From an uncultured Burkholderiales bacterium (lineage in GTDB: Bacteria; Pseudomonadota; Gammaproteobacteria; Burkholderiales; Burkholderiaceae_C), in NCBI GenBank assembly GCA_937864005.1, contig CALMIL010000025.1, forward strand, positions 2,162-66,161: a DNA stretch of 64,000 bases, given 5' to 3'. A program made the position numbers and the translations under genes. Below are positions 1-64,000 of this stretch, one piece after another. The number at the start of each line of letters is the position of its first letter. Within the stretch, counting starts at the first letter, position 1. The notes beneath the pieces were generated by a model, which saw only the letters and a list, made by a program, of their open reading frames with translations, was not told where the DNA came from and did not search any database.

Positions 1-815
1 ACCTGCAGCGCGCGGCCCCAATCGCCGCCAAAGTATCTGACGTAGTAGCCGACGCCAGATATGAAGATCAGATAGGCCCCGGAAATCAGCAGTGCGGCCG
101 AATGAATGGCCGCACCCCTGGAAATGCGCAGTTGCGACAACCAGTCGCTGCGGCGGGTCGTCGAGATCACGATCAGCGGCGCCAGCAGCGCATGCACCGC
201 GCCGCGAATGCTGTATGCGTCCACGTCGACATGGCCGAAAACGACGGCCTGCGAGTACACATATACGTCGAAGCCGAAGGTTCCCACCAACGCGAGGCTG
301 ATCGGCTTTGCGTTCCACAGCGCGTCCTGCGACAGGTTGCGGATCAACTGCTCGACCAGAACCAGACCGAACACCGAAAGCAGCAACGACGCGAGCGAGG
401 CCACTCGTGTGTCGATCGGCAGCAGATCGAGATCCAGGGCGGTGAGCGTCTGCGCCGCCAGCGCGCCCCCGACGAGCACAACGCCGATGACCGCAAGCGC
501 GGCGAGGCCGCTCGGTGCCTTGTCAAGCCGTTTCGGACGCAAGAGCAGCAGCAGGAACGCAAACCACGAGCCGTAACGCGACAGATCCGCCAGGTTCGCA
601 AGCAGGTAGAACAACTCCTGACCCCAAACGGCGGCGGCTACGCTGAACCAACCCCACAGCGACGTGCATCCCACAGCGGCGAGCAGCGCCAAGCCTGGCC
701 AGTTGCGTGGCGGGCGCCAGTACCGCAGGCGGATCAGATGCAGCCCGATTGCCAGGTGGACGACGCCGACAAGGCCGAAGCTCCACACGGTCAGTGCAAC
801 GTGTTGATTGTCCAT
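1..815 (-). CDS. prsK: Multi-pass membrane protein, 5' part only (continues beyond window start). Probably the N-terminal membrane region of the PEP-CTERM-system histidine kinase PrsK.
   Basis: ATG at 815-813 opens a minus-strand frame that I checked by hand at both ends; I found no stop down to position 1. It is absent from the ORF track because no stop lies in the window. The translation starts MDNQHVALTVWSFGLVGVVHLAIGLHLIRLRYWRPP...LLAAVGCTSLWGWFSV...LSRYGSWFAFLLLLL and is a series of hydrophobic helices. It resembles what I remember of the PrsK N-terminus and sits next to PEP-CTERM locus genes. The kinase domain itself is outside the window, so the name is inference. Confidence 0.5.
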   Translation of the reverse strand, partial: MDNQHVALTVWSFGLVGVVHLAIGLHLIRLRYWRPPRNWPGLALLAAVGCTSLWGWFSVAAAVWGQELFYLLANLADLSRYGSWFAFLLLLLRPKRLDKAPSGLAALAVIGVVLVGGALAAQTLTALDLDLLPIDTRVASLASLLLSVFGLVLVEQLIRNLSQDALWNAKPISLALVGTFGFDVYVYSQAVVFGHVDVDAYSIRGAVHALLAPLIVISTTRRSDWLSQLRISRGAAIHSAALLISGAYLIFISGVGYYVRYFGGDWGRALQ

Positions 816-974
816 TGGAAAAAAAACGATTCGGGTGGCGTACGGGATGGTAGCCAGCGGCGGACACGTCAATGCGCAAGTGTGGGACCGAATTGACGGC
901 CGCTCTACTCGAGCCTGGTGACGGCGTGGGCAGTCCTCCCGCCAGATCGGACGCTTGGGTAGCTCATCCGGGCT

Positions 975-998
975 CGACGCGTTCCCTACAACGCGTCG
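975..998. repeat. Perfect inverted repeat CGACGCGTT-N6-AACGCGTCG in the divergent intergenic region
   Basis: Read directly: 975-983 is the exact reverse complement of 990-998. It lies between the divergent membrane-protein gene (start 815) and the priming transferase gene (start 1192). Confidence 0.6.
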
Positions 999-1090
999 TC
1001 CGAGTCAACTTCATCACGTCTCCCGTTCGCCAGCGACCCCGGCCCCTTGAACAGGGGGTTGGCAGATCGGTCTCCTCCAAGTAATTTCGG

Positions 1091-1109
1091 CTTACAGCCG
1101 CTTACAGCG
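1091..1109 (+). repeat. Tandem direct repeat CTTACAGC(C/G) x2 with 10-bp periodicity, upstream of the priming transferase
   Basis: Read directly: cttacagcc g cttacagcg at 1091-1109, about 85 nt upstream of the GTG at 1192. Confidence 0.6.
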
Positions 1110-1191
1110 ATTTGTTGTCGGCGGCGCTGTGGATCAGACGTTCAGCGCTTGCTTGATGACTGTGACGTATGAAGGGACGAAGGGGTCGGTC

Positions 1192-2592
1192 GTGAAAATC
1201 TTTCATCGGAGTGTTCTGCCTGGTTCTCTAGCCGGAATTGTGGTCGACCTCGTCTTGTGCTTTTCGGCGATGCTGCTTGCGGCGTCGACGCTCACCAGCA
1301 AGTACATGACGATTCCGCGCGCGGTGCCGGAGTTGCCACTCATCCTGTTCGGTGCTACCCAGTTTGCCCTGGTGACGGCGCTCATGTACGCCTTGGTTGG
1401 CCTGTACCGCCCGAACTCGATCTCGATGGTTGCCGCTGCGGTGCGCACCGCGGTAGCGCTTTGCATCGCCGGCTACGTGACGAGCCTGACTTTGCGGATC
1501 GTGGCCGACCGAGGTTACATCGAGCTTCTCATACCGACCGCGATTGCCTACCTCGGCGTAGGGCTCGTCCTGGCGCGCGTGGGCTTCGCCGTCATGCGAA
1601 GCACCGTGGCCTTGCCAAAGCTGCTGATCGTGGGTACCAGCCCCGAAGCCCGTGCGATCGCCGCGGACCTGCGCAAGCAAAAGCCACTCGCCCACGACGT
1701 GATCGGCTTTTATTCGGCCACTCGATCGCCGCAGAAGGCCGGTGCGACGATCGACGGGCTGCGCGTGTTTCCGAACGACACGAATCTGACCGAGTTGGCC
1801 TCGCGCTTGGACGTCCAGGAAATCATCGTCGCCGTCCGTGAGCAGCGGGGCGGCGGCCTGCCGATGGACCAGTTGTTGGAGTGCCGTATCCGTGGCGTGT
1901 CGGTGCTCGACCTCGCCGGGTTTTGTGAACGCACCAAAGGGGAAGTGCCCATCGACAGCTTGAAGGGCAGCTGGCTTGTTTACGGTCACGGCTTCGTCCA
2001 AGGCAACCTGCGCCGTTTCCTGAAGCGTCTGTTCGACATCGTCGGTTCCTTGGTGCTGTTGGTGCTGTCGGCACCGGTCATGATCCTTGCGATGCTCGCG
2101 ATCCGGCTCGATAGCCCCGGGCCCGTGATCTATCGTCAGGCACGCGTCGGCCTCGGCGGCCGGGTCTTCACATGCCCGAAGCTGCGCAGCATGTGCGTGA
2201 ACGCCGAGCAAGACGGCGTCGCAAAGTGGGCGTCCAAGGACGACCCGCGGATCACCCGGCTCGGCGCCTTCTTCCGCAAGACGCGGATCGACGAACTGCC
2301 GCAGCTCTTGAGCGTGCTCAAGGGCGATATGAGCCTGGTGGGACCCCGTCCGGAACGCCCCTCCTTCGTCGACGAACTCAAGGAAAGCATTCCGTTTTAT
2401 GAGTTGCGCCATTCGGTGAAGCCCGGAATCACCGGCTGGGCGCAGGTTCGTTTTCACTACGGTGCGTCGCTCGAGGATGCAAAGCGAAAGCACCAGTTCG
2501 ACTTGTACTACGTCAAGAACAATTCACTTGTTCTGGACATTCTCGTCCTGATCGAAACGGTCAGCGTGGTATTGTTTTACGAGGGCCATTGA
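1192..2592 (+). CDS. Polyprenyl-phosphate sugar phosphotransferase (bacterial sugar transferase family; EpsB/WbaP-like priming enzyme of the PEP-CTERM locus type)
   Basis: Several N-terminal TM helices are followed by the C-terminal catalytic domain: ...RITRLGAFFRKTRIDELPQLLSVLKGDMSLVGPRPERP...KPGITGWAQV...DLYYVKNNSLVLDILVLIETV. The track ORF starts at 1129 (GTG). I prefer the in-frame GTG at 1192 (VKIFHRS...), preceded by gaagggacgaagggg. Confidence 0.85.
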   Translation: MKIFHRSVLPGSLAGIVVDLVLCFSAMLLAASTLTSKYMTIPRAVPELPLILFGATQFALVTALMYALVGLYRPNSISMVAAAVRTAVALCIAGYVTSLTLRIVADRGYIELLIPTAIAYLGVGLVLARVGFAVMRSTVALPKLLIVGTSPEARAIAADLRKQKPLAHDVIGFYSATRSPQKAGATIDGLRVFPNDTNLTELASRLDVQEIIVAVREQRGGGLPMDQLLECRIRGVSVLDLAGFCERTKGEVPIDSLKGSWLVYGHGFVQGNLRRFLKRLFDIVGSLVLLVLSAPVMILAMLAIRLDSPGPVIYRQARVGLGGRVFTCPKLRSMCVNAEQDGVAKWASKDDPRITRLGAFFRKTRIDELPQLLSVLKGDMSLVGPRPERPSFVDELKESIPFYELRHSVKPGITGWAQVRFHYGASLEDAKRKHQFDLYYVKNNSLVLDILVLIETVSVVLFYEGH

Positions 2593-2721
2593 GTGCCTCG
2601 GATACCCCACAACACGACCGACATCTTGGAAGCACGCCCAGACTTCGAGCTGTTTCTGGCGGCCGGTTTGGTGGCCGCGGCTGCGCCGACCGTCGAATGG
2701 CAGGAATCGAAGGGATAGGCG

Positions 2722-3342
2722 ATGAACGACAACAGGCACGATGACGGGGAGCCTTCCGCAGCTGTGGACGATCGCGTGCCCATCTCGCCGCAACCTGACG
2801 CGCGCGCGCAGCGCGTCGCGTCGCGCCGCTACATGCTCCTCAAGGGCGCCACGAGGGGCGCGGCCATCCTGGCCGCAGCCACGCCAATCAAGACGCTTGC
2901 GTCCATCCCCTCGGTGACATCCAAAGTCGACGGATTGCTCTGCACGATTTCAGGTACCCATTCTGGCGTGATTTCAGCGAAGACGAGTTTGCCGATATGT
3001 GGCGGCAAGAGTCCGGGCTATTACAAGAAGCTTGAGAATTGGCCCAACTACCCTACAACTTCCTACGCACCGACTGGCTGCCCGTCTTTCAACCAGAACA
3101 CTACGTTTAATAGCCTGTTCGGCGCTTCCACATCGGTGGGCACAGGAGGGTTATGGCATATCATGAAAACGCCGCCGCACAACAATCCAGAGTTCCACTG
3201 GATTGTCGCGTTGCTCAACGCAATCGCTGCGACTCCCGGAGGGAACGTCTTCCCGTACGACCCAAGAGAAGTGCTTGATCTGTATGCCAGTTCGCAAAGT
3301 GCAGACGCGCTTGAGTTCTTCAAGAAGTTCATGGAGAGTTGA
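2722..3342 (+). CDS. Hypothetical secreted protein with a twin-arginine (Tat) signal peptide
   Basis: ATG preceded by aaggga. The N-terminus has SRRYMLLKGATRGAAILAAATPIKTLA/S, which fits S-R-R-x-F-L-K plus an h-region and AxA-like site. The mature part has 4 Cys and is visibly AT-richer than its neighbours (31/60 and 32/60 G+C in the lines at 3061 and 3001). I recognise no family. Confidence 0.6.
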   Translation: MNDNRHDDGEPSAAVDDRVPISPQPDARAQRVASRRYMLLKGATRGAAILAAATPIKTLASIPSVTSKVDGLLCTISGTHSGVISAKTSLPICGGKSPGYYKKLENWPNYPTTSYAPTGCPSFNQNTTFNSLFGASTSVGTGGLWHIMKTPPHNNPEFHWIVALLNAIAATPGGNVFPYDPREVLDLYASSQSADALEFFKKFMES

Positions 3343-3388
3343 TGGGTAGACCCTCGAGGGCCTCTCCTGGTGATCACTTGCGCCCTCG

Positions 3389-3664
3389 GTGTTGTTGCGC
3401 GTCCGTCCCGGCGTCCGCCTGAGTTGGCGTCATTGGGGCTGCGACTGGGTCGCCTTCGATGAGGCGTCGGGCGACACCCACGAGATGGGCGAGCTGACGG
3501 CCTGTGCACTGCTTTGCCTCGAGGAGGGCCCGCTGGACCTTGCGACGCTCGTCGCGGAAGTGGCGGCTGCTGCATCCCAGCCTGAAGAGGCGATTCGGGA
3601 TTCGCTGCAGGATGCGATTGCACAATTGACTCGGCTGGGGCTGGTGGATACCGTGCCGCAATGA
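3389..3664 (+). CDS. PqqD-family protein (RiPP-recognition-element-like peptide chaperone)
   Basis: 91 aa with a GTG start. The W..W..D.VAFDEASGDTHEMGELTA..L pattern and acidic C-terminal helices are typical of PqqD homologues. Its stop overlaps the next start (ATGA at 3661-3664). Confidence 0.7.
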   Translation: MLLRVRPGVRLSWRHWGCDWVAFDEASGDTHEMGELTACALLCLEEGPLDLATLVAEVAAAASQPEEAIRDSLQDAIAQLTRLGLVDTVPQ

Positions 3665-4578
3665 CGCCGTCGTCGTTGGGTCTTGACGAGATCGGCCGCA
3701 GGCTGCGCGGTGCCGGTTTCGCGATGAGGACCGGCCCGTTCAACTTTCGGATCCGTTCCTCGATTGCGTCGGTGGCGTCGGGCCTCGCCCTGCTCTACGA
3801 CGACTATCCGCTGGCCGGCGACGACGAATTCGTCGATTTCGAGGTGCATCTGGAGCGGGGCGCCGGGGTTCGACGCTGGATACGACCGCAAGTGCGCTTT
3901 CTCTACGACGGGAGGTCGCCGTTCGAGCCCTTGCCGATGGGCCACGCGGTGCCGTTGATGGAGTGGGCAATGAACTGGTGCATCTCTTCGCAGGCACACC
4001 AGTACCTGATACTGCACGCAGCCGTCACCGAGCGCGACGGGCTGGCGGCGATTCTTGCCGCGCCGCCCGGGTCCGGCAAGAGCACGCTGTGCGCAGGGCT
4101 GATAAGCCGAGGCTGGCGCCTCTTGTCCGACGAGCTCGCCCTGATCTCCCCGAAGGATGGTTCGATCGTGCCGCTGTGCCGACCCGTGAGCCTGAAGAAC
4201 CAGTCGTTGTCGGTGATGCGCGCGTTCGAGCCGAGTGCCGAATTCAGCGATGTCACGCATGACACGATCAAGGGGTCGGTCTGCCACATGAAGATTCCGA
4301 CACGCCATCTCGATCGAATCGAGGAGCGCGCGAGGCCGGGATGGGTCGTGTTTCCAAAGTACGTCAAGGATGCGCCGGCCCGTCTGACGCCGCGGTCGCG
4401 CGCCAACAGCATGCTCGAGCTGGGGCGCAATGCCTTCAACTACACATTGCTCGGCCGCACCGGTTTCGAGACGCTGGCCGACGTGATCACGGCAAGCGAA
4501 TGTCATGACTTCGAGTACGGCTCGCTGGACGAAGCGGTTCGCGTCTTCGATGCGCTCGTCGAGGCTCGACGCCAGTGA
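3661..4578 (+). CDS. HPr kinase/phosphorylase-related P-loop kinase (HprK-related kinase)
   Basis: 305 aa with the P-loop LAAPPGSGKSTLCAGLISRGWRLLSDEL, characteristic of the HPr-kinase C-terminal domain fold. It is translationally coupled on both sides (ATGA at 3661, GTGA at 4575). Confidence 0.75.
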   Translation: MTPSSLGLDEIGRRLRGAGFAMRTGPFNFRIRSSIASVASGLALLYDDYPLAGDDEFVDFEVHLERGAGVRRWIRPQVRFLYDGRSPFEPLPMGHAVPLMEWAMNWCISSQAHQYLILHAAVTERDGLAAILAAPPGSGKSTLCAGLISRGWRLLSDELALISPKDGSIVPLCRPVSLKNQSLSVMRAFEPSAEFSDVTHDTIKGSVCHMKIPTRHLDRIEERARPGWVVFPKYVKDAPARLTPRSRANSMLELGRNAFNYTLLGRTGFETLADVITASECHDFEYGSLDEAVRVFDALVEARRQ

Positions 4579-5663
4579 GGGACGTTCTGCTTGCGCGCCT
4601 GTGGGCGGACCCCTCGAAGTGGTGGGCCGCGCTGTCACCGCGGGCTTGGGAGACCTTGCTCAGCCAGGCGCGGCAAACGCGGCTGCAAGCGCGCCTGGCC
4701 TGGCACTTTCTTGATCGAGGGCAGATGGCGGAGGTGCCGAAAGGCCCGCGCCACCATCTGGAAAGCGCGTTGCGACTCGCCGAGCGCCAGCGCAATGAAG
4801 TACTTTGGGAGATCGAATGCATCCGGCGTGCGCTGGCGACGGTCGACACGAAGATCGTGCTGCTGAAGGGCGCCGCCTACCTTTCAGCCGCACTCCCCCC
4901 AGCGCCAGGGAGGTTGTTCTCCGACGTCGACATCATGGTCGATCGTCGGCAGATCGGCTCGGTCGAAGGCGCGCTGTTCGCCTCGGGGTGGCTCAGCCAG
5001 GAACGCGATTCGTACAACGACCGCTACTATCGCCGCTGGATGCATGAGTTGCCGCCGATGCGCCATGTTCGGCGCGGAACGACGATCGACGTCCATCACA
5101 CGATCACGCCGCCTACGTCGCGCTTCAAGGTCGATGGCGTCCGGCTGCTCGAAAGGCTGCGCCCGGCCGAGGGCGAGCCGGGCCTGTTCGTATTGGGGCC
5201 CGCCGACATGGTGCTCCACAGCGCGGCGCACCTGTTCCAGGAAGGCGAGTTCGGCCATGGCCTGCGCGACTTGCTCGACCTGAACGACTTGTTGTTGCAC
5301 TTCGGACGACAGGCCGGCTTCTGGAACGAACTGCTGGACCGAGCTCATGAACTGCGGCTGCAGGTTCCGCTCTCGCACGCCCTCACCCATGTCTCGCGCG
5401 TGTTCTCCACGTCAGCGCCACCCGCGCTTGCCGCGCGCGTGCGATCCCTTGACGGCAGGCGGTTCAGGGGCCTGCTGATGACGCAAATGCTGGGCATTGC
5501 GTTGCGCCCCGAGCACCCGAGTTGCGACGGGCCGCTTTCCGGGCCGGTCCGCTGGCTGCTCTATCTCAGATCGCACTGGCTGCGCATGCCGCCCCATCTG
5601 CTGGTCTACCATCTGGGCCGGAAGATGGTGATGCGGCTGAATTCGAACGCGACGAGTTCCTAG
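4575..5663 (+). CDS. Uncharacterised nucleotidyltransferase-family protein (NTP_transf_5-like)
   Basis: 362 aa. The signature VLLKGAAYLSAALPPAPGRLFSDVDIMVDR ... TIDVHHTITP matches the pattern I recall for the 'uncharacterised nucleotidyltransferase' family, often seen beside PqqD and HprK-like genes. The GTG start overlaps the upstream stop (GTGA). Confidence 0.6.
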   Translation: MRDVLLARLWADPSKWWAALSPRAWETLLSQARQTRLQARLAWHFLDRGQMAEVPKGPRHHLESALRLAERQRNEVLWEIECIRRALATVDTKIVLLKGAAYLSAALPPAPGRLFSDVDIMVDRRQIGSVEGALFASGWLSQERDSYNDRYYRRWMHELPPMRHVRRGTTIDVHHTITPPTSRFKVDGVRLLERLRPAEGEPGLFVLGPADMVLHSAAHLFQEGEFGHGLRDLLDLNDLLLHFGRQAGFWNELLDRAHELRLQVPLSHALTHVSRVFSTSAPPALAARVRSLDGRRFRGLLMTQMLGIALRPEHPSCDGPLSGPVRWLLYLRSHWLRMPPHLLVYHLGRKMVMRLNSNATSS

Positions 5664-5726
5664 CCCCTCGCGATGAAGAGGCGGGGTCATGCCGCGCAGT
5701 GGTCGCGCCCAGGCCGGGAGTCTGAA

Positions 5727-6527
5727 ATGTTCTTGACCGCTCCATGGTTTGGCCGGCGACTGCGATGGCTCGCACTGGCCGCAGCTTGCGCTGGTCACGC
5801 GCTATTCGCCGTCGCGGCCGACCGCTTGCCGGATGTGATCGAGCGCATCAAGCCGTCGGTGTTGGCGGTCGGATTCTTCAACGAGACGCAGAGCCCTCGC
5901 TTCGTCTTCCGGGGCACCGGCTTCGTTGTCGGAGACGGAAACCTTCTCGTCACGTGTTCCCATGTCGCGGATAGCGACACCCAGCCCGGCAAGACGGGGC
6001 GCCTGGTCGTCCTTTCGAGCAACGGCAGGGGCGCGGGTCAGATCCGCCAGGCCGACGTGCTGGAGGTCGACAAGGAGCACGACCTCACCGTGTTGCGCTT
6101 CGATGGCAAACCGCTACCGGCGCTCGACCTTCGCAAGGCAGCGCCGATTCGCGAAGGCGAGTCGGTGGCATTCATGGGCTTTCCATTGGGAGGCGCGCTT
6201 GGTTTTGCGCCGGTCACGCACCGCGGCATGGTCTCGTCCATCACATCCGTCGCGTTGCCGAGCCCGACAGCGCAACAGCTCGACTCCCGAGCGATCAGCC
6301 GCCTCAGAGAAGGCGCATTCGAGATGCTCCAGCTCGACGCGACCGCATACCCCGGCAACAGCGGAGGCCCGTTGTTCGACGCGGAAACGGGAGCGATCGT
6401 CGGCGTGGTCAACATGGTCACACTCAAGGGGACGCGTGAATCTGCCTTGACCCATCCTTCGGGCATCAGCTACGCGATCCCGGTGGAATTCGTCCTCCAA
6501 CTGGGGGCTCTGCGCGCAAACAAATGA
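5727..6527 (+). CDS. Secreted trypsin-like serine protease (S1 family, DegP-like catalytic domain, no PDZ)
   Basis: Signal peptide MFLTAPWFGRRLRWLALAAACAGHALFAVAA. Catalytic triad context: TCSHVA (His), HDLTVLRF (Asp), GNSGGPLF (Ser). I chose the ATG at 5727 because of the GGGAG RBS 6 nt upstream. The track ORF starts at 5673. Confidence 0.8.
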   Translation: MFLTAPWFGRRLRWLALAAACAGHALFAVAADRLPDVIERIKPSVLAVGFFNETQSPRFVFRGTGFVVGDGNLLVTCSHVADSDTQPGKTGRLVVLSSNGRGAGQIRQADVLEVDKEHDLTVLRFDGKPLPALDLRKAAPIREGESVAFMGFPLGGALGFAPVTHRGMVSSITSVALPSPTAQQLDSRAISRLREGAFEMLQLDATAYPGNSGGPLFDAETGAIVGVVNMVTLKGTRESALTHPSGISYAIPVEFVLQLGALRANK

Positions 6528-6569
6528 CGGGCACGCACGTCGGGGCCCGATACCGAAAGGCGAGCGCGC

Positions 6570-7934
6570 CTACTGGATCGACAAGCGGCGCATCAGATCG
6601 TAAAGCGTCGGGCGCGTCACACCGAGGATCTCGGAAGCCTTCACGATATTGCCGTTCGCGCGGGCGAGCGCGGCGACAACCGCACCGCGCTCCGCCTTCT
6701 CGCGTACCGCACGCAGATCGAGCAGGGGATCACCCTCGAGCTGCGCGTCGCTCGGCCTGGGCAGGCCGAGGTCTTCGCTGGTCACCCGATTGCCGTCGGC
6801 CATGATCGCGACCCGCTTGATCGTGTTCAGCAACTCCCGCACGTTTCCGGGCCAGGCATAGGCGTCGATCGCCGACAGCGCGTCTTCGCTGAAGCTCATC
6901 GAACTGCGGTTCTGCTCGCGTGCGAACCTGCGCAGGAAGGCCTGGGCGAGCAGCACGGCATCACCCTGCCGGCTTCGCAGCGGCGGGATGTCGATGACGA
7001 TCTCCGCCAGCCGGTAGTAGAGGTCCTGCCTGAAGCGGTTCGTCTTGATGAATTCGGCCAGATCCTGATGCGTTGCGCAGACCACCCGGACGTCGACCGC
7101 TATCACGTTGCGCCCGCCAAGACGTTCGATCGTGCGCTCCTGCAGAAAGCGCAGCAGCTTGGCCTGCAGCGACTGGGGAAGGTCGCCGATCTCGTCGAGC
7201 ATCAGCGTGCCGCCGTTGGCGGTCTCGATGCGTCCGATCGTGCTCTTGGAGGCGCCGGTGAACGCGCCCCTCTCGTAGCCGAACAGTTCGCTTTCGAGAA
7301 GGTTCTCGGGAATCGCCGCACAGTTGATCGCAACAAACTTGCCGCTCCGCTTCGACAAGTGGTGGAGCGCCTGCGCGAGTACCTCCTTGCCCGTTCCGCT
7401 TTCGCCGAGCAACAGCACCGAGGCATCGCTGGGCGCGATCTTCTCGATGGTGCGGCAGATCCGCAGCAGATCGGCGTCTCGCGTCACGAGCCCGGCGAGC
7501 GCGTCGGGCTGCTTCATTTCCCGCAGGCGCCGGTTCTCGCTTTGCAACTCGGACAGGCGAAACGCCCGATCGATGATGAGGCCCAGCAGGTCGGGATCGA
7601 AGGGCTTGGCAAGGAAATCGTAGGCGCCGAGGTCGATCGCACGCAATGCATTGCCCTGGTCGTTCTGGCCGGTCAGGACGATGACCTTCACCTCCGGGTC
7701 GAGTTCGAGCATCTGGACCAGCAGCCTGAAGCCCTCCTGCGCCGTGTCGGGGTCCGGCGCAAGCCCGAGGTCCATCGTCACCACGGCGGGCGAATGGCGG
7801 CGAAACTGGGCCAGCGCGCTTTCCCCGTCGTTCGCAGTGACCGACTCGAATCGATCGAGCGACCACTTGATCTGCTTTTGGAGCGCGAGGTCGTCCTCGA
7901 CGATCAGCAGCGGAGGCCTTTTTTCCGGATTCAT
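6570..7934 (-). CDS. prsR: Sigma-54-dependent response regulator (PEP-CTERM-box response regulator PrsR type)
   Basis: Receiver domain (PLLIVEDDLALQKQIKWSL, ...VTMDLGL). AAA+ domain with Walker A LLLGESGTGKE and the sigma-54 contact motif ERGAFTGA. C-terminal HTH ILGVTRPTLYDLMRRL. Located in an XrtA locus. Confidence 0.85.
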   Translation of the reverse strand: MNPEKRPPLLIVEDDLALQKQIKWSLDRFESVTANDGESALAQFRRHSPAVVTMDLGLAPDPDTAQEGFRLLVQMLELDPEVKVIVLTGQNDQGNALRAIDLGAYDFLAKPFDPDLLGLIIDRAFRLSELQSENRRLREMKQPDALAGLVTRDADLLRICRTIEKIAPSDASVLLLGESGTGKEVLAQALHHLSKRSGKFVAINCAAIPENLLESELFGYERGAFTGASKSTIGRIETANGGTLMLDEIGDLPQSLQAKLLRFLQERTIERLGGRNVIAVDVRVVCATHQDLAEFIKTNRFRQDLYYRLAEIVIDIPPLRSRQGDAVLLAQAFLRRFAREQNRSSMSFSEDALSAIDAYAWPGNVRELLNTIKRVAIMADGNRVTSEDLGLPRPSDAQLEGDPLLDLRAVREKAERGAVVAALARANGNIVKASEILGVTRPTLYDLMRRLSIQ

Positions 7935-8038
7935 GGCGTCTTCACGAAGGGGCTCGGGCTTGCGGAAACACGCGGCGTTCGCGGCGTCGATTGTCCCACC
8001 CGCTTGCCTGCTCGAATGCAGCGTGCCTTGGACTCGGC

Positions 8039-8054
8039 CTTGCGTAGATCGATG
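8039..8054 (+). promoter_or_regulatory. Candidate sigma-54 (-24/-12) promoter facing the eps export operon
   Basis: TGGactcggccTTGCg. The GG (8040-8041) and GC (8052-8053) have exactly the canonical 12-nt register of TGGCACG-N4-TTGCW. It sits in the 456-bp gap between prsR and the export gene. Sequence match only. Confidence 0.3.
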
Positions 8055-8346
8055 CTCGACATGGGGTCTCGAATCCGCGTTTCGGCCGCAGCGCGGGGCG
8101 CTCCGCGCCTCGCCGCGGAAATTTGACCTGAAGACCCACGGGCACGGAGCGCCATGCGGCGATCCGGGCGTGACTTTTGCACTGAACCTGCTTTGCGTCT
8201 GTCATCTTTGCCCACCATTGCGGCATTCTTACCGACGCCCCCAAGCTGACCATTGTCGGGGCGCCTTCGTGTGTGCCATCATCTCTACAGTAGTGAATTT
8301 CGAACCGAGCTTCGGCCCTGAGCCTGCGCAAGTGCAACCGGGTGCC

Positions 8347-8361
8347 GGCTTGGCTGTTGCA
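8347..8361 (+). promoter_or_regulatory. Second, weaker sigma-54-like -24/-12 match
   Basis: cGGCttggctgTTGCa with correct GG-N10-GC spacing, but only about 30 nt upstream of the ATG at 8391, so the leader would be very short. Confidence 0.15.
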
Positions 8362-8390
8362 CGCGTCGTCATCGCTGGATGAGGAAAAAC

Positions 8391-9026
8391 ATGGACAAAC
8401 TGCCTGATCTGCACCGTCGACTGATCCGAGCGGCACTGCTTGTGCTGTGCCTGGGTCTGCTGAGCGCCTGCGGGACCAATCTGCTCAGGTATCCTGCGGC
8501 GCCGCAGGCGGACCCGACGAACGACTACACCTACATCGTCGGCCCGGGTGACACCATCAACATCATCGTCTGGCGCAATCCCGAATTGTCGATGTCGGTC
8601 CCGGTGCGGCCCGACGGCAAATTCTCGACGCCGCTGATCGACGAACTGACGGCGCAGGGCAAGAATTCGCAGGAGATCGCACGCGACATAGAGACGCAGC
8701 TTGCCAAATATGTCCGCGACCCTGTCGTCACCGTCATCATCACGAGCTTCGTCGGTCCATACGATCAACAGATCCGCGTCGTCGGCGAGGCGGCAAAGCC
8801 GCAGGCGCTTCCCTACAAGAGCCACATGACTTTGCTCGACGTCATGATCGCCGTCGGCGGTCTGACGGACTTTGCGGACGGCAACGAAGCCACGATCCTG
8901 CGCTCCGTCGACGGAAACAAGCAGTATTCCGTTCGGCTCAGAGACCTGATCAGGCGTGGAGACATCTCGGCCAACGTCGAAGTGAAGCCGGGCGACATCC
9001 TGATCATTCCGCAGGGCTTCTTCTGA
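8391..9026 (+). CDS. Polysaccharide export lipoprotein (Wza/Poly_export family, PEP-CTERM-locus type)
   Basis: Lipoprotein signal ...LVLCLGLLSAC. Poly_export signature YIVGPGDTINIIVWRNPELS...VRPDGKFSTPLI. SLBB-like C-terminus ...VEVKPGDILIIP. The ATG at 8391 has an AGGAAA RBS. The track ORF starts at 8379. Confidence 0.85.
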   Translation: MDKLPDLHRRLIRAALLVLCLGLLSACGTNLLRYPAAPQADPTNDYTYIVGPGDTINIIVWRNPELSMSVPVRPDGKFSTPLIDELTAQGKNSQEIARDIETQLAKYVRDPVVTVIITSFVGPYDQQIRVVGEAAKPQALPYKSHMTLLDVMIAVGGLTDFADGNEATILRSVDGNKQYSVRLRDLIRRGDISANVEVKPGDILIIPQGFF

Positions 9027-9121
9027 TACTCCAATCCGTTCGCGACCTGGGCGCACTCCCTCGCGTCACCCACCCCGAAAGTCGCAGACGCCCAACCCGT
9101 TGACGGCGAACGCCATATCCG

Positions 9122-10708
9122 ATGGAAGAGTTATTTGCACAGTTGTCCGCCATTGCCAGAAGCATGTGGCGATTTCGGTGGCTGGCCGTGGCGATGGCGT
9201 GGGCCGTGGCAATCGTCGGCACGACGATCGTGTTCCGGATTCCCGACCAGTACGAGGCCAGCGCGCGCGTCTTCGTCGACACGCAATCGATCCTCAAGCC
9301 GCTGATGTCCGGCCTTGCAGTGCAACCCAACATCGAGCAGCAGGTCGTGATGTTGAGTCGCACGCTCGTCAGCCGGCCGAACGTCGAAAAGGTGGTGCGG
9401 ATGGCTGACCTCGACCTCAAGAGCCGTTCGCCGGCGGAACAGGAGGCGTTGGTGACCCGATTGATGACGGGGCTGGAAATCAAGTCCGCCGGCCGAGACA
9501 ATTTGTACACGCTCAGTTTCCGCGACTCGGACCCGGCGACGGCGCAGCGCGTCGTCCAGTCGGTCGTTTCCATCTTCGTCGAGTCCAGCCTCGGCGCGTC
9601 GCGCAAGGACACCGATACGGCGAAGGTCTTCATCAACGAGCAGATCAAAGCCTACGAGGCCAAATTGCGAGAGGCCGAAGCCCGGCTCCAGGCGTTCAGG
9701 CTTCGAAATATCGACATTCAGGCAGGCGAGGGAAAAGACTCGGCGTCGCGCTTGGCGGAACTCGGCGAACAGCTGAAAGATGCCCGCCTTGCGTTGCGCG
9801 AGGCCGAACAGTCGCGTGACGCAGCGCGCAAGCAACTCGAAAGTGCAGGAACAGGTTCCGGGAGCGCGGCCCCGTCGGCGGGGATGTCGTTGCTCGGCGG
9901 AGTGGGAAAGGATTCGGCAATGAGTTTCGCGACGCCCGAGATCGATGCGCGAATCGATGCGCAAAAGCGCAATCTCGACGCTTTGCTCCAGCGGTTCACC
10001 GAACAGCATCCCGACATCATCAGTGCCCGCAAATTGATCCGTGATCTCGAGGAGCAGAAGAAAAAGCAGGTCGAGGAGTTGCGCCAGGCCGCAGCTTCGG
10101 CGCCGGCCGCTGCCGGCCCGGCCTCCGATGGGCTGAACCAGATGCTCGCAACCTGGGAGGTCCAGGTCGCGGCGCTCAAGGCCCGCGTGGCGGAGTATTC
10201 GTCGCGCTACAGCCAGGCCCTCGAATCTGCGAAGGCCGCGCCGCGGCTCGAGGCGGAAGCGTCGCAGCTCAATCGCGACTACGAGATCAACAAGCAGAAC
10301 TATCAGGATCTGGTGAAACGGCGCGAGTCTGCAACGATGTCGGGAGATCTGGATCTGGCCGCCGGCGTCGTCGATTTCCGTCTCATCGATCCGCCCCGGG
10401 TCTCGCCCAAGCCGGTGTCGCCGAACCGGCTGGTACTGCTGCTGATGGCGATGGTCCTGGCGCTCGCCGCGGGCCTGTTCAGCGCCTTTGCGGCAAGCCA
10501 GTTGCGCCCGGTGTTCTACAGCGCAAGCGAGCTGCGTTCGAAATTCGCGCTCCCGATGCTCGGCATGGTCTCGCTGCTTACCAGCGACGCCGATGTTCGG
10601 CGCGAAAAGACCGATCTGATGCGGTTCCTGGTCGCGTCAGGCAGCCTCATCGGCATCTTCGTGGCGGCATTGATCACCATGTCGGTGATCGCGGCCAGAC
10701 AGGGTTGA
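9122..10708 (+). CDS. Polysaccharide chain-length determinant (PCP/Wzz-GumC family, PEP-CTERM-locus subtype)
   Basis: N-terminal TM (WLAVAMAWAVAIVGTTIVF), a long coiled-coil periplasmic region, the proline-rich motif IDPPRVSPKPVSPNR and a second TM near the C-terminus. Confidence 0.85.
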   Translation: MEELFAQLSAIARSMWRFRWLAVAMAWAVAIVGTTIVFRIPDQYEASARVFVDTQSILKPLMSGLAVQPNIEQQVVMLSRTLVSRPNVEKVVRMADLDLKSRSPAEQEALVTRLMTGLEIKSAGRDNLYTLSFRDSDPATAQRVVQSVVSIFVESSLGASRKDTDTAKVFINEQIKAYEAKLREAEARLQAFRLRNIDIQAGEGKDSASRLAELGEQLKDARLALREAEQSRDAARKQLESAGTGSGSAAPSAGMSLLGGVGKDSAMSFATPEIDARIDAQKRNLDALLQRFTEQHPDIISARKLIRDLEEQKKKQVEELRQAAASAPAAAGPASDGLNQMLATWEVQVAALKARVAEYSSRYSQALESAKAAPRLEAEASQLNRDYEINKQNYQDLVKRRESATMSGDLDLAAGVVDFRLIDPPRVSPKPVSPNRLVLLLMAMVLALAAGLFSAFAASQLRPVFYSASELRSKFALPMLGMVSLLTSDADVRREKTDLMRFLVASGSLIGIFVAALITMSVIAARQG

Positions 10709-10713
10709 ATGCG

Positions 10714-11646
10714 ATGAGCAGTCTGATCGAACAAGCAGCCCAGCGTCTGGATCAACTCCGTCGCACCGGTGTAGCAATTCCAGAGCCGACTTCGGTGGCG
10801 TCGCCGACAGTCGCCCCGGGGTCGGCGCGGGTCGAGATGACGCCCGCAGCAGCTCAAAGCGACCCACCACCGAAAGCGCCCACCGCGACGTCGCGGCAGG
10901 TCACACTGGACCTCGACGCGCTCAACGCCGCTGGCTTCGTGACTCCCGATTCGCCGCGCACGCACACTGCCGACCAGTACCGGGTGATCAAGCGGCCTCT
11001 GATCTTGAATGCGAAAGGCACGGGCCCGGCGGCGCTCAATCACGGCAACCTGATCATGGTGACCAGTTCGCTGGTCGGAGAAGGCAAGAGCTTCACGTCG
11101 ATCAACCTGGCGATGAGCATCGCGATGGAGGTCGACAGCACGGTGATGCTCGTCGACGCCGACGTCGCCAGACCCTCGGTACTGCGCATGCTGGGCTTGC
11201 CCGAAGGGCCGGGGTTGTTGGATCTGCTCGAAGGCGAGATGGAGATGTCGGACGTTCTGCTCAAGACCAACATCGACAAGTTGACGATCCTGCCCAGCGG
11301 GACACCGCATCCGCAAGCAACCGAACTGCTGGCCAGCAATTCGATGAAATTGCTGCTCGACGACATCGCGCACCGCTATTCGGATCGCATCATCATCTTC
11401 GATTCGCCCCCGCTGCTTCTGACGACCGAGGCGCGGGTCCTGGCGACGCAAATGGGGCAGGTTGTCATGGTCGTCCAGGCCGAAAAGACGCTACAGACCG
11501 ACGTCCAACACGCTCTCTCGACGATCAAGGCCTGCTCTCACATCAGTCTGATGCTCAACAAGGCGCGTGCGTCTGCCGACGGCGCCGGAACCAGCTACGG
11601 CTATGGCTATGGGTATGGCTACGGTGGCGAAAAGCGGATGGCGTGA
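10714..11646 (+). CDS. BY-kinase-type P-loop ATPase (chain-length determinant tyrosine kinase, EpsG-like)
   Basis: Walker A VTSSLVGEGKSFTSINLA, Walker A' VMLVDADV, Walker B RIIIFDSPP and a C-terminal Tyr cluster SYGYGYGYGYGG. The ATG at 10714 lies just after the upstream stop. The track start at 10705 is TTG. Confidence 0.8.
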   Translation: MSSLIEQAAQRLDQLRRTGVAIPEPTSVASPTVAPGSARVEMTPAAAQSDPPPKAPTATSRQVTLDLDALNAAGFVTPDSPRTHTADQYRVIKRPLILNAKGTGPAALNHGNLIMVTSSLVGEGKSFTSINLAMSIAMEVDSTVMLVDADVARPSVLRMLGLPEGPGLLDLLEGEMEMSDVLLKTNIDKLTILPSGTPHPQATELLASNSMKLLLDDIAHRYSDRIIIFDSPPLLLTTEARVLATQMGQVVMVVQAEKTLQTDVQHALSTIKACSHISLMLNKARASADGAGTSYGYGYGYGYGGEKRMA

Positions 11647-13277
11647 CCATCGCCATCCGGTCCAAGCGCCCCGCTCCTTCGACGATGTCCCGAATCCACG
11701 CCAAGCATGCCGGCCGGCCTCTGTGCGGGCTGCTCGCTCTGGCGGCAATGGGGGCGGCGGCCCAGGTGTTCGATGATCCGACTTCAGGCTACGGCACGCT
11801 GCCATCGCGAGCGCAGTCCACCAATGAGTCAACCGTCGGCAATGGCCGGGGTTTCTACTTCACCCCGAGCGTCGGCGTGCAGGCCACGCTCACCGACAAC
11901 GCGAACCTGAGTGCGACCGACAAGCAGTCGGACCTGATTGCCTCGATCACGCCGGCGATACAAATGGGTGGGCAATCCGGCCGCGTGAAGGGGTTCCTGG
12001 ATTACGCGCTCACCGCATCGGCGTCTGCCAACGGCACGCAAATCGACCACCTGCAGAACTCGCTCAACGCGCAGGTGAACGTGGAAGCGGTCCCCAACTG
12101 GCTGTATGTCGATGCGAGCGCGCAAATCTCGCAGCAGTACATCTCGCCGTTCGGCACGCAGTCGTCGGACCCGACGCTGGCCAACAGCAATCGCACCGAG
12201 ACGACGACGTGGAACGTCTCCCCCTACCTGAGCGGCCAGATTGCCGGCACAGTCAACTACCTCGCCCGTGTCGACTACAGCCAAACAAACAGCGGCACGA
12301 CCGAAGCGTCGAATTCATCGACCCTGCTTGGCAATGTGCACTTCGATGCGACGACTCGCTGGTCGAAGCTCGGCTGGCTCGTGGACCTTCTTCATCGGCA
12401 AGATAATTTCAGCCAGGGTCGGAACACAACCGACGACATTGTGCTGGGTCAACTGAGCTACGCCGTCACGCCGGAGTTTCGCGCCTCGCTGCGCGCGAAC
12501 ACAGAGTCGAACAACATCATCACGCTGGAGAGGAAGACCTACAACGGCTGGGGATGGGGGCTCGACTGGAATCCGAGTCCTCGCACCCATCTCTACCTGA
12601 CGCAGGACCAGCGCTTCTTCGGGAAATCACATAGCTACGGGCTCGACTATCGAACCCCGCAGAGCGTGTGGAGCATCAGCAGCACCCAAGGCCTGTCGAC
12701 CGGGCAGCAAAACAGCGGCCGGGGTTACCCCGGTTCGGCCTTCGACCTGTTGTTTGCGCAGTTCGCGGCGATCGAACCCGACCCGATCTTGCGGGCCCAG
12801 CTCGTCAACGCATTCCTGAAGGCCAACGGCATCGACCCGAACGCGGTGGTGACAAGCAACTATCTGCCGAACCAGATCCAGGAGGAGCGCCGTCAGAACG
12901 CCTCGGTCGCTCTGCTGGGCCGCAGGAGCACCGTCATCTTCAACGTCTACCAGACCTACTCACGCAACCTGGGTGTCTTGTCGAACCCGGGCAATGATTT
13001 CGCGAATGGAAACCTGACCCGCTGGCGTGGCTTCGGCGTCACCTGGTCGCACCGCCTGACGCCGCAATCGAACATCACCGTGAACGCGTCCGCAACCAAG
13101 ACGACGGGTGAATCGAGCACGGACGAAACCACCCTGTGGGCGCTCTACGGCACGTGGTCGTCCCAGGTGTCGAGGCGAGCCACGGCGGCGGTCAGCGTGC
13201 GGCATCAGAAATTCAGCAGCCCGACGTCGCCATATGACGAATCGGCGGTGATCGGCACCCTCAGTATGACATTCTGA
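11643..13277 (+). CDS. Outer-membrane beta-barrel protein associated with the PEP-CTERM/EPS export system
   Basis: Signal peptide ...GRPLCGLLALAAMGAAAQVF, then alternating amphipathic strands rich in Y/N/T/S/G, ending in ...IGTLSMTF (C-terminal Phe). The start is either GTG 11643 (GTGA overlap) or ATG 11685. Confidence 0.7.
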   Translation: MTIAIRSKRPAPSTMSRIHAKHAGRPLCGLLALAAMGAAAQVFDDPTSGYGTLPSRAQSTNESTVGNGRGFYFTPSVGVQATLTDNANLSATDKQSDLIASITPAIQMGGQSGRVKGFLDYALTASASANGTQIDHLQNSLNAQVNVEAVPNWLYVDASAQISQQYISPFGTQSSDPTLANSNRTETTTWNVSPYLSGQIAGTVNYLARVDYSQTNSGTTEASNSSTLLGNVHFDATTRWSKLGWLVDLLHRQDNFSQGRNTTDDIVLGQLSYAVTPEFRASLRANTESNNIITLERKTYNGWGWGLDWNPSPRTHLYLTQDQRFFGKSHSYGLDYRTPQSVWSISSTQGLSTGQQNSGRGYPGSAFDLLFAQFAAIEPDPILRAQLVNAFLKANGIDPNAVVTSNYLPNQIQEERRQNASVALLGRRSTVIFNVYQTYSRNLGVLSNPGNDFANGNLTRWRGFGVTWSHRLTPQSNITVNASATKTTGESSTDETTLWALYGTWSSQVSRRATAAVSVRHQKFSSPTSPYDESAVIGTLSMTF

Positions 13278-13279
13278 CC

Positions 13280-14377
13280 ATGTACGAAGCCTTCTACGGG
13301 TTGAGCAGCAAGCCGTTCCAGCTCAATCCAGACCCCAATTTCTACTACGGCAGCAAGCAGCACAGCCGGGCGCGGGCCTATCTCGAATACGGCGTGACGC
13401 GACACGAGGGGTTCGTCGTCATCACCGGCGAGATCGGTGCCGGCAAGACGATGATCCTGCGCGCACTGATCGAAGGCATGCACGGCAGCGACGTGGTGAT
13501 CGGCAATCTGGTCACGACGCAGCTCGGCGCCGAGGACACGCTGCGCATGGTCGGCGCAGCCTTCGGCTTTCACGTCAAGGACGCGCCCAAGTCCGAGTTG
13601 CTGATCACGCTCGAAGCCTTCCTGGTCAGCCAGACGAGCCAGGGCAAGCGCTGCCTGCTGATCGTCGACGAGGCGCAGAACCTGACGCCTCAGGCCGTCG
13701 AGGAACTGCGCATGCTGTCGAACTTCCAGTTCGGAAACCAGGCGCTGCTGCAGAGTTTCCTCGTCGGACAACCGGAGTTTCGCGAAATCCTTCAGCGCCC
13801 CGAGATGGAGCAGTTCAGGCAGCGCGTCGCAGCGACCTGCCATATCGGGCCGCTCGACGCCGAGGAGACGCAGCGCTACATCGAGCACCGGCTCAAGTGC
13901 GCCGGGTCGCAGGGCAAGCCCAGCTTCGAAGAAGAAGCCTTCGCGGTCATTCACAAGGCATCGCGTGGCATCCCGCGTCGCATCAATGCCCTTTGCGACC
14001 GGCTGCTGCTCCTCGGCTTCCTCGCCGAGAAGACCCACCTGACTGCAGCCGACGCCAACGAGGTGATCAGCGAAATGGTCGAGGAGTCGCGGGTTCCCGG
14101 CAAGCCGGCCGTTGCCGAGACAGCGAGTCTCGATACGCCGTCAACCCTTGCAGCGGACTTGTCGAACCTCGATCTGTCCAAGGCCACCTTGTCATCGCAA
14201 GCCGCCAACGGTCTGTCGCGCCAGATCGCCGGCCAACTCGTCGAGCAGCGTATCGACCAGATGCAGCGCCTGGAGCGCAGCGTTCTCCGGCTCGAGCGGC
14301 TGAACGTCCAGACGCTGGGCCTGCTGCAAAAGCTGGTCAGCGCGGTCAAGACAACATCGGACAACCACAGTCCATGA
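13280..14377 (+). CDS. ExeA-like AAA ATPase of the XrtA/PEP-CTERM system
   Basis: MYEAFYGLSSKPFQLNPDPNFYY..., Walker A VVITGEIGAGKT, Walker B CLLIVDEAQNL. This is the typical position after the OM barrel gene. Confidence 0.8.
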   Translation: MYEAFYGLSSKPFQLNPDPNFYYGSKQHSRARAYLEYGVTRHEGFVVITGEIGAGKTMILRALIEGMHGSDVVIGNLVTTQLGAEDTLRMVGAAFGFHVKDAPKSELLITLEAFLVSQTSQGKRCLLIVDEAQNLTPQAVEELRMLSNFQFGNQALLQSFLVGQPEFREILQRPEMEQFRQRVAATCHIGPLDAEETQRYIEHRLKCAGSQGKPSFEEEAFAVIHKASRGIPRRINALCDRLLLLGFLAEKTHLTAADANEVISEMVEESRVPGKPAVAETASLDTPSTLAADLSNLDLSKATLSSQAANGLSRQIAGQLVEQRIDQMQRLERSVLRLERLNVQTLGLLQKLVSAVKTTSDNHSP

Positions 14378-14393
14378 CCGATTCGGAGCTGCG

Positions 14394-15275
14394 ATGACCA
14401 CAACCGCCGCAAGCGCGGGGCATTCGGCGATCACGAACGCCCTGACGATCGACGTCGAGGACTATTTCCAGGTGTCGGCGTTCGCCCCCTACATCGCGCG
14501 CAGCGATTGGGACTCGCGCGAGTGCCGGGTCGAACGCAACGTCGATCGCATCCTCGCGATGCTCGACGAGCACGGCACGCACGCGACCTTCTTCACGCTC
14601 GGCTGGATCGCCGAACGCTACCCACGCCTGATCCAGCGCATCGCGGCCGAGGGCCACGAAGTCGCGAGCCACGGCTACGGCCACCAGCGTGCGAGCGATC
14701 TGAGCGAGGCCGCGTTCCATGCAGACGTGGGCAGCGCAAAGAAGATCCTCGAAGACCTGTGCGGCGCTGCGGTCAACGGCTATCGCGCGCCGAGCTTTTC
14801 GATCGGCCCCGCCAACCTGTGGGCTTTCGAGTGCCTCGCGCGCGCCGGCTACCGCTACAGCTCGAGCATCTATCCGATCCGTCACGACCACTACGGCATG
14901 CCCGACGCGCCGCGCTTCGCGCATCGTGTCCACGACGAACTGATCGAGCTGCCGATCACCACGCTGCGCCTGTTCAACCGCAACCTGCCCTCGAGCGGTG
15001 GCGGCTACTTCAGGCTGCTGCCGTACGCGATGTCGCGCTGGATGATCAATCGCGTCAACGCGCGCGAGCAGGAGCCGGCGATCTTCTACTGCCACCCGTG
15101 GGAGATCGACGTCGATCAGCCGCGCATCGCCGGGATCGACCGCAAGACGCGCTTTCGCCACTACGTCAACATCGATCGGATGGAGCCGCGCCTCGCCTGC
15201 CTGCTGCGCGACTTCCGCTGGGGCCGGATGGACCACATCTTCCTCGACCGCAACGTCTCGCCGGCCGTTACGTGA
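14394..15275 (+). CDS. Polysaccharide deacetylase (XrtA-system type)
   Basis: LTIDVEDYFQVSAF, FFTLGWIAERYP, GHEVASHGYGHQ: NodB-type deacetylase motifs. Confidence 0.85.
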   Translation: MTTTAASAGHSAITNALTIDVEDYFQVSAFAPYIARSDWDSRECRVERNVDRILAMLDEHGTHATFFTLGWIAERYPRLIQRIAAEGHEVASHGYGHQRASDLSEAAFHADVGSAKKILEDLCGAAVNGYRAPSFSIGPANLWAFECLARAGYRYSSSIYPIRHDHYGMPDAPRFAHRVHDELIELPITTLRLFNRNLPSSGGGYFRLLPYAMSRWMINRVNAREQEPAIFYCHPWEIDVDQPRIAGIDRKTRFRHYVNIDRMEPRLACLLRDFRWGRMDHIFLDRNVSPAVT

Positions 15276-16330
15276 GCCACGACGCGCGCCCGGTGCCGAG
15301 CATCCGGCGCCTGTCCCTGCAGGACGCCGCCACCGCGCGGCGTTGGGACGCGTTCGTCCTCGCCTGCAGCGGCGCGACCTTCTTCCACCGCGCCGGGTGG
15401 CAGAAGATCCTGAGCGAGATCTTCCGCCACGACACCTACTTCCTGTATGCCGAGACCGACGAACGCATCGAAGGCGTGCTGCCGCTCGCGCATGTGAAGT
15501 CGCTGCTGTTCGGCAACTCGCTCGTCAGCCTTCCGTTCGCCGTCTACGGCGGCGTTGCGGCGACCCACGCCGACGCCGCGATCGCGCTCGAGGCCGAGGC
15601 CCAGCGTCTGGCCCAGCGCCTCGGCGCCGACCACCTCGAGCTGCGCCATGTCGACGCACGCCACGAGAACTGGCCGCGGCAGGATCTCTACGTGACCTTT
15701 CGCAAGGCGATCCTGCCCGACGAAGAAGCCAACATGCTCGCCATCCCGCGCAAGCAACGGGCGATGGTGCGCAAGGGCATCAAGAACGGCCTGCGCAGCG
15801 AGATCGATCAGGGCATCGACCGCTTCTTCGCGCTTTACGCCGACAACGTTCACCGCCACGGCACGCCGGCGCTGGCGAAGCGCTACTTCCAGGCGCTGCG
15901 CGACGAGTTCGGCGCCGACTGCGACGTGCTCACCGTCAGCGCGCCCGACGGACGGCCGCTCAGCAGCGTGCTGAGCTTCTACTTCCGCGACGAGGTGCTG
16001 CCCTACTACGCCGGAGACGACGAAGCCGCGCGCGACCTGGCAGCGAACGACTTCAAGTACTGGGAGCTGATGCGCCGCGCCTGTGCACGCGGGCTCAAGG
16101 TATTCGACTACGGCCGCAGCAAGCAGGGCACCGGGCCCTATGCCTTCAAGAAGAACTGGGGCTTCGAGCCGACGCCGCTGCACTACGAATATTGCCTCTA
16201 CAAGCGCAGCGCCGTCCCGCAGAACAACCCGGCCAACGCGAAGTACCGGCTGCTGATCGAGACCTGGCGGCGCCTGCCGATAGGCATCGCCAACCGGCTC
16301 GGGCCGTTTGTCGTGCGCAGTCTGGGGTAG
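15272..16330 (+). CDS. FemAB-family acyl/aminoacyl-transferase-like protein (XrtA-system associated)
   Basis: In-frame GTG at 15272 overlaps the deacetylase stop (GTGA). From there the protein reads VSHDARPVPSIRRLSLQDAATARRWDAFVLACSGATFFHRAGW..., about 352 aa as expected. The 255 upstream codons of the 607-aa track ORF overlap the deacetylase out of frame. Confidence 0.7.
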   Translation: MSHDARPVPSIRRLSLQDAATARRWDAFVLACSGATFFHRAGWQKILSEIFRHDTYFLYAETDERIEGVLPLAHVKSLLFGNSLVSLPFAVYGGVAATHADAAIALEAEAQRLAQRLGADHLELRHVDARHENWPRQDLYVTFRKAILPDEEANMLAIPRKQRAMVRKGIKNGLRSEIDQGIDRFFALYADNVHRHGTPALAKRYFQALRDEFGADCDVLTVSAPDGRPLSSVLSFYFRDEVLPYYAGDDEAARDLAANDFKYWELMRRACARGLKVFDYGRSKQGTGPYAFKKNWGFEPTPLHYEYCLYKRSAVPQNNPANAKYRLLIETWRRLPIGIANRLGPFVVRSLG

Positions 16331-16332
16331 CC

Positions 16333-17553
16333 GTGGCCAAGCTGCTCTACCTGGTGCACCGCATGCCGTATCCGCCCGACAAGGGCGACAAGGTGCGCTC
16401 GTACCATCTTCTCAAGCACCTGGCGGCGAAGCACCGCGTGTTCGTCGGCAGCTTCATCGACGACCCGCAAGACGAAGCGCATGTCGAGACGTTGCGCTCA
16501 CTCTGTGCGGGTCTGCACCTGACGCGCCTGAATCCGGCGCGCGCGCGAATCGCCAGCCTGTCCGGCCTGCTCGAAGGCCAGGCCCTCACGCTGAGCTACT
16601 ACCGCGATGCGGCGCTGCAGCGCTGGGTACAGGAAACCGCGCGCCGCGAACGCGTCGACGCCGTCATCGTGTTCTCGTCGGCGATGGCGCAGTACGCACA
16701 AGGCCTGCGGCTGCCGACGCTCGTGGACTTCGTCGATCTCGATTCTGCCAAGTGGACGGAGTACGCCGCCCACCACCGCTGGCCGCTTTCGTGGCTGTAC
16801 CGGCGCGAGGGCGAGCAGTTGCTCAGCCACGAGCGCGCCGTCGCCGCACGCTCGGCACGCTCGTTCTTCTCCACCGAGAGGGAGACCGCGCTCTTCCGGA
16901 GCAAGGCGCCCGAAAGCGCACACACGTGCGAAGCGATGTGCAACGGTGTCGACGCCGACTACTTCGCACCCGACGCCTCGCGCGCCTCGCCCTTTGCCAG
17001 TGGCGAGCTACCCCTGGTTTTCACCGGCGCGATGGACTACTGGCCCAACATCGACGCCGTGACCTGGTTCGCCACCGAGATATTGCCCGGTCTGCGCGCC
17101 AAATGGCCTGCGTTGCGCTTTCACATCGTCGGTCGCAGCCCGACACCTGCCGTGCATGCGCTCGCCGGCGAAACCGTGAACGTGACGGGCACCGTGCCCG
17201 ACGTGCGCCCCTATCTGCAGCACGCCGCCGTGGTCGTCGCACCGTTGCGGCTGGCGCGCGGCATCCAGAACAAGATCCTCGAGGCGATGGCGATGGGCCG
17301 GCCGGTGGTGGCGTCGCGCGAATGCGCAGAGGCGATCGAGGCGCGGCGCGGCACCGAACTCGTCCACGCGCCCGACGCCGAAGCCTTCGCCCGCGAGGTC
17401 GATGCATTGCTGAGCAACCCCGCGCGCGCTGCCGCGCTCGGCGCGGCGGGCCGCCGCCGCGTCCAGCAGGACTACACCTGGGACGCCCACCTCGCGGCCA
17501 TCGACAGCCACCTGGCGTCGCTGCTGTGCGCGCGTCAGCCGCTGGCGGCCTAA
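16333..17553 (+). CDS. GT4-family glycosyltransferase (PEP-CTERM/EpsH1-associated sugar transferase 1 type)
   Basis: GTG at 16333 lies 2 nt after the upstream stop. N-terminus VAKLLYLVHRMPYPPDKGDKVRSYHLLKHLA; C-terminal GT-B motif ...NKILEAMAMGRPVVAS. Confidence 0.8.
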   Translation: MAKLLYLVHRMPYPPDKGDKVRSYHLLKHLAAKHRVFVGSFIDDPQDEAHVETLRSLCAGLHLTRLNPARARIASLSGLLEGQALTLSYYRDAALQRWVQETARRERVDAVIVFSSAMAQYAQGLRLPTLVDFVDLDSAKWTEYAAHHRWPLSWLYRREGEQLLSHERAVAARSARSFFSTERETALFRSKAPESAHTCEAMCNGVDADYFAPDASRASPFASGELPLVFTGAMDYWPNIDAVTWFATEILPGLRAKWPALRFHIVGRSPTPAVHALAGETVNVTGTVPDVRPYLQHAAVVVAPLRLARGIQNKILEAMAMGRPVVASRECAEAIEARRGTELVHAPDAEAFAREVDALLSNPARAAALGAAGRRRVQQDYTWDAHLAAIDSHLASLLCARQPLAA

Positions 17554-17819
17554 GAGGTTGAGAGGCAACCCAATGCACCCGCGTAAGCCCCCAGAACAGG
17601 CTCAAACAAGGCGCAAACCGGAGCTGGGTTCGGAACCCAGCGAGGATTTGAAACGCGGGGTGAGCCTGTTCTGGGGGCTTACCCGCAGGGCCAGGGTATC
17701 CAAGGGCCCTGCGCGACGTTGCATCGCTTGCCCGCACGCGAGTGCGGGCAGCGCGCTGCGCCTTGCTCAGGGCCCTTGGCCACCCCGGCGCGGGCGCATT
17801 GGGTTGCCCCTCAACCTCT
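17553..17819. repeat. 267-bp nested inverted-repeat element (MITE/REP-like or structured RNA) between the glycosyltransferase stop and xrtA
   Basis: The 31-bp terminal arms 17553-17583 and 17789-17819 are reverse complements at 29/31 positions. Inside is a perfect 21-bp pair (17584-17604 / 17661-17681) enclosing the hairpin CTGGGTT-cgg-AACCCAG. A perfect 12-bp pair (17700-17711 / 17768-17779) encloses the hairpin GCCCGCAC-gcga-GTGCGGGC. Confidence 0.8.
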
Positions 17820-17838
17820 GAGCGGACATGGAAGCAAC

Positions 17839-19422
17839 ATGAGCACCGTCGCTGCCGACCTGCGCACCGCCTCCGGATGGCGAGCCGCCTTGCCCGCGTT
17901 CATGGCGCTCGTGGCGGCGATCCTTCTGCTCTATCGCGAAACCGCGATGGCGATGGTCGGCATCTGGTGGCGCTCGGAGACCTTCACCCATGCCTTCCTC
18001 GTCGTGCCGATCGCCTTGTGGCTGGTCTGGCGCAAGCGCGAACAACTCGCCGCCCTCACGCCACGCGCGCAGCCCTGGGTGTTGCTGCCGCTGCTCGCGG
18101 CGGCGGTGGTCTGGTTCGTGTCGGATCTGGTCGTCGTCAACGCCGCGTCGCAGTTCGCGTTCGTGGCGATGCTCGTTCTGGCCGTGCCGGCGGTGCTGGG
18201 CCTCGAAGTGGCGCTCACGATCCTCTTCCCGTTGCTGTTCCTGTTCTTCGCCGTGCCGTTCGGCGAGTTCGTCGTGCCCGTCTTGATGGAGTGGACGGCC
18301 GATTTCACCGTCACTGCGCTTCGAGCGACCGGCGTGCCGGTCTTTCGCGAGGGACAGCACTTCATCATTCCATCGGGCAGTTGGTCGGTGATCGACGAAT
18401 GCAGCGGCGTGCGCTACCTGATGGCGTCGTTCATGGTCGGAACGCTCTTTGCGTACCTCAACTACAGCTCGTACCTGCGGCGCGCGGTCTTCATGCTGCT
18501 CTCGATCCTGGTGCCGATCGTCGCCAACTGGCTGCGCGCCTACATGATCGTGATGCTCGCTCACCTGTCGGACAACACGATCGCCACCGGCGTCGATCAC
18601 ATCCTGTACGGCTGGGTCTTCTTCGGCGCGATCATCTTCATCCTCTACATCGTCGGCGCCCGCTGGTCGCAGCCCGACGCGGCGCCGGCAAGCGCGGGCA
18701 CGCCCGGCAGGATGCGCGGCTTCGGCGGCACCGGATCCGCGTCGACCCGCGTGATGCTCGCCACCGCGCTCGGCGCTGCCGTCATCGTCACCCTGCCCCC
18801 GCTCGCCGTCGGCGGCCTGCAGCGCGCCGAAGGCACCGCCGCCGCGGCCACCGTCGATCTGCCGATGCACCTGGCCGGCGGCTGGTCCGCCGAAGGTGCC
18901 CAAATCGCCTCATGGACGCCGATGTTCGGCGACCCCTCCGCCGCCGCGAACCAGGTCTATGCAGGCCCGGCAGGCACGGTAGGCGTCCACCTTGCCTACT
19001 ACCGCGGCCAGGGCGAGGGCCGCAAGGTGGTCAGCTCGCAGAACATGCTCGTCGGCATGCGCGATCGCGAGTGGAGCCTGCCGGTCGTCGGCGATGACCG
19101 CACCGTCGCGATGGGGCCGCAGGCCGTCACGGTGCGCACAGCCGAGATCCTCGGCCAACCGCAGGCCGGCTCCGAGCACCGGCCGCACCTCGTCGTCTGG
19201 CGCTTCTACTGGATCGACGGCCGCTTCATCGCAGGCGATGCCGCAGCCAAGATTGCCGGCGTGCTGGCGCGGCTGCGGGGCCACGGCGACGAGGGCGCGG
19301 CGATCGTTCTCTACGCCGACGGCAAGACGGTGGCGGCGTCGAACGCCGCGCTCGAAGCCTTCATGCAGGCCAATCTGGGCAGCTTCGAGACGCTGTTGCG
19401 GCGCACGCGCGACGCGCGCTGA
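17839..19422 (+). CDS. xrtA: Exosortase A (XrtA) fused to an EpsI-family domain
   Basis: The ATG at 17839 gives MSTVAADLRTASGW...YRETAMAMVGIWWRSETFTHAFLVVPIALWLVW. There are about 8 TM helices with exosortase catalytic contexts VIDECSGVRYL (Cys), VANWLRAY (Arg) and VDHILYGWVFF (His). The C-terminal ~200 aa (...WTPMFGDPSAAANQVYAG...VHLAYYRGQGEGRKVVSSQN...) look like EpsI. The upstream 40 codons of the track ORF lie inside the palindromic element. Confidence 0.85.
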   Translation: MSTVAADLRTASGWRAALPAFMALVAAILLLYRETAMAMVGIWWRSETFTHAFLVVPIALWLVWRKREQLAALTPRAQPWVLLPLLAAAVVWFVSDLVVVNAASQFAFVAMLVLAVPAVLGLEVALTILFPLLFLFFAVPFGEFVVPVLMEWTADFTVTALRATGVPVFREGQHFIIPSGSWSVIDECSGVRYLMASFMVGTLFAYLNYSSYLRRAVFMLLSILVPIVANWLRAYMIVMLAHLSDNTIATGVDHILYGWVFFGAIIFILYIVGARWSQPDAAPASAGTPGRMRGFGGTGSASTRVMLATALGAAVIVTLPPLAVGGLQRAEGTAAAATVDLPMHLAGGWSAEGAQIASWTPMFGDPSAAANQVYAGPAGTVGVHLAYYRGQGEGRKVVSSQNMLVGMRDREWSLPVVGDDRTVAMGPQAVTVRTAEILGQPQAGSEHRPHLVVWRFYWIDGRFIAGDAAAKIAGVLARLRGHGDEGAAIVLYADGKTVAASNAALEAFMQANLGSFETLLRRTRDAR

Positions 19423-19448
19423 CAAACGGCGTGCAGCTTGATCACGGC

Positions 19449-20615
19449 ATGACCGCCGCCGGCCGAGAGGACGCCAGGCCGCTCGTGCTCCACCTCGTCT
19501 ACCGTTTCGACACCGGCGGCTTGGAGAACGGCGTCGTCAACCTGATCAATCACATGCCGGCATCTGCTTACCGGCACGCCGTGGTGGCGCTGACCGAAGT
19601 CGAACCCGCCTTCGCGCGCCGCATCGAGCGCGACGACGTCACCTTCGTCTCGCTGCACAAGCCGCCCGGTCACGCAGCGAAGTTGTACCCACGGCTGGCT
19701 GCCCTGTTTCGCGAACTGCGGCCCGCGATCGTCCACACCCGCAACCTCGCCGCGCTGGAGTGCCAGGTTCCCGCAGCGTGGGCCCGCGTGCCCGGGCGCA
19801 TCCACGGCGAGCATGGCCGCGACGTCGACGACCTCGACGGTACGCGCGTGCGCTACCAGTGGCTGCGCCGCGCGTACCGGCCCTTCGTCCATCGCTACGT
19901 GGCACTCTCGCGCGATCTGGCCGGCTATCTCGAACACAAGGTCGGCGTGCCGGCGCAACGCATCGCGCAGATCTACAACGGCGTCGATGTCGAGCGCTTC
20001 ATTGCGCGGCCGCGGCGGCGCCCGCAAATCGCGGGCTGCCCGTTCGTGGACCCTGAATTGATCGTTGTCGGCACGGTCGGCCGCATGCAGACGGTCAAGG
20101 CGCAAACCTTTCTCGCTCGCGCTTTCATCCGTGCGCTCGAACTCCAGCCCGCGTTGCACGAACGGCTGCGGCTGGTGATGGTCGGCGAGGGCCCGCTGCG
20201 GGCCGAGGCGCAGGAGATGCTCGACGCCGCCGGTGTCGGCCACCTGGCGTGGCTGCCCGGCGAGCGCGCCGACGTGCCCGATGTGATGCGCGGGCTCGAC
20301 TGCTTCGTGCTGCCGTCGCTCGCCGAAGGCGTCTCGAACACGATTCTGGAAGCGATGGCGAGCGGCCTTCCCGTGATCGCGACGAACGTGGGCGGCAACG
20401 CCGAACTGGTCGTGCCCAGAGAAACGGGGGAGATCGTTCCAGCCACCGACTCGGAAGCGCTCGCGGCCAGCCTGATCCGCCTGGCTGCCGATCCGGCGCG
20501 AGCCGCCGCGATGGGCCTTGCAGGTCTGGCTGTTGCCAGGCAGCGCTTCAGTCTGCCGGCGATGGTCGCCGCCTACCAAGGCTTGTACGACCGGCTGCTG
20601 AAGGGCTCGACGTGA
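19449..20615 (+). CDS. GT4-family glycosyltransferase (PEP-CTERM/EpsH1-associated sugar transferase 2 type)
   Basis: LVLHLVYRFDTGGLENGVVNLINHM N-terminus; E-x7-E region LAEGVSNTILEAMASGLPVIATNVGGNAELV. Confidence 0.8.
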   Translation: MTAAGREDARPLVLHLVYRFDTGGLENGVVNLINHMPASAYRHAVVALTEVEPAFARRIERDDVTFVSLHKPPGHAAKLYPRLAALFRELRPAIVHTRNLAALECQVPAAWARVPGRIHGEHGRDVDDLDGTRVRYQWLRRAYRPFVHRYVALSRDLAGYLEHKVGVPAQRIAQIYNGVDVERFIARPRRRPQIAGCPFVDPELIVVGTVGRMQTVKAQTFLARAFIRALELQPALHERLRLVMVGEGPLRAEAQEMLDAAGVGHLAWLPGERADVPDVMRGLDCFVLPSLAEGVSNTILEAMASGLPVIATNVGGNAELVVPRETGEIVPATDSEALAASLIRLAADPARAAAMGLAGLAVARQRFSLPAMVAAYQGLYDRLLKGST

Positions 20616-20833
20616 ATCCTCGTCGGCCTCGCAAATCGGCCGCACGCAGCGGCCGCGACCGTGCGGATGTCATGCACACCCAATACTGTTGCCTCGGTTT
20701 GCGCCCGGTTGTAAGCATTTCCAATACCATTCCGCCAAGGCCGCTCGGCGCGCGCTCTTGACGCTCGCAGTCCGGGCGCTACGCCTCTTCCTGCCCCCGC
20801 TGACCACGCAAGACCATCCCCCCACTGACCACC

Positions 20834-22774
20834 ATGTGCGGCATCACCGGCATCTTCGACACTCGCGGCGAGCGTGCGATCGACCGCGGCGCGCTGCAGC
20901 GCATGAACGACTCGCAGTTCCACCGCGGCCCGGACGAAGGCAGCGTGCATGTCGAGCCCGGCCTCGGCTTCGGCCACCGGCGCCTGTCGATCATCGACAT
21001 CGCCACCGGCCAGCAGCCGCTGTTCAACGAAGACGGCTCCGTCATCGTCGTCTTCAACGGCGAGATCTACAACTTCCAGGAACTGATTCCCGAACTGCAG
21101 GCCGCCGGCCATCGCTTCCACACCAGGAGCGACACCGAGGTCATCGTCCACGCGTGGGAGCAATGGGGCGAGGCGTGCGTAGAGCGTTTTCGCGGCATGT
21201 TCGCCTTCGCACTGTGGGACCGCAACCGGCAGACGCTCTTCATGGCGCGCGACCGGCTGGGCGTGAAGCCCCTGTACTACGCGCTGCTGGACGACGGCAG
21301 GCTGCTGTTCGGCTCCGAACTCAAGGCGCTGCTCGCGCACGGCGGCCTGAGGCGCGACATCGACCCGCTGGCGGTGGAGGAGTATTTCGCGCTCGGCTAC
21401 GTGGCCGAGCCGCGCACGATCTTCCGCCAGGCGAAGAAGCTGCCGCCGGCGCATTCGCTGGTGATTCGCCGCGGCGAGCCGATGGGTGAGCCCAGGCCGT
21501 ACTGGGACGTGCGCTTCACGCTCGGCAGCCCGATCAGCGCCGAAGACGCCTGCGCCGAGTTGGTTCATCGCCTGCAGGAATCGGTCAGGCTGCGCATGAT
21601 CGCGGAGGTACCACTGGGCGCCTTCCTGTCGGGCGGCGTCGATTCCAGCGCCGTGGTGGCGACGATGGCGGGCCTGTCGGACGGCCCCGTGAACACCTGC
21701 TCGATCGCCTTCGACGACCCCAAGTTCAACGAGAGCGCGTTCGCGCAAATGGTGGCCGACCGCTACCGTACCGACCACCGCGTGGAGACCGTCAAGAGCG
21801 ACGACTTCGACCTCATCGATACGCTGGCCCGCCTGTACGACGAGCCCTATGCCGACAGCTCGGCGATCCCCACCTACCGCGTCTGCCAACTCGCGCGCAA
21901 GCACGTGACGGTCGCGCTCTCGGGCGACGGCGGCGACGAGACCTTCGGCGGCTACCGCCGCTACCGCCTGCACCTGATGGAAGAGCGCATGCGCTCTGCA
22001 CTGCCCGCCGGCATCCGCCAGCCGCTCTTCGGGCTGCTCGGCCGCGCCTACCCCAAGGCCGACTGGGCGCCGCGCGTGTTGCGCGCCAAGACCACGTTCG
22101 AAGGCATGGCGCGCACTTCGGTGGAGGCGTACTTCCACTCGGTGTCGATCCTGCGCGGCCCGATGCGCGCGCGACTCTTCAGCGATGCGCTCGAGCATGA
22201 GCTGTCCGGCTACAGCGCGCAAGAGGTGTTCGACTTGCACGCCGGCCGCGCCGGCACCGACGACCCGCTGGCACTGATCCAGTACCTCGACATGAAGACC
22301 TATCTGGTGGGCGACATCAACACCAAGGTCGACCGCGCCAGCATGGCGCATTCGCTCGAGGTGCGCGAGCCGCTGATGGACCACAAGCTCATCGAATGGC
22401 TGGCGACCTTGCCGTCATCCCTGAAGGTGCGCGGGCAGGAAGGCAAGTTCCTTCTCAAGAAGGCGATGGAGCCGCAACTGCCGAACGACGTGCTGTACCG
22501 GCCGAAGATGGGCTTCAGCGTCCCGCTGGCGCGCTGGTTCCGCGGGCCGCTGAAGCAGCGCGTGCGCAGCGCCGTGCTCGGCGAGCGGCTCGCGTCGACC
22601 GGCTGGTTCAACCGCGGCTACCTGCAGCACCTTGTCGATGCCCACCAGAGCGGCGCCAGCGACTACAGCTCGCCGCTGTGGACGCTGCTGATGTTCGAGG
22701 CGTTCCTGCGCAACGTGGTCGACGGCGCCACCGCAGCGCCGGCCGTTGCGCATGACGCGCAAGCCCTGGCATGA
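20834..22774 (+). CDS. Glutamine-hydrolysing asparagine synthase family amidotransferase (XrtA-system amidotransferase type)
   Basis: N-terminal nucleophile MCGITGIF, HRGPDE, and the PP-loop AFLSGGVDSSAVV. 646 aa. Confidence 0.9.
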   Translation: MCGITGIFDTRGERAIDRGALQRMNDSQFHRGPDEGSVHVEPGLGFGHRRLSIIDIATGQQPLFNEDGSVIVVFNGEIYNFQELIPELQAAGHRFHTRSDTEVIVHAWEQWGEACVERFRGMFAFALWDRNRQTLFMARDRLGVKPLYYALLDDGRLLFGSELKALLAHGGLRRDIDPLAVEEYFALGYVAEPRTIFRQAKKLPPAHSLVIRRGEPMGEPRPYWDVRFTLGSPISAEDACAELVHRLQESVRLRMIAEVPLGAFLSGGVDSSAVVATMAGLSDGPVNTCSIAFDDPKFNESAFAQMVADRYRTDHRVETVKSDDFDLIDTLARLYDEPYADSSAIPTYRVCQLARKHVTVALSGDGGDETFGGYRRYRLHLMEERMRSALPAGIRQPLFGLLGRAYPKADWAPRVLRAKTTFEGMARTSVEAYFHSVSILRGPMRARLFSDALEHELSGYSAQEVFDLHAGRAGTDDPLALIQYLDMKTYLVGDINTKVDRASMAHSLEVREPLMDHKLIEWLATLPSSLKVRGQEGKFLLKKAMEPQLPNDVLYRPKMGFSVPLARWFRGPLKQRVRSAVLGERLASTGWFNRGYLQHLVDAHQSGASDYSSPLWTLLMFEAFLRNVVDGATAAPAVAHDAQALA

Positions 22775-23991
22775 CCCTGCGAATCCTGCACGTGCTCGAT
22801 CACTCCCTGCCGCTTCACAGCGGCTACACGTTTCGCACGCTCGCGATCCTGCGTGAGCAGCGCAAGCTGGGCTGGGAGACATTCCACCTCACGAGCCCGA
22901 AGCACACCGCCACCGAGGCGCTGGAAGAGACCGTCGACGGCTGGCACTTCTACCGCACCCCGGCGGCGGCGCACGCCTCGATGTTCCCCGGGCTCGACGA
23001 GATGGCGCTGATGCGCAAGACCGAACGGCGCCTGGCGCAGGTGGCCGAGGCTGTGGCGCCGCACATCCTGCACGCGCATTCGCCGGTGCTCAACGCCATC
23101 CCTGCGCTGCGCGTGGGCAAGCGCCTGGGCATCCCGGTGGTCTATGAAGTGCGCGCCTTCTGGGAAGACGCCGCCGTCGACCACGGCACCACCGCCGAAG
23201 GCAGCCTGCGCTACGGCCTGACGCGACGCCTGGAGACGCACGCTCTGCGCCGCGCCGCGCACGTGTTCACGATCTGCGAGGGGTTGCGCAATGACATTGC
23301 CGGGCGCGGCATCCCGGCCGACAAGGTCAGCGTGATCCCCAACGCCGTCGACATCCGATCGTTCGAACCCGGCGGTACCCCGGACGAAGCGCTGAAGGCG
23401 CGACTCGGCCTGGCGGGCACGACGGTGGTCGGCTTCATCGGCAGCTTCTACGCCTACGAAGGGCTGGACCTGCTGCTGGCCGCGCTGCCCGCGCTGTTGC
23501 AGCGCCGTCCGGACGTGCGCGTGCTGCTCGTCGGCGGCGGCCCGCAGGAGGCCGCGCTGAAGGCGCAGGCGCAGGCGCTCGGCGTGGCCGACAAGGTCGC
23601 CTTCACCGGCCGCGTGCCGCACGCCGAAGTGCAGCGCTACTACGACCTGGTCGACGTGCTCGCCTACCCGCGCCACAGCATGCGCCTCACGGAACTCGTC
23701 ACGCCGCTGAAACCGCTGGAAGCCATGGCCCAGGGCCGGCTGCTCGTGGCAAGCGACGTGGGCGGGCACAGGGAACTGATCCGCGACGGGCAGACCGGCG
23801 TGCTGTTCCGGGCGGGGAGTGCCGATGCGTTGGCAACGGCCGTACTCGGGCTGCTCGAGCGGCGTGGCGATTGGCCGGCGCTTCGTGCGGCCGGGCGGCG
23901 CTTCGTCGAGACCGAGCGCAACTGGGCGCGCAGCGTGGCGAACTATCGCCGGCCCTACGAGGCCCTCGTCGAGCGGGCCGAAGCGGCGTGA
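22771..23991 (+). CDS. GT4-family glycosyltransferase (exosortase-A-associated type)
   Basis: The ATG overlaps the upstream stop (ATGA). LRILHVLDHSLPLHSGYTFRT N-terminus; PLKPLEAMAQGRLLVASDVGGHRELI C-terminal motif. Confidence 0.8.
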   Translation: MTLRILHVLDHSLPLHSGYTFRTLAILREQRKLGWETFHLTSPKHTATEALEETVDGWHFYRTPAAAHASMFPGLDEMALMRKTERRLAQVAEAVAPHILHAHSPVLNAIPALRVGKRLGIPVVYEVRAFWEDAAVDHGTTAEGSLRYGLTRRLETHALRRAAHVFTICEGLRNDIAGRGIPADKVSVIPNAVDIRSFEPGGTPDEALKARLGLAGTTVVGFIGSFYAYEGLDLLLAALPALLQRRPDVRVLLVGGGPQEAALKAQAQALGVADKVAFTGRVPHAEVQRYYDLVDVLAYPRHSMRLTELVTPLKPLEAMAQGRLLVASDVGGHRELIRDGQTGVLFRAGSADALATAVLGLLERRGDWPALRAAGRRFVETERNWARSVANYRRPYEALVERAEAA

Positions 23992-23996
23992 CGGCA

Positions 23997-25073
23997 ATGG
24001 CTGGCATGCGCATCGGGCTCGTCGGCCCTTTGCCGCCGCCGGCAGGCGGCATGGCGATGCAGACGCAGCAACTCGTCGAGCTGTTGCGGGGCGAACGCGC
24101 CGACGTGCTGCTCGTGCCCACCAATCTGCCGTACCGCCCGGCCTGGGTCGAACGCCTGCATGGCGTGCGCGCCCTGTTTCGGATGTTCCCGTTCCTGGTC
24201 GCGCTGTGGCGTGCCGCCGGGCGCAGCGATGTCATGCACGTGATGGCCAACTCCGGCTGGTCGTGGCATCTCTTCGCAGCGCCGGCGATCTGGGTCGCTT
24301 CGCTGCGGCGCGTACCCGTGATCGTCAACTACCGCGGCGGCGAGGCCGCGACATTTCTTCAGCGGTCGGCGGGACTGGTGCGCGCGACGATGCGTCGCGC
24401 TTCGCGGCTGGTCGTTCCTTCGAGTTTCCTGCAGGAAGTATTCGCCCGCCACCAGATGGCTGCCGACGTGGTACCGAACATCATCGATCTGGCGCGGTTT
24501 CACCCCGCAGAGCCGTGCGCGACAGTGCAACTGATCGTCGCGCGCAACCTGGAGCCGATCTACGACAACGCCACGGCGCTGCGTGCGTTCGCGCAGGTGC
24601 TTACAGAGTACCGCGACGCGCGCCTCGTCGTGGCCGGCACCGGCCCCGAGGAACCTGCACTGCGGCGCCTCGCAGCCGAGTTGGGAATTGCCGAGCGGGT
24701 GCATTTCGCCGGTCGCCTGGAACGCGAAGCGATGGCCCGGCTGTTGCGCGAGAGCCGCGTCGCGCTCAACCCGAGCCTGGCAGACAACATGCCGAACTCG
24801 GTGCTCGAGGCACTTGCCAGCGGCGTGCCCGTCGTCAGCACGAACGTCGGCGGGGTGCCCCATATCGTGGCGGACGAAGAGTCGGCGCTATTGGTGCCGC
24901 CCGCCGATCCCACGGCGATGGCCGGTGCCGTCTTGCGATTGCTGCATGAGCCCGCGCTGGCAGAGCGACTGCGGGCCGCAGGGCTGCGCAGCGTGGCCGC
25001 GTATACGTGGGAGCAAGTGGGCCCGCGTTGGGGCGCGGCGTACCGATGTGCGTTGACGCAGGGGCGGCAATGA
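23997..25073 (+). CDS. GT4-family glycosyltransferase
   Basis: The ATG at 23997 lies 5 nt after the upstream stop (MAGMRIGLVGPLPPPAGGMA...). Motif DNMPNSVLEALASGVPVVSTNVGGVPHIV. The first 42 codons of the track ORF overlap the previous gene. Confidence 0.75.
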   Translation: MAGMRIGLVGPLPPPAGGMAMQTQQLVELLRGERADVLLVPTNLPYRPAWVERLHGVRALFRMFPFLVALWRAAGRSDVMHVMANSGWSWHLFAAPAIWVASLRRVPVIVNYRGGEAATFLQRSAGLVRATMRRASRLVVPSSFLQEVFARHQMAADVVPNIIDLARFHPAEPCATVQLIVARNLEPIYDNATALRAFAQVLTEYRDARLVVAGTGPEEPALRRLAAELGIAERVHFAGRLEREAMARLLRESRVALNPSLADNMPNSVLEALASGVPVVSTNVGGVPHIVADEESALLVPPADPTAMAGAVLRLLHEPALAERLRAAGLRSVAAYTWEQVGPRWGAAYRCALTQGRQ

Positions 25074-25130
25074 AGCCGCGCGGGTTGATAAAGGTCGACC
25101 AAGCAGCGCACGCCGGCGCCAGAGGCAGCC

Positions 25131-26441
25131 ATGCGTGACCTTCTCATTGCCTTCATCGTCTTCGGGTCCCTGCCCTTCATCCTGAAGCGGCCCTTCTGGG
25201 GCATCCTGATGCTGGCCTGGCTGGGTTACATGAACCCGCACCGCCTGTGCTACGGCTTCATGCTCGACATGCCCGTCGTGCAGATCGTGGCGATCACGAC
25301 GTTGATCGCCATGTTGGCTTCGCACGAAGTCAAACGCATGGTCTGGAGCCGTGAAATCGTGGTGCTCTTGATATTCATCGCCTGGATGGGCGTGACGACC
25401 ACCCAGGCCCTGTTCTTCGATCTGGCCATGGATCAGTACGTGAAGGTGATCAAGATCCAGATCCTGACCTTCATGACCCTGCTGATGCTCACGTCGCGCG
25501 AGCGGGTGCACCTCTTCGTCTGGGCCATCGTTCTCTCGATCGGCTTCTACGGCATCAAGGGCGGCATATTTACCGTGCTGAACGGAGGGGTCTACCGGGT
25601 GCAAGGCCCCGTCGGCACCTTCATCGAGGGAAACAACGAACTCGCGCTCGCGCTGATCATGACGATTCCGCTCATTCGCTACCTGCAACTGCAGGAGAAG
25701 AGCAAGCTCGTCAGGCTCGGCTTGGCGATCGGCATGACCTTGACGGCGTTGGCGGCGGTGGGCAGCCAGTCGCGCGGCGCCCTCGTGGGCATGGCGGCGA
25801 TGGGGACGATGTTCTGGCTCAAGAGCCGCAACAAGTTTGCGACCGCTTTCCTCATCATCGTTGCCGCTGTGGTCGTGACTCAGGTCATGCCCGAAGAGTG
25901 GTACGAGCGCATGAACACCATCGAGACCTACGACGAAGATGCTTCTGCTCGAGGGCGCATCAACATGTGGTGGATGGCATGGAACCTGGCCAACGACCGG
26001 ATCTTCGGGGGCGGCTTCGAGTTCTGGCGCGTCCTGTTGTTCAGCAGTTACGCGCCAGACCCGACCAACATCCGGGCCGCGCACAGCATCTACTTCCAGG
26101 TCTTGGGCGACCACGGTTGGGTCGGCCTTGTCTTGTTCCTGGCGCTGCTGTGGCTGACGTGGCGCAAGTGCAGCGCGGTAATCCGTCTGGCGAAGCAGCA
26201 AGCCGACGCCACCTGGGCGCGCGACCTCGCAGCCATGCTGCAAGTCAGCATCGTGGCGTACATGTCGGCGGGCGCCTTCCTGGGGCTGGCCTACTTCGAC
26301 TACATCTACCACCTCATCGCCGTCGCTGTCGTCGTCCATGCCCTGCTGACCAGACCGCAGTTGGTGGCAACCGATCCCGTCAAGAGTGGGACCGAGATGT
26401 CCTCACCCGTTGCGTCGGTGAACGCACCCGCCCGGCGCTGA
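25131..26441 (+). CDS. O-antigen ligase/polymerase-family membrane protein (exosortase-A-associated putative O-glycosylation ligase type)
   Basis: About 10-12 TM helices. N-terminus MRDLLIAFIVFGSLPFILKRPFWGILMLAWLGYMNPHRL. Wzy_C-like loop AAVGSQSRGALVGMA. Confidence 0.8.
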   Translation: MRDLLIAFIVFGSLPFILKRPFWGILMLAWLGYMNPHRLCYGFMLDMPVVQIVAITTLIAMLASHEVKRMVWSREIVVLLIFIAWMGVTTTQALFFDLAMDQYVKVIKIQILTFMTLLMLTSRERVHLFVWAIVLSIGFYGIKGGIFTVLNGGVYRVQGPVGTFIEGNNELALALIMTIPLIRYLQLQEKSKLVRLGLAIGMTLTALAAVGSQSRGALVGMAAMGTMFWLKSRNKFATAFLIIVAAVVVTQVMPEEWYERMNTIETYDEDASARGRINMWWMAWNLANDRIFGGGFEFWRVLLFSSYAPDPTNIRAAHSIYFQVLGDHGWVGLVLFLALLWLTWRKCSAVIRLAKQQADATWARDLAAMLQVSIVAYMSAGAFLGLAYFDYIYHLIAVAVVVHALLTRPQLVATDPVKSGTEMSSPVASVNAPARR

Positions 26442-26538
26442 ACGCTGGGAAAGGCAAAGTGTGCCGTTCGACTGCATGAATCGTCGGCTCGATCAACAGT
26501 CGTTCGCGTAGCTCGACTTCCACGAAAACTCAAAGCGA

Positions 26539-27924
26539 ATGATGCTTCGGTCTCGAATTGCCGGCGGTTTGATCTACCCGCTGCAGGAGCGCGTGTTTCG
26601 TCGCCCCACATTTGCCTACCTCGCTGAACTCGAGAAGAGCCAATGGCTGACGCGCAGCGCCGTCGAGGCATTGCAACTCGAGAAGCTGCGCGCGCTGTTG
26701 AATGTCGCGCGCGCTCATTCGCCCTGGCATCGAGCGCGCATGCAGGAGGCCGGACTCGAGCCCGACGCGACCACCAGCGTGGCGGACTTGCGCAAGCTGC
26801 CGCGAATGAACAAGCACGACGCCGCCGCCCATCGCGACGAGATCGTCTGGCAGGGCGTACCCGGTGGCGCGTTCAAGTACAACACCGGCGGCTCCAGCGG
26901 GCAGCCGCTGGTCTTTCACTTCGGGCGCTGGCGGCAGGCGTCCGACGCCGCCGGGCGCATGCGTGCACGGCGCTGGTGGGGGGTGGAACCCGGCGCGCCG
27001 GAGGTATACCTGTGGGGCGCCCCGGTCGAGCTGAACAAGACGGATTGGGTCAAGACGGTTCGCGACCGCCTCATCAACCAGCTTGTGCTCAATGCCTTTG
27101 CCATGTCGCCTGTGCACATGGACCGCTATCTCGATGCGATGGAGGCCTTCGGGCCGCACTGCGTTTACGGCTATGCCAGTTCGCTGGCGCTGTTGGCCGC
27201 GCACGCCAGGGCGCGCGGACGCAAGCCTCGCATGGCGCGGCTGAAGGTCGTTTGCGCTACGGGCGAGCCGCTGTACGACCACCAGCGCGCGCTGATCGGC
27301 GAGGTGTTCGGGGCGCCGGTGGCCAACGAATACGGCAGTCGCGACATCGGCTTCACCGCCCATGAAGCGCCGCAGGGCCAGCTGCTGCTGACGAGCGAGA
27401 GCATCATCCTCGAAGTGCTCGATGAGGCCGGCCAACCCGTCGCGCCGGGTGAGCTGGGCGAGGCGGTGATGACGGGGCTTTGCTCCGATGCGCAGCCGTT
27501 CATCCGCTACCGCACCGGCGACATGGTCCGCATGAATGCCACGCCAGACCCAGCCGGGCGGGGCCTGCACGTCATCGCCGAAGTCATCGGGCGGCAGACC
27601 GATTTCCTGGTCGGCGCCGACGGCACGATCATGCATGCCCTGGCCGGCATCTACGTCTTGCGCGCCACCGAGGGCGTGGCCGAGTTCAAGCTCATCCAGC
27701 ACGACCTGCGCGACATCGAGGTGCTGCTGGTGCCGGATGCGGGCTGGTCGCCCGCCGGTGCGGGCGCGATCGACGCCGGGCTGCGCCAACGTCTGGGGCA
27801 AGACGTGCGGGTTACCGTGCGTTTGGTTGACCAGATTGCACCCGAGGCGTCCGGCAAGCACCGCTACGTGGTGAGCCATGTGCCGCTCGGCGGTGAACTC
27901 GCACGCGCGACATCCACACACTGA
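26539..27924 (+). CDS. Adenylate-forming enzyme of the phenylacetate-CoA ligase / CapK / F390-synthetase family
   Basis: N-terminal helical region (...LEKSQWLTRSAVEALQLEKLRALL...), AMP-binding P-loop-like YNTGGSSGQPL, and YGSRDIG / RYRTGD motifs. Confidence 0.75.
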   Translation: MMLRSRIAGGLIYPLQERVFRRPTFAYLAELEKSQWLTRSAVEALQLEKLRALLNVARAHSPWHRARMQEAGLEPDATTSVADLRKLPRMNKHDAAAHRDEIVWQGVPGGAFKYNTGGSSGQPLVFHFGRWRQASDAAGRMRARRWWGVEPGAPEVYLWGAPVELNKTDWVKTVRDRLINQLVLNAFAMSPVHMDRYLDAMEAFGPHCVYGYASSLALLAAHARARGRKPRMARLKVVCATGEPLYDHQRALIGEVFGAPVANEYGSRDIGFTAHEAPQGQLLLTSESIILEVLDEAGQPVAPGELGEAVMTGLCSDAQPFIRYRTGDMVRMNATPDPAGRGLHVIAEVIGRQTDFLVGADGTIMHALAGIYVLRATEGVAEFKLIQHDLRDIEVLLVPDAGWSPAGAGAIDAGLRQRLGQDVRVTVRLVDQIAPEASGKHRYVVSHVPLGGELARATSTH

Positions 27925-27942
27925 TATTCGAACTCTCAGCGC

Positions 27943-29157
27943 ATGAACCTCACCGATCTGGTCCGGCTGCCCATCCGCTACAAACCCTGGCGACCTCGTC
28001 ATGTCGGCCTGGTGTGGGGCGACGTGCTCGGCAAGACGGGCGCACCGCAGCCTCACGAAGTGCATCTCCGCGCGGCCATCGACTGGCTGTGCCGGGCGCA
28101 GGACGTGCGCGATGGGCAGGCCGATGCAGGGGGCGTCTCGGCGGGCTGGAGTTTTGAAGACGGCTGGCTTCCGAGCTACCCGGAAACGACCGGCTACATC
28201 ATCGAGACCCTGCTTGCCGCGGCCAAGGTCCTGCAACGCCCCGAACTGGTGGCGCGGGCGCAGCGGATGATCGACTGGGAGCTCTCGATCCAGTTGCCCG
28301 ACGGTGCCTTCCCCGGCCATTTCGGCGAGGCAGGCAGCCGGCCGGTGATCTTCAATACGGGGCAGATCATGCATGGCATGGTCGCCGGCCACACCCAACT
28401 GCAACGGCCCGAGTGTCTGCCCGCCGCCGTGCGCGCCGGGCACTGGCTGGCGGACCAGCAAGACGACGACGGCTGCTGGCGCAAGTTCGAGCACAACGAC
28501 ACACCTCACGTCTACAACACGCGCGCCGCGTGGCCCTTGCTCGCGACCGGGCTGCTCGCCGGCGACAAGCGCCTGGTGCATGCGGCGCGGCGCAATCTCG
28601 ACTGGGCGCTCACTCAACAGACCGCTTGCGGCTGGTTTGCGACCAATGCCTTCGTTCCCGGTCGCGCACCGTTCACGCACACCATCGCCTACGCCATTCG
28701 CGGCTTCCTCGAGTCGGGTGTGCTGCTCGGCGACGCGCGCTATCTGGACGCAGCGCTCGAGGCCGCACGCGGCGTCGCGGCGGTACAGCGCGCCGACGGC
28801 TGGCTGGCCGGAACCTACCGGGACGGCTGGGTGCCCGCCGCCCGCTATGCCTGCCTGACCGGCGTGGCGCAGATGAGCCTGAACTGGACCCGCCTGGCGC
28901 AGGCCGCGGGGGCCGAAGCACTGCGCGCCCACGCCCGCACCGCGCTGAGCTATCTGAAGACGAACCACGCGCTGACCCACGCCGACCCGGCGGTGCGCGG
29001 CGGCATCGCTGGCTCCGCGCCCATCTGGGGCGGCTACTCGCGCTTCGAGTATCCCAACTGGGCGGCCAAGTTCTTCGCCGACGCGCTGATGATGGATCTG
29101 CAGGACATCGCCATCCCGCCCGTGCCCGACATCGCGCCTCGAGTCCATCATGGCTGA
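27943..29157 (+). CDS. Hypothetical alpha/alpha-toroid protein with prenyltransferase/squalene-cyclase-like repeats
   Basis: Four spaced Q-x-x-DG-x-(W/F) style repeats: SIQLPDGAFPG, DQQDDDGCWRKF, QQTACGWFATN, VQRADGWLAGTY. No signal peptide seen. The family call is tentative. Confidence 0.5.
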   Translation: MNLTDLVRLPIRYKPWRPRHVGLVWGDVLGKTGAPQPHEVHLRAAIDWLCRAQDVRDGQADAGGVSAGWSFEDGWLPSYPETTGYIIETLLAAAKVLQRPELVARAQRMIDWELSIQLPDGAFPGHFGEAGSRPVIFNTGQIMHGMVAGHTQLQRPECLPAAVRAGHWLADQQDDDGCWRKFEHNDTPHVYNTRAAWPLLATGLLAGDKRLVHAARRNLDWALTQQTACGWFATNAFVPGRAPFTHTIAYAIRGFLESGVLLGDARYLDAALEAARGVAAVQRADGWLAGTYRDGWVPAARYACLTGVAQMSLNWTRLAQAAGAEALRAHARTALSYLKTNHALTHADPAVRGGIAGSAPIWGGYSRFEYPNWAAKFFADALMMDLQDIAIPPVPDIAPRVHHG

Positions 29158-29992
29158 GGGCACGAAGACATTGCGGGTGCTGGTGCTGTGCGGGCGCAGC
29201 CCGCGACATCTGTACGTCGCCAACACGCTGTGCCAGGCCGCCGAAGTGCTTGCAATCGTGCAGGAATCAGGTTCGGAGTTCTCGTGGAAGAAGCTCGCCC
29301 GGACCCTGCGCCCCGACAACTTCTCACGCAAGGCCTGGCGCTGGCTGCGCGACCGGCGCCGCTATACCGGCAACCGCGAGGAGCGGTTCTTCTTTGGCGA
29401 ACGCCGTGCACAACTCGACCACCCCGGCCTGGTGAGGGAAGTGCCGCACATCAACCACCCGGACGTGGTGGCCTTGGCACGCGAGCTCGAGCCCGACGTC
29501 ATCGCCGTCTTCGGCACGTCGCTGATCCGCGGTGACCTGCTGGGAATGGGCCGGCTCGGCATGGCCAACCTGCATGGCGGGCTTTCGCCGCAATACCGCG
29601 GTGCAGACTGTACCTTCTGGGCGCTCTACAACGGCGAGCCGCAAAGCATCGGCTGCACGCTGCACTGGATCGACGCCGGCATCGACACCGGCGGACTGAT
29701 CGCCCATGTCAGCCCGAAGATCCTGCCCGACGACGACGAACTGAGCCTCTTCTGGCGCAGTGTGCAGACCAGCGCCGGCGTCTACGCCGAGCTGTTGCGG
29801 CGACTGGCGGCCGGCGAGCGCTTCGGTCAGACCCAGCCCGGCAAGGGCCGGCTGTATCAGGTGAAGCAGCGTGGATTGCGCGAGGAGCAGGTCGTTGCGC
29901 GACGGTTGCAGGAAGGCCTGCTGCAGGGCCTGGATCTCGACGCGCGAGTCAACTGGTACCCGTCGTCGCCGGCGTCCTCGGCGCCGGCTTGA
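29150..29992 (+). CDS. Formyltransferase-family protein (Fmt/PurN-like N-terminal domain)
   Basis: DVIAVFGTSLIRGDLL..., NLHGGLSPQYRGADCTFWAL, HWIDAGIDTGGLIA: the Asn/His/Asp formyl-transfer motif context. Confidence 0.75.
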   Translation: MAEGTKTLRVLVLCGRSPRHLYVANTLCQAAEVLAIVQESGSEFSWKKLARTLRPDNFSRKAWRWLRDRRRYTGNREERFFFGERRAQLDHPGLVREVPHINHPDVVALARELEPDVIAVFGTSLIRGDLLGMGRLGMANLHGGLSPQYRGADCTFWALYNGEPQSIGCTLHWIDAGIDTGGLIAHVSPKILPDDDELSLFWRSVQTSAGVYAELLRRLAAGERFGQTQPGKGRLYQVKQRGLREEQVVARRLQEGLLQGLDLDARVNWYPSSPASSAPA

Positions 29993-30003
29993 GGCCCCCT
30001 CGG

Positions 30004-31242
30004 ATGTGGAGCGCTGCCCCCTACGCCTGGTGGTTGCTGCCGGCCTGGGTGCTGGGCAATGCCCTCTTGCTCACCGTCTATCGCCGTGACCTGCTTCGCC
30101 TCTGGCGCGAGCCGGTGTTCCGGCACCCGGTCCTGATCATCGAGAGCGACGATTGGGGTGCGGGCCCGCTGTCTCAAGCCTCGGCGCTGCGAGACATCGC
30201 AAACGTCCTGGCGCGTCATCGGGACGCGGCGGGGCGTGCACCCGTATTGAACCTTGCGCTGGTGCTGGCCGTGCCGGACGGACCGGCCATCCAGGCCGGT
30301 GCGGGCTACCACCGAGTCTGCCTGGACGCCCCCGTATTCAGCGCTGTCATGGCAGCCCTGAAGGACGGGCAGGCGAGCGGCGTGTTCGCCTTGCAGTTGC
30401 ACGGTCTCGAGCACTATTGGCCTGCTGCCCTGATGGCCAGCAACGACGCCGATGTGCACGCGTGGCTGCGCCAGCCCGTACCCGCCACGACCGAGCATCT
30501 GCCTTCACCGTTGCAAAGCCGGTGGATCGACGCGGCCAGCTTGCCCTCCAATCCGCACACCTCGGCAGCCATCTGCGCGGCCGTGGCGGAAGAGGTGCAA
30601 GCCTACACGCGGGTCTTCGGCGCCCCGCCCAAGGTCGTCGTGCCGCCCACTTTCGTCTGGACCCGTGAAGTGGAGTCGGCTTGGGCAGCGCAGGGGATCG
30701 AGTGCATCGTGACGCCCGGCTGGCGCTACACCGGCCGCAACGCCCACGGCATGCCGGACGGCGACGAAGGCCCGATCGTCAATGGGGATCGGTCAGGCAA
30801 CGTCACCTACCTGGCGCGCACGGACTACTTCGAACCCCGGCGGGGCCGCGACGCCGCCTACGCCTTGCGCGCTCTGGCTCGAGCCGTGGTTGAAGGCCGG
30901 GTCTGCCTGCTCGAAAACCACCGCGACAATTTCATTGCCGAGCCCGAACAACATCGGCAAAGCCTGGCCGAACTGGACAAGCTCTATCGCGAAGCGTTGA
31001 CGCGACATGCCGATCTGCGCTTCCTCTCGTCTTCGGAGTTGGGTACCGTGCTGCGTACCCGCGATCCGCAGTGGCTTGTTCTCGCAACCCGCGAGCGCCT
31101 GCCGTTCATCTGGCAGCGGTTGCATCGTGCGGGTCGCTTGTGGAAGCTCATGTCGCTGACGGGCTTGGCAGCCTTGGGCGCGATGATCGTGTGGGCGTTC
31201 GGCGCCGGGTCAGCCGAGAGGGCACGCCGCCACCGTTCATGA
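30004..31242 (+). CDS. Hypothetical protein (possible deacetylase/glycoside-hydrolase-like barrel), with an N-terminal TM helix and a hydrophobic segment near the C-terminus
   Basis: MWSAAPYAWWLLPAWVLGNALLL (TM), then PVLIIESDDWGAG, LQLHGLEHYW, LLENHRDNF, and the hydrophobic segment LMSLTGLAALGAMIVWAF near the C-terminus. The function is not recognisable with confidence. The alternative TTG start at 29989 overlaps the upstream stop. Confidence 0.45.
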   Translation: MWSAAPYAWWLLPAWVLGNALLLTVYRRDLLRLWREPVFRHPVLIIESDDWGAGPLSQASALRDIANVLARHRDAAGRAPVLNLALVLAVPDGPAIQAGAGYHRVCLDAPVFSAVMAALKDGQASGVFALQLHGLEHYWPAALMASNDADVHAWLRQPVPATTEHLPSPLQSRWIDAASLPSNPHTSAAICAAVAEEVQAYTRVFGAPPKVVVPPTFVWTREVESAWAAQGIECIVTPGWRYTGRNAHGMPDGDEGPIVNGDRSGNVTYLARTDYFEPRRGRDAAYALRALARAVVEGRVCLLENHRDNFIAEPEQHRQSLAELDKLYREALTRHADLRFLSSSELGTVLRTRDPQWLVLATRERLPFIWQRLHRAGRLWKLMSLTGLAALGAMIVWAFGAGSAERARRHRS

Positions 31243-33570
31243 GGTGATCACCCGCCTGATGAGCGCGACCCTGCGCTGCGGCGTGAACCCGTCGAGGATG
31301 CGTTGGCGACCGGCCTCACCCAGACGCTTCGACTCCTGCGCATCCAGCAGCAGTCGCGCAATGCCTGCTTCCACCGCCTCGACCTTGTCGCCGTCGACAC
31401 GCAGGCCATTGAGCCCATCTTCCACCGCGGACCCGGTGCCGCCTGTGCACCCGGCGATGGCGGGCTTGGCGCAGGCGTTCGCCTCCAGGTAGACGATGCC
31501 AAAACCCTCGGTATCACCCTCGATGTCGCGGTTCGGCATCGCAAACAGGTCGCACGCGCTGTACCAGCGCGGCAGGTCTGCAGGCTCGACATGGCCCAGC
31601 AGGTGCAGACGATCGCTCACGCCGAGTTTGCTGGCGATCTCTGTCAGATAGTCCCAGTCGTCCCCGATGCCGGCGATCGCGTAGTGCACATCGATGCCGC
31701 GCGCCACCAGCCCTGGCAGCGAACGGACCACGTTGTCGAAGCCCTTGCGGCGCTGCAACCGGCCGACCGACAGCACCAGGCGCTGCGCTGGCGCAAGACC
31801 GATGGACGCGCGAAGGTCTTCAAACGGCAGGCCGGGATGAAAGCGGTCCGCATCGACAGTCGGGTAGGCGATCACGATCTGCTCGCGGCGCACGCCGATG
31901 AGCGAGATCAGCGTGTCCAGCGTGAAGTCGCTGTTCGCCAGGACCTTGTCGGCACGGCGCAAGGCGAAGCACATGGTCTTGAACTTCCAGCCCCTTCCCC
32001 AACCCGTGAGCTCCTCGCCGTGCGCATAAATCACGACCTTGCACCCGCGCAAACGCCCGACGGCCCAGGCGACGAGGCCTTCAGGCAGTGCCCGGCCCGC
32101 GAGCGCAGCGACGAAACGGTTGGCAAACGACAGCCGAAGCGACTTCGCGAGCAGCCGCAGGTACATGAACAGCGACTCCGGCTTGACCCACGGGCTGCGT
32201 TCGAGCGGCAGGCGGTGAACGGTGTTGGGATGGCCAACATCGACCTCGGCATCGCCCCGCACGGCGGCGGTGACGATATGCACCGATCGTCCGCCCAGGC
32301 GCCGACAGTCGTCCTCGAACATCACTGCGGTGCCGCCTTTGGTGGGCAGGAACAACTCGGTGATCATGAGCAAGGGCAAATCTCCGGCCCGCCCGCCCGG
32401 CAGCAGTTGCCGGTACAGGGCCTCGTACTGGTCCGCGATGACGCGGATCGAATAGCGCTCCACTGCGTGGCGCCTGGTCTTGTCGCGCATGCCGGCGGCA
32501 GCAGGCGAAAGGCAGCGCTGCACCGCAGCGCCCAAGCCCGCGCTGTCATCCGGCGCGTAGGTGAAGCCGGTCTCGCCTTCGACGATCAATTCGCGGCTGC
32601 CGCTCGCCCGTGCGGCCACACAGGGCAGGCTGCAGGCCATCGCCTCCAGCACCACGTTGGGCATGCCTTCCTTGTACGACGGCAGCACCAGCAGGTCGAC
32701 GCACTGGTAGTAGGGCACCACGTCGGCGTTGAAGTCGTGCAGCACGAATTGCTGCGGGTGGGCGCGGGCCAGTTCGGCCAGGCTGGCATGCAACACGCCT
32801 TGCGGGTCATCACGGCTTTGTGGCCCGACGGCGACGAGCAGCGCGCCCGTGCCGAAAGCATCATGCGCCACCCATTGCTCAGCCAGCCACAGGATGTTCT
32901 TGCGCGCGTCGAGCACGCCCACATAGAGCACGATCGGCCGGCCGACCGGCAACCCGAGGTTGGCCCGAAGCACGGGCACGCGCTCGGCGTCCGCGCGGCG
33001 AAAGCGGGCCGTGTCCACCCCGTTGGGCACGGGGTGGATCTTCCCCGGGCTCACACCACCGGCGAGGAACTCCTCCACCAAGTCCTTGCTGATGCCCACA
33101 CAGACGTCGCTTCTGCGCAGCATGAAGCGGTGCAGCCGGCCGACGAGCGGGCGCGACAGACCCAGCAGGTCATCACGCGCAAGGCTCGCCTTGACGAGTG
33201 ACCTGAGGCCGAGCAGGCGTGCCAGCGGCCCGATGAAGGCATTGGCGAAATAGGCCCCATGGCTGTGCAGGATGTCGAAGTCGCGCCGGCGCGCCCACAC
33301 ATACCTGGCCATGTTGAACCAGAGCCGGAATTCACGGTGCTTGCGCAGGCGGCCGGGCTCCAGGCGCTGCACGGGAAAACCGTCGACCACCGCGGTCTCG
33401 CCCAGGCCCGGCCAGCGGTTGGTGATGAACTCGACATGGTGACCACGCAGCCGCAGTTCGCGCGCCAAGGTAAGGGCCTGCAACGCGGCACCGCTGTACT
33501 CGGGGGTCAGGTACGCGGTGTACATCAGCACACGCGCAGGGCGCTCGATCGGCTTGCCAGGGCTTTGCAT
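31237..33570 (-). CDS. Bifunctional glycosyltransferase with two GT4 modules
   Basis: 777 aa with two complete GT-B halves. Each has an E-x7-E type motif: KEGMPNVVLEAMACSLPCVAARASGSRELI and TEGFGIVYLEANACAKPAIAGCTGGTGSAV. Confidence 0.8.
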   Translation of the reverse strand: MQSPGKPIERPARVLMYTAYLTPEYSGAALQALTLARELRLRGHHVEFITNRWPGLGETAVVDGFPVQRLEPGRLRKHREFRLWFNMARYVWARRRDFDILHSHGAYFANAFIGPLARLLGLRSLVKASLARDDLLGLSRPLVGRLHRFMLRRSDVCVGISKDLVEEFLAGGVSPGKIHPVPNGVDTARFRRADAERVPVLRANLGLPVGRPIVLYVGVLDARKNILWLAEQWVAHDAFGTGALLVAVGPQSRDDPQGVLHASLAELARAHPQQFVLHDFNADVVPYYQCVDLLVLPSYKEGMPNVVLEAMACSLPCVAARASGSRELIVEGETGFTYAPDDSAGLGAAVQRCLSPAAAGMRDKTRRHAVERYSIRVIADQYEALYRQLLPGGRAGDLPLLMITELFLPTKGGTAVMFEDDCRRLGGRSVHIVTAAVRGDAEVDVGHPNTVHRLPLERSPWVKPESLFMYLRLLAKSLRLSFANRFVAALAGRALPEGLVAWAVGRLRGCKVVIYAHGEELTGWGRGWKFKTMCFALRRADKVLANSDFTLDTLISLIGVRREQIVIAYPTVDADRFHPGLPFEDLRASIGLAPAQRLVLSVGRLQRRKGFDNVVRSLPGLVARGIDVHYAIAGIGDDWDYLTEIASKLGVSDRLHLLGHVEPADLPRWYSACDLFAMPNRDIEGDTEGFGIVYLEANACAKPAIAGCTGGTGSAVEDGLNGLRVDGDKVEAVEAGIARLLLDAQESKRLGEAGRQRILDGFTPQRRVALIRRVITS

Positions 33571-33585
33571 GTCGGGTCGTCGCGC

Positions 33586-35331
33586 TCAGGTCAGTTCATC
33601 GTGTTTTTCGAGCCAGGCCCCCAGCACCACCAGCGCCCAAACGCGAAACATCAGCCGCCGGTCACCCGCCATGTACTGCCGCCCGTAGCGCCGAACCACA
33701 TCGGCGCGCAGCAACTGCGTATCGAGCCAGCGGCCATGGTTCACATAGCGCTGCACGAGTGCGAAGTCGTCACCCGCCAGGAACTCGTGCAGCGGGAAGT
33801 CGAAACCGTGCTTGGGCACGTCCCAGATCTCCCGCGGGACGTAGCGTGCCAGAAGCGCGCGCAGGATTCGCTTGGGTTGGCCGGGCAAGTAGCGCCAGTC
33901 AGTGCGAAGTTGCCGGATGAAGGCGTCGGTATCACGCTCGCTGAACGGGCAGCGCACTCTCACGCCGCTGATGAGCGCGGCTTGCGTCAAGCGCTCGATG
34001 GGCATCGCGTTCAGCAACGCGCTGTAGCGCTCGTAGTGCGCGTGGCGCGGAAAGCGCGCGAAGGTCCGGTAGAACTGCGTGTGCCCGAAAGACACCGGCT
34101 CGCCGCAGAGCTCCTCGATTTCCGTGCGGGTGAACCCTTTCCAGCGGATCATGGTGTCGGCCGGGTGCTCGAAGTCGAGGATGGGCGTGTAGCCGGCAAG
34201 ACCGGGCACTGCCGACATGGCGCGTACGAGTGCGCGCCGCAGCCCGGCAGGCAGCAGGCTCGCGTAGCCGACGGCCAGGCGCACGTGACGTGGTGGCATG
34301 GCCCCGACTGCTTCATCGGCGCCCGTACCGTCGAGCACGCCGTCGAAATGCTCCCGACAGTGGTCGAAGGCGAGCACCGTCGCCATCGTGGCCGGGTCTG
34401 CCATCGGTTGGTCCATCCGGCCGCTCAATCGCTCGAACGCGCTCAGGTAGTCCTGGCGGCCGAAGCGAAGCACCTGGTGCGCCGCCCCAATGCTCGCAGC
34501 GACCTTCTGCGCAATCGGCGCCTCATCGAATCGCGCGCCGTCGAAGCCGACCGTCAACATCGTCAGGTCGGGCCGCTGACGTGCAGCCATCGCACAGATC
34601 AACGACGAGTCAATCCCGCCGCTAAGGAATGCCGCAGGTCGCGCCACATCCCGCAACTGCATCGCGACGGCCCTCGAGAGCTCGAGGTCGAGTCGACTCA
34701 CGGCTTCGGCGAAATCGGGCGGCTCGGGCTCACCCGTCGCAGAAGGCGGCACAAGCCACTTGGCGATTGCGCGCGGCGAGCAATGCACGACCTGCCCGGG
34801 TTCGACGGCATGCGCATCACCACGCATCGTGTTGGGCGCGGAAATATCCAGGAAGCGCAAGTATTCGTGGAGCGACTGGCGGGCCCACCTGGGGCGATCG
34901 GCGCCATCGCTCGGCAGTTGCGCCAATTCGGTCGCGAACGCCACGCGGCCACCGGGCAGCCCGGCGTAGAAGAGTCCCTGCAAGCCAGAGGGGTCGCGAT
35001 AGAGAAAGAGTTCGTTTGCGTTACGGACCGTGAGCGCAAAGCCCCCATTCAGCTTGGCGAACGAGTCGATCGACCAGCGTTGCCATGCTGCCAGCAGCAC
35101 CGCCTGGAGCGATTCGTCTGGCCGCAGACCCAATTCGCTCCTCAACTCGTCCGCATTGGAAACTTCACCCCGGAGCAGAACCTGCGCGTCAGCGGACGTG
35201 CAAACAGTGCATGCGACCGGTGTCACAAGCGGATCGGCGTGTAGGGGCACCTCTGGCGCGTGCAATGCGTAGAGCTTTTCAGGATGGTTACATCCGCAGA
35301 AGTCGCTGCAATCTCCAGTGCAAGCCAGCAC
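33586..35331 (-). CDS. Asparagine-synthase-family protein lacking the N-terminal Cys nucleophile
   Basis: PP-loop AFLSGGIDSSLICAMA, and C-terminal KHGFDFPL ... WALVVLGAWLE. The N-terminus (MLACTGDCSDF...) has no MCG start and the glutaminase region is short. The exact start is uncertain because the first 44 nt overlap the upstream methyltransferase ORF. Confidence 0.7.
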   Translation of the reverse strand: MLACTGDCSDFCGCNHPEKLYALHAPEVPLHADPLVTPVACTVCTSADAQVLLRGEVSNADELRSELGLRPDESLQAVLLAAWQRWSIDSFAKLNGGFALTVRNANELFLYRDPSGLQGLFYAGLPGGRVAFATELAQLPSDGADRPRWARQSLHEYLRFLDISAPNTMRGDAHAVEPGQVVHCSPRAIAKWLVPPSATGEPEPPDFAEAVSRLDLELSRAVAMQLRDVARPAAFLSGGIDSSLICAMAARQRPDLTMLTVGFDGARFDEAPIAQKVAASIGAAHQVLRFGRQDYLSAFERLSGRMDQPMADPATMATVLAFDHCREHFDGVLDGTGADEAVGAMPPRHVRLAVGYASLLPAGLRRALVRAMSAVPGLAGYTPILDFEHPADTMIRWKGFTRTEIEELCGEPVSFGHTQFYRTFARFPRHAHYERYSALLNAMPIERLTQAALISGVRVRCPFSERDTDAFIRQLRTDWRYLPGQPKRILRALLARYVPREIWDVPKHGFDFPLHEFLAGDDFALVQRYVNHGRWLDTQLLRADVVRRYGRQYMAGDRRLMFRVWALVVLGAWLEKHDELT

Positions 35332-36085
35332 GAACTCTTCTATGAGCTTGCAACTTCAGCGCGGCCCAGGCAGTACAAAGGGGAACCTTTCTGAAATCTA
35401 TATTCCTGGGGTCCGCCTCGGCAAGGTACCGATTTGGATGAACTATATTGAGCGGGAACTGATTGCAAATTTCAGCCTCGCGCAATAATATATCATGGGA
35501 CTCCAAATATTTATTCTCAACAAATAGAACGATGTTTTGTTTATACCATGTATTGACCCTATCGTTGTTCCAAACCCGTCTTCTGATGCAATCGATCACT
35601 TCGTACCCACGCCGTCGGAAGTGATCGCTCCAGTAGGTCGGCCACTGCTCGTTGACGTGGCCCACGCCACCTTGGAACGGGATCGCTCCAGAAAATAGCA
35701 CAACGGGAGCCAAGCCAACCAATGAATCAACAAAAGTTTCCGCATGATGCTCCGGGATATGCTCCGCCACCTCCAATGATATTGCCAGATCAAAAGTGCG
35801 ATCAAGAATGATCGGCTGCCTAAGATCGCGCGCCATAAACTTCTGTCTTGGGATTTTCAATTTTTCTGGATCCACGTAGTCACCATCTACCCCAAGTATG
35901 TCGACAACTCCTAGTGCGTTACATGTCGATAGCCACGCACCACCTCCACATCCAATATCAACCACACTCTTCGGTTTGACAATATCGAACACGTATGGCA
36001 ACACCTCCATCGCGGACTCTATCGCCTGCTCGAAGTATTCTCCTGCGTTTTGCTCAAACGCCTTCAAATATATATTGTCGTTCAT
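35288..36085 (-). CDS. Class I SAM-dependent methyltransferase (in the low-GC islet)
   Basis: SAM motif I KSVVDIGCGGGAWL, motif II FDLAISLEVAEHI. The region is strongly AT-rich compared with the flanks. Confidence 0.8.
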   Translation of the reverse strand: MNDNIYLKAFEQNAGEYFEQAIESAMEVLPYVFDIVKPKSVVDIGCGGGAWLSTCNALGVVDILGVDGDYVDPEKLKIPRQKFMARDLRQPIILDRTFDLAISLEVAEHIPEHHAETFVDSLVGLAPVVLFSGAIPFQGGVGHVNEQWPTYWSDHFRRRGYEVIDCIRRRVWNNDRVNTWYKQNIVLFVENKYLESHDILLREAEICNQFPLNIVHPNRYLAEADPRNIDFRKVPLCTAWAALKLQAHRRVRAGLHWRLQRLLRM

Positions 36086-36171
36086 TATTGAGGCGCATCA
36101 GTTCATCTATACGGATCGTTGTAGCGGCCAGATGTCAACGATGGGAGAAGCATTTACTGCGGGTGCAGAAG

Positions 36172-36567
36172 TCAAAGCATCTTGAGCATTGCCACGGCCA
36201 GATCCTGCTGCGCCTTAATTTGCGATAGCCCGTTTGCGTTTGGAGCAGAGTGCTTGAGAACGTAGCCAAATTCACCAATCGCGCTTTCAAGATTGAAGCG
36301 CTTTTCGATCTTGTCCGTCGAAAATCTGGCCCTATTCATGAAATTGAGGCCCCAGCAGTAGTGATTTGGACCTACAAGCCCTGGCAACAGTTGTTCATAG
36401 TATGCCTTCTTGGCTGGGTCGCCTCCCAGGATTCCCTGGCACTCCTCGGGCAGCGCGAGCATCTCCTGGGCTGTCGGCCCGAATGGCAGCTTCGGCTGCG
36501 CCAATGCGACGCTGTAAAATGCCAGATAAACGCAAACCGCAGCAGCAAAAGTTGCAGTTCTGATCAT
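36172..36567 (-). CDS. Small hypothetical secreted protein (in the low-GC islet)
   Basis: Signal peptide MIRTATFAAAVCVYLAFYSVALA/QP. A strong consensus SD (AAGGAGGTGA, complement of 36575-36584) lies upstream of ATG 36567 / GTG 36570. No family recognised. Confidence 0.55.
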   Translation of the reverse strand: MIRTATFAAAVCVYLAFYSVALAQPKLPFGPTAQEMLALPEECQGILGGDPAKKAYYEQLLPGLVGPNHYCWGLNFMNRARFSTDKIEKRFNLESAIGEFGYVLKHSAPNANGLSQIKAQQDLAVAMLKML

Positions 36568-36681
36568 CACATGTCACCTCCTTCATAAGTTTTGATTAGA
36601 GCATGAATTAGTATGCGGGTGGCGAGCAGACGCCGTTGCGTGACAGGCTCTGGTGGAGCGCAATTGCTGTGGATGAGCGTT

Positions 36682-37590
36682 CTACTCGAGCGCCCGATTG
36701 AGGAGGATATCTCTGAGCAGGCCCAACCCGAGCCTGCCCTGACCCACCGGCGAGAGGGTCAGCATGTTCGCCACCTCCCCAATGGCAGCCCAGCGCTGGC
36801 CTTCGCGGTAGCGCCACTTGGCGAAGTCACTATGCACGGCGGCCATGCACTTTCGCCAGTACGCGCCCTGCATTCCCTCAGGCAGCAGATGTCGGTTTTT
36901 ACTCATCACCTGCGCGCTGGCACGCTTCATGACTTCCAGATTGCGGCTCAGGCTCCCCGGGCGCTTAAGAATCACGACCAAGGACTCGTCGATACATTCA
37001 TAACCCGCAACGGCGGCCAACCGCATCCACATGTCGACGTCTTCCAAGGCGCGAAGAGACTCATCGAAGACGCCGACCAAATCGAATAACCGCCGTCGCA
37101 CCATCACTGCCGACGCACTACCGGCCACATCGCCGTTCGCGCCGAAGAGGTGGTGCAGGAGCGGCCCGGTGCATGCCGTGCATGCCCACAGGTTGAGCAG
37201 ATGTCCTTCGGTGTCTTCCACCCTTGCCGCAGCGGAAACGAAACCCACATCCGGTCTCGCACGCAGCAAGGCAACCTGGCGCGAAATCTTGGCGGGCAAC
37301 CACCAGTCATCGGCATCGAGAAACGCGACGAACTCGCCACGCGACTCGCGAATGCCCGAGTTGCGTGCGTTCGACAGTCCGCCGTTGAGTTGGGGGACCA
37401 CGCGAATGGCATTGCCATAAAGAGCCAGGACAGCAGCCGTGTCGTCGGTGCTGCCGTCATCTACCACCAGCAGCTCGAAGTCCCGAAAGTCCTGAGCCAG
37501 GACGCTGTCGATCGCCTTGCGCACACACCACGCCGCGTTGAAAGCGGGAATGACCACGCTGACCGCGGGCGCCTCAATCTTGGGTGTCAT
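36682..37590 (-). CDS. GT2-family glycosyltransferase
   Basis: VSVVIPAFNAAWCVRKAIDSVLAQDFRDFELLVVDDGSTDDT and the DxD motif AFLDADDWW. Confidence 0.85.
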   Translation of the reverse strand: MTPKIEAPAVSVVIPAFNAAWCVRKAIDSVLAQDFRDFELLVVDDGSTDDTAAVLALYGNAIRVVPQLNGGLSNARNSGIRESRGEFVAFLDADDWWLPAKISRQVALLRARPDVGFVSAAARVEDTEGHLLNLWACTACTGPLLHHLFGANGDVAGSASAVMVRRRLFDLVGVFDESLRALEDVDMWMRLAAVAGYECIDESLVVILKRPGSLSRNLEVMKRASAQVMSKNRHLLPEGMQGAYWRKCMAAVHSDFAKWRYREGQRWAAIGEVANMLTLSPVGQGRLGLGLLRDILLNRALE

Positions 37591-38542
37591 AGCCCATCTC
37601 GCGCATCAACGGCGCAATCATTGGCAGGACTCGCTCGACGGCCTGCGGGTTGTGTTCCTTCCACTTCTGCTTCTTGGGCGTGCCGCTCACCACGCTCGTG
37701 GGCTGCAGGTTCGCGCAGCGCGCCTGCAGGTCGGTCGTGAAAGGAACACGCAGTTGTGCAAAGACCGCGCGGAACATTTCCACCGGCCGTTCGAAGATGT
37801 CCTCGTAACGCAAGTGCACCCACTGTGCCGCCGGGATGGCCTTCTTCGCCTCCAAGGCCATCCGGTTGGCGCTGATCCACTGAAAGGCGCAAACCTCCTC
37901 CAGGCTGGCGTGGTTGTACTGGCGCCAGCCCGGCGCGAGGAAGAAGGACCATTCCTTGAACTCGCCGTTGTTGATCGCCACCGGCTCGGGAAAGAGCCCG
38001 AAGAACTGGGACAGCTCGAAGCGGCCATCGCTGCGCCCCACGCGCCAGCCGTCCATCATCGAGCTGATGTTGTCGCGGCCGTCGCGCTGGATGAAGACGA
38101 ACCTGGCCTGCGGAAAGAGCCGGTGCAGGTACGGAATGCGCATCACGTTGATGCAGGTCTTGTCCAGTACCCAACCGGCACCCAGGCGCTGGTAGAAATA
38201 CCGCAGCGCAGCGGTGCGGTGCTCGGGCGCCGCGGCGTCGGCGCCCGCCGCTTCCGAATGCCAGCCATTGTTCAGCGGCCCGTGCAGGCTGTTCCAGAAC
38301 TGCGGAATCTCCCAGCCGAAGCTCAGGAAGGACGAGGAGGCAGCAAGCGTCTCGTAGGTGACGGTGGTCCCCGAGCGCGAGCAGCCAACGACGAAAACCG
38401 GATCGGGCACGCGCGGACGGGTGAGGTCCCACCGCAGGCCACGAACTGCCCAGTTCAGCGCGCGCAGATTCTTCGCTCGAATCTCGCGGTCGAGCAGCTT
38501 GTGCAGGTTGCGCAACTGCGGCATTGGCGAGACTACCGACAC
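37574..38542 (-). CDS. PAPS-dependent sulfotransferase-family protein
   Basis: 5'-phosphosulfate-binding loop VFVVGCSRSGTTVTYE and 3'-phosphate-binding region RFVFIQRDGRDNISS. An alternative ATG at 38524 (MPQLRNL...) would remove the 10-nt overlap with the upstream GT2. Confidence 0.85.
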   Translation of the reverse strand: MSVVSPMPQLRNLHKLLDREIRAKNLRALNWAVRGLRWDLTRPRVPDPVFVVGCSRSGTTVTYETLAASSSFLSFGWEIPQFWNSLHGPLNNGWHSEAAGADAAAPEHRTAALRYFYQRLGAGWVLDKTCINVMRIPYLHRLFPQARFVFIQRDGRDNISSMMDGWRVGRSDGRFELSQFFGLFPEPVAINNGEFKEWSFFLAPGWRQYNHASLEEVCAFQWISANRMALEAKKAIPAAQWVHLRYEDIFERPVEMFRAVFAQLRVPFTTDLQARCANLQPTSVVSGTPKKQKWKEHNPQAVERVLPMIAPLMREMGYDTQD

Positions 38543-39504
38543 GCAGGCTTGGAGCCCGGTTCCTGCAGCACACTTCTGCGCAACTGCCAGTGGCCGGCGA
38601 ATTCACCCAAGGTGGCTGCCGCGCGCACCAGATAGAAGCGCCGACGCGACTTGCCAATGGCCGTGCAAGCCTTGATGCCGTACCCCGCGATCTTGCGATA
38701 CAGATATCGCGGCACACAACTGCCGGCATTGTGCGGTTCGAACCGTACCGTCGAGGCCGTGCGCTTGTAGGCCTTCTTCATCAGGTAGCCCAGCGTCAGA
38801 CGGCTGGCGTCCACGTAGTGGTACTGCACCATGTCGGGCACATAGCGCAGGTGCGCGCCCAGGCGCAGCGCGCGCAGCACCCAGTCCAAATCCTCGGCAC
38901 CGCCCAGGTCGTGGCCGGTGGGCCCCATGTCGGTAGCGAACGGACCAATCTTCGCGGACCACCCGGTACGCACAAACAGGTTGCCACCACCCGGCACGGC
39001 CACGTCCGGCGTCAACTCGCGGGCAATGCTGCCCTGGTCGAAGCGCGGAACCGGAAGTGGGTAAATGCGGTAGGGCCCGGTGTCATGCACCCAGGCAGGC
39101 TCGCTGCCGTCCCAGTCAGGCAGGATGCGGCCGCAAAACAGGTCGGCCTCGGGGTAGGACGCGGCAGCGCGGCACACGGCTTGGATATAGTCGGCGTCCA
39201 CGCGATGGTCGTCGTCGACGAAGGCCACGATGTCACTGTCAACGCGCGGCAACGCGGTATTCAGCGCGTTCGACTTCCCTGGCGCCGGCTCGGCGAGCCA
39301 GGCCAGCGGCAGATCGCCCCGCATGGCGAAATGATCCCGATACTCGTCCAGCAACGCATGGGTGTTGTCGCCGCAGGCATTGGCCGCGACCAGGATGTCC
39401 ACCTCCCAGTCCGGCGGGCGCGTGGCCGCGTTCAGCGAGGCCAGGGCCTTCGCGAGCAGGTCGCCGCGGTTGTGAGTGCAAATCAGGACGGTGAGCCGCG
39501 GCAT
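38533..39504 (-). CDS. GT2-family glycosyltransferase
   Basis: MPRLTVLICTHNRGDLLAKALASL and DIVAFVDDDHRV (DxD). Confidence 0.8.
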   Translation of the reverse strand: MPRLTVLICTHNRGDLLAKALASLNAATRPPDWEVDILVAANACGDNTHALLDEYRDHFAMRGDLPLAWLAEPAPGKSNALNTALPRVDSDIVAFVDDDHRVDADYIQAVCRAAASYPEADLFCGRILPDWDGSEPAWVHDTGPYRIYPLPVPRFDQGSIARELTPDVAVPGGGNLFVRTGWSAKIGPFATDMGPTGHDLGGAEDLDWVLRALRLGAHLRYVPDMVQYHYVDASRLTLGYLMKKAYKRTASTVRFEPHNAGSCVPRYLYRKIAGYGIKACTAIGKSRRRFYLVRAAATLGEFAGHWQLRRSVLQEPGSKPACR

Positions 39505-39505
39505 G

Positions 39506-40429
39506 TCACTCCGCCCCGGGCACTGGCCCGAAGGCCCACCCGCGAATCTGCCCCAAAAAATATGAAACGTTCATCTCCTTGCGCACGGTGGCGTCGCGCC
39601 CTTCCTGCCTGCGCTGGGCTCGCACCGCCGCCATGGCGCGCAGAAGCTGGCCGAACAGATAGCGCGGAGGAATCCGCGACCCGGTACCCCGCTTGCGTAT
39701 GGCCTCCATGCGCCCCATCCGATAGTGCAGGTCGAAGAAGTAGCTGCGCTCCAGCTTGGATGTCTGAATGCGGTGGTGGATCACCGCCTCGGGTGTCCAC
39801 CAGACCTTGAAGCCTGCGTCGAGCAGGCGGCGGTAGAAGTCGACCTCCTCCCCGCCAGTGTTGTCGGCGCCTTTGCGGCCAAGCATCGAGTCGAAACCGC
39901 CGACGCGTTCGCACACCAGCCGCCGGAAGCCGAAGTTGCCGCCGTAGAACGGCGTGTCGGGGCCCGTCAGCGGCGCGATGTGGTCATACCGGTTCAGCTC
40001 GCCGAGGAAGCCAAGCAGTTCATCACGCAGCCAGGGCGGCCGGGCATCTTCGAACAGCACGATCTGCCTGCCGCCGAAGGCGTCAGGGTCATGAACGTCA
40101 ATCAGGCGTTCGTAGGCGCACAGCCAATCGGGGTCGGCCGTTTCGTCGTCGTCCAAGAAGATCACGTAGTCGCCTCGCGCGTCGGCAATCGCGCGGTTTC
40201 GGGCATTGGACAGGCCCAGCCTTTCCTCGCGGACCACCCGCACCTGCCAGCCGGACGGCCAGGCGTGGCGGGCCAGCAGTTCCGGCGTGCCGTCGCGGCA
40301 GCCGTTGTCGACGATCAGGAACTCCCAGGGCTGTCGCGGTGGATTCAACCGCGCCAAGTCCACCAATGTGCGCGCCAGGCGGTCGGCGTGGTTGTGCGTG
40401 CAAAGCGCGACGGTGTAGCTGACGCTCAT
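39506..40429 (-). CDS. GT2-family glycosyltransferase
   Basis: YTVALCTHNHADRLARTLVDL and DYVIFLDDDETA (DxD). Its stop lies 1 nt from the next start. Confidence 0.8.
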   Translation of the reverse strand: MSVSYTVALCTHNHADRLARTLVDLARLNPPRQPWEFLIVDNGCRDGTPELLARHAWPSGWQVRVVREERLGLSNARNRAIADARGDYVIFLDDDETADPDWLCAYERLIDVHDPDAFGGRQIVLFEDARPPWLRDELLGFLGELNRYDHIAPLTGPDTPFYGGNFGFRRLVCERVGGFDSMLGRKGADNTGGEEVDFYRRLLDAGFKVWWTPEAVIHHRIQTSKLERSYFFDLHYRMGRMEAIRKRGTGSRIPPRYLFGQLLRAMAAVRAQRRQEGRDATVRKEMNVSYFLGQIRGWAFGPVPGAE

Positions 40430-41280
40430 GCGTGCGCACCGGCCAGGCGGGTCTTCAAGCGACCTGCGTAGTAAGCCGCGGCATGCGCGAGGCTGCCATC
40501 GTTGCTGCCCAGGTGGGTCTTGCGCAGCAGCATCGCCGGCGTGTCGGTGCCGTAGACGTCGATACGACGAATGCGCAGAGGGTTCACGTCACGGCGGTTG
40601 AAGCCCGACTGCGTGGAGAACGCCGCGCGGTAGCCGGCAGCATGCGTTGCCGCCTCGACGCGTTCGTCCAGATGCCCGAACGGGTATGCAAGGTACGGCA
40701 CGTCGTGCCCCAGCAGTTGCGACAACTGCGCCCGCGAGCCGGCCAGTTGATCGGCCAATGCCGCATCGTCCAGCGCCGGCAGGCTGGCATGACTGCGGGT
40801 ATGGGAATGGAAGCTCACGCCGCGCCGCTGCATGTCCAGAATCTCGTCGGCATCGAGTAGCGGATAGGTCACGCCGGCGGGGTTCTGGGCTCGCGTCCAG
40901 GCGTCATCCTGGCCGATGAGGTCGCTGACCAGGAACACCGTGAACGGCCAGCCCAGTTGTTCGAGCACCGGCAGCGCGTGGTCGCGCACACCGCGGAACC
41001 CGTCGTCGAAGGTGATCAGGAAAGCGCCCGCGGGCAGCGCCGAGCCCCCTTCGAGCCACGCCACGAGGGCATCGATCGGGAATGCCCTGAAGCCCTTGCG
41101 CTGCAGCGCCTGCATGTGTGCGGCAAACGCTTTGGGCGAGATCGCGTATCGGGCCTCCCACTTGTTGCGGGCCTCGCCTACGCGGTGATACATCAGCACG
41201 GGCACCCGCGCGGCAGCGTTGTTCTGCGTGCCGTCGCGGTGCGCGGGGAGGAGCGCGGTTTGGGGCATGGGGCGGCTCAA
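40426..41280 (-). CDS. Polysaccharide deacetylase (NodB-homology domain)
   Basis: VPVLMYHRVG, FLITFDDGFRGV, SFHSHTRSH. Confidence 0.85.
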   Translation of the reverse strand: MSRPMPQTALLPAHRDGTQNNAAARVPVLMYHRVGEARNKWEARYAISPKAFAAHMQALQRKGFRAFPIDALVAWLEGGSALPAGAFLITFDDGFRGVRDHALPVLEQLGWPFTVFLVSDLIGQDDAWTRAQNPAGVTYPLLDADEILDMQRRGVSFHSHTRSHASLPALDDAALADQLAGSRAQLSQLLGHDVPYLAYPFGHLDERVEAATHAAGYRAAFSTQSGFNRRDVNPLRIRRIDVYGTDTPAMLLRKTHLGSNDGSLAHAAAYYAGRLKTRLAGAHA

Positions 41281-42251
41281 ATCGCCTGCAGATGCGGGCG
41301 CAGTCGTTCATCGAGGATGTCCAAGGCACGCGCATCGACGCGGCTGTCCAGCTTCAGGGCAAACGGCGCCGTACTCTGCACAACCTCCGGAATCTCGTCG
41401 GCGGTGATGACTGCACAGCTTGCGGCGTGCTGTACGTTGCGGGGCCATCGGATGAAACGCTGCACGTCGTTGGCGATGCTCAGGTGCGCGGCGCTGGCGA
41501 GGACTGAGGAGAAGAAGGTTTCGTCGGGGACAAGACTGCTTCGCATATAGGCCGTCCAACCCGGGTTCTCGTCGACGAAGCGGAGCAGGAAACGTAGGGC
41601 TCTTGTGTCGAGATTCACGAACTGACGCCCGCCCTGCAGCCTGAATCGATCGCCATACGGGAGCCATAGGCGACGGACTCCCAATTTCGTTGGTAGCCCG
41701 CGAGGATGCGCAATGATGCGAATCAGCGGTTGATGCGCATTCACCCAAACCCGGCAGCGCTGCAGGCCATGACGCAGCGAGGCAGGCACGCGGTGCCAGT
41801 ATCTGAACTTCGGCAACCTGAAGTAGCGGAAGTGGAAGCGGGTTTCGGCGGTGCCTGGGGGCCAGTGGTCGGGGTCGTACGCGTCGAAGTGGTAGACAAA
41901 ACCGTCGTTGCCGCTGGTGGACAGCATCGTCTCGAAGCCGCTCAACGGATGGATCGGGTAGGTCAAACCGGTCAGCGTGACCACCCAGTCGAATTCCAGA
42001 TGGTGAATGCTCCAACGGAAGGCATGCAGGTACTGCTCCACTAGCGAGAAGCCACCCCACTCGCCTCGGATCGGTTCGGGTACCAGGTGCACACGCCAGT
42101 CGTCACGCAACAGGTTCTTGTCGAACCGGGCAAGCTGGGGGTCGTGGTGGATCGCGATCTCGGCACCCGGGCTGAGCCGACGGATGATCGCCGCCAGGCG
42201 CGCCACCTGCGGTTGGTGGTCGTGCGAAAAGATGAGATACAGAACCTTCAT
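41277..42251 (-). CDS. GT14 (core-2/I-branching enzyme)-like glycosyltransferase
   Basis: MKVLYLIFSHDHQPQVARLAAIIRRL...IAIHHD and IRGEWGGFSLVEQYLHAFRWSI...DWVVTLTGLTYPI match the Branch-family pattern as I recall it. Confidence 0.65.
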   Translation of the reverse strand: MKVLYLIFSHDHQPQVARLAAIIRRLSPGAEIAIHHDPQLARFDKNLLRDDWRVHLVPEPIRGEWGGFSLVEQYLHAFRWSIHHLEFDWVVTLTGLTYPIHPLSGFETMLSTSGNDGFVYHFDAYDPDHWPPGTAETRFHFRYFRLPKFRYWHRVPASLRHGLQRCRVWVNAHQPLIRIIAHPRGLPTKLGVRRLWLPYGDRFRLQGGRQFVNLDTRALRFLLRFVDENPGWTAYMRSSLVPDETFFSSVLASAAHLSIANDVQRFIRWPRNVQHAASCAVITADEIPEVVQSTAPFALKLDSRVDARALDILDERLRPHLQAI

Positions 42252-43240
42252 CAGTGGGGCGTATCGGTCACGCTCGACTCGTTGCTGTCGCGCAGCGCGA
42301 TCAACCGGGCGTACAAGGAACTGGGCAGGCAGGCGGATGCCACATGCGGGATATCACGCCACTTGAAGCTGCGAGCGCGCGCGACATGCCGGAAAAGATG
42401 CTGCGACGACGTGAGATCGCGCTTCCAGACGGCGCGGTAGGCCTGGCGCAGCACCTGACCCTCGGTCAGATCCTGCAGCCGCTCGCGCGACAGGTGGGCG
42501 ACGAGGTCGGGATGGTCGCGGATGAACCCGCGCTGGGCATCGAGCGCGTCAAGCACCTGGCGCCACCTGACCGCCGAGACCTGCCCTTCCCCGTGCCAGC
42601 GGTAGTAGGCGAGTACCTCGGGCACACGCACCATGCGGCGCGTGACGGCCAGCGCACGCAGCCAGAAGTCGTAGTCCATCGACGCGAAGCAGCGCTCGGA
42701 AAAGCCACCCAGGCGATCGACCACGCTGCGCCGCACGAGCGCGGCATGGATCGGCCACGGGCAACTGCGCAGAAAGTGCGCAACCGGGTCATCTGCTTCG
42801 TAGGCGGGCGGCACATAGGGCGCCGAGCGGATGCCCTGGCCGACGTTCTGCCAGCCACAGTAGGCGATGTCGGCCTGCGCTGCGGCAATGGCGGCGTACA
42901 ACTCTTGAAGCGCAGTCGCGTCCCACCAGTCATCAGCATCCAGAAATGCAACCAACTCACCGCGTACCAGGCGCAGCGCCTGATTGCGCGCAGGGTATGG
43001 GCCGATCCGGTTGCAGTGCGCGAGTACCAGGCGGCCCGGGTGATCCGCAGACAACCGGGCGGCAACATCCGCCGAGCCGTCCGTGGATCCGTCATCCACG
43101 AGCACGACCTCGACATTGCCGTAGGTCTGGTTGAGAGCAGAGCCGACCGCGTCTGCCAGATAGGGCGCCGCGTTGTAGCAGGGCATGACCACCGAGACGA
43201 GCGGCCGGTTGTCGTGCGCTGCATCCAACCCTGGGTTCAC
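42251..43240 (-). CDS. GT2-family glycosyltransferase
   Basis: LVSVVMPCYNAAPYLADAVGSALNQTYGNVEVVLVDDGSTDGS and AFLDADDWW. I chose the GTG at 43240 because it overlaps the upstream stop (GTGA). The track ORF extends 27 codons further into the upstream gene. Confidence 0.85.
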   Translation of the reverse strand: MNPGLDAAHDNRPLVSVVMPCYNAAPYLADAVGSALNQTYGNVEVVLVDDGSTDGSADVAARLSADHPGRLVLAHCNRIGPYPARNQALRLVRGELVAFLDADDWWDATALQELYAAIAAAQADIAYCGWQNVGQGIRSAPYVPPAYEADDPVAHFLRSCPWPIHAALVRRSVVDRLGGFSERCFASMDYDFWLRALAVTRRMVRVPEVLAYYRWHGEGQVSAVRWRQVLDALDAQRGFIRDHPDLVAHLSRERLQDLTEGQVLRQAYRAVWKRDLTSSQHLFRHVARARSFKWRDIPHVASACLPSSLYARLIALRDSNESSVTDTPH

Positions 43241-44313
43241 GGCTGCAACTCCTCGCGGATCACCTCCAGCCACGCCCTGCCCCACTTCTGGTCTGGCTCG
43301 ACGTGGTTGCCTTCCGCCCATTCGTTCCAGGCCTTGAGAAAGACGATCCGATCTTCCACCGGGTGATCGGCGACGCGGGCAATCGCCGCGCTCAACAGGC
43401 CGCGGAACTTCTCGGGCGTGGCGTCATGAAAGACCAAACCGCGCATGCCGCTGCGCGGTGTGTTGTCCCAGTTGGGCAACACAAGAGGATAGTCACGCCA
43501 TTGCGGCCGGTTCGAACGAAGGAGGATGGGCAGTATTTCCTCATAGTCCCAGATGGTCAGTTCGTGCTTGTTGCCCTGCAGGGCCAGCTTCAACTTGGTC
43601 GACAGATACCGTCGAGGAATTCGTCCATCGCGCTTCGGCAGCGCCTGCATGGTGGAGGCGTCCAGACCACGAACCCGGGGATCCCACGTCTCGTTGCGGT
43701 CGCAGACACCGATGAGGTGCAGACCAGGCAACCCGGCCTTCAGGGCGCGCTCGCGCCAGAAGTCGGTGACCTTGCGCACGTCAGGTATGTGGTCCGGCTT
43801 GTAGATGACGAAGATCGGCTTGTCGTCCACCTTCATGTAACGCCTGTCCGTGAAGGCTTGCAGCAGCCAGTCGAAGTGGGCAGCATGATCGTCCCAGCCT
43901 GGATAGACCTGCTCGATCAGCATGTTGTTGGTGCCTTGCCATACGGTATTCCAGCTGTGATTGGCCCAGCACAGGCAGAACGGAAAATCGGGCTCCGACG
44001 AGAGCAGTATCTCGTCGACCGGCCGCTCCAGAATGCGCCGGCCGCCGAACCAGTAGTGGTAATAGCAGAATCCACCAATGCCGTATTCCTGCGCCAGTTC
44101 CGCCTGGGCTTTGCGCGCCTCGGGCAGACGCAGGTCGTAAAAGCCCAGGTCAGCCGGTACATGGGGCTGGTAGTGCCCCGGAAATAGCGGTTTGGCCTTG
44201 GCGACGTTCGTCCATTCGGTGAAGCCCTTGCCCCACCACACATCGTTTTCAAGGGTAGGGTGGAACTGCGGCAGATGGAAAGCGATCAGGCGTGCACGTT
44301 GGGTCATGGTCAA
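43237..44313 (-). CDS. WbsX-like glycosyltransferase / GH99-like domain protein
   Basis: ARLIAFHLPQFHPTLENDVWWGKGFTEWTNVAKAKPLFPGHYQPHVPADLGFYDLRLPE is the characteristic N-terminal signature of this family. Confidence 0.75.
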   Translation of the reverse strand: MTMTQRARLIAFHLPQFHPTLENDVWWGKGFTEWTNVAKAKPLFPGHYQPHVPADLGFYDLRLPEARKAQAELAQEYGIGGFCYYHYWFGGRRILERPVDEILLSSEPDFPFCLCWANHSWNTVWQGTNNMLIEQVYPGWDDHAAHFDWLLQAFTDRRYMKVDDKPIFVIYKPDHIPDVRKVTDFWRERALKAGLPGLHLIGVCDRNETWDPRVRGLDASTMQALPKRDGRIPRRYLSTKLKLALQGNKHELTIWDYEEILPILLRSNRPQWRDYPLVLPNWDNTPRSGMRGLVFHDATPEKFRGLLSAAIARVADHPVEDRIVFLKAWNEWAEGNHVEPDQKWGRAWLEVIREELQP

Positions 44314-44329
44314 GAAATGCCGGTCGTGA

Positions 44330-45430
44330 TCAGCGAGCGAGCAAGCGGTTCAAATGCCAGCGGGCCGGTAGTTCGATCCGGCGATAGGTGAAGTATGAAA
44401 GTGCGAAGGTCAGCGCTACCAACAAGAACACCTTGAGCGCATAGACCTTGATGGGACTGTAGGAGCCCGCCAAGCCGGAGAACACGTATCCACCATACAT
44501 CCAGTAGAGCCTGTAGAAAATCCAGTGAGTCATGTAGAGCGAGTACGAGAGCGTGCCCAACAACAGCAAAGGCGGTGACATCAGGACGCGCGCCACGGGT
44601 CCTCGGTCATCGGCCGTCGACAGAATCAATAGTGCCAAGGCGAAAAGTATTACCGCCTGACTCCAGCCGAGGTGCAGCGCTGCAATCGCGACGGCCATCG
44701 CGGCGACCTGCAGCAAGGTAGCAACCGATGCCACCCGCGCGCGTCGCTGGCGCCAAAGGCGATGCAGCAGCATGCCTGCGATGAAGCCCGCCATGCATCG
44801 GGCGAGAGGCTGCTGGTCGCCAATGTCGCTGAAGTTCGCAAACGTGTGCACGTAAATCGTCATGGCCGCGATGGGCAGTAGCGCACGCACTGCCCATCTG
44901 CCGTGGTCAGAGAGCAGCAGCAACAGCGGAAAGGCAAGGTATGCGAACGCTTCCGTGCTGATTGACCAGGACGGCACGTTCCATTCGAGGCGATCCATCG
45001 TCAACCAGGCATGGGTCAGCGTCAGATGCTGAAGAATCGATCCCCAACTCTTGCGATCGCTGGCAAAGGCGTCGGCGATCTCGGGGCGCAGCACATAGGC
45101 CGAAAGTTCCACCGCGATCATTGCCAGCAGGGTGGCAAAGTGCAGCGGGTAGATTCGCGCGAAGCGCGCGAGATAGAAGCGCCGCGTGGCATGCACCTTC
45201 ACCCCCTTGGCCGACATGGCTGCGCCATACACATGCGACAGGATGAAACCACTGAGTATGAAGAAAAAGTCCACCCAGATGCGCCCGTCGGAGAAGAACA
45301 CCGTGTGCGAATCGATCGCTTGGCCCACCGACGGCGTGACGTCCCGAAAGTGGTACAGCAGTACCAAGACTGCCGCGACACCGCGCAGGGCATGGTGCGA
45401 CCTGATCACGTCGGCACCGGGCGAATTCAT
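44330..45430 (-). CDS. Acyltransferase family 3 membrane protein (probable O-acetyltransferase)
   Basis: LRGVAAVLVLLYHF, IWVDFFFILSGFILSHVY and about 10 TM helices. Confidence 0.85.
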   Translation of the reverse strand: MNSPGADVIRSHHALRGVAAVLVLLYHFRDVTPSVGQAIDSHTVFFSDGRIWVDFFFILSGFILSHVYGAAMSAKGVKVHATRRFYLARFARIYPLHFATLLAMIAVELSAYVLRPEIADAFASDRKSWGSILQHLTLTHAWLTMDRLEWNVPSWSISTEAFAYLAFPLLLLLSDHGRWAVRALLPIAAMTIYVHTFANFSDIGDQQPLARCMAGFIAGMLLHRLWRQRRARVASVATLLQVAAMAVAIAALHLGWSQAVILFALALLILSTADDRGPVARVLMSPPLLLLGTLSYSLYMTHWIFYRLYWMYGGYVFSGLAGSYSPIKVYALKVFLLVALTFALSYFTYRRIELPARWHLNRLLAR

Positions 45431-47523
45431 GCCCGTGCCACTCGTGTGCCGACGCCGTGCAACGATGTTCGCGCCGGCATCTTGGGGGAGTCAGCGGCGC
45501 TCCAAGCGGCGAGAGCCGAGGGCGCTTGCGCTTGCCAGATCACTTCGACCGCGGGAGGCGTTTCCCACTCCAGGTCGATCGCCTGGTCGGTCGGGTTGAC
45601 GATCAGCCACTCTATCGCCTCGCCACGGCTGAGGTTCGCGACTCTCAGCCGGGGGTCGACCGGGTTCGGACAAGGGCACTGCTGAGCGGGTGTCACGGCT
45701 TCGGCGTTCGAGCCGAGCAGCGAGGGCGGCAATCCGAGACCGTTGTCCTCCAGGTCCAGAATGGCTTGCGCCAGCCATGCACGATAGCGTTGATCCGGCT
45801 TGGCAAGGGCAAGGTGGTAGAGCGCCTCGGCCCAGAAGCCGAGGGCATCATCCTCCTTGCCCTTCAACTCTTTCCAGCGTGCCGTGATGCCGCACTCGTG
45901 GGTGAAGGCAAAGCTCTCGGCCAAGAGCAAGTCCATTGCGGCGTCGTCGAACTGGCGTCTCGTTCGAATCAAGTCCATCAAGTTCACGGGCTGATAGCGA
46001 ACCGAAGATGCCCGCATCGTGAGATCCCGCTCGATGTATCCCCCCGGCATCACCAGGCGCGGTAACCGGCTCTTGATTCGCGGCAGCCAGGGAACGAGGT
46101 GCTTCCAGGCCACGCGCTTCAGAGCCCGCAGGGGCAGCGGCAGTGCTCTTGCCCGTTCCGTCGGTAGAAAAGTCAGACCGATCACTCGGAACAGCGGGCG
46201 ATAAAGCCAATCCGCAGGACGAAGAGCGAGCACGGCGCGAGTGGTGGCGCAGGCCGAAGCAATGAGCTCCGCGTGTCGGCCGTCTCCGCTGACGTCGCGA
46301 TGGCGGGCCATCGCAATGTTGGTATCCAGGTGGGTGTTGAGCACCAACAGATTGCTCTTTGCCTTGCCCAGAGCACGGCTGTGCACGTAGCGGAATGGAT
46401 AGCGTTGCATTGCCTCGGTGCTGAGCTCCAGCGAGTCATGGAGATACCAGGCCCCTGATTCCAAACGGTCTGTCTTGGTCGCGGCGAACGCCGCGGCTCT
46501 CGCCAGTGCAGCGCCTACGGCTGCATCCCGCGTCTCCTCGAAATGGGCGGCGAGCAGGTGCATCGCCGCACTATGGAGCCGGAAGTGCGACTCCATCTCG
46601 TCGGTCCATTCGCCGTGATACCAACCGCCGTCGGCAGCCTGCCGGTCGACCACGGCGAACACCACCTGGATCCTGAGGAGCTCATAGAGCTTCTTGCCCG
46701 TTGCTCGCAGCAGCCCGGTCAGGGTCACATACAGCGCATAGGCATCGAGCTCCGAGCACACACGCCAGTACTTCGGCCACACCTCGTGGTTTTCGTAGAC
46801 GTGGCCGTGCACCCAGTGCAGATAGAGATCGGCCGGCCGCGCGTAGGCGGTGTGCGAGCTCCAGAGAAAGTAGCGTTGCCGTTCGAGTGACGTGAGGTCC
46901 TGGAGCGATCGCAGCAGATCGACCTCATCGGCCGGGAGCCGCCAGATCACGACGTCGAGCACGTGACCGGCGGGATGCTCCAGATGCGCGGCAAGGCCGG
47001 CCGCTGAAACACCGAACCCGGCAAAGCCCGCCGGCCGTTGAGACAGGATATGACCATGTTCGTCCAGTCGGCGCAGCATGGGGGGACGCGGGATCCAGTA
47101 GGCGTCCAGCCCGTCCGTCATCGGCGTCAGCAACCAGCCGCCGGCCGCGACCGACAGCAACTGATGGCCGCCCGTGACACCCAGCGTCAACCGCTGGCCA
47201 TCGCCGACGGGGAAGCGGACCGCTGCACATTCGACGGCAGACGGCCCCAGGCGATCCATCACCAGCTCAGCCGCGCCCCGCAGCCGAAACCTGGCAAACC
47301 CTTCACCACGCAATGACTCGGCCGTGTCGGCCATGACCGCCACTGCCGCGCCGAAGAGAGATTTCAAGTCGACTGCATGCGGCGACGCGCCTGGCGCGCC
47401 GCTGCCCGATCCGCTGGACGGGGCTGTGGCATCAGGCCGCGAGCCCTTCGCCGGGACACTGGCGCGCTCGGCAACACCGTGCGGCGATGTTCCGGGGGGT
47501 TCGAAGAGTGCGGCGGTATCCAC
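45427..47523 (-). CDS. Large hypothetical protein (698 aa), family not recognised; possible alpha/alpha-toroid polysaccharide-modifying enzyme
   Basis: The long ORF has high third-position GC and 4-nt overlaps on both sides within the operon. Segments such as ADGGWYHGEWTDEMESHFRLHSAAMHLL, ESGAWYLHDS and NLLVLNTHLDTNIAMA vaguely recall glucuronyl C5-epimerase / heparinase-type toroid domains. That is a weak impression only. Confidence 0.5.
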   Translation of the reverse strand: MDTAALFEPPGTSPHGVAERASVPAKGSRPDATAPSSGSGSGAPGASPHAVDLKSLFGAAVAVMADTAESLRGEGFARFRLRGAAELVMDRLGPSAVECAAVRFPVGDGQRLTLGVTGGHQLLSVAAGGWLLTPMTDGLDAYWIPRPPMLRRLDEHGHILSQRPAGFAGFGVSAAGLAAHLEHPAGHVLDVVIWRLPADEVDLLRSLQDLTSLERQRYFLWSSHTAYARPADLYLHWVHGHVYENHEVWPKYWRVCSELDAYALYVTLTGLLRATGKKLYELLRIQVVFAVVDRQAADGGWYHGEWTDEMESHFRLHSAAMHLLAAHFEETRDAAVGAALARAAAFAATKTDRLESGAWYLHDSLELSTEAMQRYPFRYVHSRALGKAKSNLLVLNTHLDTNIAMARHRDVSGDGRHAELIASACATTRAVLALRPADWLYRPLFRVIGLTFLPTERARALPLPLRALKRVAWKHLVPWLPRIKSRLPRLVMPGGYIERDLTMRASSVRYQPVNLMDLIRTRRQFDDAAMDLLLAESFAFTHECGITARWKELKGKEDDALGFWAEALYHLALAKPDQRYRAWLAQAILDLEDNGLGLPPSLLGSNAEAVTPAQQCPCPNPVDPRLRVANLSRGEAIEWLIVNPTDQAIDLEWETPPAVEVIWQAQAPSALAAWSAADSPKMPARTSLHGVGTRVARA

Positions 47524-47525
47524 AC

Positions 47526-48989
47526 CTATGCGCGCTGCAGCCGCAGGGCTTGGAGCCAGCGTGCGCGCTCACCTGCGATTGAGCTGATCGGAAGCGTCAG
47601 AAAGGCGGCAGCGTAGGCAATACCGCCGGCCAGTGAACCCAGAGCCAGCTCGAGGAGTGGCGACTCCCAAGGCAGATGTTCGAACACCAAGTACTTCATG
47701 AAGACAAGAGCGATCAACATGGACAGGCAAAGGACCGCGCTCGACCGCAGCGTTGCAAGCACCTCCAGGGCCGTCATTGGCAGCCGAGTCGCGACCAGCC
47801 AAGTGATATGGAGCGCCGCCCCTGCTCGTGCGAGCACGATGCCCGCGGCGATCCCGGCGACACCCCAGTGCATCCCGAGCAAAATGCCTGCCACGGTAGT
47901 ACCGAGGAACGTGACCTGCACCACGAGCTCGCGTCCGAGCATGTTTTGGGCTGCCAGCACCGCCCCCGCCGGGTGGCCGATGCAGGTGAAGACACCCGAC
48001 AGGGCCAGGATCGACAAGGGCGTGATTGCCTCGGTCCACTTCGACCCGTAGACGCCCAGGATAAAGGGCTCGGCCAGCCAGGCCATGCCGAGGTAGAGCG
48101 GAAGCGTGTAGACCGCCAGCATCTCGATGCTGCGCAGGTACAGCCGCTTCGACTCCGCGAGGTCGCCTTGCACGGTCGACAGTCCGCGAAACAGGGCCTC
48201 ATAGAGCGAGCCGCTGATCGTCCCGAACGGAATGTTGACCAGGCTGTCAGCCTTGTTATAGGTGCCCACGACGGCGGGCCCCATCTCGCGGCTCATCACG
48301 AGATTCGCGGATTGAGATCGGGCGTAGCCGACGATGTCATTGAGGGAAAACTTCAGGCCGAAGGCGGCGAAACGCCGTGCTCGCCGCAGGCTGAGCAAGG
48401 GCTGCGGCGCGTATCGCGCAACCCACATCAACGCAGCAATGGTGGCGACGGAACCAACGTACCCGGAGATCACCAGGCTCCAGACGCCCCATCCGTACCA
48501 GGCGAGCGCGATGCCGACAAGCCCGGTCAGCAAGCCTGATGCGACATTGACAAGCGACGTCTCCTTGAAGCGCATCTGGCGCCTGAGGATCACCGAGGGG
48601 ATATTGATGAGTGGCCTCAGCAAGAAGGCAAAAGTCGAAATGCGCACGAGATCGGTGTAAATGGGATCACCGAAGGCCTTGGCAATGAGCGGCGCCGTGA
48701 CGAAGAAAACGGCGTAGATGAGCAAGCCGATCAGGAATTGCGCGACAAACACGGCGTGAAAGTCGAGACGCTCGACGTCCTTCTCGCGGATCAGCGCTTG
48801 ACCCATGCCTCCACCGGCGATAAGGCCGGCCAGACCAGTGAAGATCTGGACGGTGACAATGAGGCCGAAATCTGCCGGCGTGAGCAAACGAGCAAGGACA
48901 ATTCCGATCGCGAACTGGACGATCTGACTACCCAACGAGCCGAAGAGCAGCCACTTGGCGCCGGATCGGATGGACTCACCTATGCTCAT
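47526..48989 (-). CDS. Wzx-type polysaccharide flippase (MOP superfamily)
   Basis: MSIGESIRSGAKWLLFGSLGSQIVQFAIGIVLARLLTPADFGL... and about 12-14 TM helices. I chose the ATG at 48989 to avoid overlap with the upstream AsnB-like gene. The track ORF starts at 49091. Confidence 0.8.
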   Translation of the reverse strand: MSIGESIRSGAKWLLFGSLGSQIVQFAIGIVLARLLTPADFGLIVTVQIFTGLAGLIAGGGMGQALIREKDVERLDFHAVFVAQFLIGLLIYAVFFVTAPLIAKAFGDPIYTDLVRISTFAFLLRPLINIPSVILRRQMRFKETSLVNVASGLLTGLVGIALAWYGWGVWSLVISGYVGSVATIAALMWVARYAPQPLLSLRRARRFAAFGLKFSLNDIVGYARSQSANLVMSREMGPAVVGTYNKADSLVNIPFGTISGSLYEALFRGLSTVQGDLAESKRLYLRSIEMLAVYTLPLYLGMAWLAEPFILGVYGSKWTEAITPLSILALSGVFTCIGHPAGAVLAAQNMLGRELVVQVTFLGTTVAGILLGMHWGVAGIAAGIVLARAGAALHITWLVATRLPMTALEVLATLRSSAVLCLSMLIALVFMKYLVFEHLPWESPLLELALGSLAGGIAYAAAFLTLPISSIAGERARWLQALRLQRA

Positions 48990-49068
48990 TGCGTGGGGGG
49001 CAGTCTCTTGAGATTTCTGCGAAAGGCCACTCGGGCACAGGGTTTCGTCAAGTCCGGGCCGGCTCGCT

Positions 49069-50775
49069 TCAAGCGATTGCCCCGCGGTCATGCCGCAGCC
49101 ACTGCTCCAGCATCATCAGGATCCACACCATCTCGCCGTAGTACCCTGGGTGCGCGGGCAGGTGCTCCTTCAGCAGCGTGTCGATGAACGCCGGCTGCAC
49201 GATGCCGCGCCCCGCCAGCGACTGCAGCGAATCGCTGGCGAAGCGCCTGAGCGCATCGTGCCGGTTCGCCCACACCCCGAACGGCAACCCGAACCCCTGC
49301 TTCTTCTTCGCCAGGATCTCGTCCGGCAGGAAGCCCCGCAGCGCCTCCTTGAAGAACCAGCGCAGCTTCAATCCCTTGAGCTTGTAGTCGCTCGGCAGCT
49401 CGAGCGAGAAGTCCACCAGCGCCCGGTCGAGGAACGGGAAGCTGACCGCGACGCCGGCCAGGCTCGCGCTGCCGCAGACCTTGGGCAGGTCGGCCTCGGC
49501 CAGGGTGTAGCGCCAGTCGTAGGCCAGCATGCGGTTCAGCGCGCTGGCCGGGGCCGGCACCTGCTGCCACACGCCTTGCTGCTGGCGCAGCGGGTCGGCT
49601 TCGTCCATCCGGGCCAGGAAGTCGGCGGTGAACACCTGCCGCGGATCGAGCCGCAGCAGCAGGTTGTACATCTGCATGCGGTCCGGCAGCGGCACCTTGG
49701 CCTGCTCGACGTAGCTGCGCCCCTTGCGCGCGAGCGGCAGCGCGCCGAGCGGCGTCTTCTGCAGCAGCGGCTCGAGCACGCCGCCGCGCAGCGCGCCGGG
49801 CACGTGGCCGTACCAGCCGAAGACACGCTGCTTCGCGTAGCGCACGTTGCCGCCGAAGAGCTCATCCCCGCCGTCGCCGGCCAGCAGCAGGGTCACGCCG
49901 TCTTCGCGCGCCATCCTGGCGCAGTAGTACGCCGGCAGCACCGATGAGTTGCCGAAAGGCTGGTCGTAGTGCGCGGCCACCGCCGGGATGCTCTTGACCA
50001 GGTCGCCCGGCGTCACGTAGTACTCGTGGTGCTCGGTGCCGAAGCGCTTGGCGGCAATGCGCGCGAAGCGCATCTCGTCGTAGCCCTCGGCCTCGAAGCC
50101 GATCGAATACGTGGCCGCCGGCCGGCCGGCCACCTTGCCGATCATGCCGGCCACGGTGGAGCTGTCGGTGCCGCCGCTCAGGAAGCACGCCGGCTTGCTG
50201 CCGTCCAGCCGCGCCGCCACCGCATCCTGCACGAGCTGGCGGAACTCGGCCGCCAGCGCGGAGAAGTCCGACCGCGCGGGCTCTTCGAAGCGCGGCACCC
50301 AGTACGGCGCGACGTCAAGTCGCCCGCCTTCGAACCACGCGCAATGCGCGGGCGGCAGCCGGTACACGCCCTTGAAGATCGTGCGCGGCGACGGGATGAC
50401 GTGGAAGTAGACGTAGTCGAAGATCGCCTGCGGGTCGATCTCGGCGCGCGGTGCGAGCGCTGCCAGCTCGTCGGCCCGCGCCGCGAAATGAAGCCGCCCT
50501 TCGATGACGCGATAGCACAGGGTGCGGATGGCGAAGCGGTCCACCGCGAGGAAGCAGCGCCCCGCCGCGTCGATGAGCCCGACCGCAAAGTCGCCTTCGG
50601 CGCTGTTGGCTGCCGCCGCAGCGCCTTGGGCCAGGGCCGCCTGCCACGCCGCCGCATCGCCCTGCGTGCGCGCCAGGCCGGCAAGCCGGCTGTCGCTGAA
50701 GCGGGGGGAGCCCAGCGTCAACGTGGGCGTGGCACGGCGGGAAGGGGCGAAGACGGCTTCGTTCATGCGGTGCAC
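49069..50775 (-). CDS. Asparagine-synthase-family protein without an N-terminal Cys nucleophile
   Basis: PP-loop CFLSGGTDSSTVAGM, LLAGDGGDELFGG, KQGFGLPFGVW. The N-terminus (MHRMNEAVFAPSRR...) lacks MCG. Confidence 0.8.
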   Translation of the reverse strand: MHRMNEAVFAPSRRATPTLTLGSPRFSDSRLAGLARTQGDAAAWQAALAQGAAAAANSAEGDFAVGLIDAAGRCFLAVDRFAIRTLCYRVIEGRLHFAARADELAALAPRAEIDPQAIFDYVYFHVIPSPRTIFKGVYRLPPAHCAWFEGGRLDVAPYWVPRFEEPARSDFSALAAEFRQLVQDAVAARLDGSKPACFLSGGTDSSTVAGMIGKVAGRPAATYSIGFEAEGYDEMRFARIAAKRFGTEHHEYYVTPGDLVKSIPAVAAHYDQPFGNSSVLPAYYCARMAREDGVTLLLAGDGGDELFGGNVRYAKQRVFGWYGHVPGALRGGVLEPLLQKTPLGALPLARKGRSYVEQAKVPLPDRMQMYNLLLRLDPRQVFTADFLARMDEADPLRQQQGVWQQVPAPASALNRMLAYDWRYTLAEADLPKVCGSASLAGVAVSFPFLDRALVDFSLELPSDYKLKGLKLRWFFKEALRGFLPDEILAKKKQGFGLPFGVWANRHDALRRFASDSLQSLAGRGIVQPAFIDTLLKEHLPAHPGYYGEMVWILMMLEQWLRHDRGAIA

Positions 50776-51074
50776 AGGCTTGCGCGCAGGGGGCCGACTG
50801 TCTTGGCCGCCCTGGTTTCGCCGGTTCGCGCGATGGTTGTTGGCATCCCGGATTCTGCGATGAATTCATCGCATCGAGCCTGCTCCCGATCGGCCGCCGC
50901 GCACTTCCGTGACTTTCTGACTCACATTCCGACATAGGTCGCAGCACCTCGGCCGGCCCGAGAGCGGCCAAGCCCCGTGGCACGCGGTCCCCCGCAAACA
51001 TGGTCACCCGTAAACCCCTGTCAACGCTAGACTGTCAACCCCAAGCCAGCATCCCGCCCACACCCGTCGTGCCG

Positions 51075-52067
51075 ATGCGCCCAGTGTCCGATCGCCCCCA
51101 TCGCCTTGTGCAGCACGGCGCCTGGCTGCTGGCGCTGCTCTGCGGCGCGGCCTGCGCGCAAGTGCCGACGCTTTCGCTCGAATCGCTGCCCAGGCCGTCG
51201 ACCCCGCCGCCCGAGATCGGGCCCGTCGTGCCGGTGCAGGTTCAGCGCTGGCGCGGAGAAGCCCTGGCCTACGAGCATGGCGACGGTGTGCCACGCGACC
51301 CCGTCCTCGCGGCGCAGTTGTATTGCCGCGCTGCGCGCTACGGCGATGCCGAGGCGCAGTTCAACCTGGCATGGATGCTGACCAACGCGCGCGGCATCGA
51401 GCGCGACGATGCACAGGCGGCGCATTTGTTCGCTGCCGCCGCCGAGCAGGGCATGGTGCAGGCCAAGAACATGCTTTCCGCGCTCGGCACGCCGCGCGGC
51501 CCGGTGCCGGCGTGCCTGCGCCCGCCGGAGGCCGACGCCGCTGCACCCGCTGCGGCGGTTGCGCGGCAGAACGCGCCGGTGGCGGTACCGCCCGCCCCTG
51601 CCAACGCACCGGAGCCGATCGTCAGGTTCGTCAAGCTCGTCGCACCCGAGTACCGCCTCGCGCCGCACCTGGTTCTGGCGGTGATGGCAACCGAATCGAA
51701 CTTCGATCCATGGGCGGTTTCGCCGAAGAACGCGCAGGGCCTGATGCAACTGACGCCCGACACGGCAGCGCGCTTCAAGGTCCGCCGCATCACCGACCCG
51801 GTGCAGAACATTCGCGGCGGCATGGCTTACCTGCGCTGGTTGATGGCGTATTTCGAAGGCGACCTCACGCTCGTGCTGGCTGCGTACAACGCCGGCGAGA
51901 AGGCCGTCGAGCGCTATCACGGCGTGCCGCCCTACGCCGAGACGCGCGAGTACGTGCGGCGCATCCTCGGCGCCGTCGGCGGGCAGCGTTCGTACCCGTT
52001 CGACCCTGCGGTGACGCCGCCATCGGATCTGCTGGCACTGCTGCGCGAACCGCCGCGCAAGCGCTGA
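51075..52067 (+). CDS. Sel1-repeat / soluble lytic transglycosylase (SLT domain) fusion protein, secreted
   Basis: Signal peptide ...GAWLLALLCGAACAQ. Sel1 repeats (ALAYEHGDGVPRDPVLAAQLYCRAARYGDAEAQFNLAWML...). SLT catalytic motifs MATESNFDPWAVSPKNAQGLMQL and AAYNAGEKAV. I chose the ATG at 51075; the track ORF starts at 51000. Confidence 0.8.
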   Translation: MRPVSDRPHRLVQHGAWLLALLCGAACAQVPTLSLESLPRPSTPPPEIGPVVPVQVQRWRGEALAYEHGDGVPRDPVLAAQLYCRAARYGDAEAQFNLAWMLTNARGIERDDAQAAHLFAAAAEQGMVQAKNMLSALGTPRGPVPACLRPPEADAAAPAAAVARQNAPVAVPPAPANAPEPIVRFVKLVAPEYRLAPHLVLAVMATESNFDPWAVSPKNAQGLMQLTPDTAARFKVRRITDPVQNIRGGMAYLRWLMAYFEGDLTLVLAAYNAGEKAVERYHGVPPYAETREYVRRILGAVGGQRSYPFDPAVTPPSDLLALLREPPRKR

Positions 52068-52146
52068 AGCGCCGCAGGCATCACCCGGGCGCGCGGGTGT
52101 CGGCCGGGCTGCAGCGGCCGATCGGCGGGTGCGTCGCGGCGACGTA

Positions 52147-53216
52147 TCAGCGGGGCGAAAGCGCGGCGATGTCGATCCGCCGATTGCCGCCGCCGTCCCA
52201 GCCGGCGGCAAGTCAAGTTCCCCCGGGCCGACGAAGCGGTTGTCGGCGATGCGCACCGGGGTCTCTCCTGCCAGACGCTCGGCCCACACATGAACGAAGC
52301 GCGCCTGCGGGCCGGCGGCATTGACCAAGGTGTTGTCCGTCAGCACCAGGCTGCCGCGCATGCCGTCGCGCGCCTCGGCGCCCATGCTGACCAGGTCGGG
52401 GTTCTGCGTTTTCGCGCTCTGGGCGATCAGGTTGCCCACGACCACGTTGTCGCCACCGTTCGGAAACTCGATCTCGTACGAGGCTTCGCCCGCCGGCCTG
52501 TCGTCGAGGTGGTTGTAGAGCACACGACTGCGCAGCGCCCTCGACTTCAGCAGGTGGCCGCGCCAACCCCCGCTGAAGCGGCTGCCGCGGATGCTGAATT
52601 CGCCGATCGCGCCGACGTACAGCAGGTGATGCAGCGCTCCCTCGTGGCGCGGCGCGGCGCCGAACTCGCAGCCGGCCACGTCGAGCTCCATGTCGGCGTC
52701 GTTGGCGGTCAGGATGCCCATCTCGTTGTCGAAGAAGCGGCAGCGCCGCACGGCGAGCCGGCCCCGCTCGAAGCGGATGCCGGCCCCGTTGCCAGCGGGC
52801 ACGCGGGCACCGCGGAACTCGAGGTTCTCGACCACGACATCCCCGCGCACGACCAGAATGCCCTTGCCTTCGGCATCCCGCCCGTCAGCGTGGAACACGG
52901 CGCCAGCGCCGAGACCGCGGATCGTCAGCCGCGGCAACGCCACGACCGCCGCGTCGCCGTGGTACTCGCCAGGCTGGACCTCGACGACGTCGCCGCTGGC
53001 GGCTGCATGCATCGCGGCATGCAGCGTGCGGAAGCGCTCGTTGGGGCCGACACCGAGCGTCCGACGCATGCCGCTTTGTGCACGTACCAGCAGCGGCGCG
53101 GCCAAGGCCAGAGCCAACGCCCGCCGAGCGCGCCCAACCCGAGAGAGCCCATCGTTCACTCGGGGCGACGCAGCGAGCGCAAGAGGTTGTTGATCGGAAT
53201 GTGTGCCGCCCGCCAT
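52147..53216 (-). CDS. Secreted right-handed parallel beta-helix repeat protein; 3' end uncertain (possible frameshift)
   Basis: The N-terminal ~340 aa of the 729-aa track ORF (51027-53216) carry a signal-like region (RRALALALAAPLLVRAQS) and beta-helix repeats (VVENLEFRGARVPAGNGAGIRF, CRFFDNEMGILTAN...). Downstream of ~52190 that frame is the codon-aligned antisense of the SLT gene. A neighbouring frame ends at TGA 52149-52147. The coordinates cover the domain-supported part only. Confidence 0.5.
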
Positions 53217-53293
53217 TCGGACTCGTCAGGCTGTCTCCCGGGCCGGGTGCCAAGCCGATCGTCTCCGTGTCTCTGAAGTGGGCCTACCGCCCG

Positions 53294-56200
53294 TCAAGCT
53301 GGGTGCAGCGCGTATTCGTGCGCCACTCGCGGTTCACGGCGGCCAAACATGAAGCCGATCACTGCCAGGCTCAGGTAAAGCTGACTGAAGCGCGGTGAAT
53401 CGACGACGCTGTCGATCAGGCCCACGCCCTGAAACGCCAGCAACGCAATCGCGACGGCGAAGAAGTACGGGCGCCCGGCCGAGGCCGCACGCCACGCGCC
53501 GAGGACGCCGGCCAGCAACAGGCCCAACTGGGCAACCACACCGACCGCACCTTGCTCGAAGAACACCTGCAGCCACAGGTTTTTCATGTGCCAGGTCAGA
53601 TGACTGTCAGACGAATAGAGCCAGTGCGCCGCCCCCTCGTCGAAGCTGCCGTTGCGCAGGCGCTGGTGGCCTTGCGCATCAGTGACAGCCAGATCATCGA
53701 CATCCACCACGCCGCCCCCACTCGAGTACAGCGTGAAGCGGATCGGCCTCGGCGGCCAGCCGGCCTGGGGGTTTACTGGCAAAGTGATCGGTGCCGACAC
53801 AGTGTGCCATTGCCCATCCGGCAGCGCCCGCAACGTGGCGCCACCGCATTGGCGACTCTGAATCAGGTCCTTTTCACAGAGAAGTGCCTGGATCCCGCCT
53901 CCCTCAGTGGCGCGCAGACGTGCGCTGATCGTCAGCCGCTCGCCATACGCAGCGTCGACACGCTGATCCAGGTAGGACAGCGAACCGGGGTGCGAACGCA
54001 GCCAGGTGTTGTCAGCCTCGCGGTGCAGCGCGAAGATGCCGGGCCTGGCCTTCGGGTCACTTTGCAGGTAAGACGCGCGGCCGAAGCTGCCCAGCCCATT
54101 GCCGAAGAGTTGGGCTGCCGCACCGTGGCGCCCGAACGTGAGGCTCTCCTTCCAGTGACTGATTCGAATCCGGGCATCCGCAGCCAACTGTTGGAAGCGC
54201 CCGGAGGCATACGGCGCGTCCAGGATCCTGCCAGCGATGATCGCGACTGCGATCGCCAGCAACCCGGCCTTCGCCCACAGCGGGAAACGCCCGACGGGAC
54301 CTGGGCGCATCACGCGGCGGGTTGCCAGCAACACGATGCTGGCGCCGACCGCAAAGAGGAAGACCACCTGACCCCCCCGCGAATAGGTCACCATCGTTGC
54401 ATAGGCTGCAGCCAGAACCAGCAATGCGCTGGCCCAGCGTGCCATCCGCCACTCTTCATGCATCGCAGCCACGACTGCAAAGGGCACTGCTGCCGCAAGG
54501 AAGCACTCGATATAGGCGCCGCCGAGCGCGATGGCACTGAACGGCCCGGGCGCGCGGTAGTCAGACGAGAAATCGAATGGTCCAACGAAGGAAAGGCGCT
54601 CGCTGACAGTGAGGAACACCACACCGGCCAGCGCGACGACCATGCCGCGCCCGAACATCAGCGCGGCCGGCGCGGCGTCGAGGTTCAGGCGTTGCACAAA
54701 GATGGCGAGCACGAGAGCCCACAGCAGGCCCTTGGCCTGCATGGCGCCGAACGCCGAACCCAGGGGCGTGAGCAGCGCGCCGGGGTCGAAGGCATCGAAT
54801 CCGCCGAAGCCGATCACCGCCCCGGGGATCAGGCCGAGCAGCAACCACGCACCAAGGGGCCAGGAGCGCGGCCCATTGCCGGGGCGGCGAACGTTCGGAT
54901 GAACGAACGCCAGAACAGCCGTCGCCAGCATCAGCAGGTCCAGCGTGTCAAACCAACGTATCCCCGTGTACGGCGCATCGTCTGCCAACGCAATGGCCAC
55001 GGGTATGAGGAGCAAAGCCAGATGAGGCGCACTCCAGATGCAATAGGTGTATGTCGCCACCGCCAGCGCCATGGCCAGCGCATTGCCGGGCGCTGCATGG
55101 GCGGTGCCGACGATTGCAGCGGTGCCAAGCACCGCCAACAGGCCGACGCCGCCCTCGCCACGCGCCGGCCCGATAGCGGCGGCCGTTGAGGAGGAAACTG
55201 GCCGGGCGAGAGTCGCCGCGGGAACACCGGCTGCGGCCGCAGCCCACCGCAGCTTGTACGTCACCAGATGGGCGACCCATGCTGCGGAGGCAGCGATGAG
55301 CACGTTGGTCGGATCGGGATGACGGCCGACGAGGACGAGTTGCGAGGCCTCGACGAACAAGGCCGTCAGGCCCGCCAGCGCCGCGACGAAACGGGGCCGT
55401 GGAGTTGCCCAGAGCAACCCGCCGGCGACGCCGACCCACATGTAGCTGGCGACGCATCGAAGCAGGCTCGTCAGCGCACTCGATTCGCTGGTGAAGTAGT
55501 GGTAGTAGAAAGGCAGGTAGTTGAGCTTCGCCGCGCGCTCGAACCATCCCGCCACGGCGACCTGGCTATGGCCCCAGCCTGCCAGAAACGCAAGCACGAG
55601 CAGCCAAGGTCCGGCGGCGGCGGCCACAATCAGGCGCAAGCGGTCGGCCGTCATCTTCGCTTGGAGCATGCCGGCGCGCGGGGCCAGCCAGGCACCCACG
55701 GCAAACCCGACGCCCCGGGAGAGCACGGACGCGCCCTGCGACGTCGCAGCGAGCAGGAACAACTGGGCGATCTCGATGACAGCGCCGAAACCGATGCCGA
55801 GCATGGCGGCTTTGGGCCAACGCATGCGTCGCGAGCCCCTGCCGAGCGCAAATCCGAATGGGACCGTGAGCAGCACCTCCACCAGGACTTGCAACACGCT
55901 CCGAGGGAGGTGCACCGCATTGATCGGGGCAACCCACCATCCCGCACCCCCGGTGGCGAGCTTTTGCTCGAACACCGCGGCGGCGGTGGTGAAATCGAAC
56001 GGGAAGAAGCTCAGGCCGAGGTAGGCAAGCAGGTACAGCCACAGCAGCGCCGCCCCCGGCTGGGCATCGTTGGATTTGGCTCGCGCGAGAAGGCGCATGA
56101 ACGCGCGGCCGAACAGGAGGGCCAAGGCACAGCCGATCGCGGTTCCGCCGATCTCGGCGACAACGTCGTTGAGAGAAACGGTACGCGGCGGGAAGTAGAT

Positions 56201-56545
56201 CTGTGTGAACTCGATCGCCGCGGCGAGGACAGATCCCGCGACGAGAACGGCCAAGGCCGCCCCGGCGGCATGCAAGCTGCGGGTCGGCTTGCCGCGACCC
56301 GGATCGATCATGATTGCGCAGGTTCCGATGAACCCCACGGGGATGTAGAGCAAGGCGTTGGCCAGCCAGTCCAGGCGCCCGCCCAGATCGATGTTCAGCC
56401 ACGGCAGATGCGCGAAAAGAGCCGCCGCCCGATCCCACGGCACCCAGCGCAGGTCAAACGGCAACAGGCTGCCATAAATCACGAACGCGCACCACGCGAT
56501 CCAGGCTCGAGCGAGGATTCGGCGCATCTCGCGTGAGTTGGGCAT
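53294..56545 (-). CDS. Giant polytopic membrane protein: VanZ-like N-terminal repeats, an O-antigen-ligase/polymerase-like domain and an extracytoplasmic beta-rich insert
   Basis: The ATG at 56545 is in frame with the 1538-aa track ORF and gives MPNSREMRRILARAWIAWCAFVIYGSLLPFD... VanZ-like motif AAIEFTQIYFPPRTVSLNDVVAEIGG. Wzy_C-like motif MVTYSRGGQVVF. The soluble insert contains NGSFDEGAAHWL. The protein has more than 20 TM helices. The upstream 455 codons of the track ORF overlap the epimerase gene in another frame. Confidence 0.7.
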   Translation of the reverse strand: MPNSREMRRILARAWIAWCAFVIYGSLLPFDLRWVPWDRAAALFAHLPWLNIDLGGRLDWLANALLYIPVGFIGTCAIMIDPGRGKPTRSLHAAGAALAVLVAGSVLAAAIEFTQIYFPPRTVSLNDVVAEIGGTAIGCALALLFGRAFMRLLARAKSNDAQPGAALLWLYLLAYLGLSFFPFDFTTAAAVFEQKLATGGAGWWVAPINAVHLPRSVLQVLVEVLLTVPFGFALGRGSRRMRWPKAAMLGIGFGAVIEIAQLFLLAATSQGASVLSRGVGFAVGAWLAPRAGMLQAKMTADRLRLIVAAAAGPWLLVLAFLAGWGHSQVAVAGWFERAAKLNYLPFYYHYFTSESSALTSLLRCVASYMWVGVAGGLLWATPRPRFVAALAGLTALFVEASQLVLVGRHPDPTNVLIAASAAWVAHLVTYKLRWAAAAAGVPAATLARPVSSSTAAAIGPARGEGGVGLLAVLGTAAIVGTAHAAPGNALAMALAVATYTYCIWSAPHLALLLIPVAIALADDAPYTGIRWFDTLDLLMLATAVLAFVHPNVRRPGNGPRSWPLGAWLLLGLIPGAVIGFGGFDAFDPGALLTPLGSAFGAMQAKGLLWALVLAIFVQRLNLDAAPAALMFGRGMVVALAGVVFLTVSERLSFVGPFDFSSDYRAPGPFSAIALGGAYIECFLAAAVPFAVVAAMHEEWRMARWASALLVLAAAYATMVTYSRGGQVVFLFAVGASIVLLATRRVMRPGPVGRFPLWAKAGLLAIAVAIIAGRILDAPYASGRFQQLAADARIRISHWKESLTFGRHGAAAQLFGNGLGSFGRASYLQSDPKARPGIFALHREADNTWLRSHPGSLSYLDQRVDAAYGERLTISARLRATEGGGIQALLCEKDLIQSRQCGGATLRALPDGQWHTVSAPITLPVNPQAGWPPRPIRFTLYSSGGGVVDVDDLAVTDAQGHQRLRNGSFDEGAAHWLYSSDSHLTWHMKNLWLQVFFEQGAVGVVAQLGLLLAGVLGAWRAASAGRPYFFAVAIALLAFQGVGLIDSVVDSPRFSQLYLSLAVIGFMFGRREPRVAHEYALHPA

Positions 56546-56760
56546 GCAGATCAATCGGCTCGTCGTCGCCCAGTGGCCTTGGATTGCCGCAGGATTGTGC
56601 CGTTCAATTGCTCTTGGCGCGCTGTATATCGCCGCTCGGGTTCCCGACCGCTTGTGGATCGCCTCGCCGCGACGCAGGCGCCATCCGCAACGTCTCCCCA
56701 TGCGGCCAGTCTCGCTTGTGCATGCGCAAGCCCGATCGTGGGCGCGGCCCCGGTAGAAAC

Positions 56761-57747
56761 TCAGGCCGCCTGCGCCCGCCTCCGGCCCTCGAACCACTGC
56801 ACGAACCTCGCGAGCCCCTCGCGCAGCGGCGTCGCCGGCTCGAATCCCACCCGCGCGCGCAGCTTGTCGACATTCGCACAAGTGGCCCGCACGTCGCCCG
56901 GCTGCATCGGCAGGAAATCGAGCTTCGGCGTCACGCCGAGCAGGGCCGAAAGCGTCTGGATGAATTCGAGCACCGTCACCGGCGCGTGGTTGCCGATGTT
57001 GAAGATCTCGTACGCCGGGTCGCCGCCGCGGCGCTGAGAGAGTGCCAGGCGGACCACGCCTTCGGTGATGTCGCCGATGTACGTGAAGTCGCGTTGCAAC
57101 GTGCCGTCCGCGAACACCGGCAGCGCTTCGCCCGCCACCAGGCGCTGGGCGAAGCTGAAGTACGCCATGTCCGGCCTGCCCCAGGGCCCGTACACGGTGA
57201 AGAAGCGCAGCCCCGTGCAGCGCATGCCGTGGACGTGGCTGTAGGCGTGCGCCATTGCCTCGTTGGCCTTCTTGGTCGCGGCGTACAGCGACACCGGGGC
57301 GTCGGTGCGCTGCGACTCCTCGAACGGCGTCTGCACGGAGTCGCCGTAGACGCTGCTCGAGCTGGCGTACACCAGGTGCTCGACATTGCCGAGCCGGGCC
57401 GCCTCGAGCACGTTGGCGAAGCCGACGAGGTTCGCGCTGACGTACGCCTGCGGGTGGCTGATCGAGTAGCGCACGCCAGCCTGCGCCGCCAGATGCACCA
57501 CACGCGCCGGGCGATGGCGTTCGAACAGCGCGCCAAGTGCCGCCGGGTCCGCGACGTCGACCGCCTCGCATTGCACGCCAAGCGGGGTGAGCAGCGCTGC
57601 GACCCGTGCGTGCTTGAGCGCCGGGTCGTAGTAGTCGTTGAAGTTGTCGCAGCCGACGACGCCGTGACCGAGTGCGCGCAGGCGCGCCGCGACATAGGCG
57701 CCGATGAACCCGGCGGCGCCGGTGACGAGGATGGGTGAGGTCGACAT
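56761..57747 (-). CDS. NAD-dependent sugar-nucleotide epimerase (UDP-glucuronate 4-epimerase-like, SDR family)
   Basis: MSTSPILVTGAAGFIGAYVAARL (Rossmann GxxGxxG) and the catalytic SLYAATKKANE (YxxxK). The ATG at 57747 lies within the 374-aa track ORF. Confidence 0.9.
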   Translation of the reverse strand: MSTSPILVTGAAGFIGAYVAARLRALGHGVVGCDNFNDYYDPALKHARVAALLTPLGVQCEAVDVADPAALGALFERHRPARVVHLAAQAGVRYSISHPQAYVSANLVGFANVLEAARLGNVEHLVYASSSSVYGDSVQTPFEESQRTDAPVSLYAATKKANEAMAHAYSHVHGMRCTGLRFFTVYGPWGRPDMAYFSFAQRLVAGEALPVFADGTLQRDFTYIGDITEGVVRLALSQRRGGDPAYEIFNIGNHAPVTVLEFIQTLSALLGVTPKLDFLPMQPGDVRATCANVDKLRARVGFEPATPLREGLARFVQWFEGRRRAQAA

Positions 57748-57899
57748 GGAGGGGTTCGTGATGAATTGCCGGCGGCGCCCGGTGGCCGGATTGTCGATGA
57801 TCGACGCGCCCTTCCCGGCCCGGCCGGCTGCGTGACAATCGGCCGGGCGCGGCCATGCCGGCACTGCCCGGCAAAGGGAATACAAGGAATGCCTGCCCG

Positions 57900-59243
57900 A
57901 TGAAGATCACTGTCAGCGGCTCCGGCTACGTCGGTCTGGTGACGGGCGCCTGCCTGTCCGAAATGGGCAACCACGTCGTCTGCCTCGACGTGGACGAAGA
58001 CAAGATCGCCGTCCTCCAGGGCGGGGCCCTGCCGATCCACGAGCCCGGACTGCTGGAGATGGTGACGCGCAACGCCCTGGCCGGGCGCCTTCAGTTCACC
58101 ACTGACGTCGACCACGCGGTGGCGCACGGCACGGTCCAGTTCATCGCCGTCGGCACCCCACCCGGCGAGGACGGCTCGGCCGATCTGCAGCACGTGCTGC
58201 GGGCGGCACGCGCGATCGGCGAACGCATGACCGACTACAAAGTGATCGTCGACAAGAGCACGGTGCCGGTCGGCACCGGCGACGCCGTCGAGTCCGCGGT
58301 CAGCGCGGCGCTCGCGGCCCGCGGCGTGCCGCTCGCGTTCTCGGTCGTCTCGAACCCAGAGTTCCTGAAGGAAGGCGCGGCAGTCGAAGACTTCATGCGG
58401 CCCGACCGCGTGATCATCGGCGCCGACGACGAGCGGGCCGTCCTCCTCATGCGCTCGGTGTACAGCCCCTTCGTTCGCAACCGCGACCGCCTGCTGGTGA
58501 TGGACCGGCGCAGCGCCGAGCTCACCAAATACGCGGCGAACGCGATGCTCGCCACCCGCATCAGCTTCATGAACGAGCTCGCGAACCTGGCGGAACGCCT
58601 GGGTGCGGACATCGAGCTCGTGCGCCTGGGCATCGGCAGCGATCCGCGCATCGGCACCCAGTTTCTGTACGCCGGTTGCGGCTACGGCGGTTCGTGCTTT
58701 CCGAAGGACGTGAAGGCGCTCGTGCACACTGGCGCTGCTGCCGGCATGGACCTGCAGGTGCTCAGAGCCGTCGAGGCCGTGAACGAGGCGCAGAAGCAGA
58801 CCCTGGTCGACAAGGTGATCGCGCGCTTCGGCAGCGAGCTCGCCGGCCACCGGTTTGCGTTGTGGGGCCTTGCCTTCAAGCCGGGCACCGACGACATGCG
58901 CGAGGCGCCGAGCCTCGTCGTCGTGCAGGGCCTCACCGAGCGCGGCGCGGTCGTCGTCGCCTACGACCCGGTGGCGACGAGCGAGGGGCAGCGCCGGATG
59001 AAGGGCTGGCCGGGCATCGAGTTCGCGCCCAGCGCCGCCGAAGCCGCGGAGGGCGCCGACGCGCTCGTCATCGTCACCGAGTGGAAGGAGTTTCGAAGCC
59101 CGGACTTCGAGCACCTCAGGCGCACGCTGCGCCATCCGGTGGTCTTCGATGGCCGCAATCTGTTCGAGCCCGACCGGATGCGCTCCGAGGGGCTCGAGTA
59201 CCACTGCGTCGGGCGTGCTTCGCCGCTGCCCGCCGAGCAATAG
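57900..59243 (+). CDS. ugd: UDP-glucose 6-dehydrogenase
   Basis: [36 protein letters not shown], and catalytic Cys context [13 protein letters not shown]. 447 aa, with an AAGGAA RBS upstream of the ATG at 57900. Confidence 0.95.
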
Positions 59244-59293
59244 CCGACACGCGCACGACATTCGCGGCGCGGCTCGTCGCCGGGCTCGCATTC

Positions 59294-61351
59294 ATGGCGG
59301 GCGCAGGCCTCGCCTGGCATCACCCGGTGGCGCCCGGGCCCGCGCTCATCGCGTTCGTGCTTGCCTGCGCGGCCGTCGCGTGGCGCCCGGGCATCTGGCT
59401 GTTCGTCGTGCCGGCAACGCTGCCGGTGCTGAACTTCGCGCCGTGGACCGGCTGGGTGGTGTTCGAGGAATTCGACCTGCTGCTGCTCGCCGTGGCTGCC
59501 GGTGCCTATGCCCGGCTGGCGCTGGCGAAGACGGCAGCTTGCGGCGACCAGGCTCGGCCATCGCGCGACATGACGGTCTTCATCGCGCTGGCCGCCGTGT
59601 TCGGCGCGCTCAGCGTGGCGGCCTGGGTCAGCGGCATCTCGACGGCAGGCGCGGTCGCCTTCGGATGGTTCCAGGGCTATACCGACCCGTTGAACAGTTG
59701 GCGCATCTTCAAGAGCGTGCTGTTCGCAGCGCTGCTGTGGTTGCCGCTGCGTCAGGAGGTCCGGGCGGGAGCTGACCTGGCGGTGCACCGCCTGACTTCG
59801 GGCATGCTGGTGGGGCTGGCGATCGTCGCGCTGGCCGTCGTCTGGGAGCGCACGGCCTACACGGGTCTGTGGGACTTTTCTGCCCCCTACCGCACGACGG
59901 CGCTGTTCTGGGAGATGCATGTCGGGGGCGCGGCGATCGACGCCTACCTGGCGCTCGCCACGCCCTTCGTCGCCTGGGCGCTGTGGACGTCGCGCACGCC
60001 GCTGCGCTGGGCTGTTGCGGCCGTGCTGGCGCTGCTGACGGGCTATGCGTGCCTCACGACTTTCTCGCGCGGCGTCTACCTCGGCGTCGCCGTCTCGCTG
60101 GCATTGCTCGGCCTGCTCCTCGCCCGGCAGCACGCCGATGGCGACGTGCGTATCTCGGCGCTGCGCGCAGTGAGAATCACCGCGCTGCTGCTCGTCACGG
60201 CCACCTGCCTGGTGCTGGCGTTCGATGCCGGGGGCTTCGCCGGCGCCAGCGCGGTGCTGGCGGCCATCGCGCTGGCGCTTGTCGCGCTGCGGCGGCGGCT
60301 GTCGCTTCGCCACTGGCGCAAGGCGGCGAGCCTGGCACTGGCGCTGGCGCTGGCGCTCGAGGTGGCGGCAGTGCTGGAGCTGGGAACCTACATGCGCGAT
60401 CGCTTCGCGGCGATCGACCTCGACCGAGGGCACCGCATCGAGCACTGGCAAAACGGCCTCGGCCTGATGCACGGCGCCGCCGACTGGCTGCAGGGCATCG
60501 GTCTGGGCCGCCTGCCTGCCGCTTATGCGCGGGGCGTTCCCGGCGAGGGGTTTCCAGGCGAAGTGCAGTTCGTTCGAGCCGCCGCCGGCGACCCATCAGG
60601 CTCGGTCATCGTGCGCGGGCCGAAAGCGCCTTCGGACACGCGCGGCCTGCTGGCGCTGACCCAGCGCGTCGCGCTGCGCCCGGCGGCGCGCTACCAGGCA
60701 GCATTCGATGTGCGCGCCCGTACGCAGGCCGACGTCCTGGTCCAGCTCTGCGAGATGCACCTTCTCTATCCGCGCAACTGCCAGGGCGCGTTCGTCAGGC
60801 TGGCGCCGGGCGGCGCGCAATGGCGCCACATCGCCGTGCAATTGCGCGGGCCCGCGCTCGACCCCGGCCGCGCATGGGCGCCGCGCCTCGGCGTCTTTTC
60901 GGTCGCCGTCGTCAACCCCGGCGGCGCGGCCGAATTCGGCACGCTGAGCCTCATCGGGCCGGATCGCCGCGAGGTGCTCGTCAACCGCGACTTCTCCGAA
61001 GGCATGGCACGCTGGCTCCCGGCGGCGCAGGGTGACTACGTGGCGTGGCACATCGACAACCTCTACCTCGAGCTGCTGATCGAGCGCGGTTTTCCGGCGT
61101 GCCTGGCGTTCGTGCTGTGCATGGCCCTCGTGCTGCGGCGGCTCGTCGGCGCCGCCGGACGCGAAGTGGCCATCGCGCCGTTCCTCGCCGCGTCGCTGTG
61201 CGGCGGGCTCATCGTCGGCCTCGTCAGCAGCGTGATGGACGTGCCCAGGGTCGCGTTCCTGCTGTTCCTGCTTACGATCTTCGCGGTCGAGATCACCGGC
61301 AGCGGCCGTCCCGCCGGGTGTCGAGCGGCCGGCTCAGAGCGTGCGCCGTGA
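59294..61351 (+). CDS. Large O-antigen-ligase/polymerase-like polytopic membrane protein with an extracytoplasmic beta-rich insert (paralogue of 53294-56545)
   Basis: The first in-frame start after the ugd stop is the ATG at 59294; I checked every codon between. Wzy_C-like motif LTTFSRGVYLGV. The insert contains NRDFSEGMARWL. It aligns by eye with the other giant protein (RIEHWQNGLGL vs RISHWKESLTF; WHIDNLYLELLIERG vs WHMKNLWLQVFFEQG). Confidence 0.7.
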   Translation: MAGAGLAWHHPVAPGPALIAFVLACAAVAWRPGIWLFVVPATLPVLNFAPWTGWVVFEEFDLLLLAVAAGAYARLALAKTAACGDQARPSRDMTVFIALAAVFGALSVAAWVSGISTAGAVAFGWFQGYTDPLNSWRIFKSVLFAALLWLPLRQEVRAGADLAVHRLTSGMLVGLAIVALAVVWERTAYTGLWDFSAPYRTTALFWEMHVGGAAIDAYLALATPFVAWALWTSRTPLRWAVAAVLALLTGYACLTTFSRGVYLGVAVSLALLGLLLARQHADGDVRISALRAVRITALLLVTATCLVLAFDAGGFAGASAVLAAIALALVALRRRLSLRHWRKAASLALALALALEVAAVLELGTYMRDRFAAIDLDRGHRIEHWQNGLGLMHGAADWLQGIGLGRLPAAYARGVPGEGFPGEVQFVRAAAGDPSGSVIVRGPKAPSDTRGLLALTQRVALRPAARYQAAFDVRARTQADVLVQLCEMHLLYPRNCQGAFVRLAPGGAQWRHIAVQLRGPALDPGRAWAPRLGVFSVAVVNPGGAAEFGTLSLIGPDRREVLVNRDFSEGMARWLPAAQGDYVAWHIDNLYLELLIERGFPACLAFVLCMALVLRRLVGAAGREVAIAPFLAASLCGGLIVGLVSSVMDVPRVAFLLFLLTIFAVEITGSGRPAGCRAAGSERAP

Positions 61352-62248
61352 CTTGGATGTGCGGCGCATTCCCGGGCGGACCGGCACCGCCTCATTGGGC
61401 GAGCGCACGCGGCGCGGCGAGCCTTCGGTGGCAGTGGGCGTGACGTGACGGCGGCCGCGGGCGGGGTCGAGGGATTTGCCCCTTCGCATTCCCGCGCGCC
61501 GACGGCTCCGGCGCCGCTGCGCGTACGCGCGGTAGCGCACGACCCCTGCCGCCGCGCTGCCGAACACCGCCAGCAGTACCACCAACCAGGTGAACGGATG
61601 ACCCGCGATCGTCTTGACGAGTTCGATCGCCTCCTGGACCAGATTGAGCTTGCCGACCGGTCGGCCCGCCGCTGTGAACTGCGGCGATGTCGTCCCGACC
61701 TCAGGTTCCACGATCAACGGCGACACGGGCGCGGGCTGGACCCTTGCCGGGTTCGGCGCCGAGGCGGCGGCTGATTCTGCCGCGAGCCCATCCTGCTGTG
61801 CCGGCAACACGGCATCTCTTGCCTCATGCGCCCATTGGAGCGCGGCCTTGGCGGCTTCCTGCAGGTCGGTGTCGATCCCGGCGTCGGGCTCGCCGCCGGC
61901 AGATGCCGCCTGCAGTGCGGGCCTGGCTCGCGCGGCCGCCGGCTTCGCGGCGGGGCGCGCCTCGCTCGGGCGTTGCGGGTGGGTGACTTGCGCGCCTGAC
62001 GCAGAGGCCGGCTGCTGCTGTCCGGCGGGCGCCCCGTCGGCCCGCGAAGCATCGGAGGCAGGCGCCTCGGCAGGCAGCGGCGCGCCAAGGCCCGGACCGT
62101 CGTCAGCAGCCGGATCGATCCGCAGCTTCAGCGGCTTCGCCGACAAGCCCGCATCGTCCTGCACGACGGGGCCGGCGGCCGCCTGCAGCGCAACAAAGCA
62201 CGCTTGCAGGAGCAGCGCCGATACGAGGGTACGTGATCGGAACTGCAT
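61334..62248 (-). CDS. Hypothetical secreted Ala/Pro-rich low-complexity protein with a C-terminal TM helix and a long Arg-rich tail
   Basis: The ATG at 62248 lies 2 nt after the upstream stop. Signal peptide MQFRSRTLVSALLLQACFVALQAAAG. A long A/P/Q/S-rich region is followed by the TM FTWLVVLLAVFGSAAAGVV and then RYRAYAQRRRSRRRAGMRRGK... The upstream 106 codons of the track ORF overlap the OM protein gene. Confidence 0.5.
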   Translation of the reverse strand: MQFRSRTLVSALLLQACFVALQAAAGPVVQDDAGLSAKPLKLRIDPAADDGPGLGAPLPAEAPASDASRADGAPAGQQQPASASGAQVTHPQRPSEARPAAKPAAARARPALQAASAGGEPDAGIDTDLQEAAKAALQWAHEARDAVLPAQQDGLAAESAAASAPNPARVQPAPVSPLIVEPEVGTTSPQFTAAGRPVGKLNLVQEAIELVKTIAGHPFTWLVVLLAVFGSAAAGVVRYRAYAQRRRSRRRAGMRRGKSLDPARGRRHVTPTATEGSPRRVRSPNEAVPVRPGMRRTSKSRRTL

Positions 62249-62250
62249 TT

Positions 62251-63519
62251 TCAAAGATAGACACGAAGCACGACCTGCAGTGTTTGCTGTTGCGGCACGC
62301 TGTAGTACACCGACCCGGGCCGCCCGCTGAAGACCTGCCACTGCAGCGCCAGTTCGGCGCGCTCCCACGCATAGCGGCCCTCGAGCCAACCGGCGCGGCT
62401 GCTCGTCTCCATGTCGTGGCGCAGGAAGCCCGACACGTCGAGCCGGCGCACGAACACGTCCTTCCAGATGGCATAGAAGAACCATTGGCGCCGCGTCGGC
62501 AAGTCCTGCAACGCCTGCGCGGTGGCAAGCACCTGCTGTTGGGCGTTGCCGGGCAGCGCGCGCCACTGCGCATCGTCAGGCGCGGCGCTGCTGTACTCGG
62601 CTTCGGCGGTGAGGCTGAGGTTGAACGCGGTGGTGTAGGTCAACCCGACCGAGGCGCGCTGCTGGTCGGTCCGCGCCTCGGGCAAGGCGAGCGCCTGCGC
62701 GACGAGCGAGATGCCCTTGCCTGCCGAGACTTCGCCATACACCACCGCCGCGTCGCCGATCAGCGCCGAGAGGTTCAGGCCCGCCTGCGCCGGTATGTCG
62801 TCGCCGCCATAGGCCAGCAGTTGCGGGCTGAACTTGTCGCTCACCTTGACGCTGCCGGCCAGCAGCCAGCGGTTGCTCGGGTTGGTGGCGCCGGCATTCA
62901 GCGCGAAAGTGGCGCTGTCGGCCGAGCGCGCGAGCCGGGGCGAGAAAGCCGCCGTCACGGCCCCTTTGCTCCACAACTGCTGCGCCTGCACGACGACCGT
63001 GCCCTGGCGGTTCTCGCGCAGCACGGCGGGATCCGGGTTGACGATCGCGCGCAACGCGTTGGCCTTGAACCAGTCGGTCGGATTGAACCCCATCGCGGCG
63101 CCGTTGCGGATGTTGACGCGGCCGAGGTCGAAGATCTGGTCTTCCGTGCGGGCCCAGCTCAGATACGCCTCGCGCAGCGTGTTGACGTTCTCGCCGGGCG
63201 GAACGCCTTCGCTGTGGACGAGGTCGAGACGGTCGGAGAACACAACGCGCAGACCCTTCGTCAGCGTCGTGTCGAACCTGAGGTCCGCCGACCCGCGCGC
63301 GATGCCGAAATGCGAGCCGGTGTCGCGCAGTTGGCCCTCGCCGCCGGCGCCTTCGACGAAGATGCGCCACTGCTGCGCCTGCTGCGCCGGCGCAGCGGGC
63401 GCCTTGTCGGCGAGCGTCAGCGCGTCGAGGTCGTCGGGCGGCGCGTCGGGTGCATCGGCGGCGCGCGCCGGCAACATGGCGGCGAGCGCCAGGCACAGTG
63501 TGATGGCGGCGGGGCGCAT
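62251..63519 (-). CDS. Putative outer-membrane beta-barrel protein
   Basis: The ATG at 63519 gives the signal peptide MRPAAITLCLALAAMLPARAADA. It is followed by about 400 aa of alternating amphipathic strands (e.g. ASVGLTYTTAFNLSLTAEAEYS, AELALQWQVFSG) ending ...QVVLRVYL. No specific family recognised. Confidence 0.55.
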   Translation of the reverse strand: MRPAAITLCLALAAMLPARAADAPDAPPDDLDALTLADKAPAAPAQQAQQWRIFVEGAGGEGQLRDTGSHFGIARGSADLRFDTTLTKGLRVVFSDRLDLVHSEGVPPGENVNTLREAYLSWARTEDQIFDLGRVNIRNGAAMGFNPTDWFKANALRAIVNPDPAVLRENRQGTVVVQAQQLWSKGAVTAAFSPRLARSADSATFALNAGATNPSNRWLLAGSVKVSDKFSPQLLAYGGDDIPAQAGLNLSALIGDAAVVYGEVSAGKGISLVAQALALPEARTDQQRASVGLTYTTAFNLSLTAEAEYSSAAPDDAQWRALPGNAQQQVLATAQALQDLPTRRQWFFYAIWKDVFVRRLDVSGFLRHDMETSSRAGWLEGRYAWERAELALQWQVFSGRPGSVYYSVPQQQTLQVVLRVYL

Positions 63520-63521
63520 CG

Positions 63522-64000
63522 TCACTCCGGCTTGAAGCGCGGCAGGTAGTCGCGCTGGAACCAGGCGTCGGGCACCTCGCGCCACGCGTAGTCGCTGTAG
63601 CGCAGCACGGTGACCCAGGCGGGATCGAGCCCGTCGATGATGACGACCTCGGTCGGCCGCTCGCGGCCCAGTTGCGGCTGGTACTTGCGGTAGTACGCGG
63701 TCTTGAGCAGGTGCCCGCTCTCGGCAAAGAAGCGCGCCTTGATCGGCCGCGACGAAGCGGCATCGACCCACATCTCGACCCGGTGGTAGGTGACGTCGGG
63801 CGACACCGCGGCGAGGCCGAGCTTGTAGCTGCGGCGCGTTACGCGCTCGCCGTCGGCGACGTCTTCCTCGCCGAGCAACTCGGCCTTGTAATCCTTGGCC
63901 AGGTTGACGGTCACGACGTCGCCGTTCGACGCCTGCCCGAGCAGCCGCTGCTGCGGCGACAGGCGGATGCTCGCCTGGCTGGACGGGTCGTAGAACCACA
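63522..64000 (-). CDS. LolA-like outer-membrane lipoprotein-sorting-family protein, 3' part only (5' end beyond the window)
   Basis: The frame is open to the window edge: ...WFYDPSSQASIRLSPQQRLLGQASNGDVVTVNLAKDYKAELLGEE...VEMWVDAASSRPIKARFFAESGHLLKTAYYRKY... This pattern matches LolA-like 'lipoprotein-sorting' proteins as I recall them. The track M at 63914 is an internal GTG. Confidence 0.5.
   Translation of the reverse strand, partial: WFYDPSSQASIRLSPQQRLLGQASNGDVVTVNLAKDYKAELLGEEDVADGERVTRRSYKLGLAAVSPDVTYHRVEMWVDAASSRPIKARFFAESGHLLKTAYYRKYQPQLGRERPTEVVIIDGLDPAWVTVLRYSDYAWREVPDAWFQRDYLPRFKPE

Follow-up and report, generated by a model that had tools for sequence, protein, structure and literature searches.

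Two old paralogues with a WaaL-like core and a candidate carbohydrate-binding insert at an XrtA/PEP-CTERM exopolysaccharide locus

Gene content of the locus

The window, by which we mean the whole analysed stretch of 64,000 nucleotides, encodes a complete XrtA/PEP-CTERM exopolysaccharide (EPS) system. Genes for two membrane proteins, here called A and B, bracket an SDR epimerase gene and ugd, and the gene map confirmed this arrangement from the original prediction. Its coordinates and reading frames for A and B were also correct, since translation gave 1083 and 685 amino acids respectively, and all motif strings quoted for the two proteins were found in the translations. No alternative in-frame start was found upstream of protein B. 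The genes are as follows.

17839-19422, plus strand: exosortase A (XrtA; TIGR03109, 338.8 bits), marker of the system accompanied by A and B
25131-26441, plus strand: third Wzy_C-type protein, 436 aa, without insert (TIGR03097, 507.4 bits against a cut-off of 188.1)
47526-48989, minus strand: Wzx/MOP flippase, the sole one in the window
49069-50775, minus strand: AsnB-like amidotransferase, recurrent near A homologues (16 of 80 loci)
52101-53216, minus strand: right-handed beta-helix protein encoded immediately downstream of A, likewise recurrent near A homologues (13 of 80 loci)
53294-56545, minus strand: protein A, with three VanZ modules, WaaL-like core, CBM-like insert and three C-terminal TM helices
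56761-57747, minus strand: SDR epimerase, upstream of A on the same strand (NCBIfam matches begin at residue 45 of a longer ORF)
57900-59243, plus strand: UDP-glucose 6-dehydrogenase, Ugd (TIGR03026, 431.6 bits; TuaD, 489 bits)
59294-61351, plus strand: protein B, with WaaL-like core, CBM-like insert and three C-terminal TM helices, without VanZ

The SDR epimerase matched PDB entry 5u4q (E 5.5e-99) as well as the UDP-GlcA 4-epimerases MoeE5 and 6zl6 (E ~1e-40), and by these similarities it is probably a UDP-glucuronate 4-epimerase. Its gene and ugd are divergent, with 152 nt between them, and ugd ends 50 nt before the start of protein B; the same gene order was repeated on a near-identical contig from another sample. 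The pair had been described as diverging from a shared promoter region. The divergence held, but promoter-like and terminator-like signals sought in the epimerase-ugd region did not rise above chance, and thus gene orientation is all that suggests a shared promoter.

The counts of three ligase/polymerase-family proteins (A, B and the protein at 25131-26441) and one Wzx were likewise confirmed in the window. From them it had been suggested that the locus makes more than one polymer or uses more than one acceptor, a suggestion on which the computed results are neutral. They also bear on a role of A and/or B as Wzy-type polymerases of repeat units, which we consider possible but do not favor. A would then serve the adjacent Wzx-dependent cluster on the minus strand (57747-36682), B would serve a uronic-acid polymer for which ugd and the epimerase provide the supply, and the CBM would hold the growing chain and confer processivity. 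Consistent with such a role, the minus-strand array running from 57747 down to 36682 encodes the Wzx, at least seven glycosyltransferases, a sulfotransferase, a deacetylase and an acyltransferase, and no polytopic Wzy candidate was found in it besides A. Furthermore, both A and B lie among sugar-nucleotide and sugar-modification genes, the usual company of polymerases, and 11 of 80 loci with an A homologue have a Wzx no more than 10 kb away from it. However, one Wzx and one priming transferase (EpsB_2) stand against three Wzy_C-type proteins in the window, and the more obvious polymerase candidate is the TIGR03097 protein, whose family is universal in XrtA systems and is the canonical XrtA-associated "putative O-glycosylation ligase".

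The WaaL-like core and the inserted jelly-roll

By sequence comparison, A and B are true but old paralogues, as had been predicted. BLASTP aligned A485-724 with B13-260 (31% identity, E 1e-12) and A779-1062 with B366-662 (31% identity, E 4e-24), and a Smith-Waterman alignment followed a single path across A484-1062 and B12-662. This alignment scored 95.1 bits, whereas none of 245 block-shuffled copies of B exceeded 27.3 bits (mean 19.9, sd 1.7). AF2 models were obtained for A (pLDDT 90.4, pTM 0.77) and B (pLDDT 84.3, pTM 0.88), and the parts of the two proteins were placed as follows.

56066-56545, minus strand: VanZ module M1 of A (aa 1-160), keeping N63, E112xxQ115, R121, S124, N126, D127 and E131, invariant in 111 homologues
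55646-56065, minus strand: degenerate VanZ-like module M2 of A (aa 161-300), with E258xxQ261 and R277, H4 Asp absent
55220-55645, minus strand: degenerate VanZ-like module M3 of A (aa 301-442), with E399 and a D411-P-T-N414 motif
55157-55219, minus strand: disordered linker of A (aa 443-463; pLDDT <50 at residues 443-460) from VanZ array to ligase-like half
54143-55156, minus strand: WaaL-like TM core of A (aa 464-801) with TYSRGG (R723), from Foldseek, invariant columns and hhalign
53609-54037, minus strand: CBM22/CBM4_9-like beta jelly-roll insert of A (aa 837-979) with conserved pair C890/C900, from AF2 strands, PDB profile and Foldseek
53297-53578, minus strand: His motif of A, W985-H986-x2-N-L-x4-E-x-G, then three C-terminal TM helices (aa 990-1083)
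60560-61030, plus strand: CBM-like beta jelly-roll insert of B (aa 423-579) with conserved pair C486/C496, from AF2, Foldseek and invariant columns

In these models a WaaL-like polytopic fold common to A and B is shown. Foldseek matched both to WaaL (7tpg_B) with probability 1.0 and a TM-score (target) of 0.56-0.59 (0.59 for A), the alignment running across the insert; the E-values were weak (0.01-0.05), and because WaaL is the sole Wzy_C-type structure available, the match cannot tell ligase from polymerase. Sequence conservation points to the same core. Among 111 A homologues, R723, R783, D790, R794, W798 and G815/817/819 were invariant and H986 was kept in more than 90%, while 64 B homologues showed invariant R259, R370, D377, R381, H384, W385, G401/403/405 and H586, which match the A residues (homologues at 30-76% identity). 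Both proteins are thereby shown, at the level of sequence, to keep a predicted periplasmic Arg in the SRG motif, an Arg-x3-(H)W helix, GxGxG and W-H-x2-N-L-x4-E-x-G; in A, the periplasmic helix carries R783, D790, R794, H797 and W798. Moreover, an hhalign comparison (E 2.3e-4) showed the SRG and R..W..GxGxG motifs to be collinear between A and the TIGR03097 protein. The Wzy_C-type core that had been proposed is therefore borne out by fold and motifs but not by Pfam, in which Wzy_C stayed below the gathering score for A (25.5 vs 31.7 bits) and did not match B. On A, the match covers A709-849, equivalent to profile positions 2-134 of 149, and so ends where the insert starts.

PF04932 takes in Wzy polymerases as well as ligases, and membership thus leaves room for a polymerase role; the conserved Arg/Arg/His pattern, which we take to be a WaaL/PglL signature, argues against it.

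The original prediction of an extracytoplasmic insert resembling a carbohydrate-binding beta-sandwich agreed with the models and profiles. AF2 placed strands at A837-979 and B423-579, within hydrophilic loops of 212 and 224 aa respectively. An A-family profile searched against PDB sequences matched the CBM22 structure 4mgq_A (E 3.4e-5), which Foldseek also matched to protein A (E 0.0095); for the insert of B, Foldseek returned CBM61, CBM22 and CBM4 (E 0.006-0.05), and the best Foldseek matches for the inserts were CBM22, 61, 4, 16 and 6. Pfam CBM_4_9 or CBM_4_9_1 matched weakly in 12 of 28 inserts. In both models, a jelly-roll of about 150 aa and of CBM22/CBM4_9 type is shown between GxGxG and the His motif, and thus would lie within the catalytic periplasmic loop, where a disulfide between the two conserved Cys residues would suit a periplasmic location. 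With its identity drawn from fold and weak sequence signals, the insert is a candidate CBM; jelly-rolls can bind proteins too.

The Wzy_C superfamily also includes PglL and PilO, and A and B go together with XrtA systems. As had been suggested, A and/or B might be PglL/PilO-like protein O-oligosaccharyltransferases that glycosylate PEP-CTERM proteins and so couple EPS to exosortase cargo; binding of EPS by PEP-CTERM proteins via glycosylation has been proposed in floc studies (PMC9850573). We consider this unlikely: the window has a separate gene for TIGR03097, the family that already bears the name of that function, a pattern scan of the window gave no PEP-CTERM ORF, Pfam detected neither Wzy_C_2 nor other PglL-associated domains in A or B, and a CBM is better suited to a glycan than to a protein partner.

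The VanZ array and the distribution of the families

VanZ modules had been noted at the N-terminus of A, and they are present, but their number is three rather than two. Pfam found three VanZ stretches (75.6 bits), and hhalign related M1 to M2 (probability 93.6%, E 2e-7), M1 to M3 (probability 84%, E 7e-6) and M2 to M3 (probability 69%). Judged by motif definitions taken from PMC12419801, M1 keeps the VanZ-1 active-site residues and is probably an active VanZ-1 unit, with SxNDxxxE as its H4 motif compared to the canonical DxDDxxxN; VanZ chemistry is itself a prediction. When helices of the AF2 models were oriented by the positive-inside rule, the polar residues of M1 fell on the same side as the ligase loop, predicted to be the periplasm.

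The degeneracy of two of the three modules, the weak Pfam Wzy_C signal and the signaling roles for lipocone fusions discussed in PMC12419801 would suit non-catalytic scaffolds, sensors or chain-length modulators, in which the jelly-roll senses periplasmic EPS and the VanZ array regulates lipid-carrier availability. We find this very improbable, because the (near-)invariance, across the 64-111 homologues, of the putative catalytic Arg/Arg/His residues and of Asn/Glu/Gln/Asp in M1 argues for retained chemistry.

The architecture is not rare, and neither family is: a collection with one genome per species contained at least 543 loci for A relatives, and when proteins were clustered at 50% identity, about 1,900 clusters had the insert. 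Both A and B have relatives that recur in or near XrtA/PEP-CTERM systems. In 23 of 80 loci, XrtA markers lay no more than 10 kb from the A homologue, and B homologues lay between the XrtA-associated decarboxylase and EpsB_2/PrsK/PrsR/PrsT or adjoined epimerase and ugd; some A homologues sat in unrelated neighborhoods, e.g. in Nitrotoga. Only 2 of 80 loci had a separate B-type gene no more than 10 kb from the A homologue, and the bracketing of uronate genes by both paralogues is thus a lineage-specific arrangement. At a further locus, a B-type gene has as its divergent neighbor a gene for a protein with three VanZ modules (30% identity to A16-363, E 7e-32). Between genera, orthologues of A and of B keep 50-60% identity, far above typical Wzy conservation, which again speaks against polymerases.

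Proposed role and relation to known systems

Most likely, A and B are undecaprenyl-diphosphate-glycan transferases that act late in assembly of a uronic-acid-rich EPS. Each would take a uronic-acid-containing glycan on undecaprenyl diphosphate, after flipping by Wzx, and transfer it at the periplasmic face of the inner membrane, while the inserted CBM may grip the polysaccharide chain, as donor or glycan acceptor, directly above the active site. The periplasm-facing VanZ-1 module of A could act on the lipid-diphosphate head group handled or released by the transferase, in Und-PP recycling or chain release (cf. the VanZ proposal of Burroughs et al., 2025). Such VanZ-ligase coupling is suggested by the fusion in A, by the adjacent genes at the further locus and by the catalogued VanZ-WaaL fusions. 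That A and B are anciently diverged WaaL/Wzy_C-superfamily glycan transferases acting in these steps, of a family that accompanies the XrtA/PEP-CTERM EPS system of Beta- and Gammaproteobacteria, seems to us reasonably probable. Whether the TIGR03097 protein is the polymerase, with A and B as end-stage ligase-type transferases to a non-carrier acceptor, is close to evenly balanced, and we propose it tentatively.

WaaL O-antigen ligase (Cupriavidus metallidurans, PDB 7TPG; CAZy GT121) resembles A and B in its polytopic fold, in having conserved Arg and His in a helical loop on the periplasmic side and, presumably, in its Und-PP-glycan donor; sequence similarity between the TM part of A/B and PDB chains was not detectable. 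In contrast to WaaL, A and B have the CBM-like domain before the His motif and an EPS/XrtA rather than LPS core context; B has an additional TM hairpin (residues ~285-335) and A a 440-aa VanZ array. PglL/PilO and Wzy polymerases also use Und-PP-glycan donors, and features specific to either family were not detected in A and B. The TIGR03097 protein belongs to the same superfamily and XrtA system but, unlike A and B, has only ~20 residues from GGGFEFW to the His motif, without CBM or VanZ, and the TIGR03097 model scored neither A nor B.

A precedent for a ligase domain fused to an enzyme of the same pathway is the bimodular WadA (GT121 + GT25; Brucella, Mesorhizobium), whose partner is a soluble glycosyltransferase instead of VanZ and which has no inserted CBM (PMC10920833). 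The architecture of A had been thought undescribed, but VanZ-WaaL fusions were already known computationally. Burroughs, Nicastro and Aravind (eLife 2025; PMC12419801) include in their domain network WaaL-ligase with N-terminal VanZ-i (118) and VanZ-1 (62), in the same order as in A (VanZ-1, VanZ-i, WaaL-ligase) and with the same predicted theme of lipid-carrier head-group chemistry in exopolysaccharide pathways; their account consists of counts and a general prediction, and in the parts searched no mention was found of a CBM insert, an XrtA link or unfused B-type paralogues. As far as the literature found goes, the CBM insert is the undescribed part, and our search returned neither a description of it nor experimental work on the A/B family. 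Its closest counterparts are the CBM22/CBM_4_9 modules, e.g. of PbXyn10C (PDB 4MGQ), which share its beta jelly-roll fold and NGxF..G..W motif; however, the A/B module falls under the Pfam threshold, has its NGxF..W strand at the C-terminal end of the insert, and is embedded in the loop of a membrane enzyme, whereas theirs is appended to a glycoside hydrolase.

Relationship and gene setting of proteins A and B

Protein A and protein B, the two large O-antigen-ligase-like proteins of the window, are paralogues. BLASTP aligned A779-1062 with B366-662 (31% identity, E 4e-24) and A485-724 with B13-260 (31% identity, E 1e-12), and one local alignment covers A484-A1062 and B12-B662. The real score of A against B was 95.1 bits, compared with 27.3 bits for the best of 245 copies of B that were block-shuffled to keep local composition. 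Thus, the paralogy put forward in the original prediction is real and lies well above shuffled controls. Judging from their sequences, the two proteins are not recent duplicates, since each has its own orthologues in other genera at 50-84% identity. Furthermore, around residues 285-335 B forms an additional helical hairpin for which A has no counterpart.

The window has a GC content of 60-72%, which gives rise to many long shadow ORFs, and genes were chosen by codon-position GC. All of the motif strings originally quoted for A and B were found in their translations.

Genes of the A-B segment
53294-56545, minus strand: protein A, 1083 aa (from translation)
between A and ugd, likely start Met at 57747, minus strand: SDR epimerase (from family matches)
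57900-59243, plus strand: ugd, UDP-glucose 6-dehydrogenase gene, between the epimerase gene and B
59294-61351, plus strand: protein B, 685 aa (from translation)

The start assigned to the epimerase is the probable one because family matches cover the longer ORF only from residue 45 onward. The epimerase and ugd genes are divergent and 152 nt apart; on the minus strand the epimerase gene is followed by A after 215 nt, and on the plus strand ugd is followed by B after 50 nt. The same order of A, epimerase, ugd and B is present on a 99% identical contig from another sample. The best solved relatives of the epimerase include the UDP-glucuronate 4-epimerases MoeE5 and 6zl6, and on the basis of this relatedness the label 'UDP-uronate supply' is reasonable for the epimerase and ugd, with a UDP-uronate as the presumed substrate. 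That A and B bracket these genes holds for the window, but the arrangement is a trait of this lineage: among 80 loci, only two (L030 and L071) had an A-type and a B-type gene no more than 10 kb apart.

Many homologues of B are about 25 residues longer at the N-terminus; an earlier start for B was rejected, as the stretch from the ugd stop to 59294 has no in-frame ATG, GTG or TTG, and the start Met of B is at the same position in its two closest homologues. A promoter and terminator scan of 53000-61600 gave no signal above shuffled expectation, and an Rfam scan of the whole window gave no match.

Beyond A, a Sel1-repeat and lytic-transglycosylase gene (51000-52067, plus strand) lies within a 729-aa shadow ORF (51027-53216, minus strand), of which only the 5' third (52101-53216, a beta-helix protein) appears real. 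The genes 3' of B (61334-63998, minus strand) are conserved in several Burkholderiales (L086, L087 and L089) and encode a 304-aa Ala/Pro-rich single-TM protein, whose gene overlaps the 3' end of B by 18 nt with its own 3' end, a secreted protein of ~425 aa without a family, a LolA-like/TP_0789-like protein and an FtsX/ABC transporter. This conserved set may constitute an export or lipoprotein-sorting module.

Ligase-like core, jelly-roll insert and VanZ array

Confident AlphaFold2 models were obtained for B (pLDDT 84.3, pTM 0.88) and A (pLDDT 90.4, pTM 0.77). Foldseek matched both to the WaaL O-antigen ligase 7tpg_B with a probability of 1.00 and TM-scores (target) of 0.56 for B and 0.59 for A, at E-values of only 0.01-0.05, and in both proteins the alignment runs over both flanks of the insert. 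In these models, the membrane cores of A and B have a predicted WaaL-type polytopic fold with a periplasmic helical domain. Pfam Wzy_C (PF04932) matched A709-849 with 25.5 bits (E 1.3e-5), below its gathering cut-off of 31.7, and gave no match on B; in both families, roughly half of the homologues have a precomputed PF04932 match, with 35.0 bits in the insert-carrying homologue P0245. At E ≤ 0.1, Pfam returned only VanZ and Wzy_C for A, and for B only DUF7185 at a sub-threshold 15.1 bits (cut-off 27). An NCBIfam scan of A and B yielded nothing useful, TIGR03097 not being matched at E ≤ 0.1; the true TIGR03097 member of the window is the third Wzy_C-type protein (25131-26441, plus strand, 436 aa). 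The A-family profile was nevertheless collinear with this TIGR03097 protein in hhalign (E 2.3e-4), pairing SRG with SRG and R..HW...GxGLG with R..MWW...GGGF, and was misaligned past the insertion point. When the B alignment was compared with the TIGR03097 protein as a single sequence, only the His-motif helix aligned, without significance, and the B-family profile had no match among PDB sequences even at E ≤ 10.

The conserved periplasmic Arg and a His motif of the H-N-x-x-L-x4-E-x-G type are present in both proteins. R723 (in TYSRGG), R783, D790, R794, W798 and G815/817/819 are invariant among A homologues, with W985-H986 kept in more than 90%; among B homologues, R259, R370, D377, R381, H384, W385, G401/403/405 and H586 are invariant. 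By motif likeness, we take this Arg/Arg/His arrangement to be the classical ligase (WaaL) pattern. With these positions kept in this way, it is very improbable that A and B are non-catalytic.

The distance from GGGFEFW to the His motif is ~20 residues in the TIGR03097 protein, whereas it is ~170 in A and B. Motif collinearity, Pfam match boundaries and the Foldseek span together located the insertion point, and the insert, residues 837-979 of A and 423-579 of B, is a beta jelly-roll. When the A-family profile was compared with all PDB sequences, the sole match was the CBM22 module of Paenibacillus Xyn10C (4mgq, E 3.4e-5), which was also the top Foldseek match for A. Carbohydrate-binding modules (CBMs) of families 61, 22, 4, 11, 16 and 6 lead the Foldseek lists of A and B, with probabilities of ~1.0 and TM-scores (target) of ~0.5. 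Pfam CBM_4_9 or CBM_4_9_1 matched weakly in 12 of 28 inserts (PF02018 in eight, best E 0.0025; PF22637 in four, best E 8.8e-5), and neither matched the window's own insert. The insert would accordingly be classed, from fold and profile likeness, as a putative polysaccharide-binding CBM.

A Cys pair is invariant in the insert (C890/C900 in A, C486/C496 in B), and this conservation fits a putative periplasmic disulfide. At the C-terminal end of the insert, directly before the His motif, stands an NGxFxxGxxxW motif, which pairs with PDB chain residues 127-142 in the 4mgq alignment. This motif normally forms the first strand, that is the opening, of CBM_4_9/CBM22 modules, and its C-terminal position may reflect a circular permutation or a borrowed or swapped strand.

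Positions of the NGxFxxGxxxW motif
A 965-975: window 53621-53653
B 564-574: window 60983-61015

Only A carries VanZ modules: Pfam VanZ (PF04892) matched it with 75.6 bits (cut-off 30.1) over three stretches, and did not match B. Profile-profile comparison of A residues 1-160, 160-300 and 300-442 gave probabilities of 93.6%, 84% and 69%. The modules predicted at the N-terminus of A are therefore present, but there are three of them (M1, M2 and M3) rather than the two originally proposed. A disordered linker (residues 443-460) parts this array from the ligase half. The VanZ-1 active-site pattern, as given in PMC12419801, consists of an Asn in H2, ExxQ in H3 and DxDDxxxN in H4. In M1, N63, E112xxQ115 and D127 are all invariant in 111 sequences, and H4 reads S124-x-N-D-x3-E131 in place of DxDDxxxN. 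M2 and M3 are without the H4 Asp pattern; the hallmark Asn of H2, ExxQ of H3 and Asp of H4 are kept in M1 only, apart from its departure in the rest of H4; the arrangement of M1 with M2/M3 fits the description of VanZ-1 plus VanZ-i (PMC12419801). A topology call by the positive-inside rule on the predicted helices would place the polar cluster of M1 and the ligase loop both on the periplasmic side. As a structural reading, the original prediction was largely right, and what it observed is real and well above chance.

Exopolysaccharide genes in the window and around relatives

The window contains a complete exosortase A (XrtA)/PEP-CTERM exopolysaccharide (EPS) system and a second glycan block.

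Glycan genes of the window
1-31242, XrtA system, regulation and priming: PrsK (cut by the window start), EpsB_2 priming transferase, HprK-related kinase A, PrsR
1-31242, XrtA system, export and chain length: export protein, chain-length determinant, Tyr kinase, TIGR03016 outer-membrane protein, ATPase
1-31242, XrtA system, modification: deacetylase, FemAB
1-31242, XrtA system, glycosyltransferases: stp1, stp2, stp3
1-31242, XrtA system, rest: exosortase A, XrtA amidotransferase, TIGR03097 protein
1-31242, further genes: NTP_transf_5, trypsin-like protease
50775 down to 36682, minus strand, second block: AsnB-like amidotransferase, Wzx, 638-aa soluble protein, acyltransferase, WbsX
50775 down to 36682, minus strand, second block continued: four GT2 enzymes, GT14-like enzyme, deacetylase, sulfotransferase

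PrsT was not seen in the window. PEP-CTERM tails were absent from all window ORFs in a crude regex scan, with no cargo gene seen, and PglL/PilO-specific domains (e.g. Wzy_C_2) were absent from A and B in Pfam at E ≤ 0.1. Both results argue against O-glycosylation of PEP-CTERM cargo proteins by A and B, and we consider that reading unlikely.

The 64 kb hold three Wzy_C-type proteins, one flippase (Wzx) and one primer, and the second block encodes neither a further polytopic candidate for a polymerase nor another priming transferase. The lack of another Wzy candidate in the Wzx block, together with the linkage of A and B to sugar-nucleotide and sugar-modification genes, speaks for A and B as polymerases, which is possible, if doubtful. 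We tentatively favor ligase-type transferases, a preference short of confidence, because a single flippase and a single primer serve three Wzy_C proteins, because the TIGR03097 protein is universal and thus more likely to be the polymerase, because the cross-genus conservation of A and B is high and because their Arg/Arg/His pattern is ligase-like.

The 638-aa protein (45427-47343, minus strand) lies between Wzx and the acyltransferase; as the missing Wzy it was rejected, since it has no hydrophobic segments. It matches no Pfam or NCBIfam family, and a 47%-identical copy is found near an A homologue (locus L047). Three AsnB-like amidotransferases are encoded (20834-22774, 33586-35145 and 49069-50775), of which the first alone reaches the cut-off for the XrtA amidotransferase; the third, taken with Ugd and the epimerase, suggests amidated uronic acids in the polymer. 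The second block also includes a sulfotransferase at 37574-38524, and at the locus of the closest A homologue (L085, 76% identity) sulfate-activation genes (CysN/C-like, PAPS reductase-like and CysQ-like, 9819-14385) adjoin the A gene, which hints at a sulfated EPS.

Full-length A-type proteins (~1050-1130 aa) occur at no fewer than 543 loci in a one-genome-per-species collection, annotated as 'VanZ family protein' or hypothetical. Their hosts include the Betaproteobacteria Nitrosomonas europaea, Nitrosospira, Accumulibacter, Thiobacillus, Gallionella, Rhodocyclus, Rhodoferax, Rubrivivax and Rhizobacter, as well as gammaproteobacterial methanotrophs. A profile of the insert alone retrieved 1,881 clusters at 50% identity, 1,394 of them at E ≤ 1e-10. 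Among the 150 matches listed, protein lengths were ~1100 aa (A type), 640-710 aa (B type) and some others, and in the full-length ones the insert lies ~260 residues from the C-terminus of a ligase-like protein. Longer carriers are P0264 (1374 aa), P0290 (1290 aa) and P0291 (1539 aa), and a C-terminal M48 peptidase domain is present in one of the three; they may represent additional fusions or else run-ons from gene calling.

A and B are recurrently linked to XrtA-system marker genes. Of 80 loci, 23 had such markers within 10 kb of the A homologue: EpsB_2 and a protease directly follow the A homologue in methanotrophs, and other loci have HprK-related kinase A, TIGR03097 or XrtA itself. Recurrent neighbors were the AsnB-like gene (16/80; the type at 49069-50775, and the commonest), the beta-helix gene (13/80) and Wzx (11/80), and some A-homologue loci are unrelated to EPS. 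B homologues lie within the PrsK/EpsB_2 core in two of five loci inspected. At some loci, B homologues have an XrtA-associated AMP-ligase/decarboxylase set on one side and EpsB_2-PrsK-PrsR-PrsT on the other; other B homologues adjoin epimerase and ugd, along with the window's downstream genes (~425-aa protein, LolA-like protein, FtsX/ABC transporter).

At L087, the gene at 4335-6890, a divergent neighbor of a B-type ligase gene, encodes an 852-aa protein with a triple VanZ like that of A (30% identity, E 7e-32) and no ligase half. The triple VanZ and the CBM-bearing ligase thus occur both fused and adjacent, which supports their functional coupling. The C-terminal ~400 aa of the 852-aa protein are unrelated to A and unannotated. 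In Sulfuriferula plumbiphila (L083; genes at 13253-14335 and 17145-17768), a separate 360-aa VanZ protein follows the A homologue, and a PEP-CTERM-domain protein is encoded 4 kb away.

Proposed role and relation to known systems

As the glycan transferases proposed here, A and B would act in the periplasm by transferring a glycan linked to undecaprenyl diphosphate (Und-PP), the likely donor, to an acceptor; the inserted CBM would bind polysaccharide, and M1 of A would process a lipid-diphosphate head group. A more specific proposal, improbable in our estimate, is that A and B are coupling enzymes of the exosortase system. Their task would be to attach a uronic-acid glycan, delivered on Und-PP, to an EPS chain captured by the CBM or, alternatively, to join the polymer to an acceptor bound to the cell, for instance PEP-CTERM proteins processed by the exosortase. 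Cleavage or recycling of the lipid-diphosphate carrier would fall to the fused VanZ-1 of A, as part of one and the same catalytic cycle.

In wastewater bacteria, nitrifiers and methanotrophs, the formation of flocs and biofilms is driven by XrtA/PEP-CTERM systems. To our knowledge, it is not understood how these systems carry out their late steps (polymerization, carrier release, and linkage of the polymer to the cell or to PEP-CTERM proteins), and we know of no defined reaction for VanZ, a protein family known since the 1990s. The A/B family, with a CBM within a WaaL-type catalytic loop and fused to or paired with VanZ, is a candidate for these late steps, and A is a natural fusion for probing the lipid-carrier chemistry predicted for VanZ. 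If A and B were ordinary polymerases, the gain would be one of annotation, for ~1,900 clusters now called 'VanZ family protein' or 'hypothetical'. Their significance would be high only if they carry out EPS coupling in the exosortase system or give VanZ its first defined reaction. The coupling proposal, if true, would provide the first defined biochemical role for VanZ and account for the conversion of soluble into 'bound' EPS in flocs.

In a full-text literature search, we found no experiment on the A or B family, no description of the B-type family, no mention of either in work on Aquincola flocs, and no account of a Wzy_C or WaaL loop into which a CBM is inserted; a CBM in the catalytic loop thus appears to be undescribed so far. 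The architecture of A, which had not been recognized as described, is not wholly new, as the A/B family is widespread and has in part been catalogued. The Lipocone superfamily of Burroughs, Nicastro and Aravind (eLife 2025, PMC12419801) includes VanZ; they describe VanZ-1 as associated with or fused to WaaL-like ligases, and propose lipid-carrier head groups as the target that VanZ cleaves or transesterifies. Their network file (PMC12419801) includes WaaL ligases with N-terminal VanZ-i (118) and VanZ-1 (62), and the VanZ-ligase fusion is thus already catalogued, by computation only. In CAZy, O-antigen ligases form family GT121, with one bimodular case, WadA (PMC10920833).
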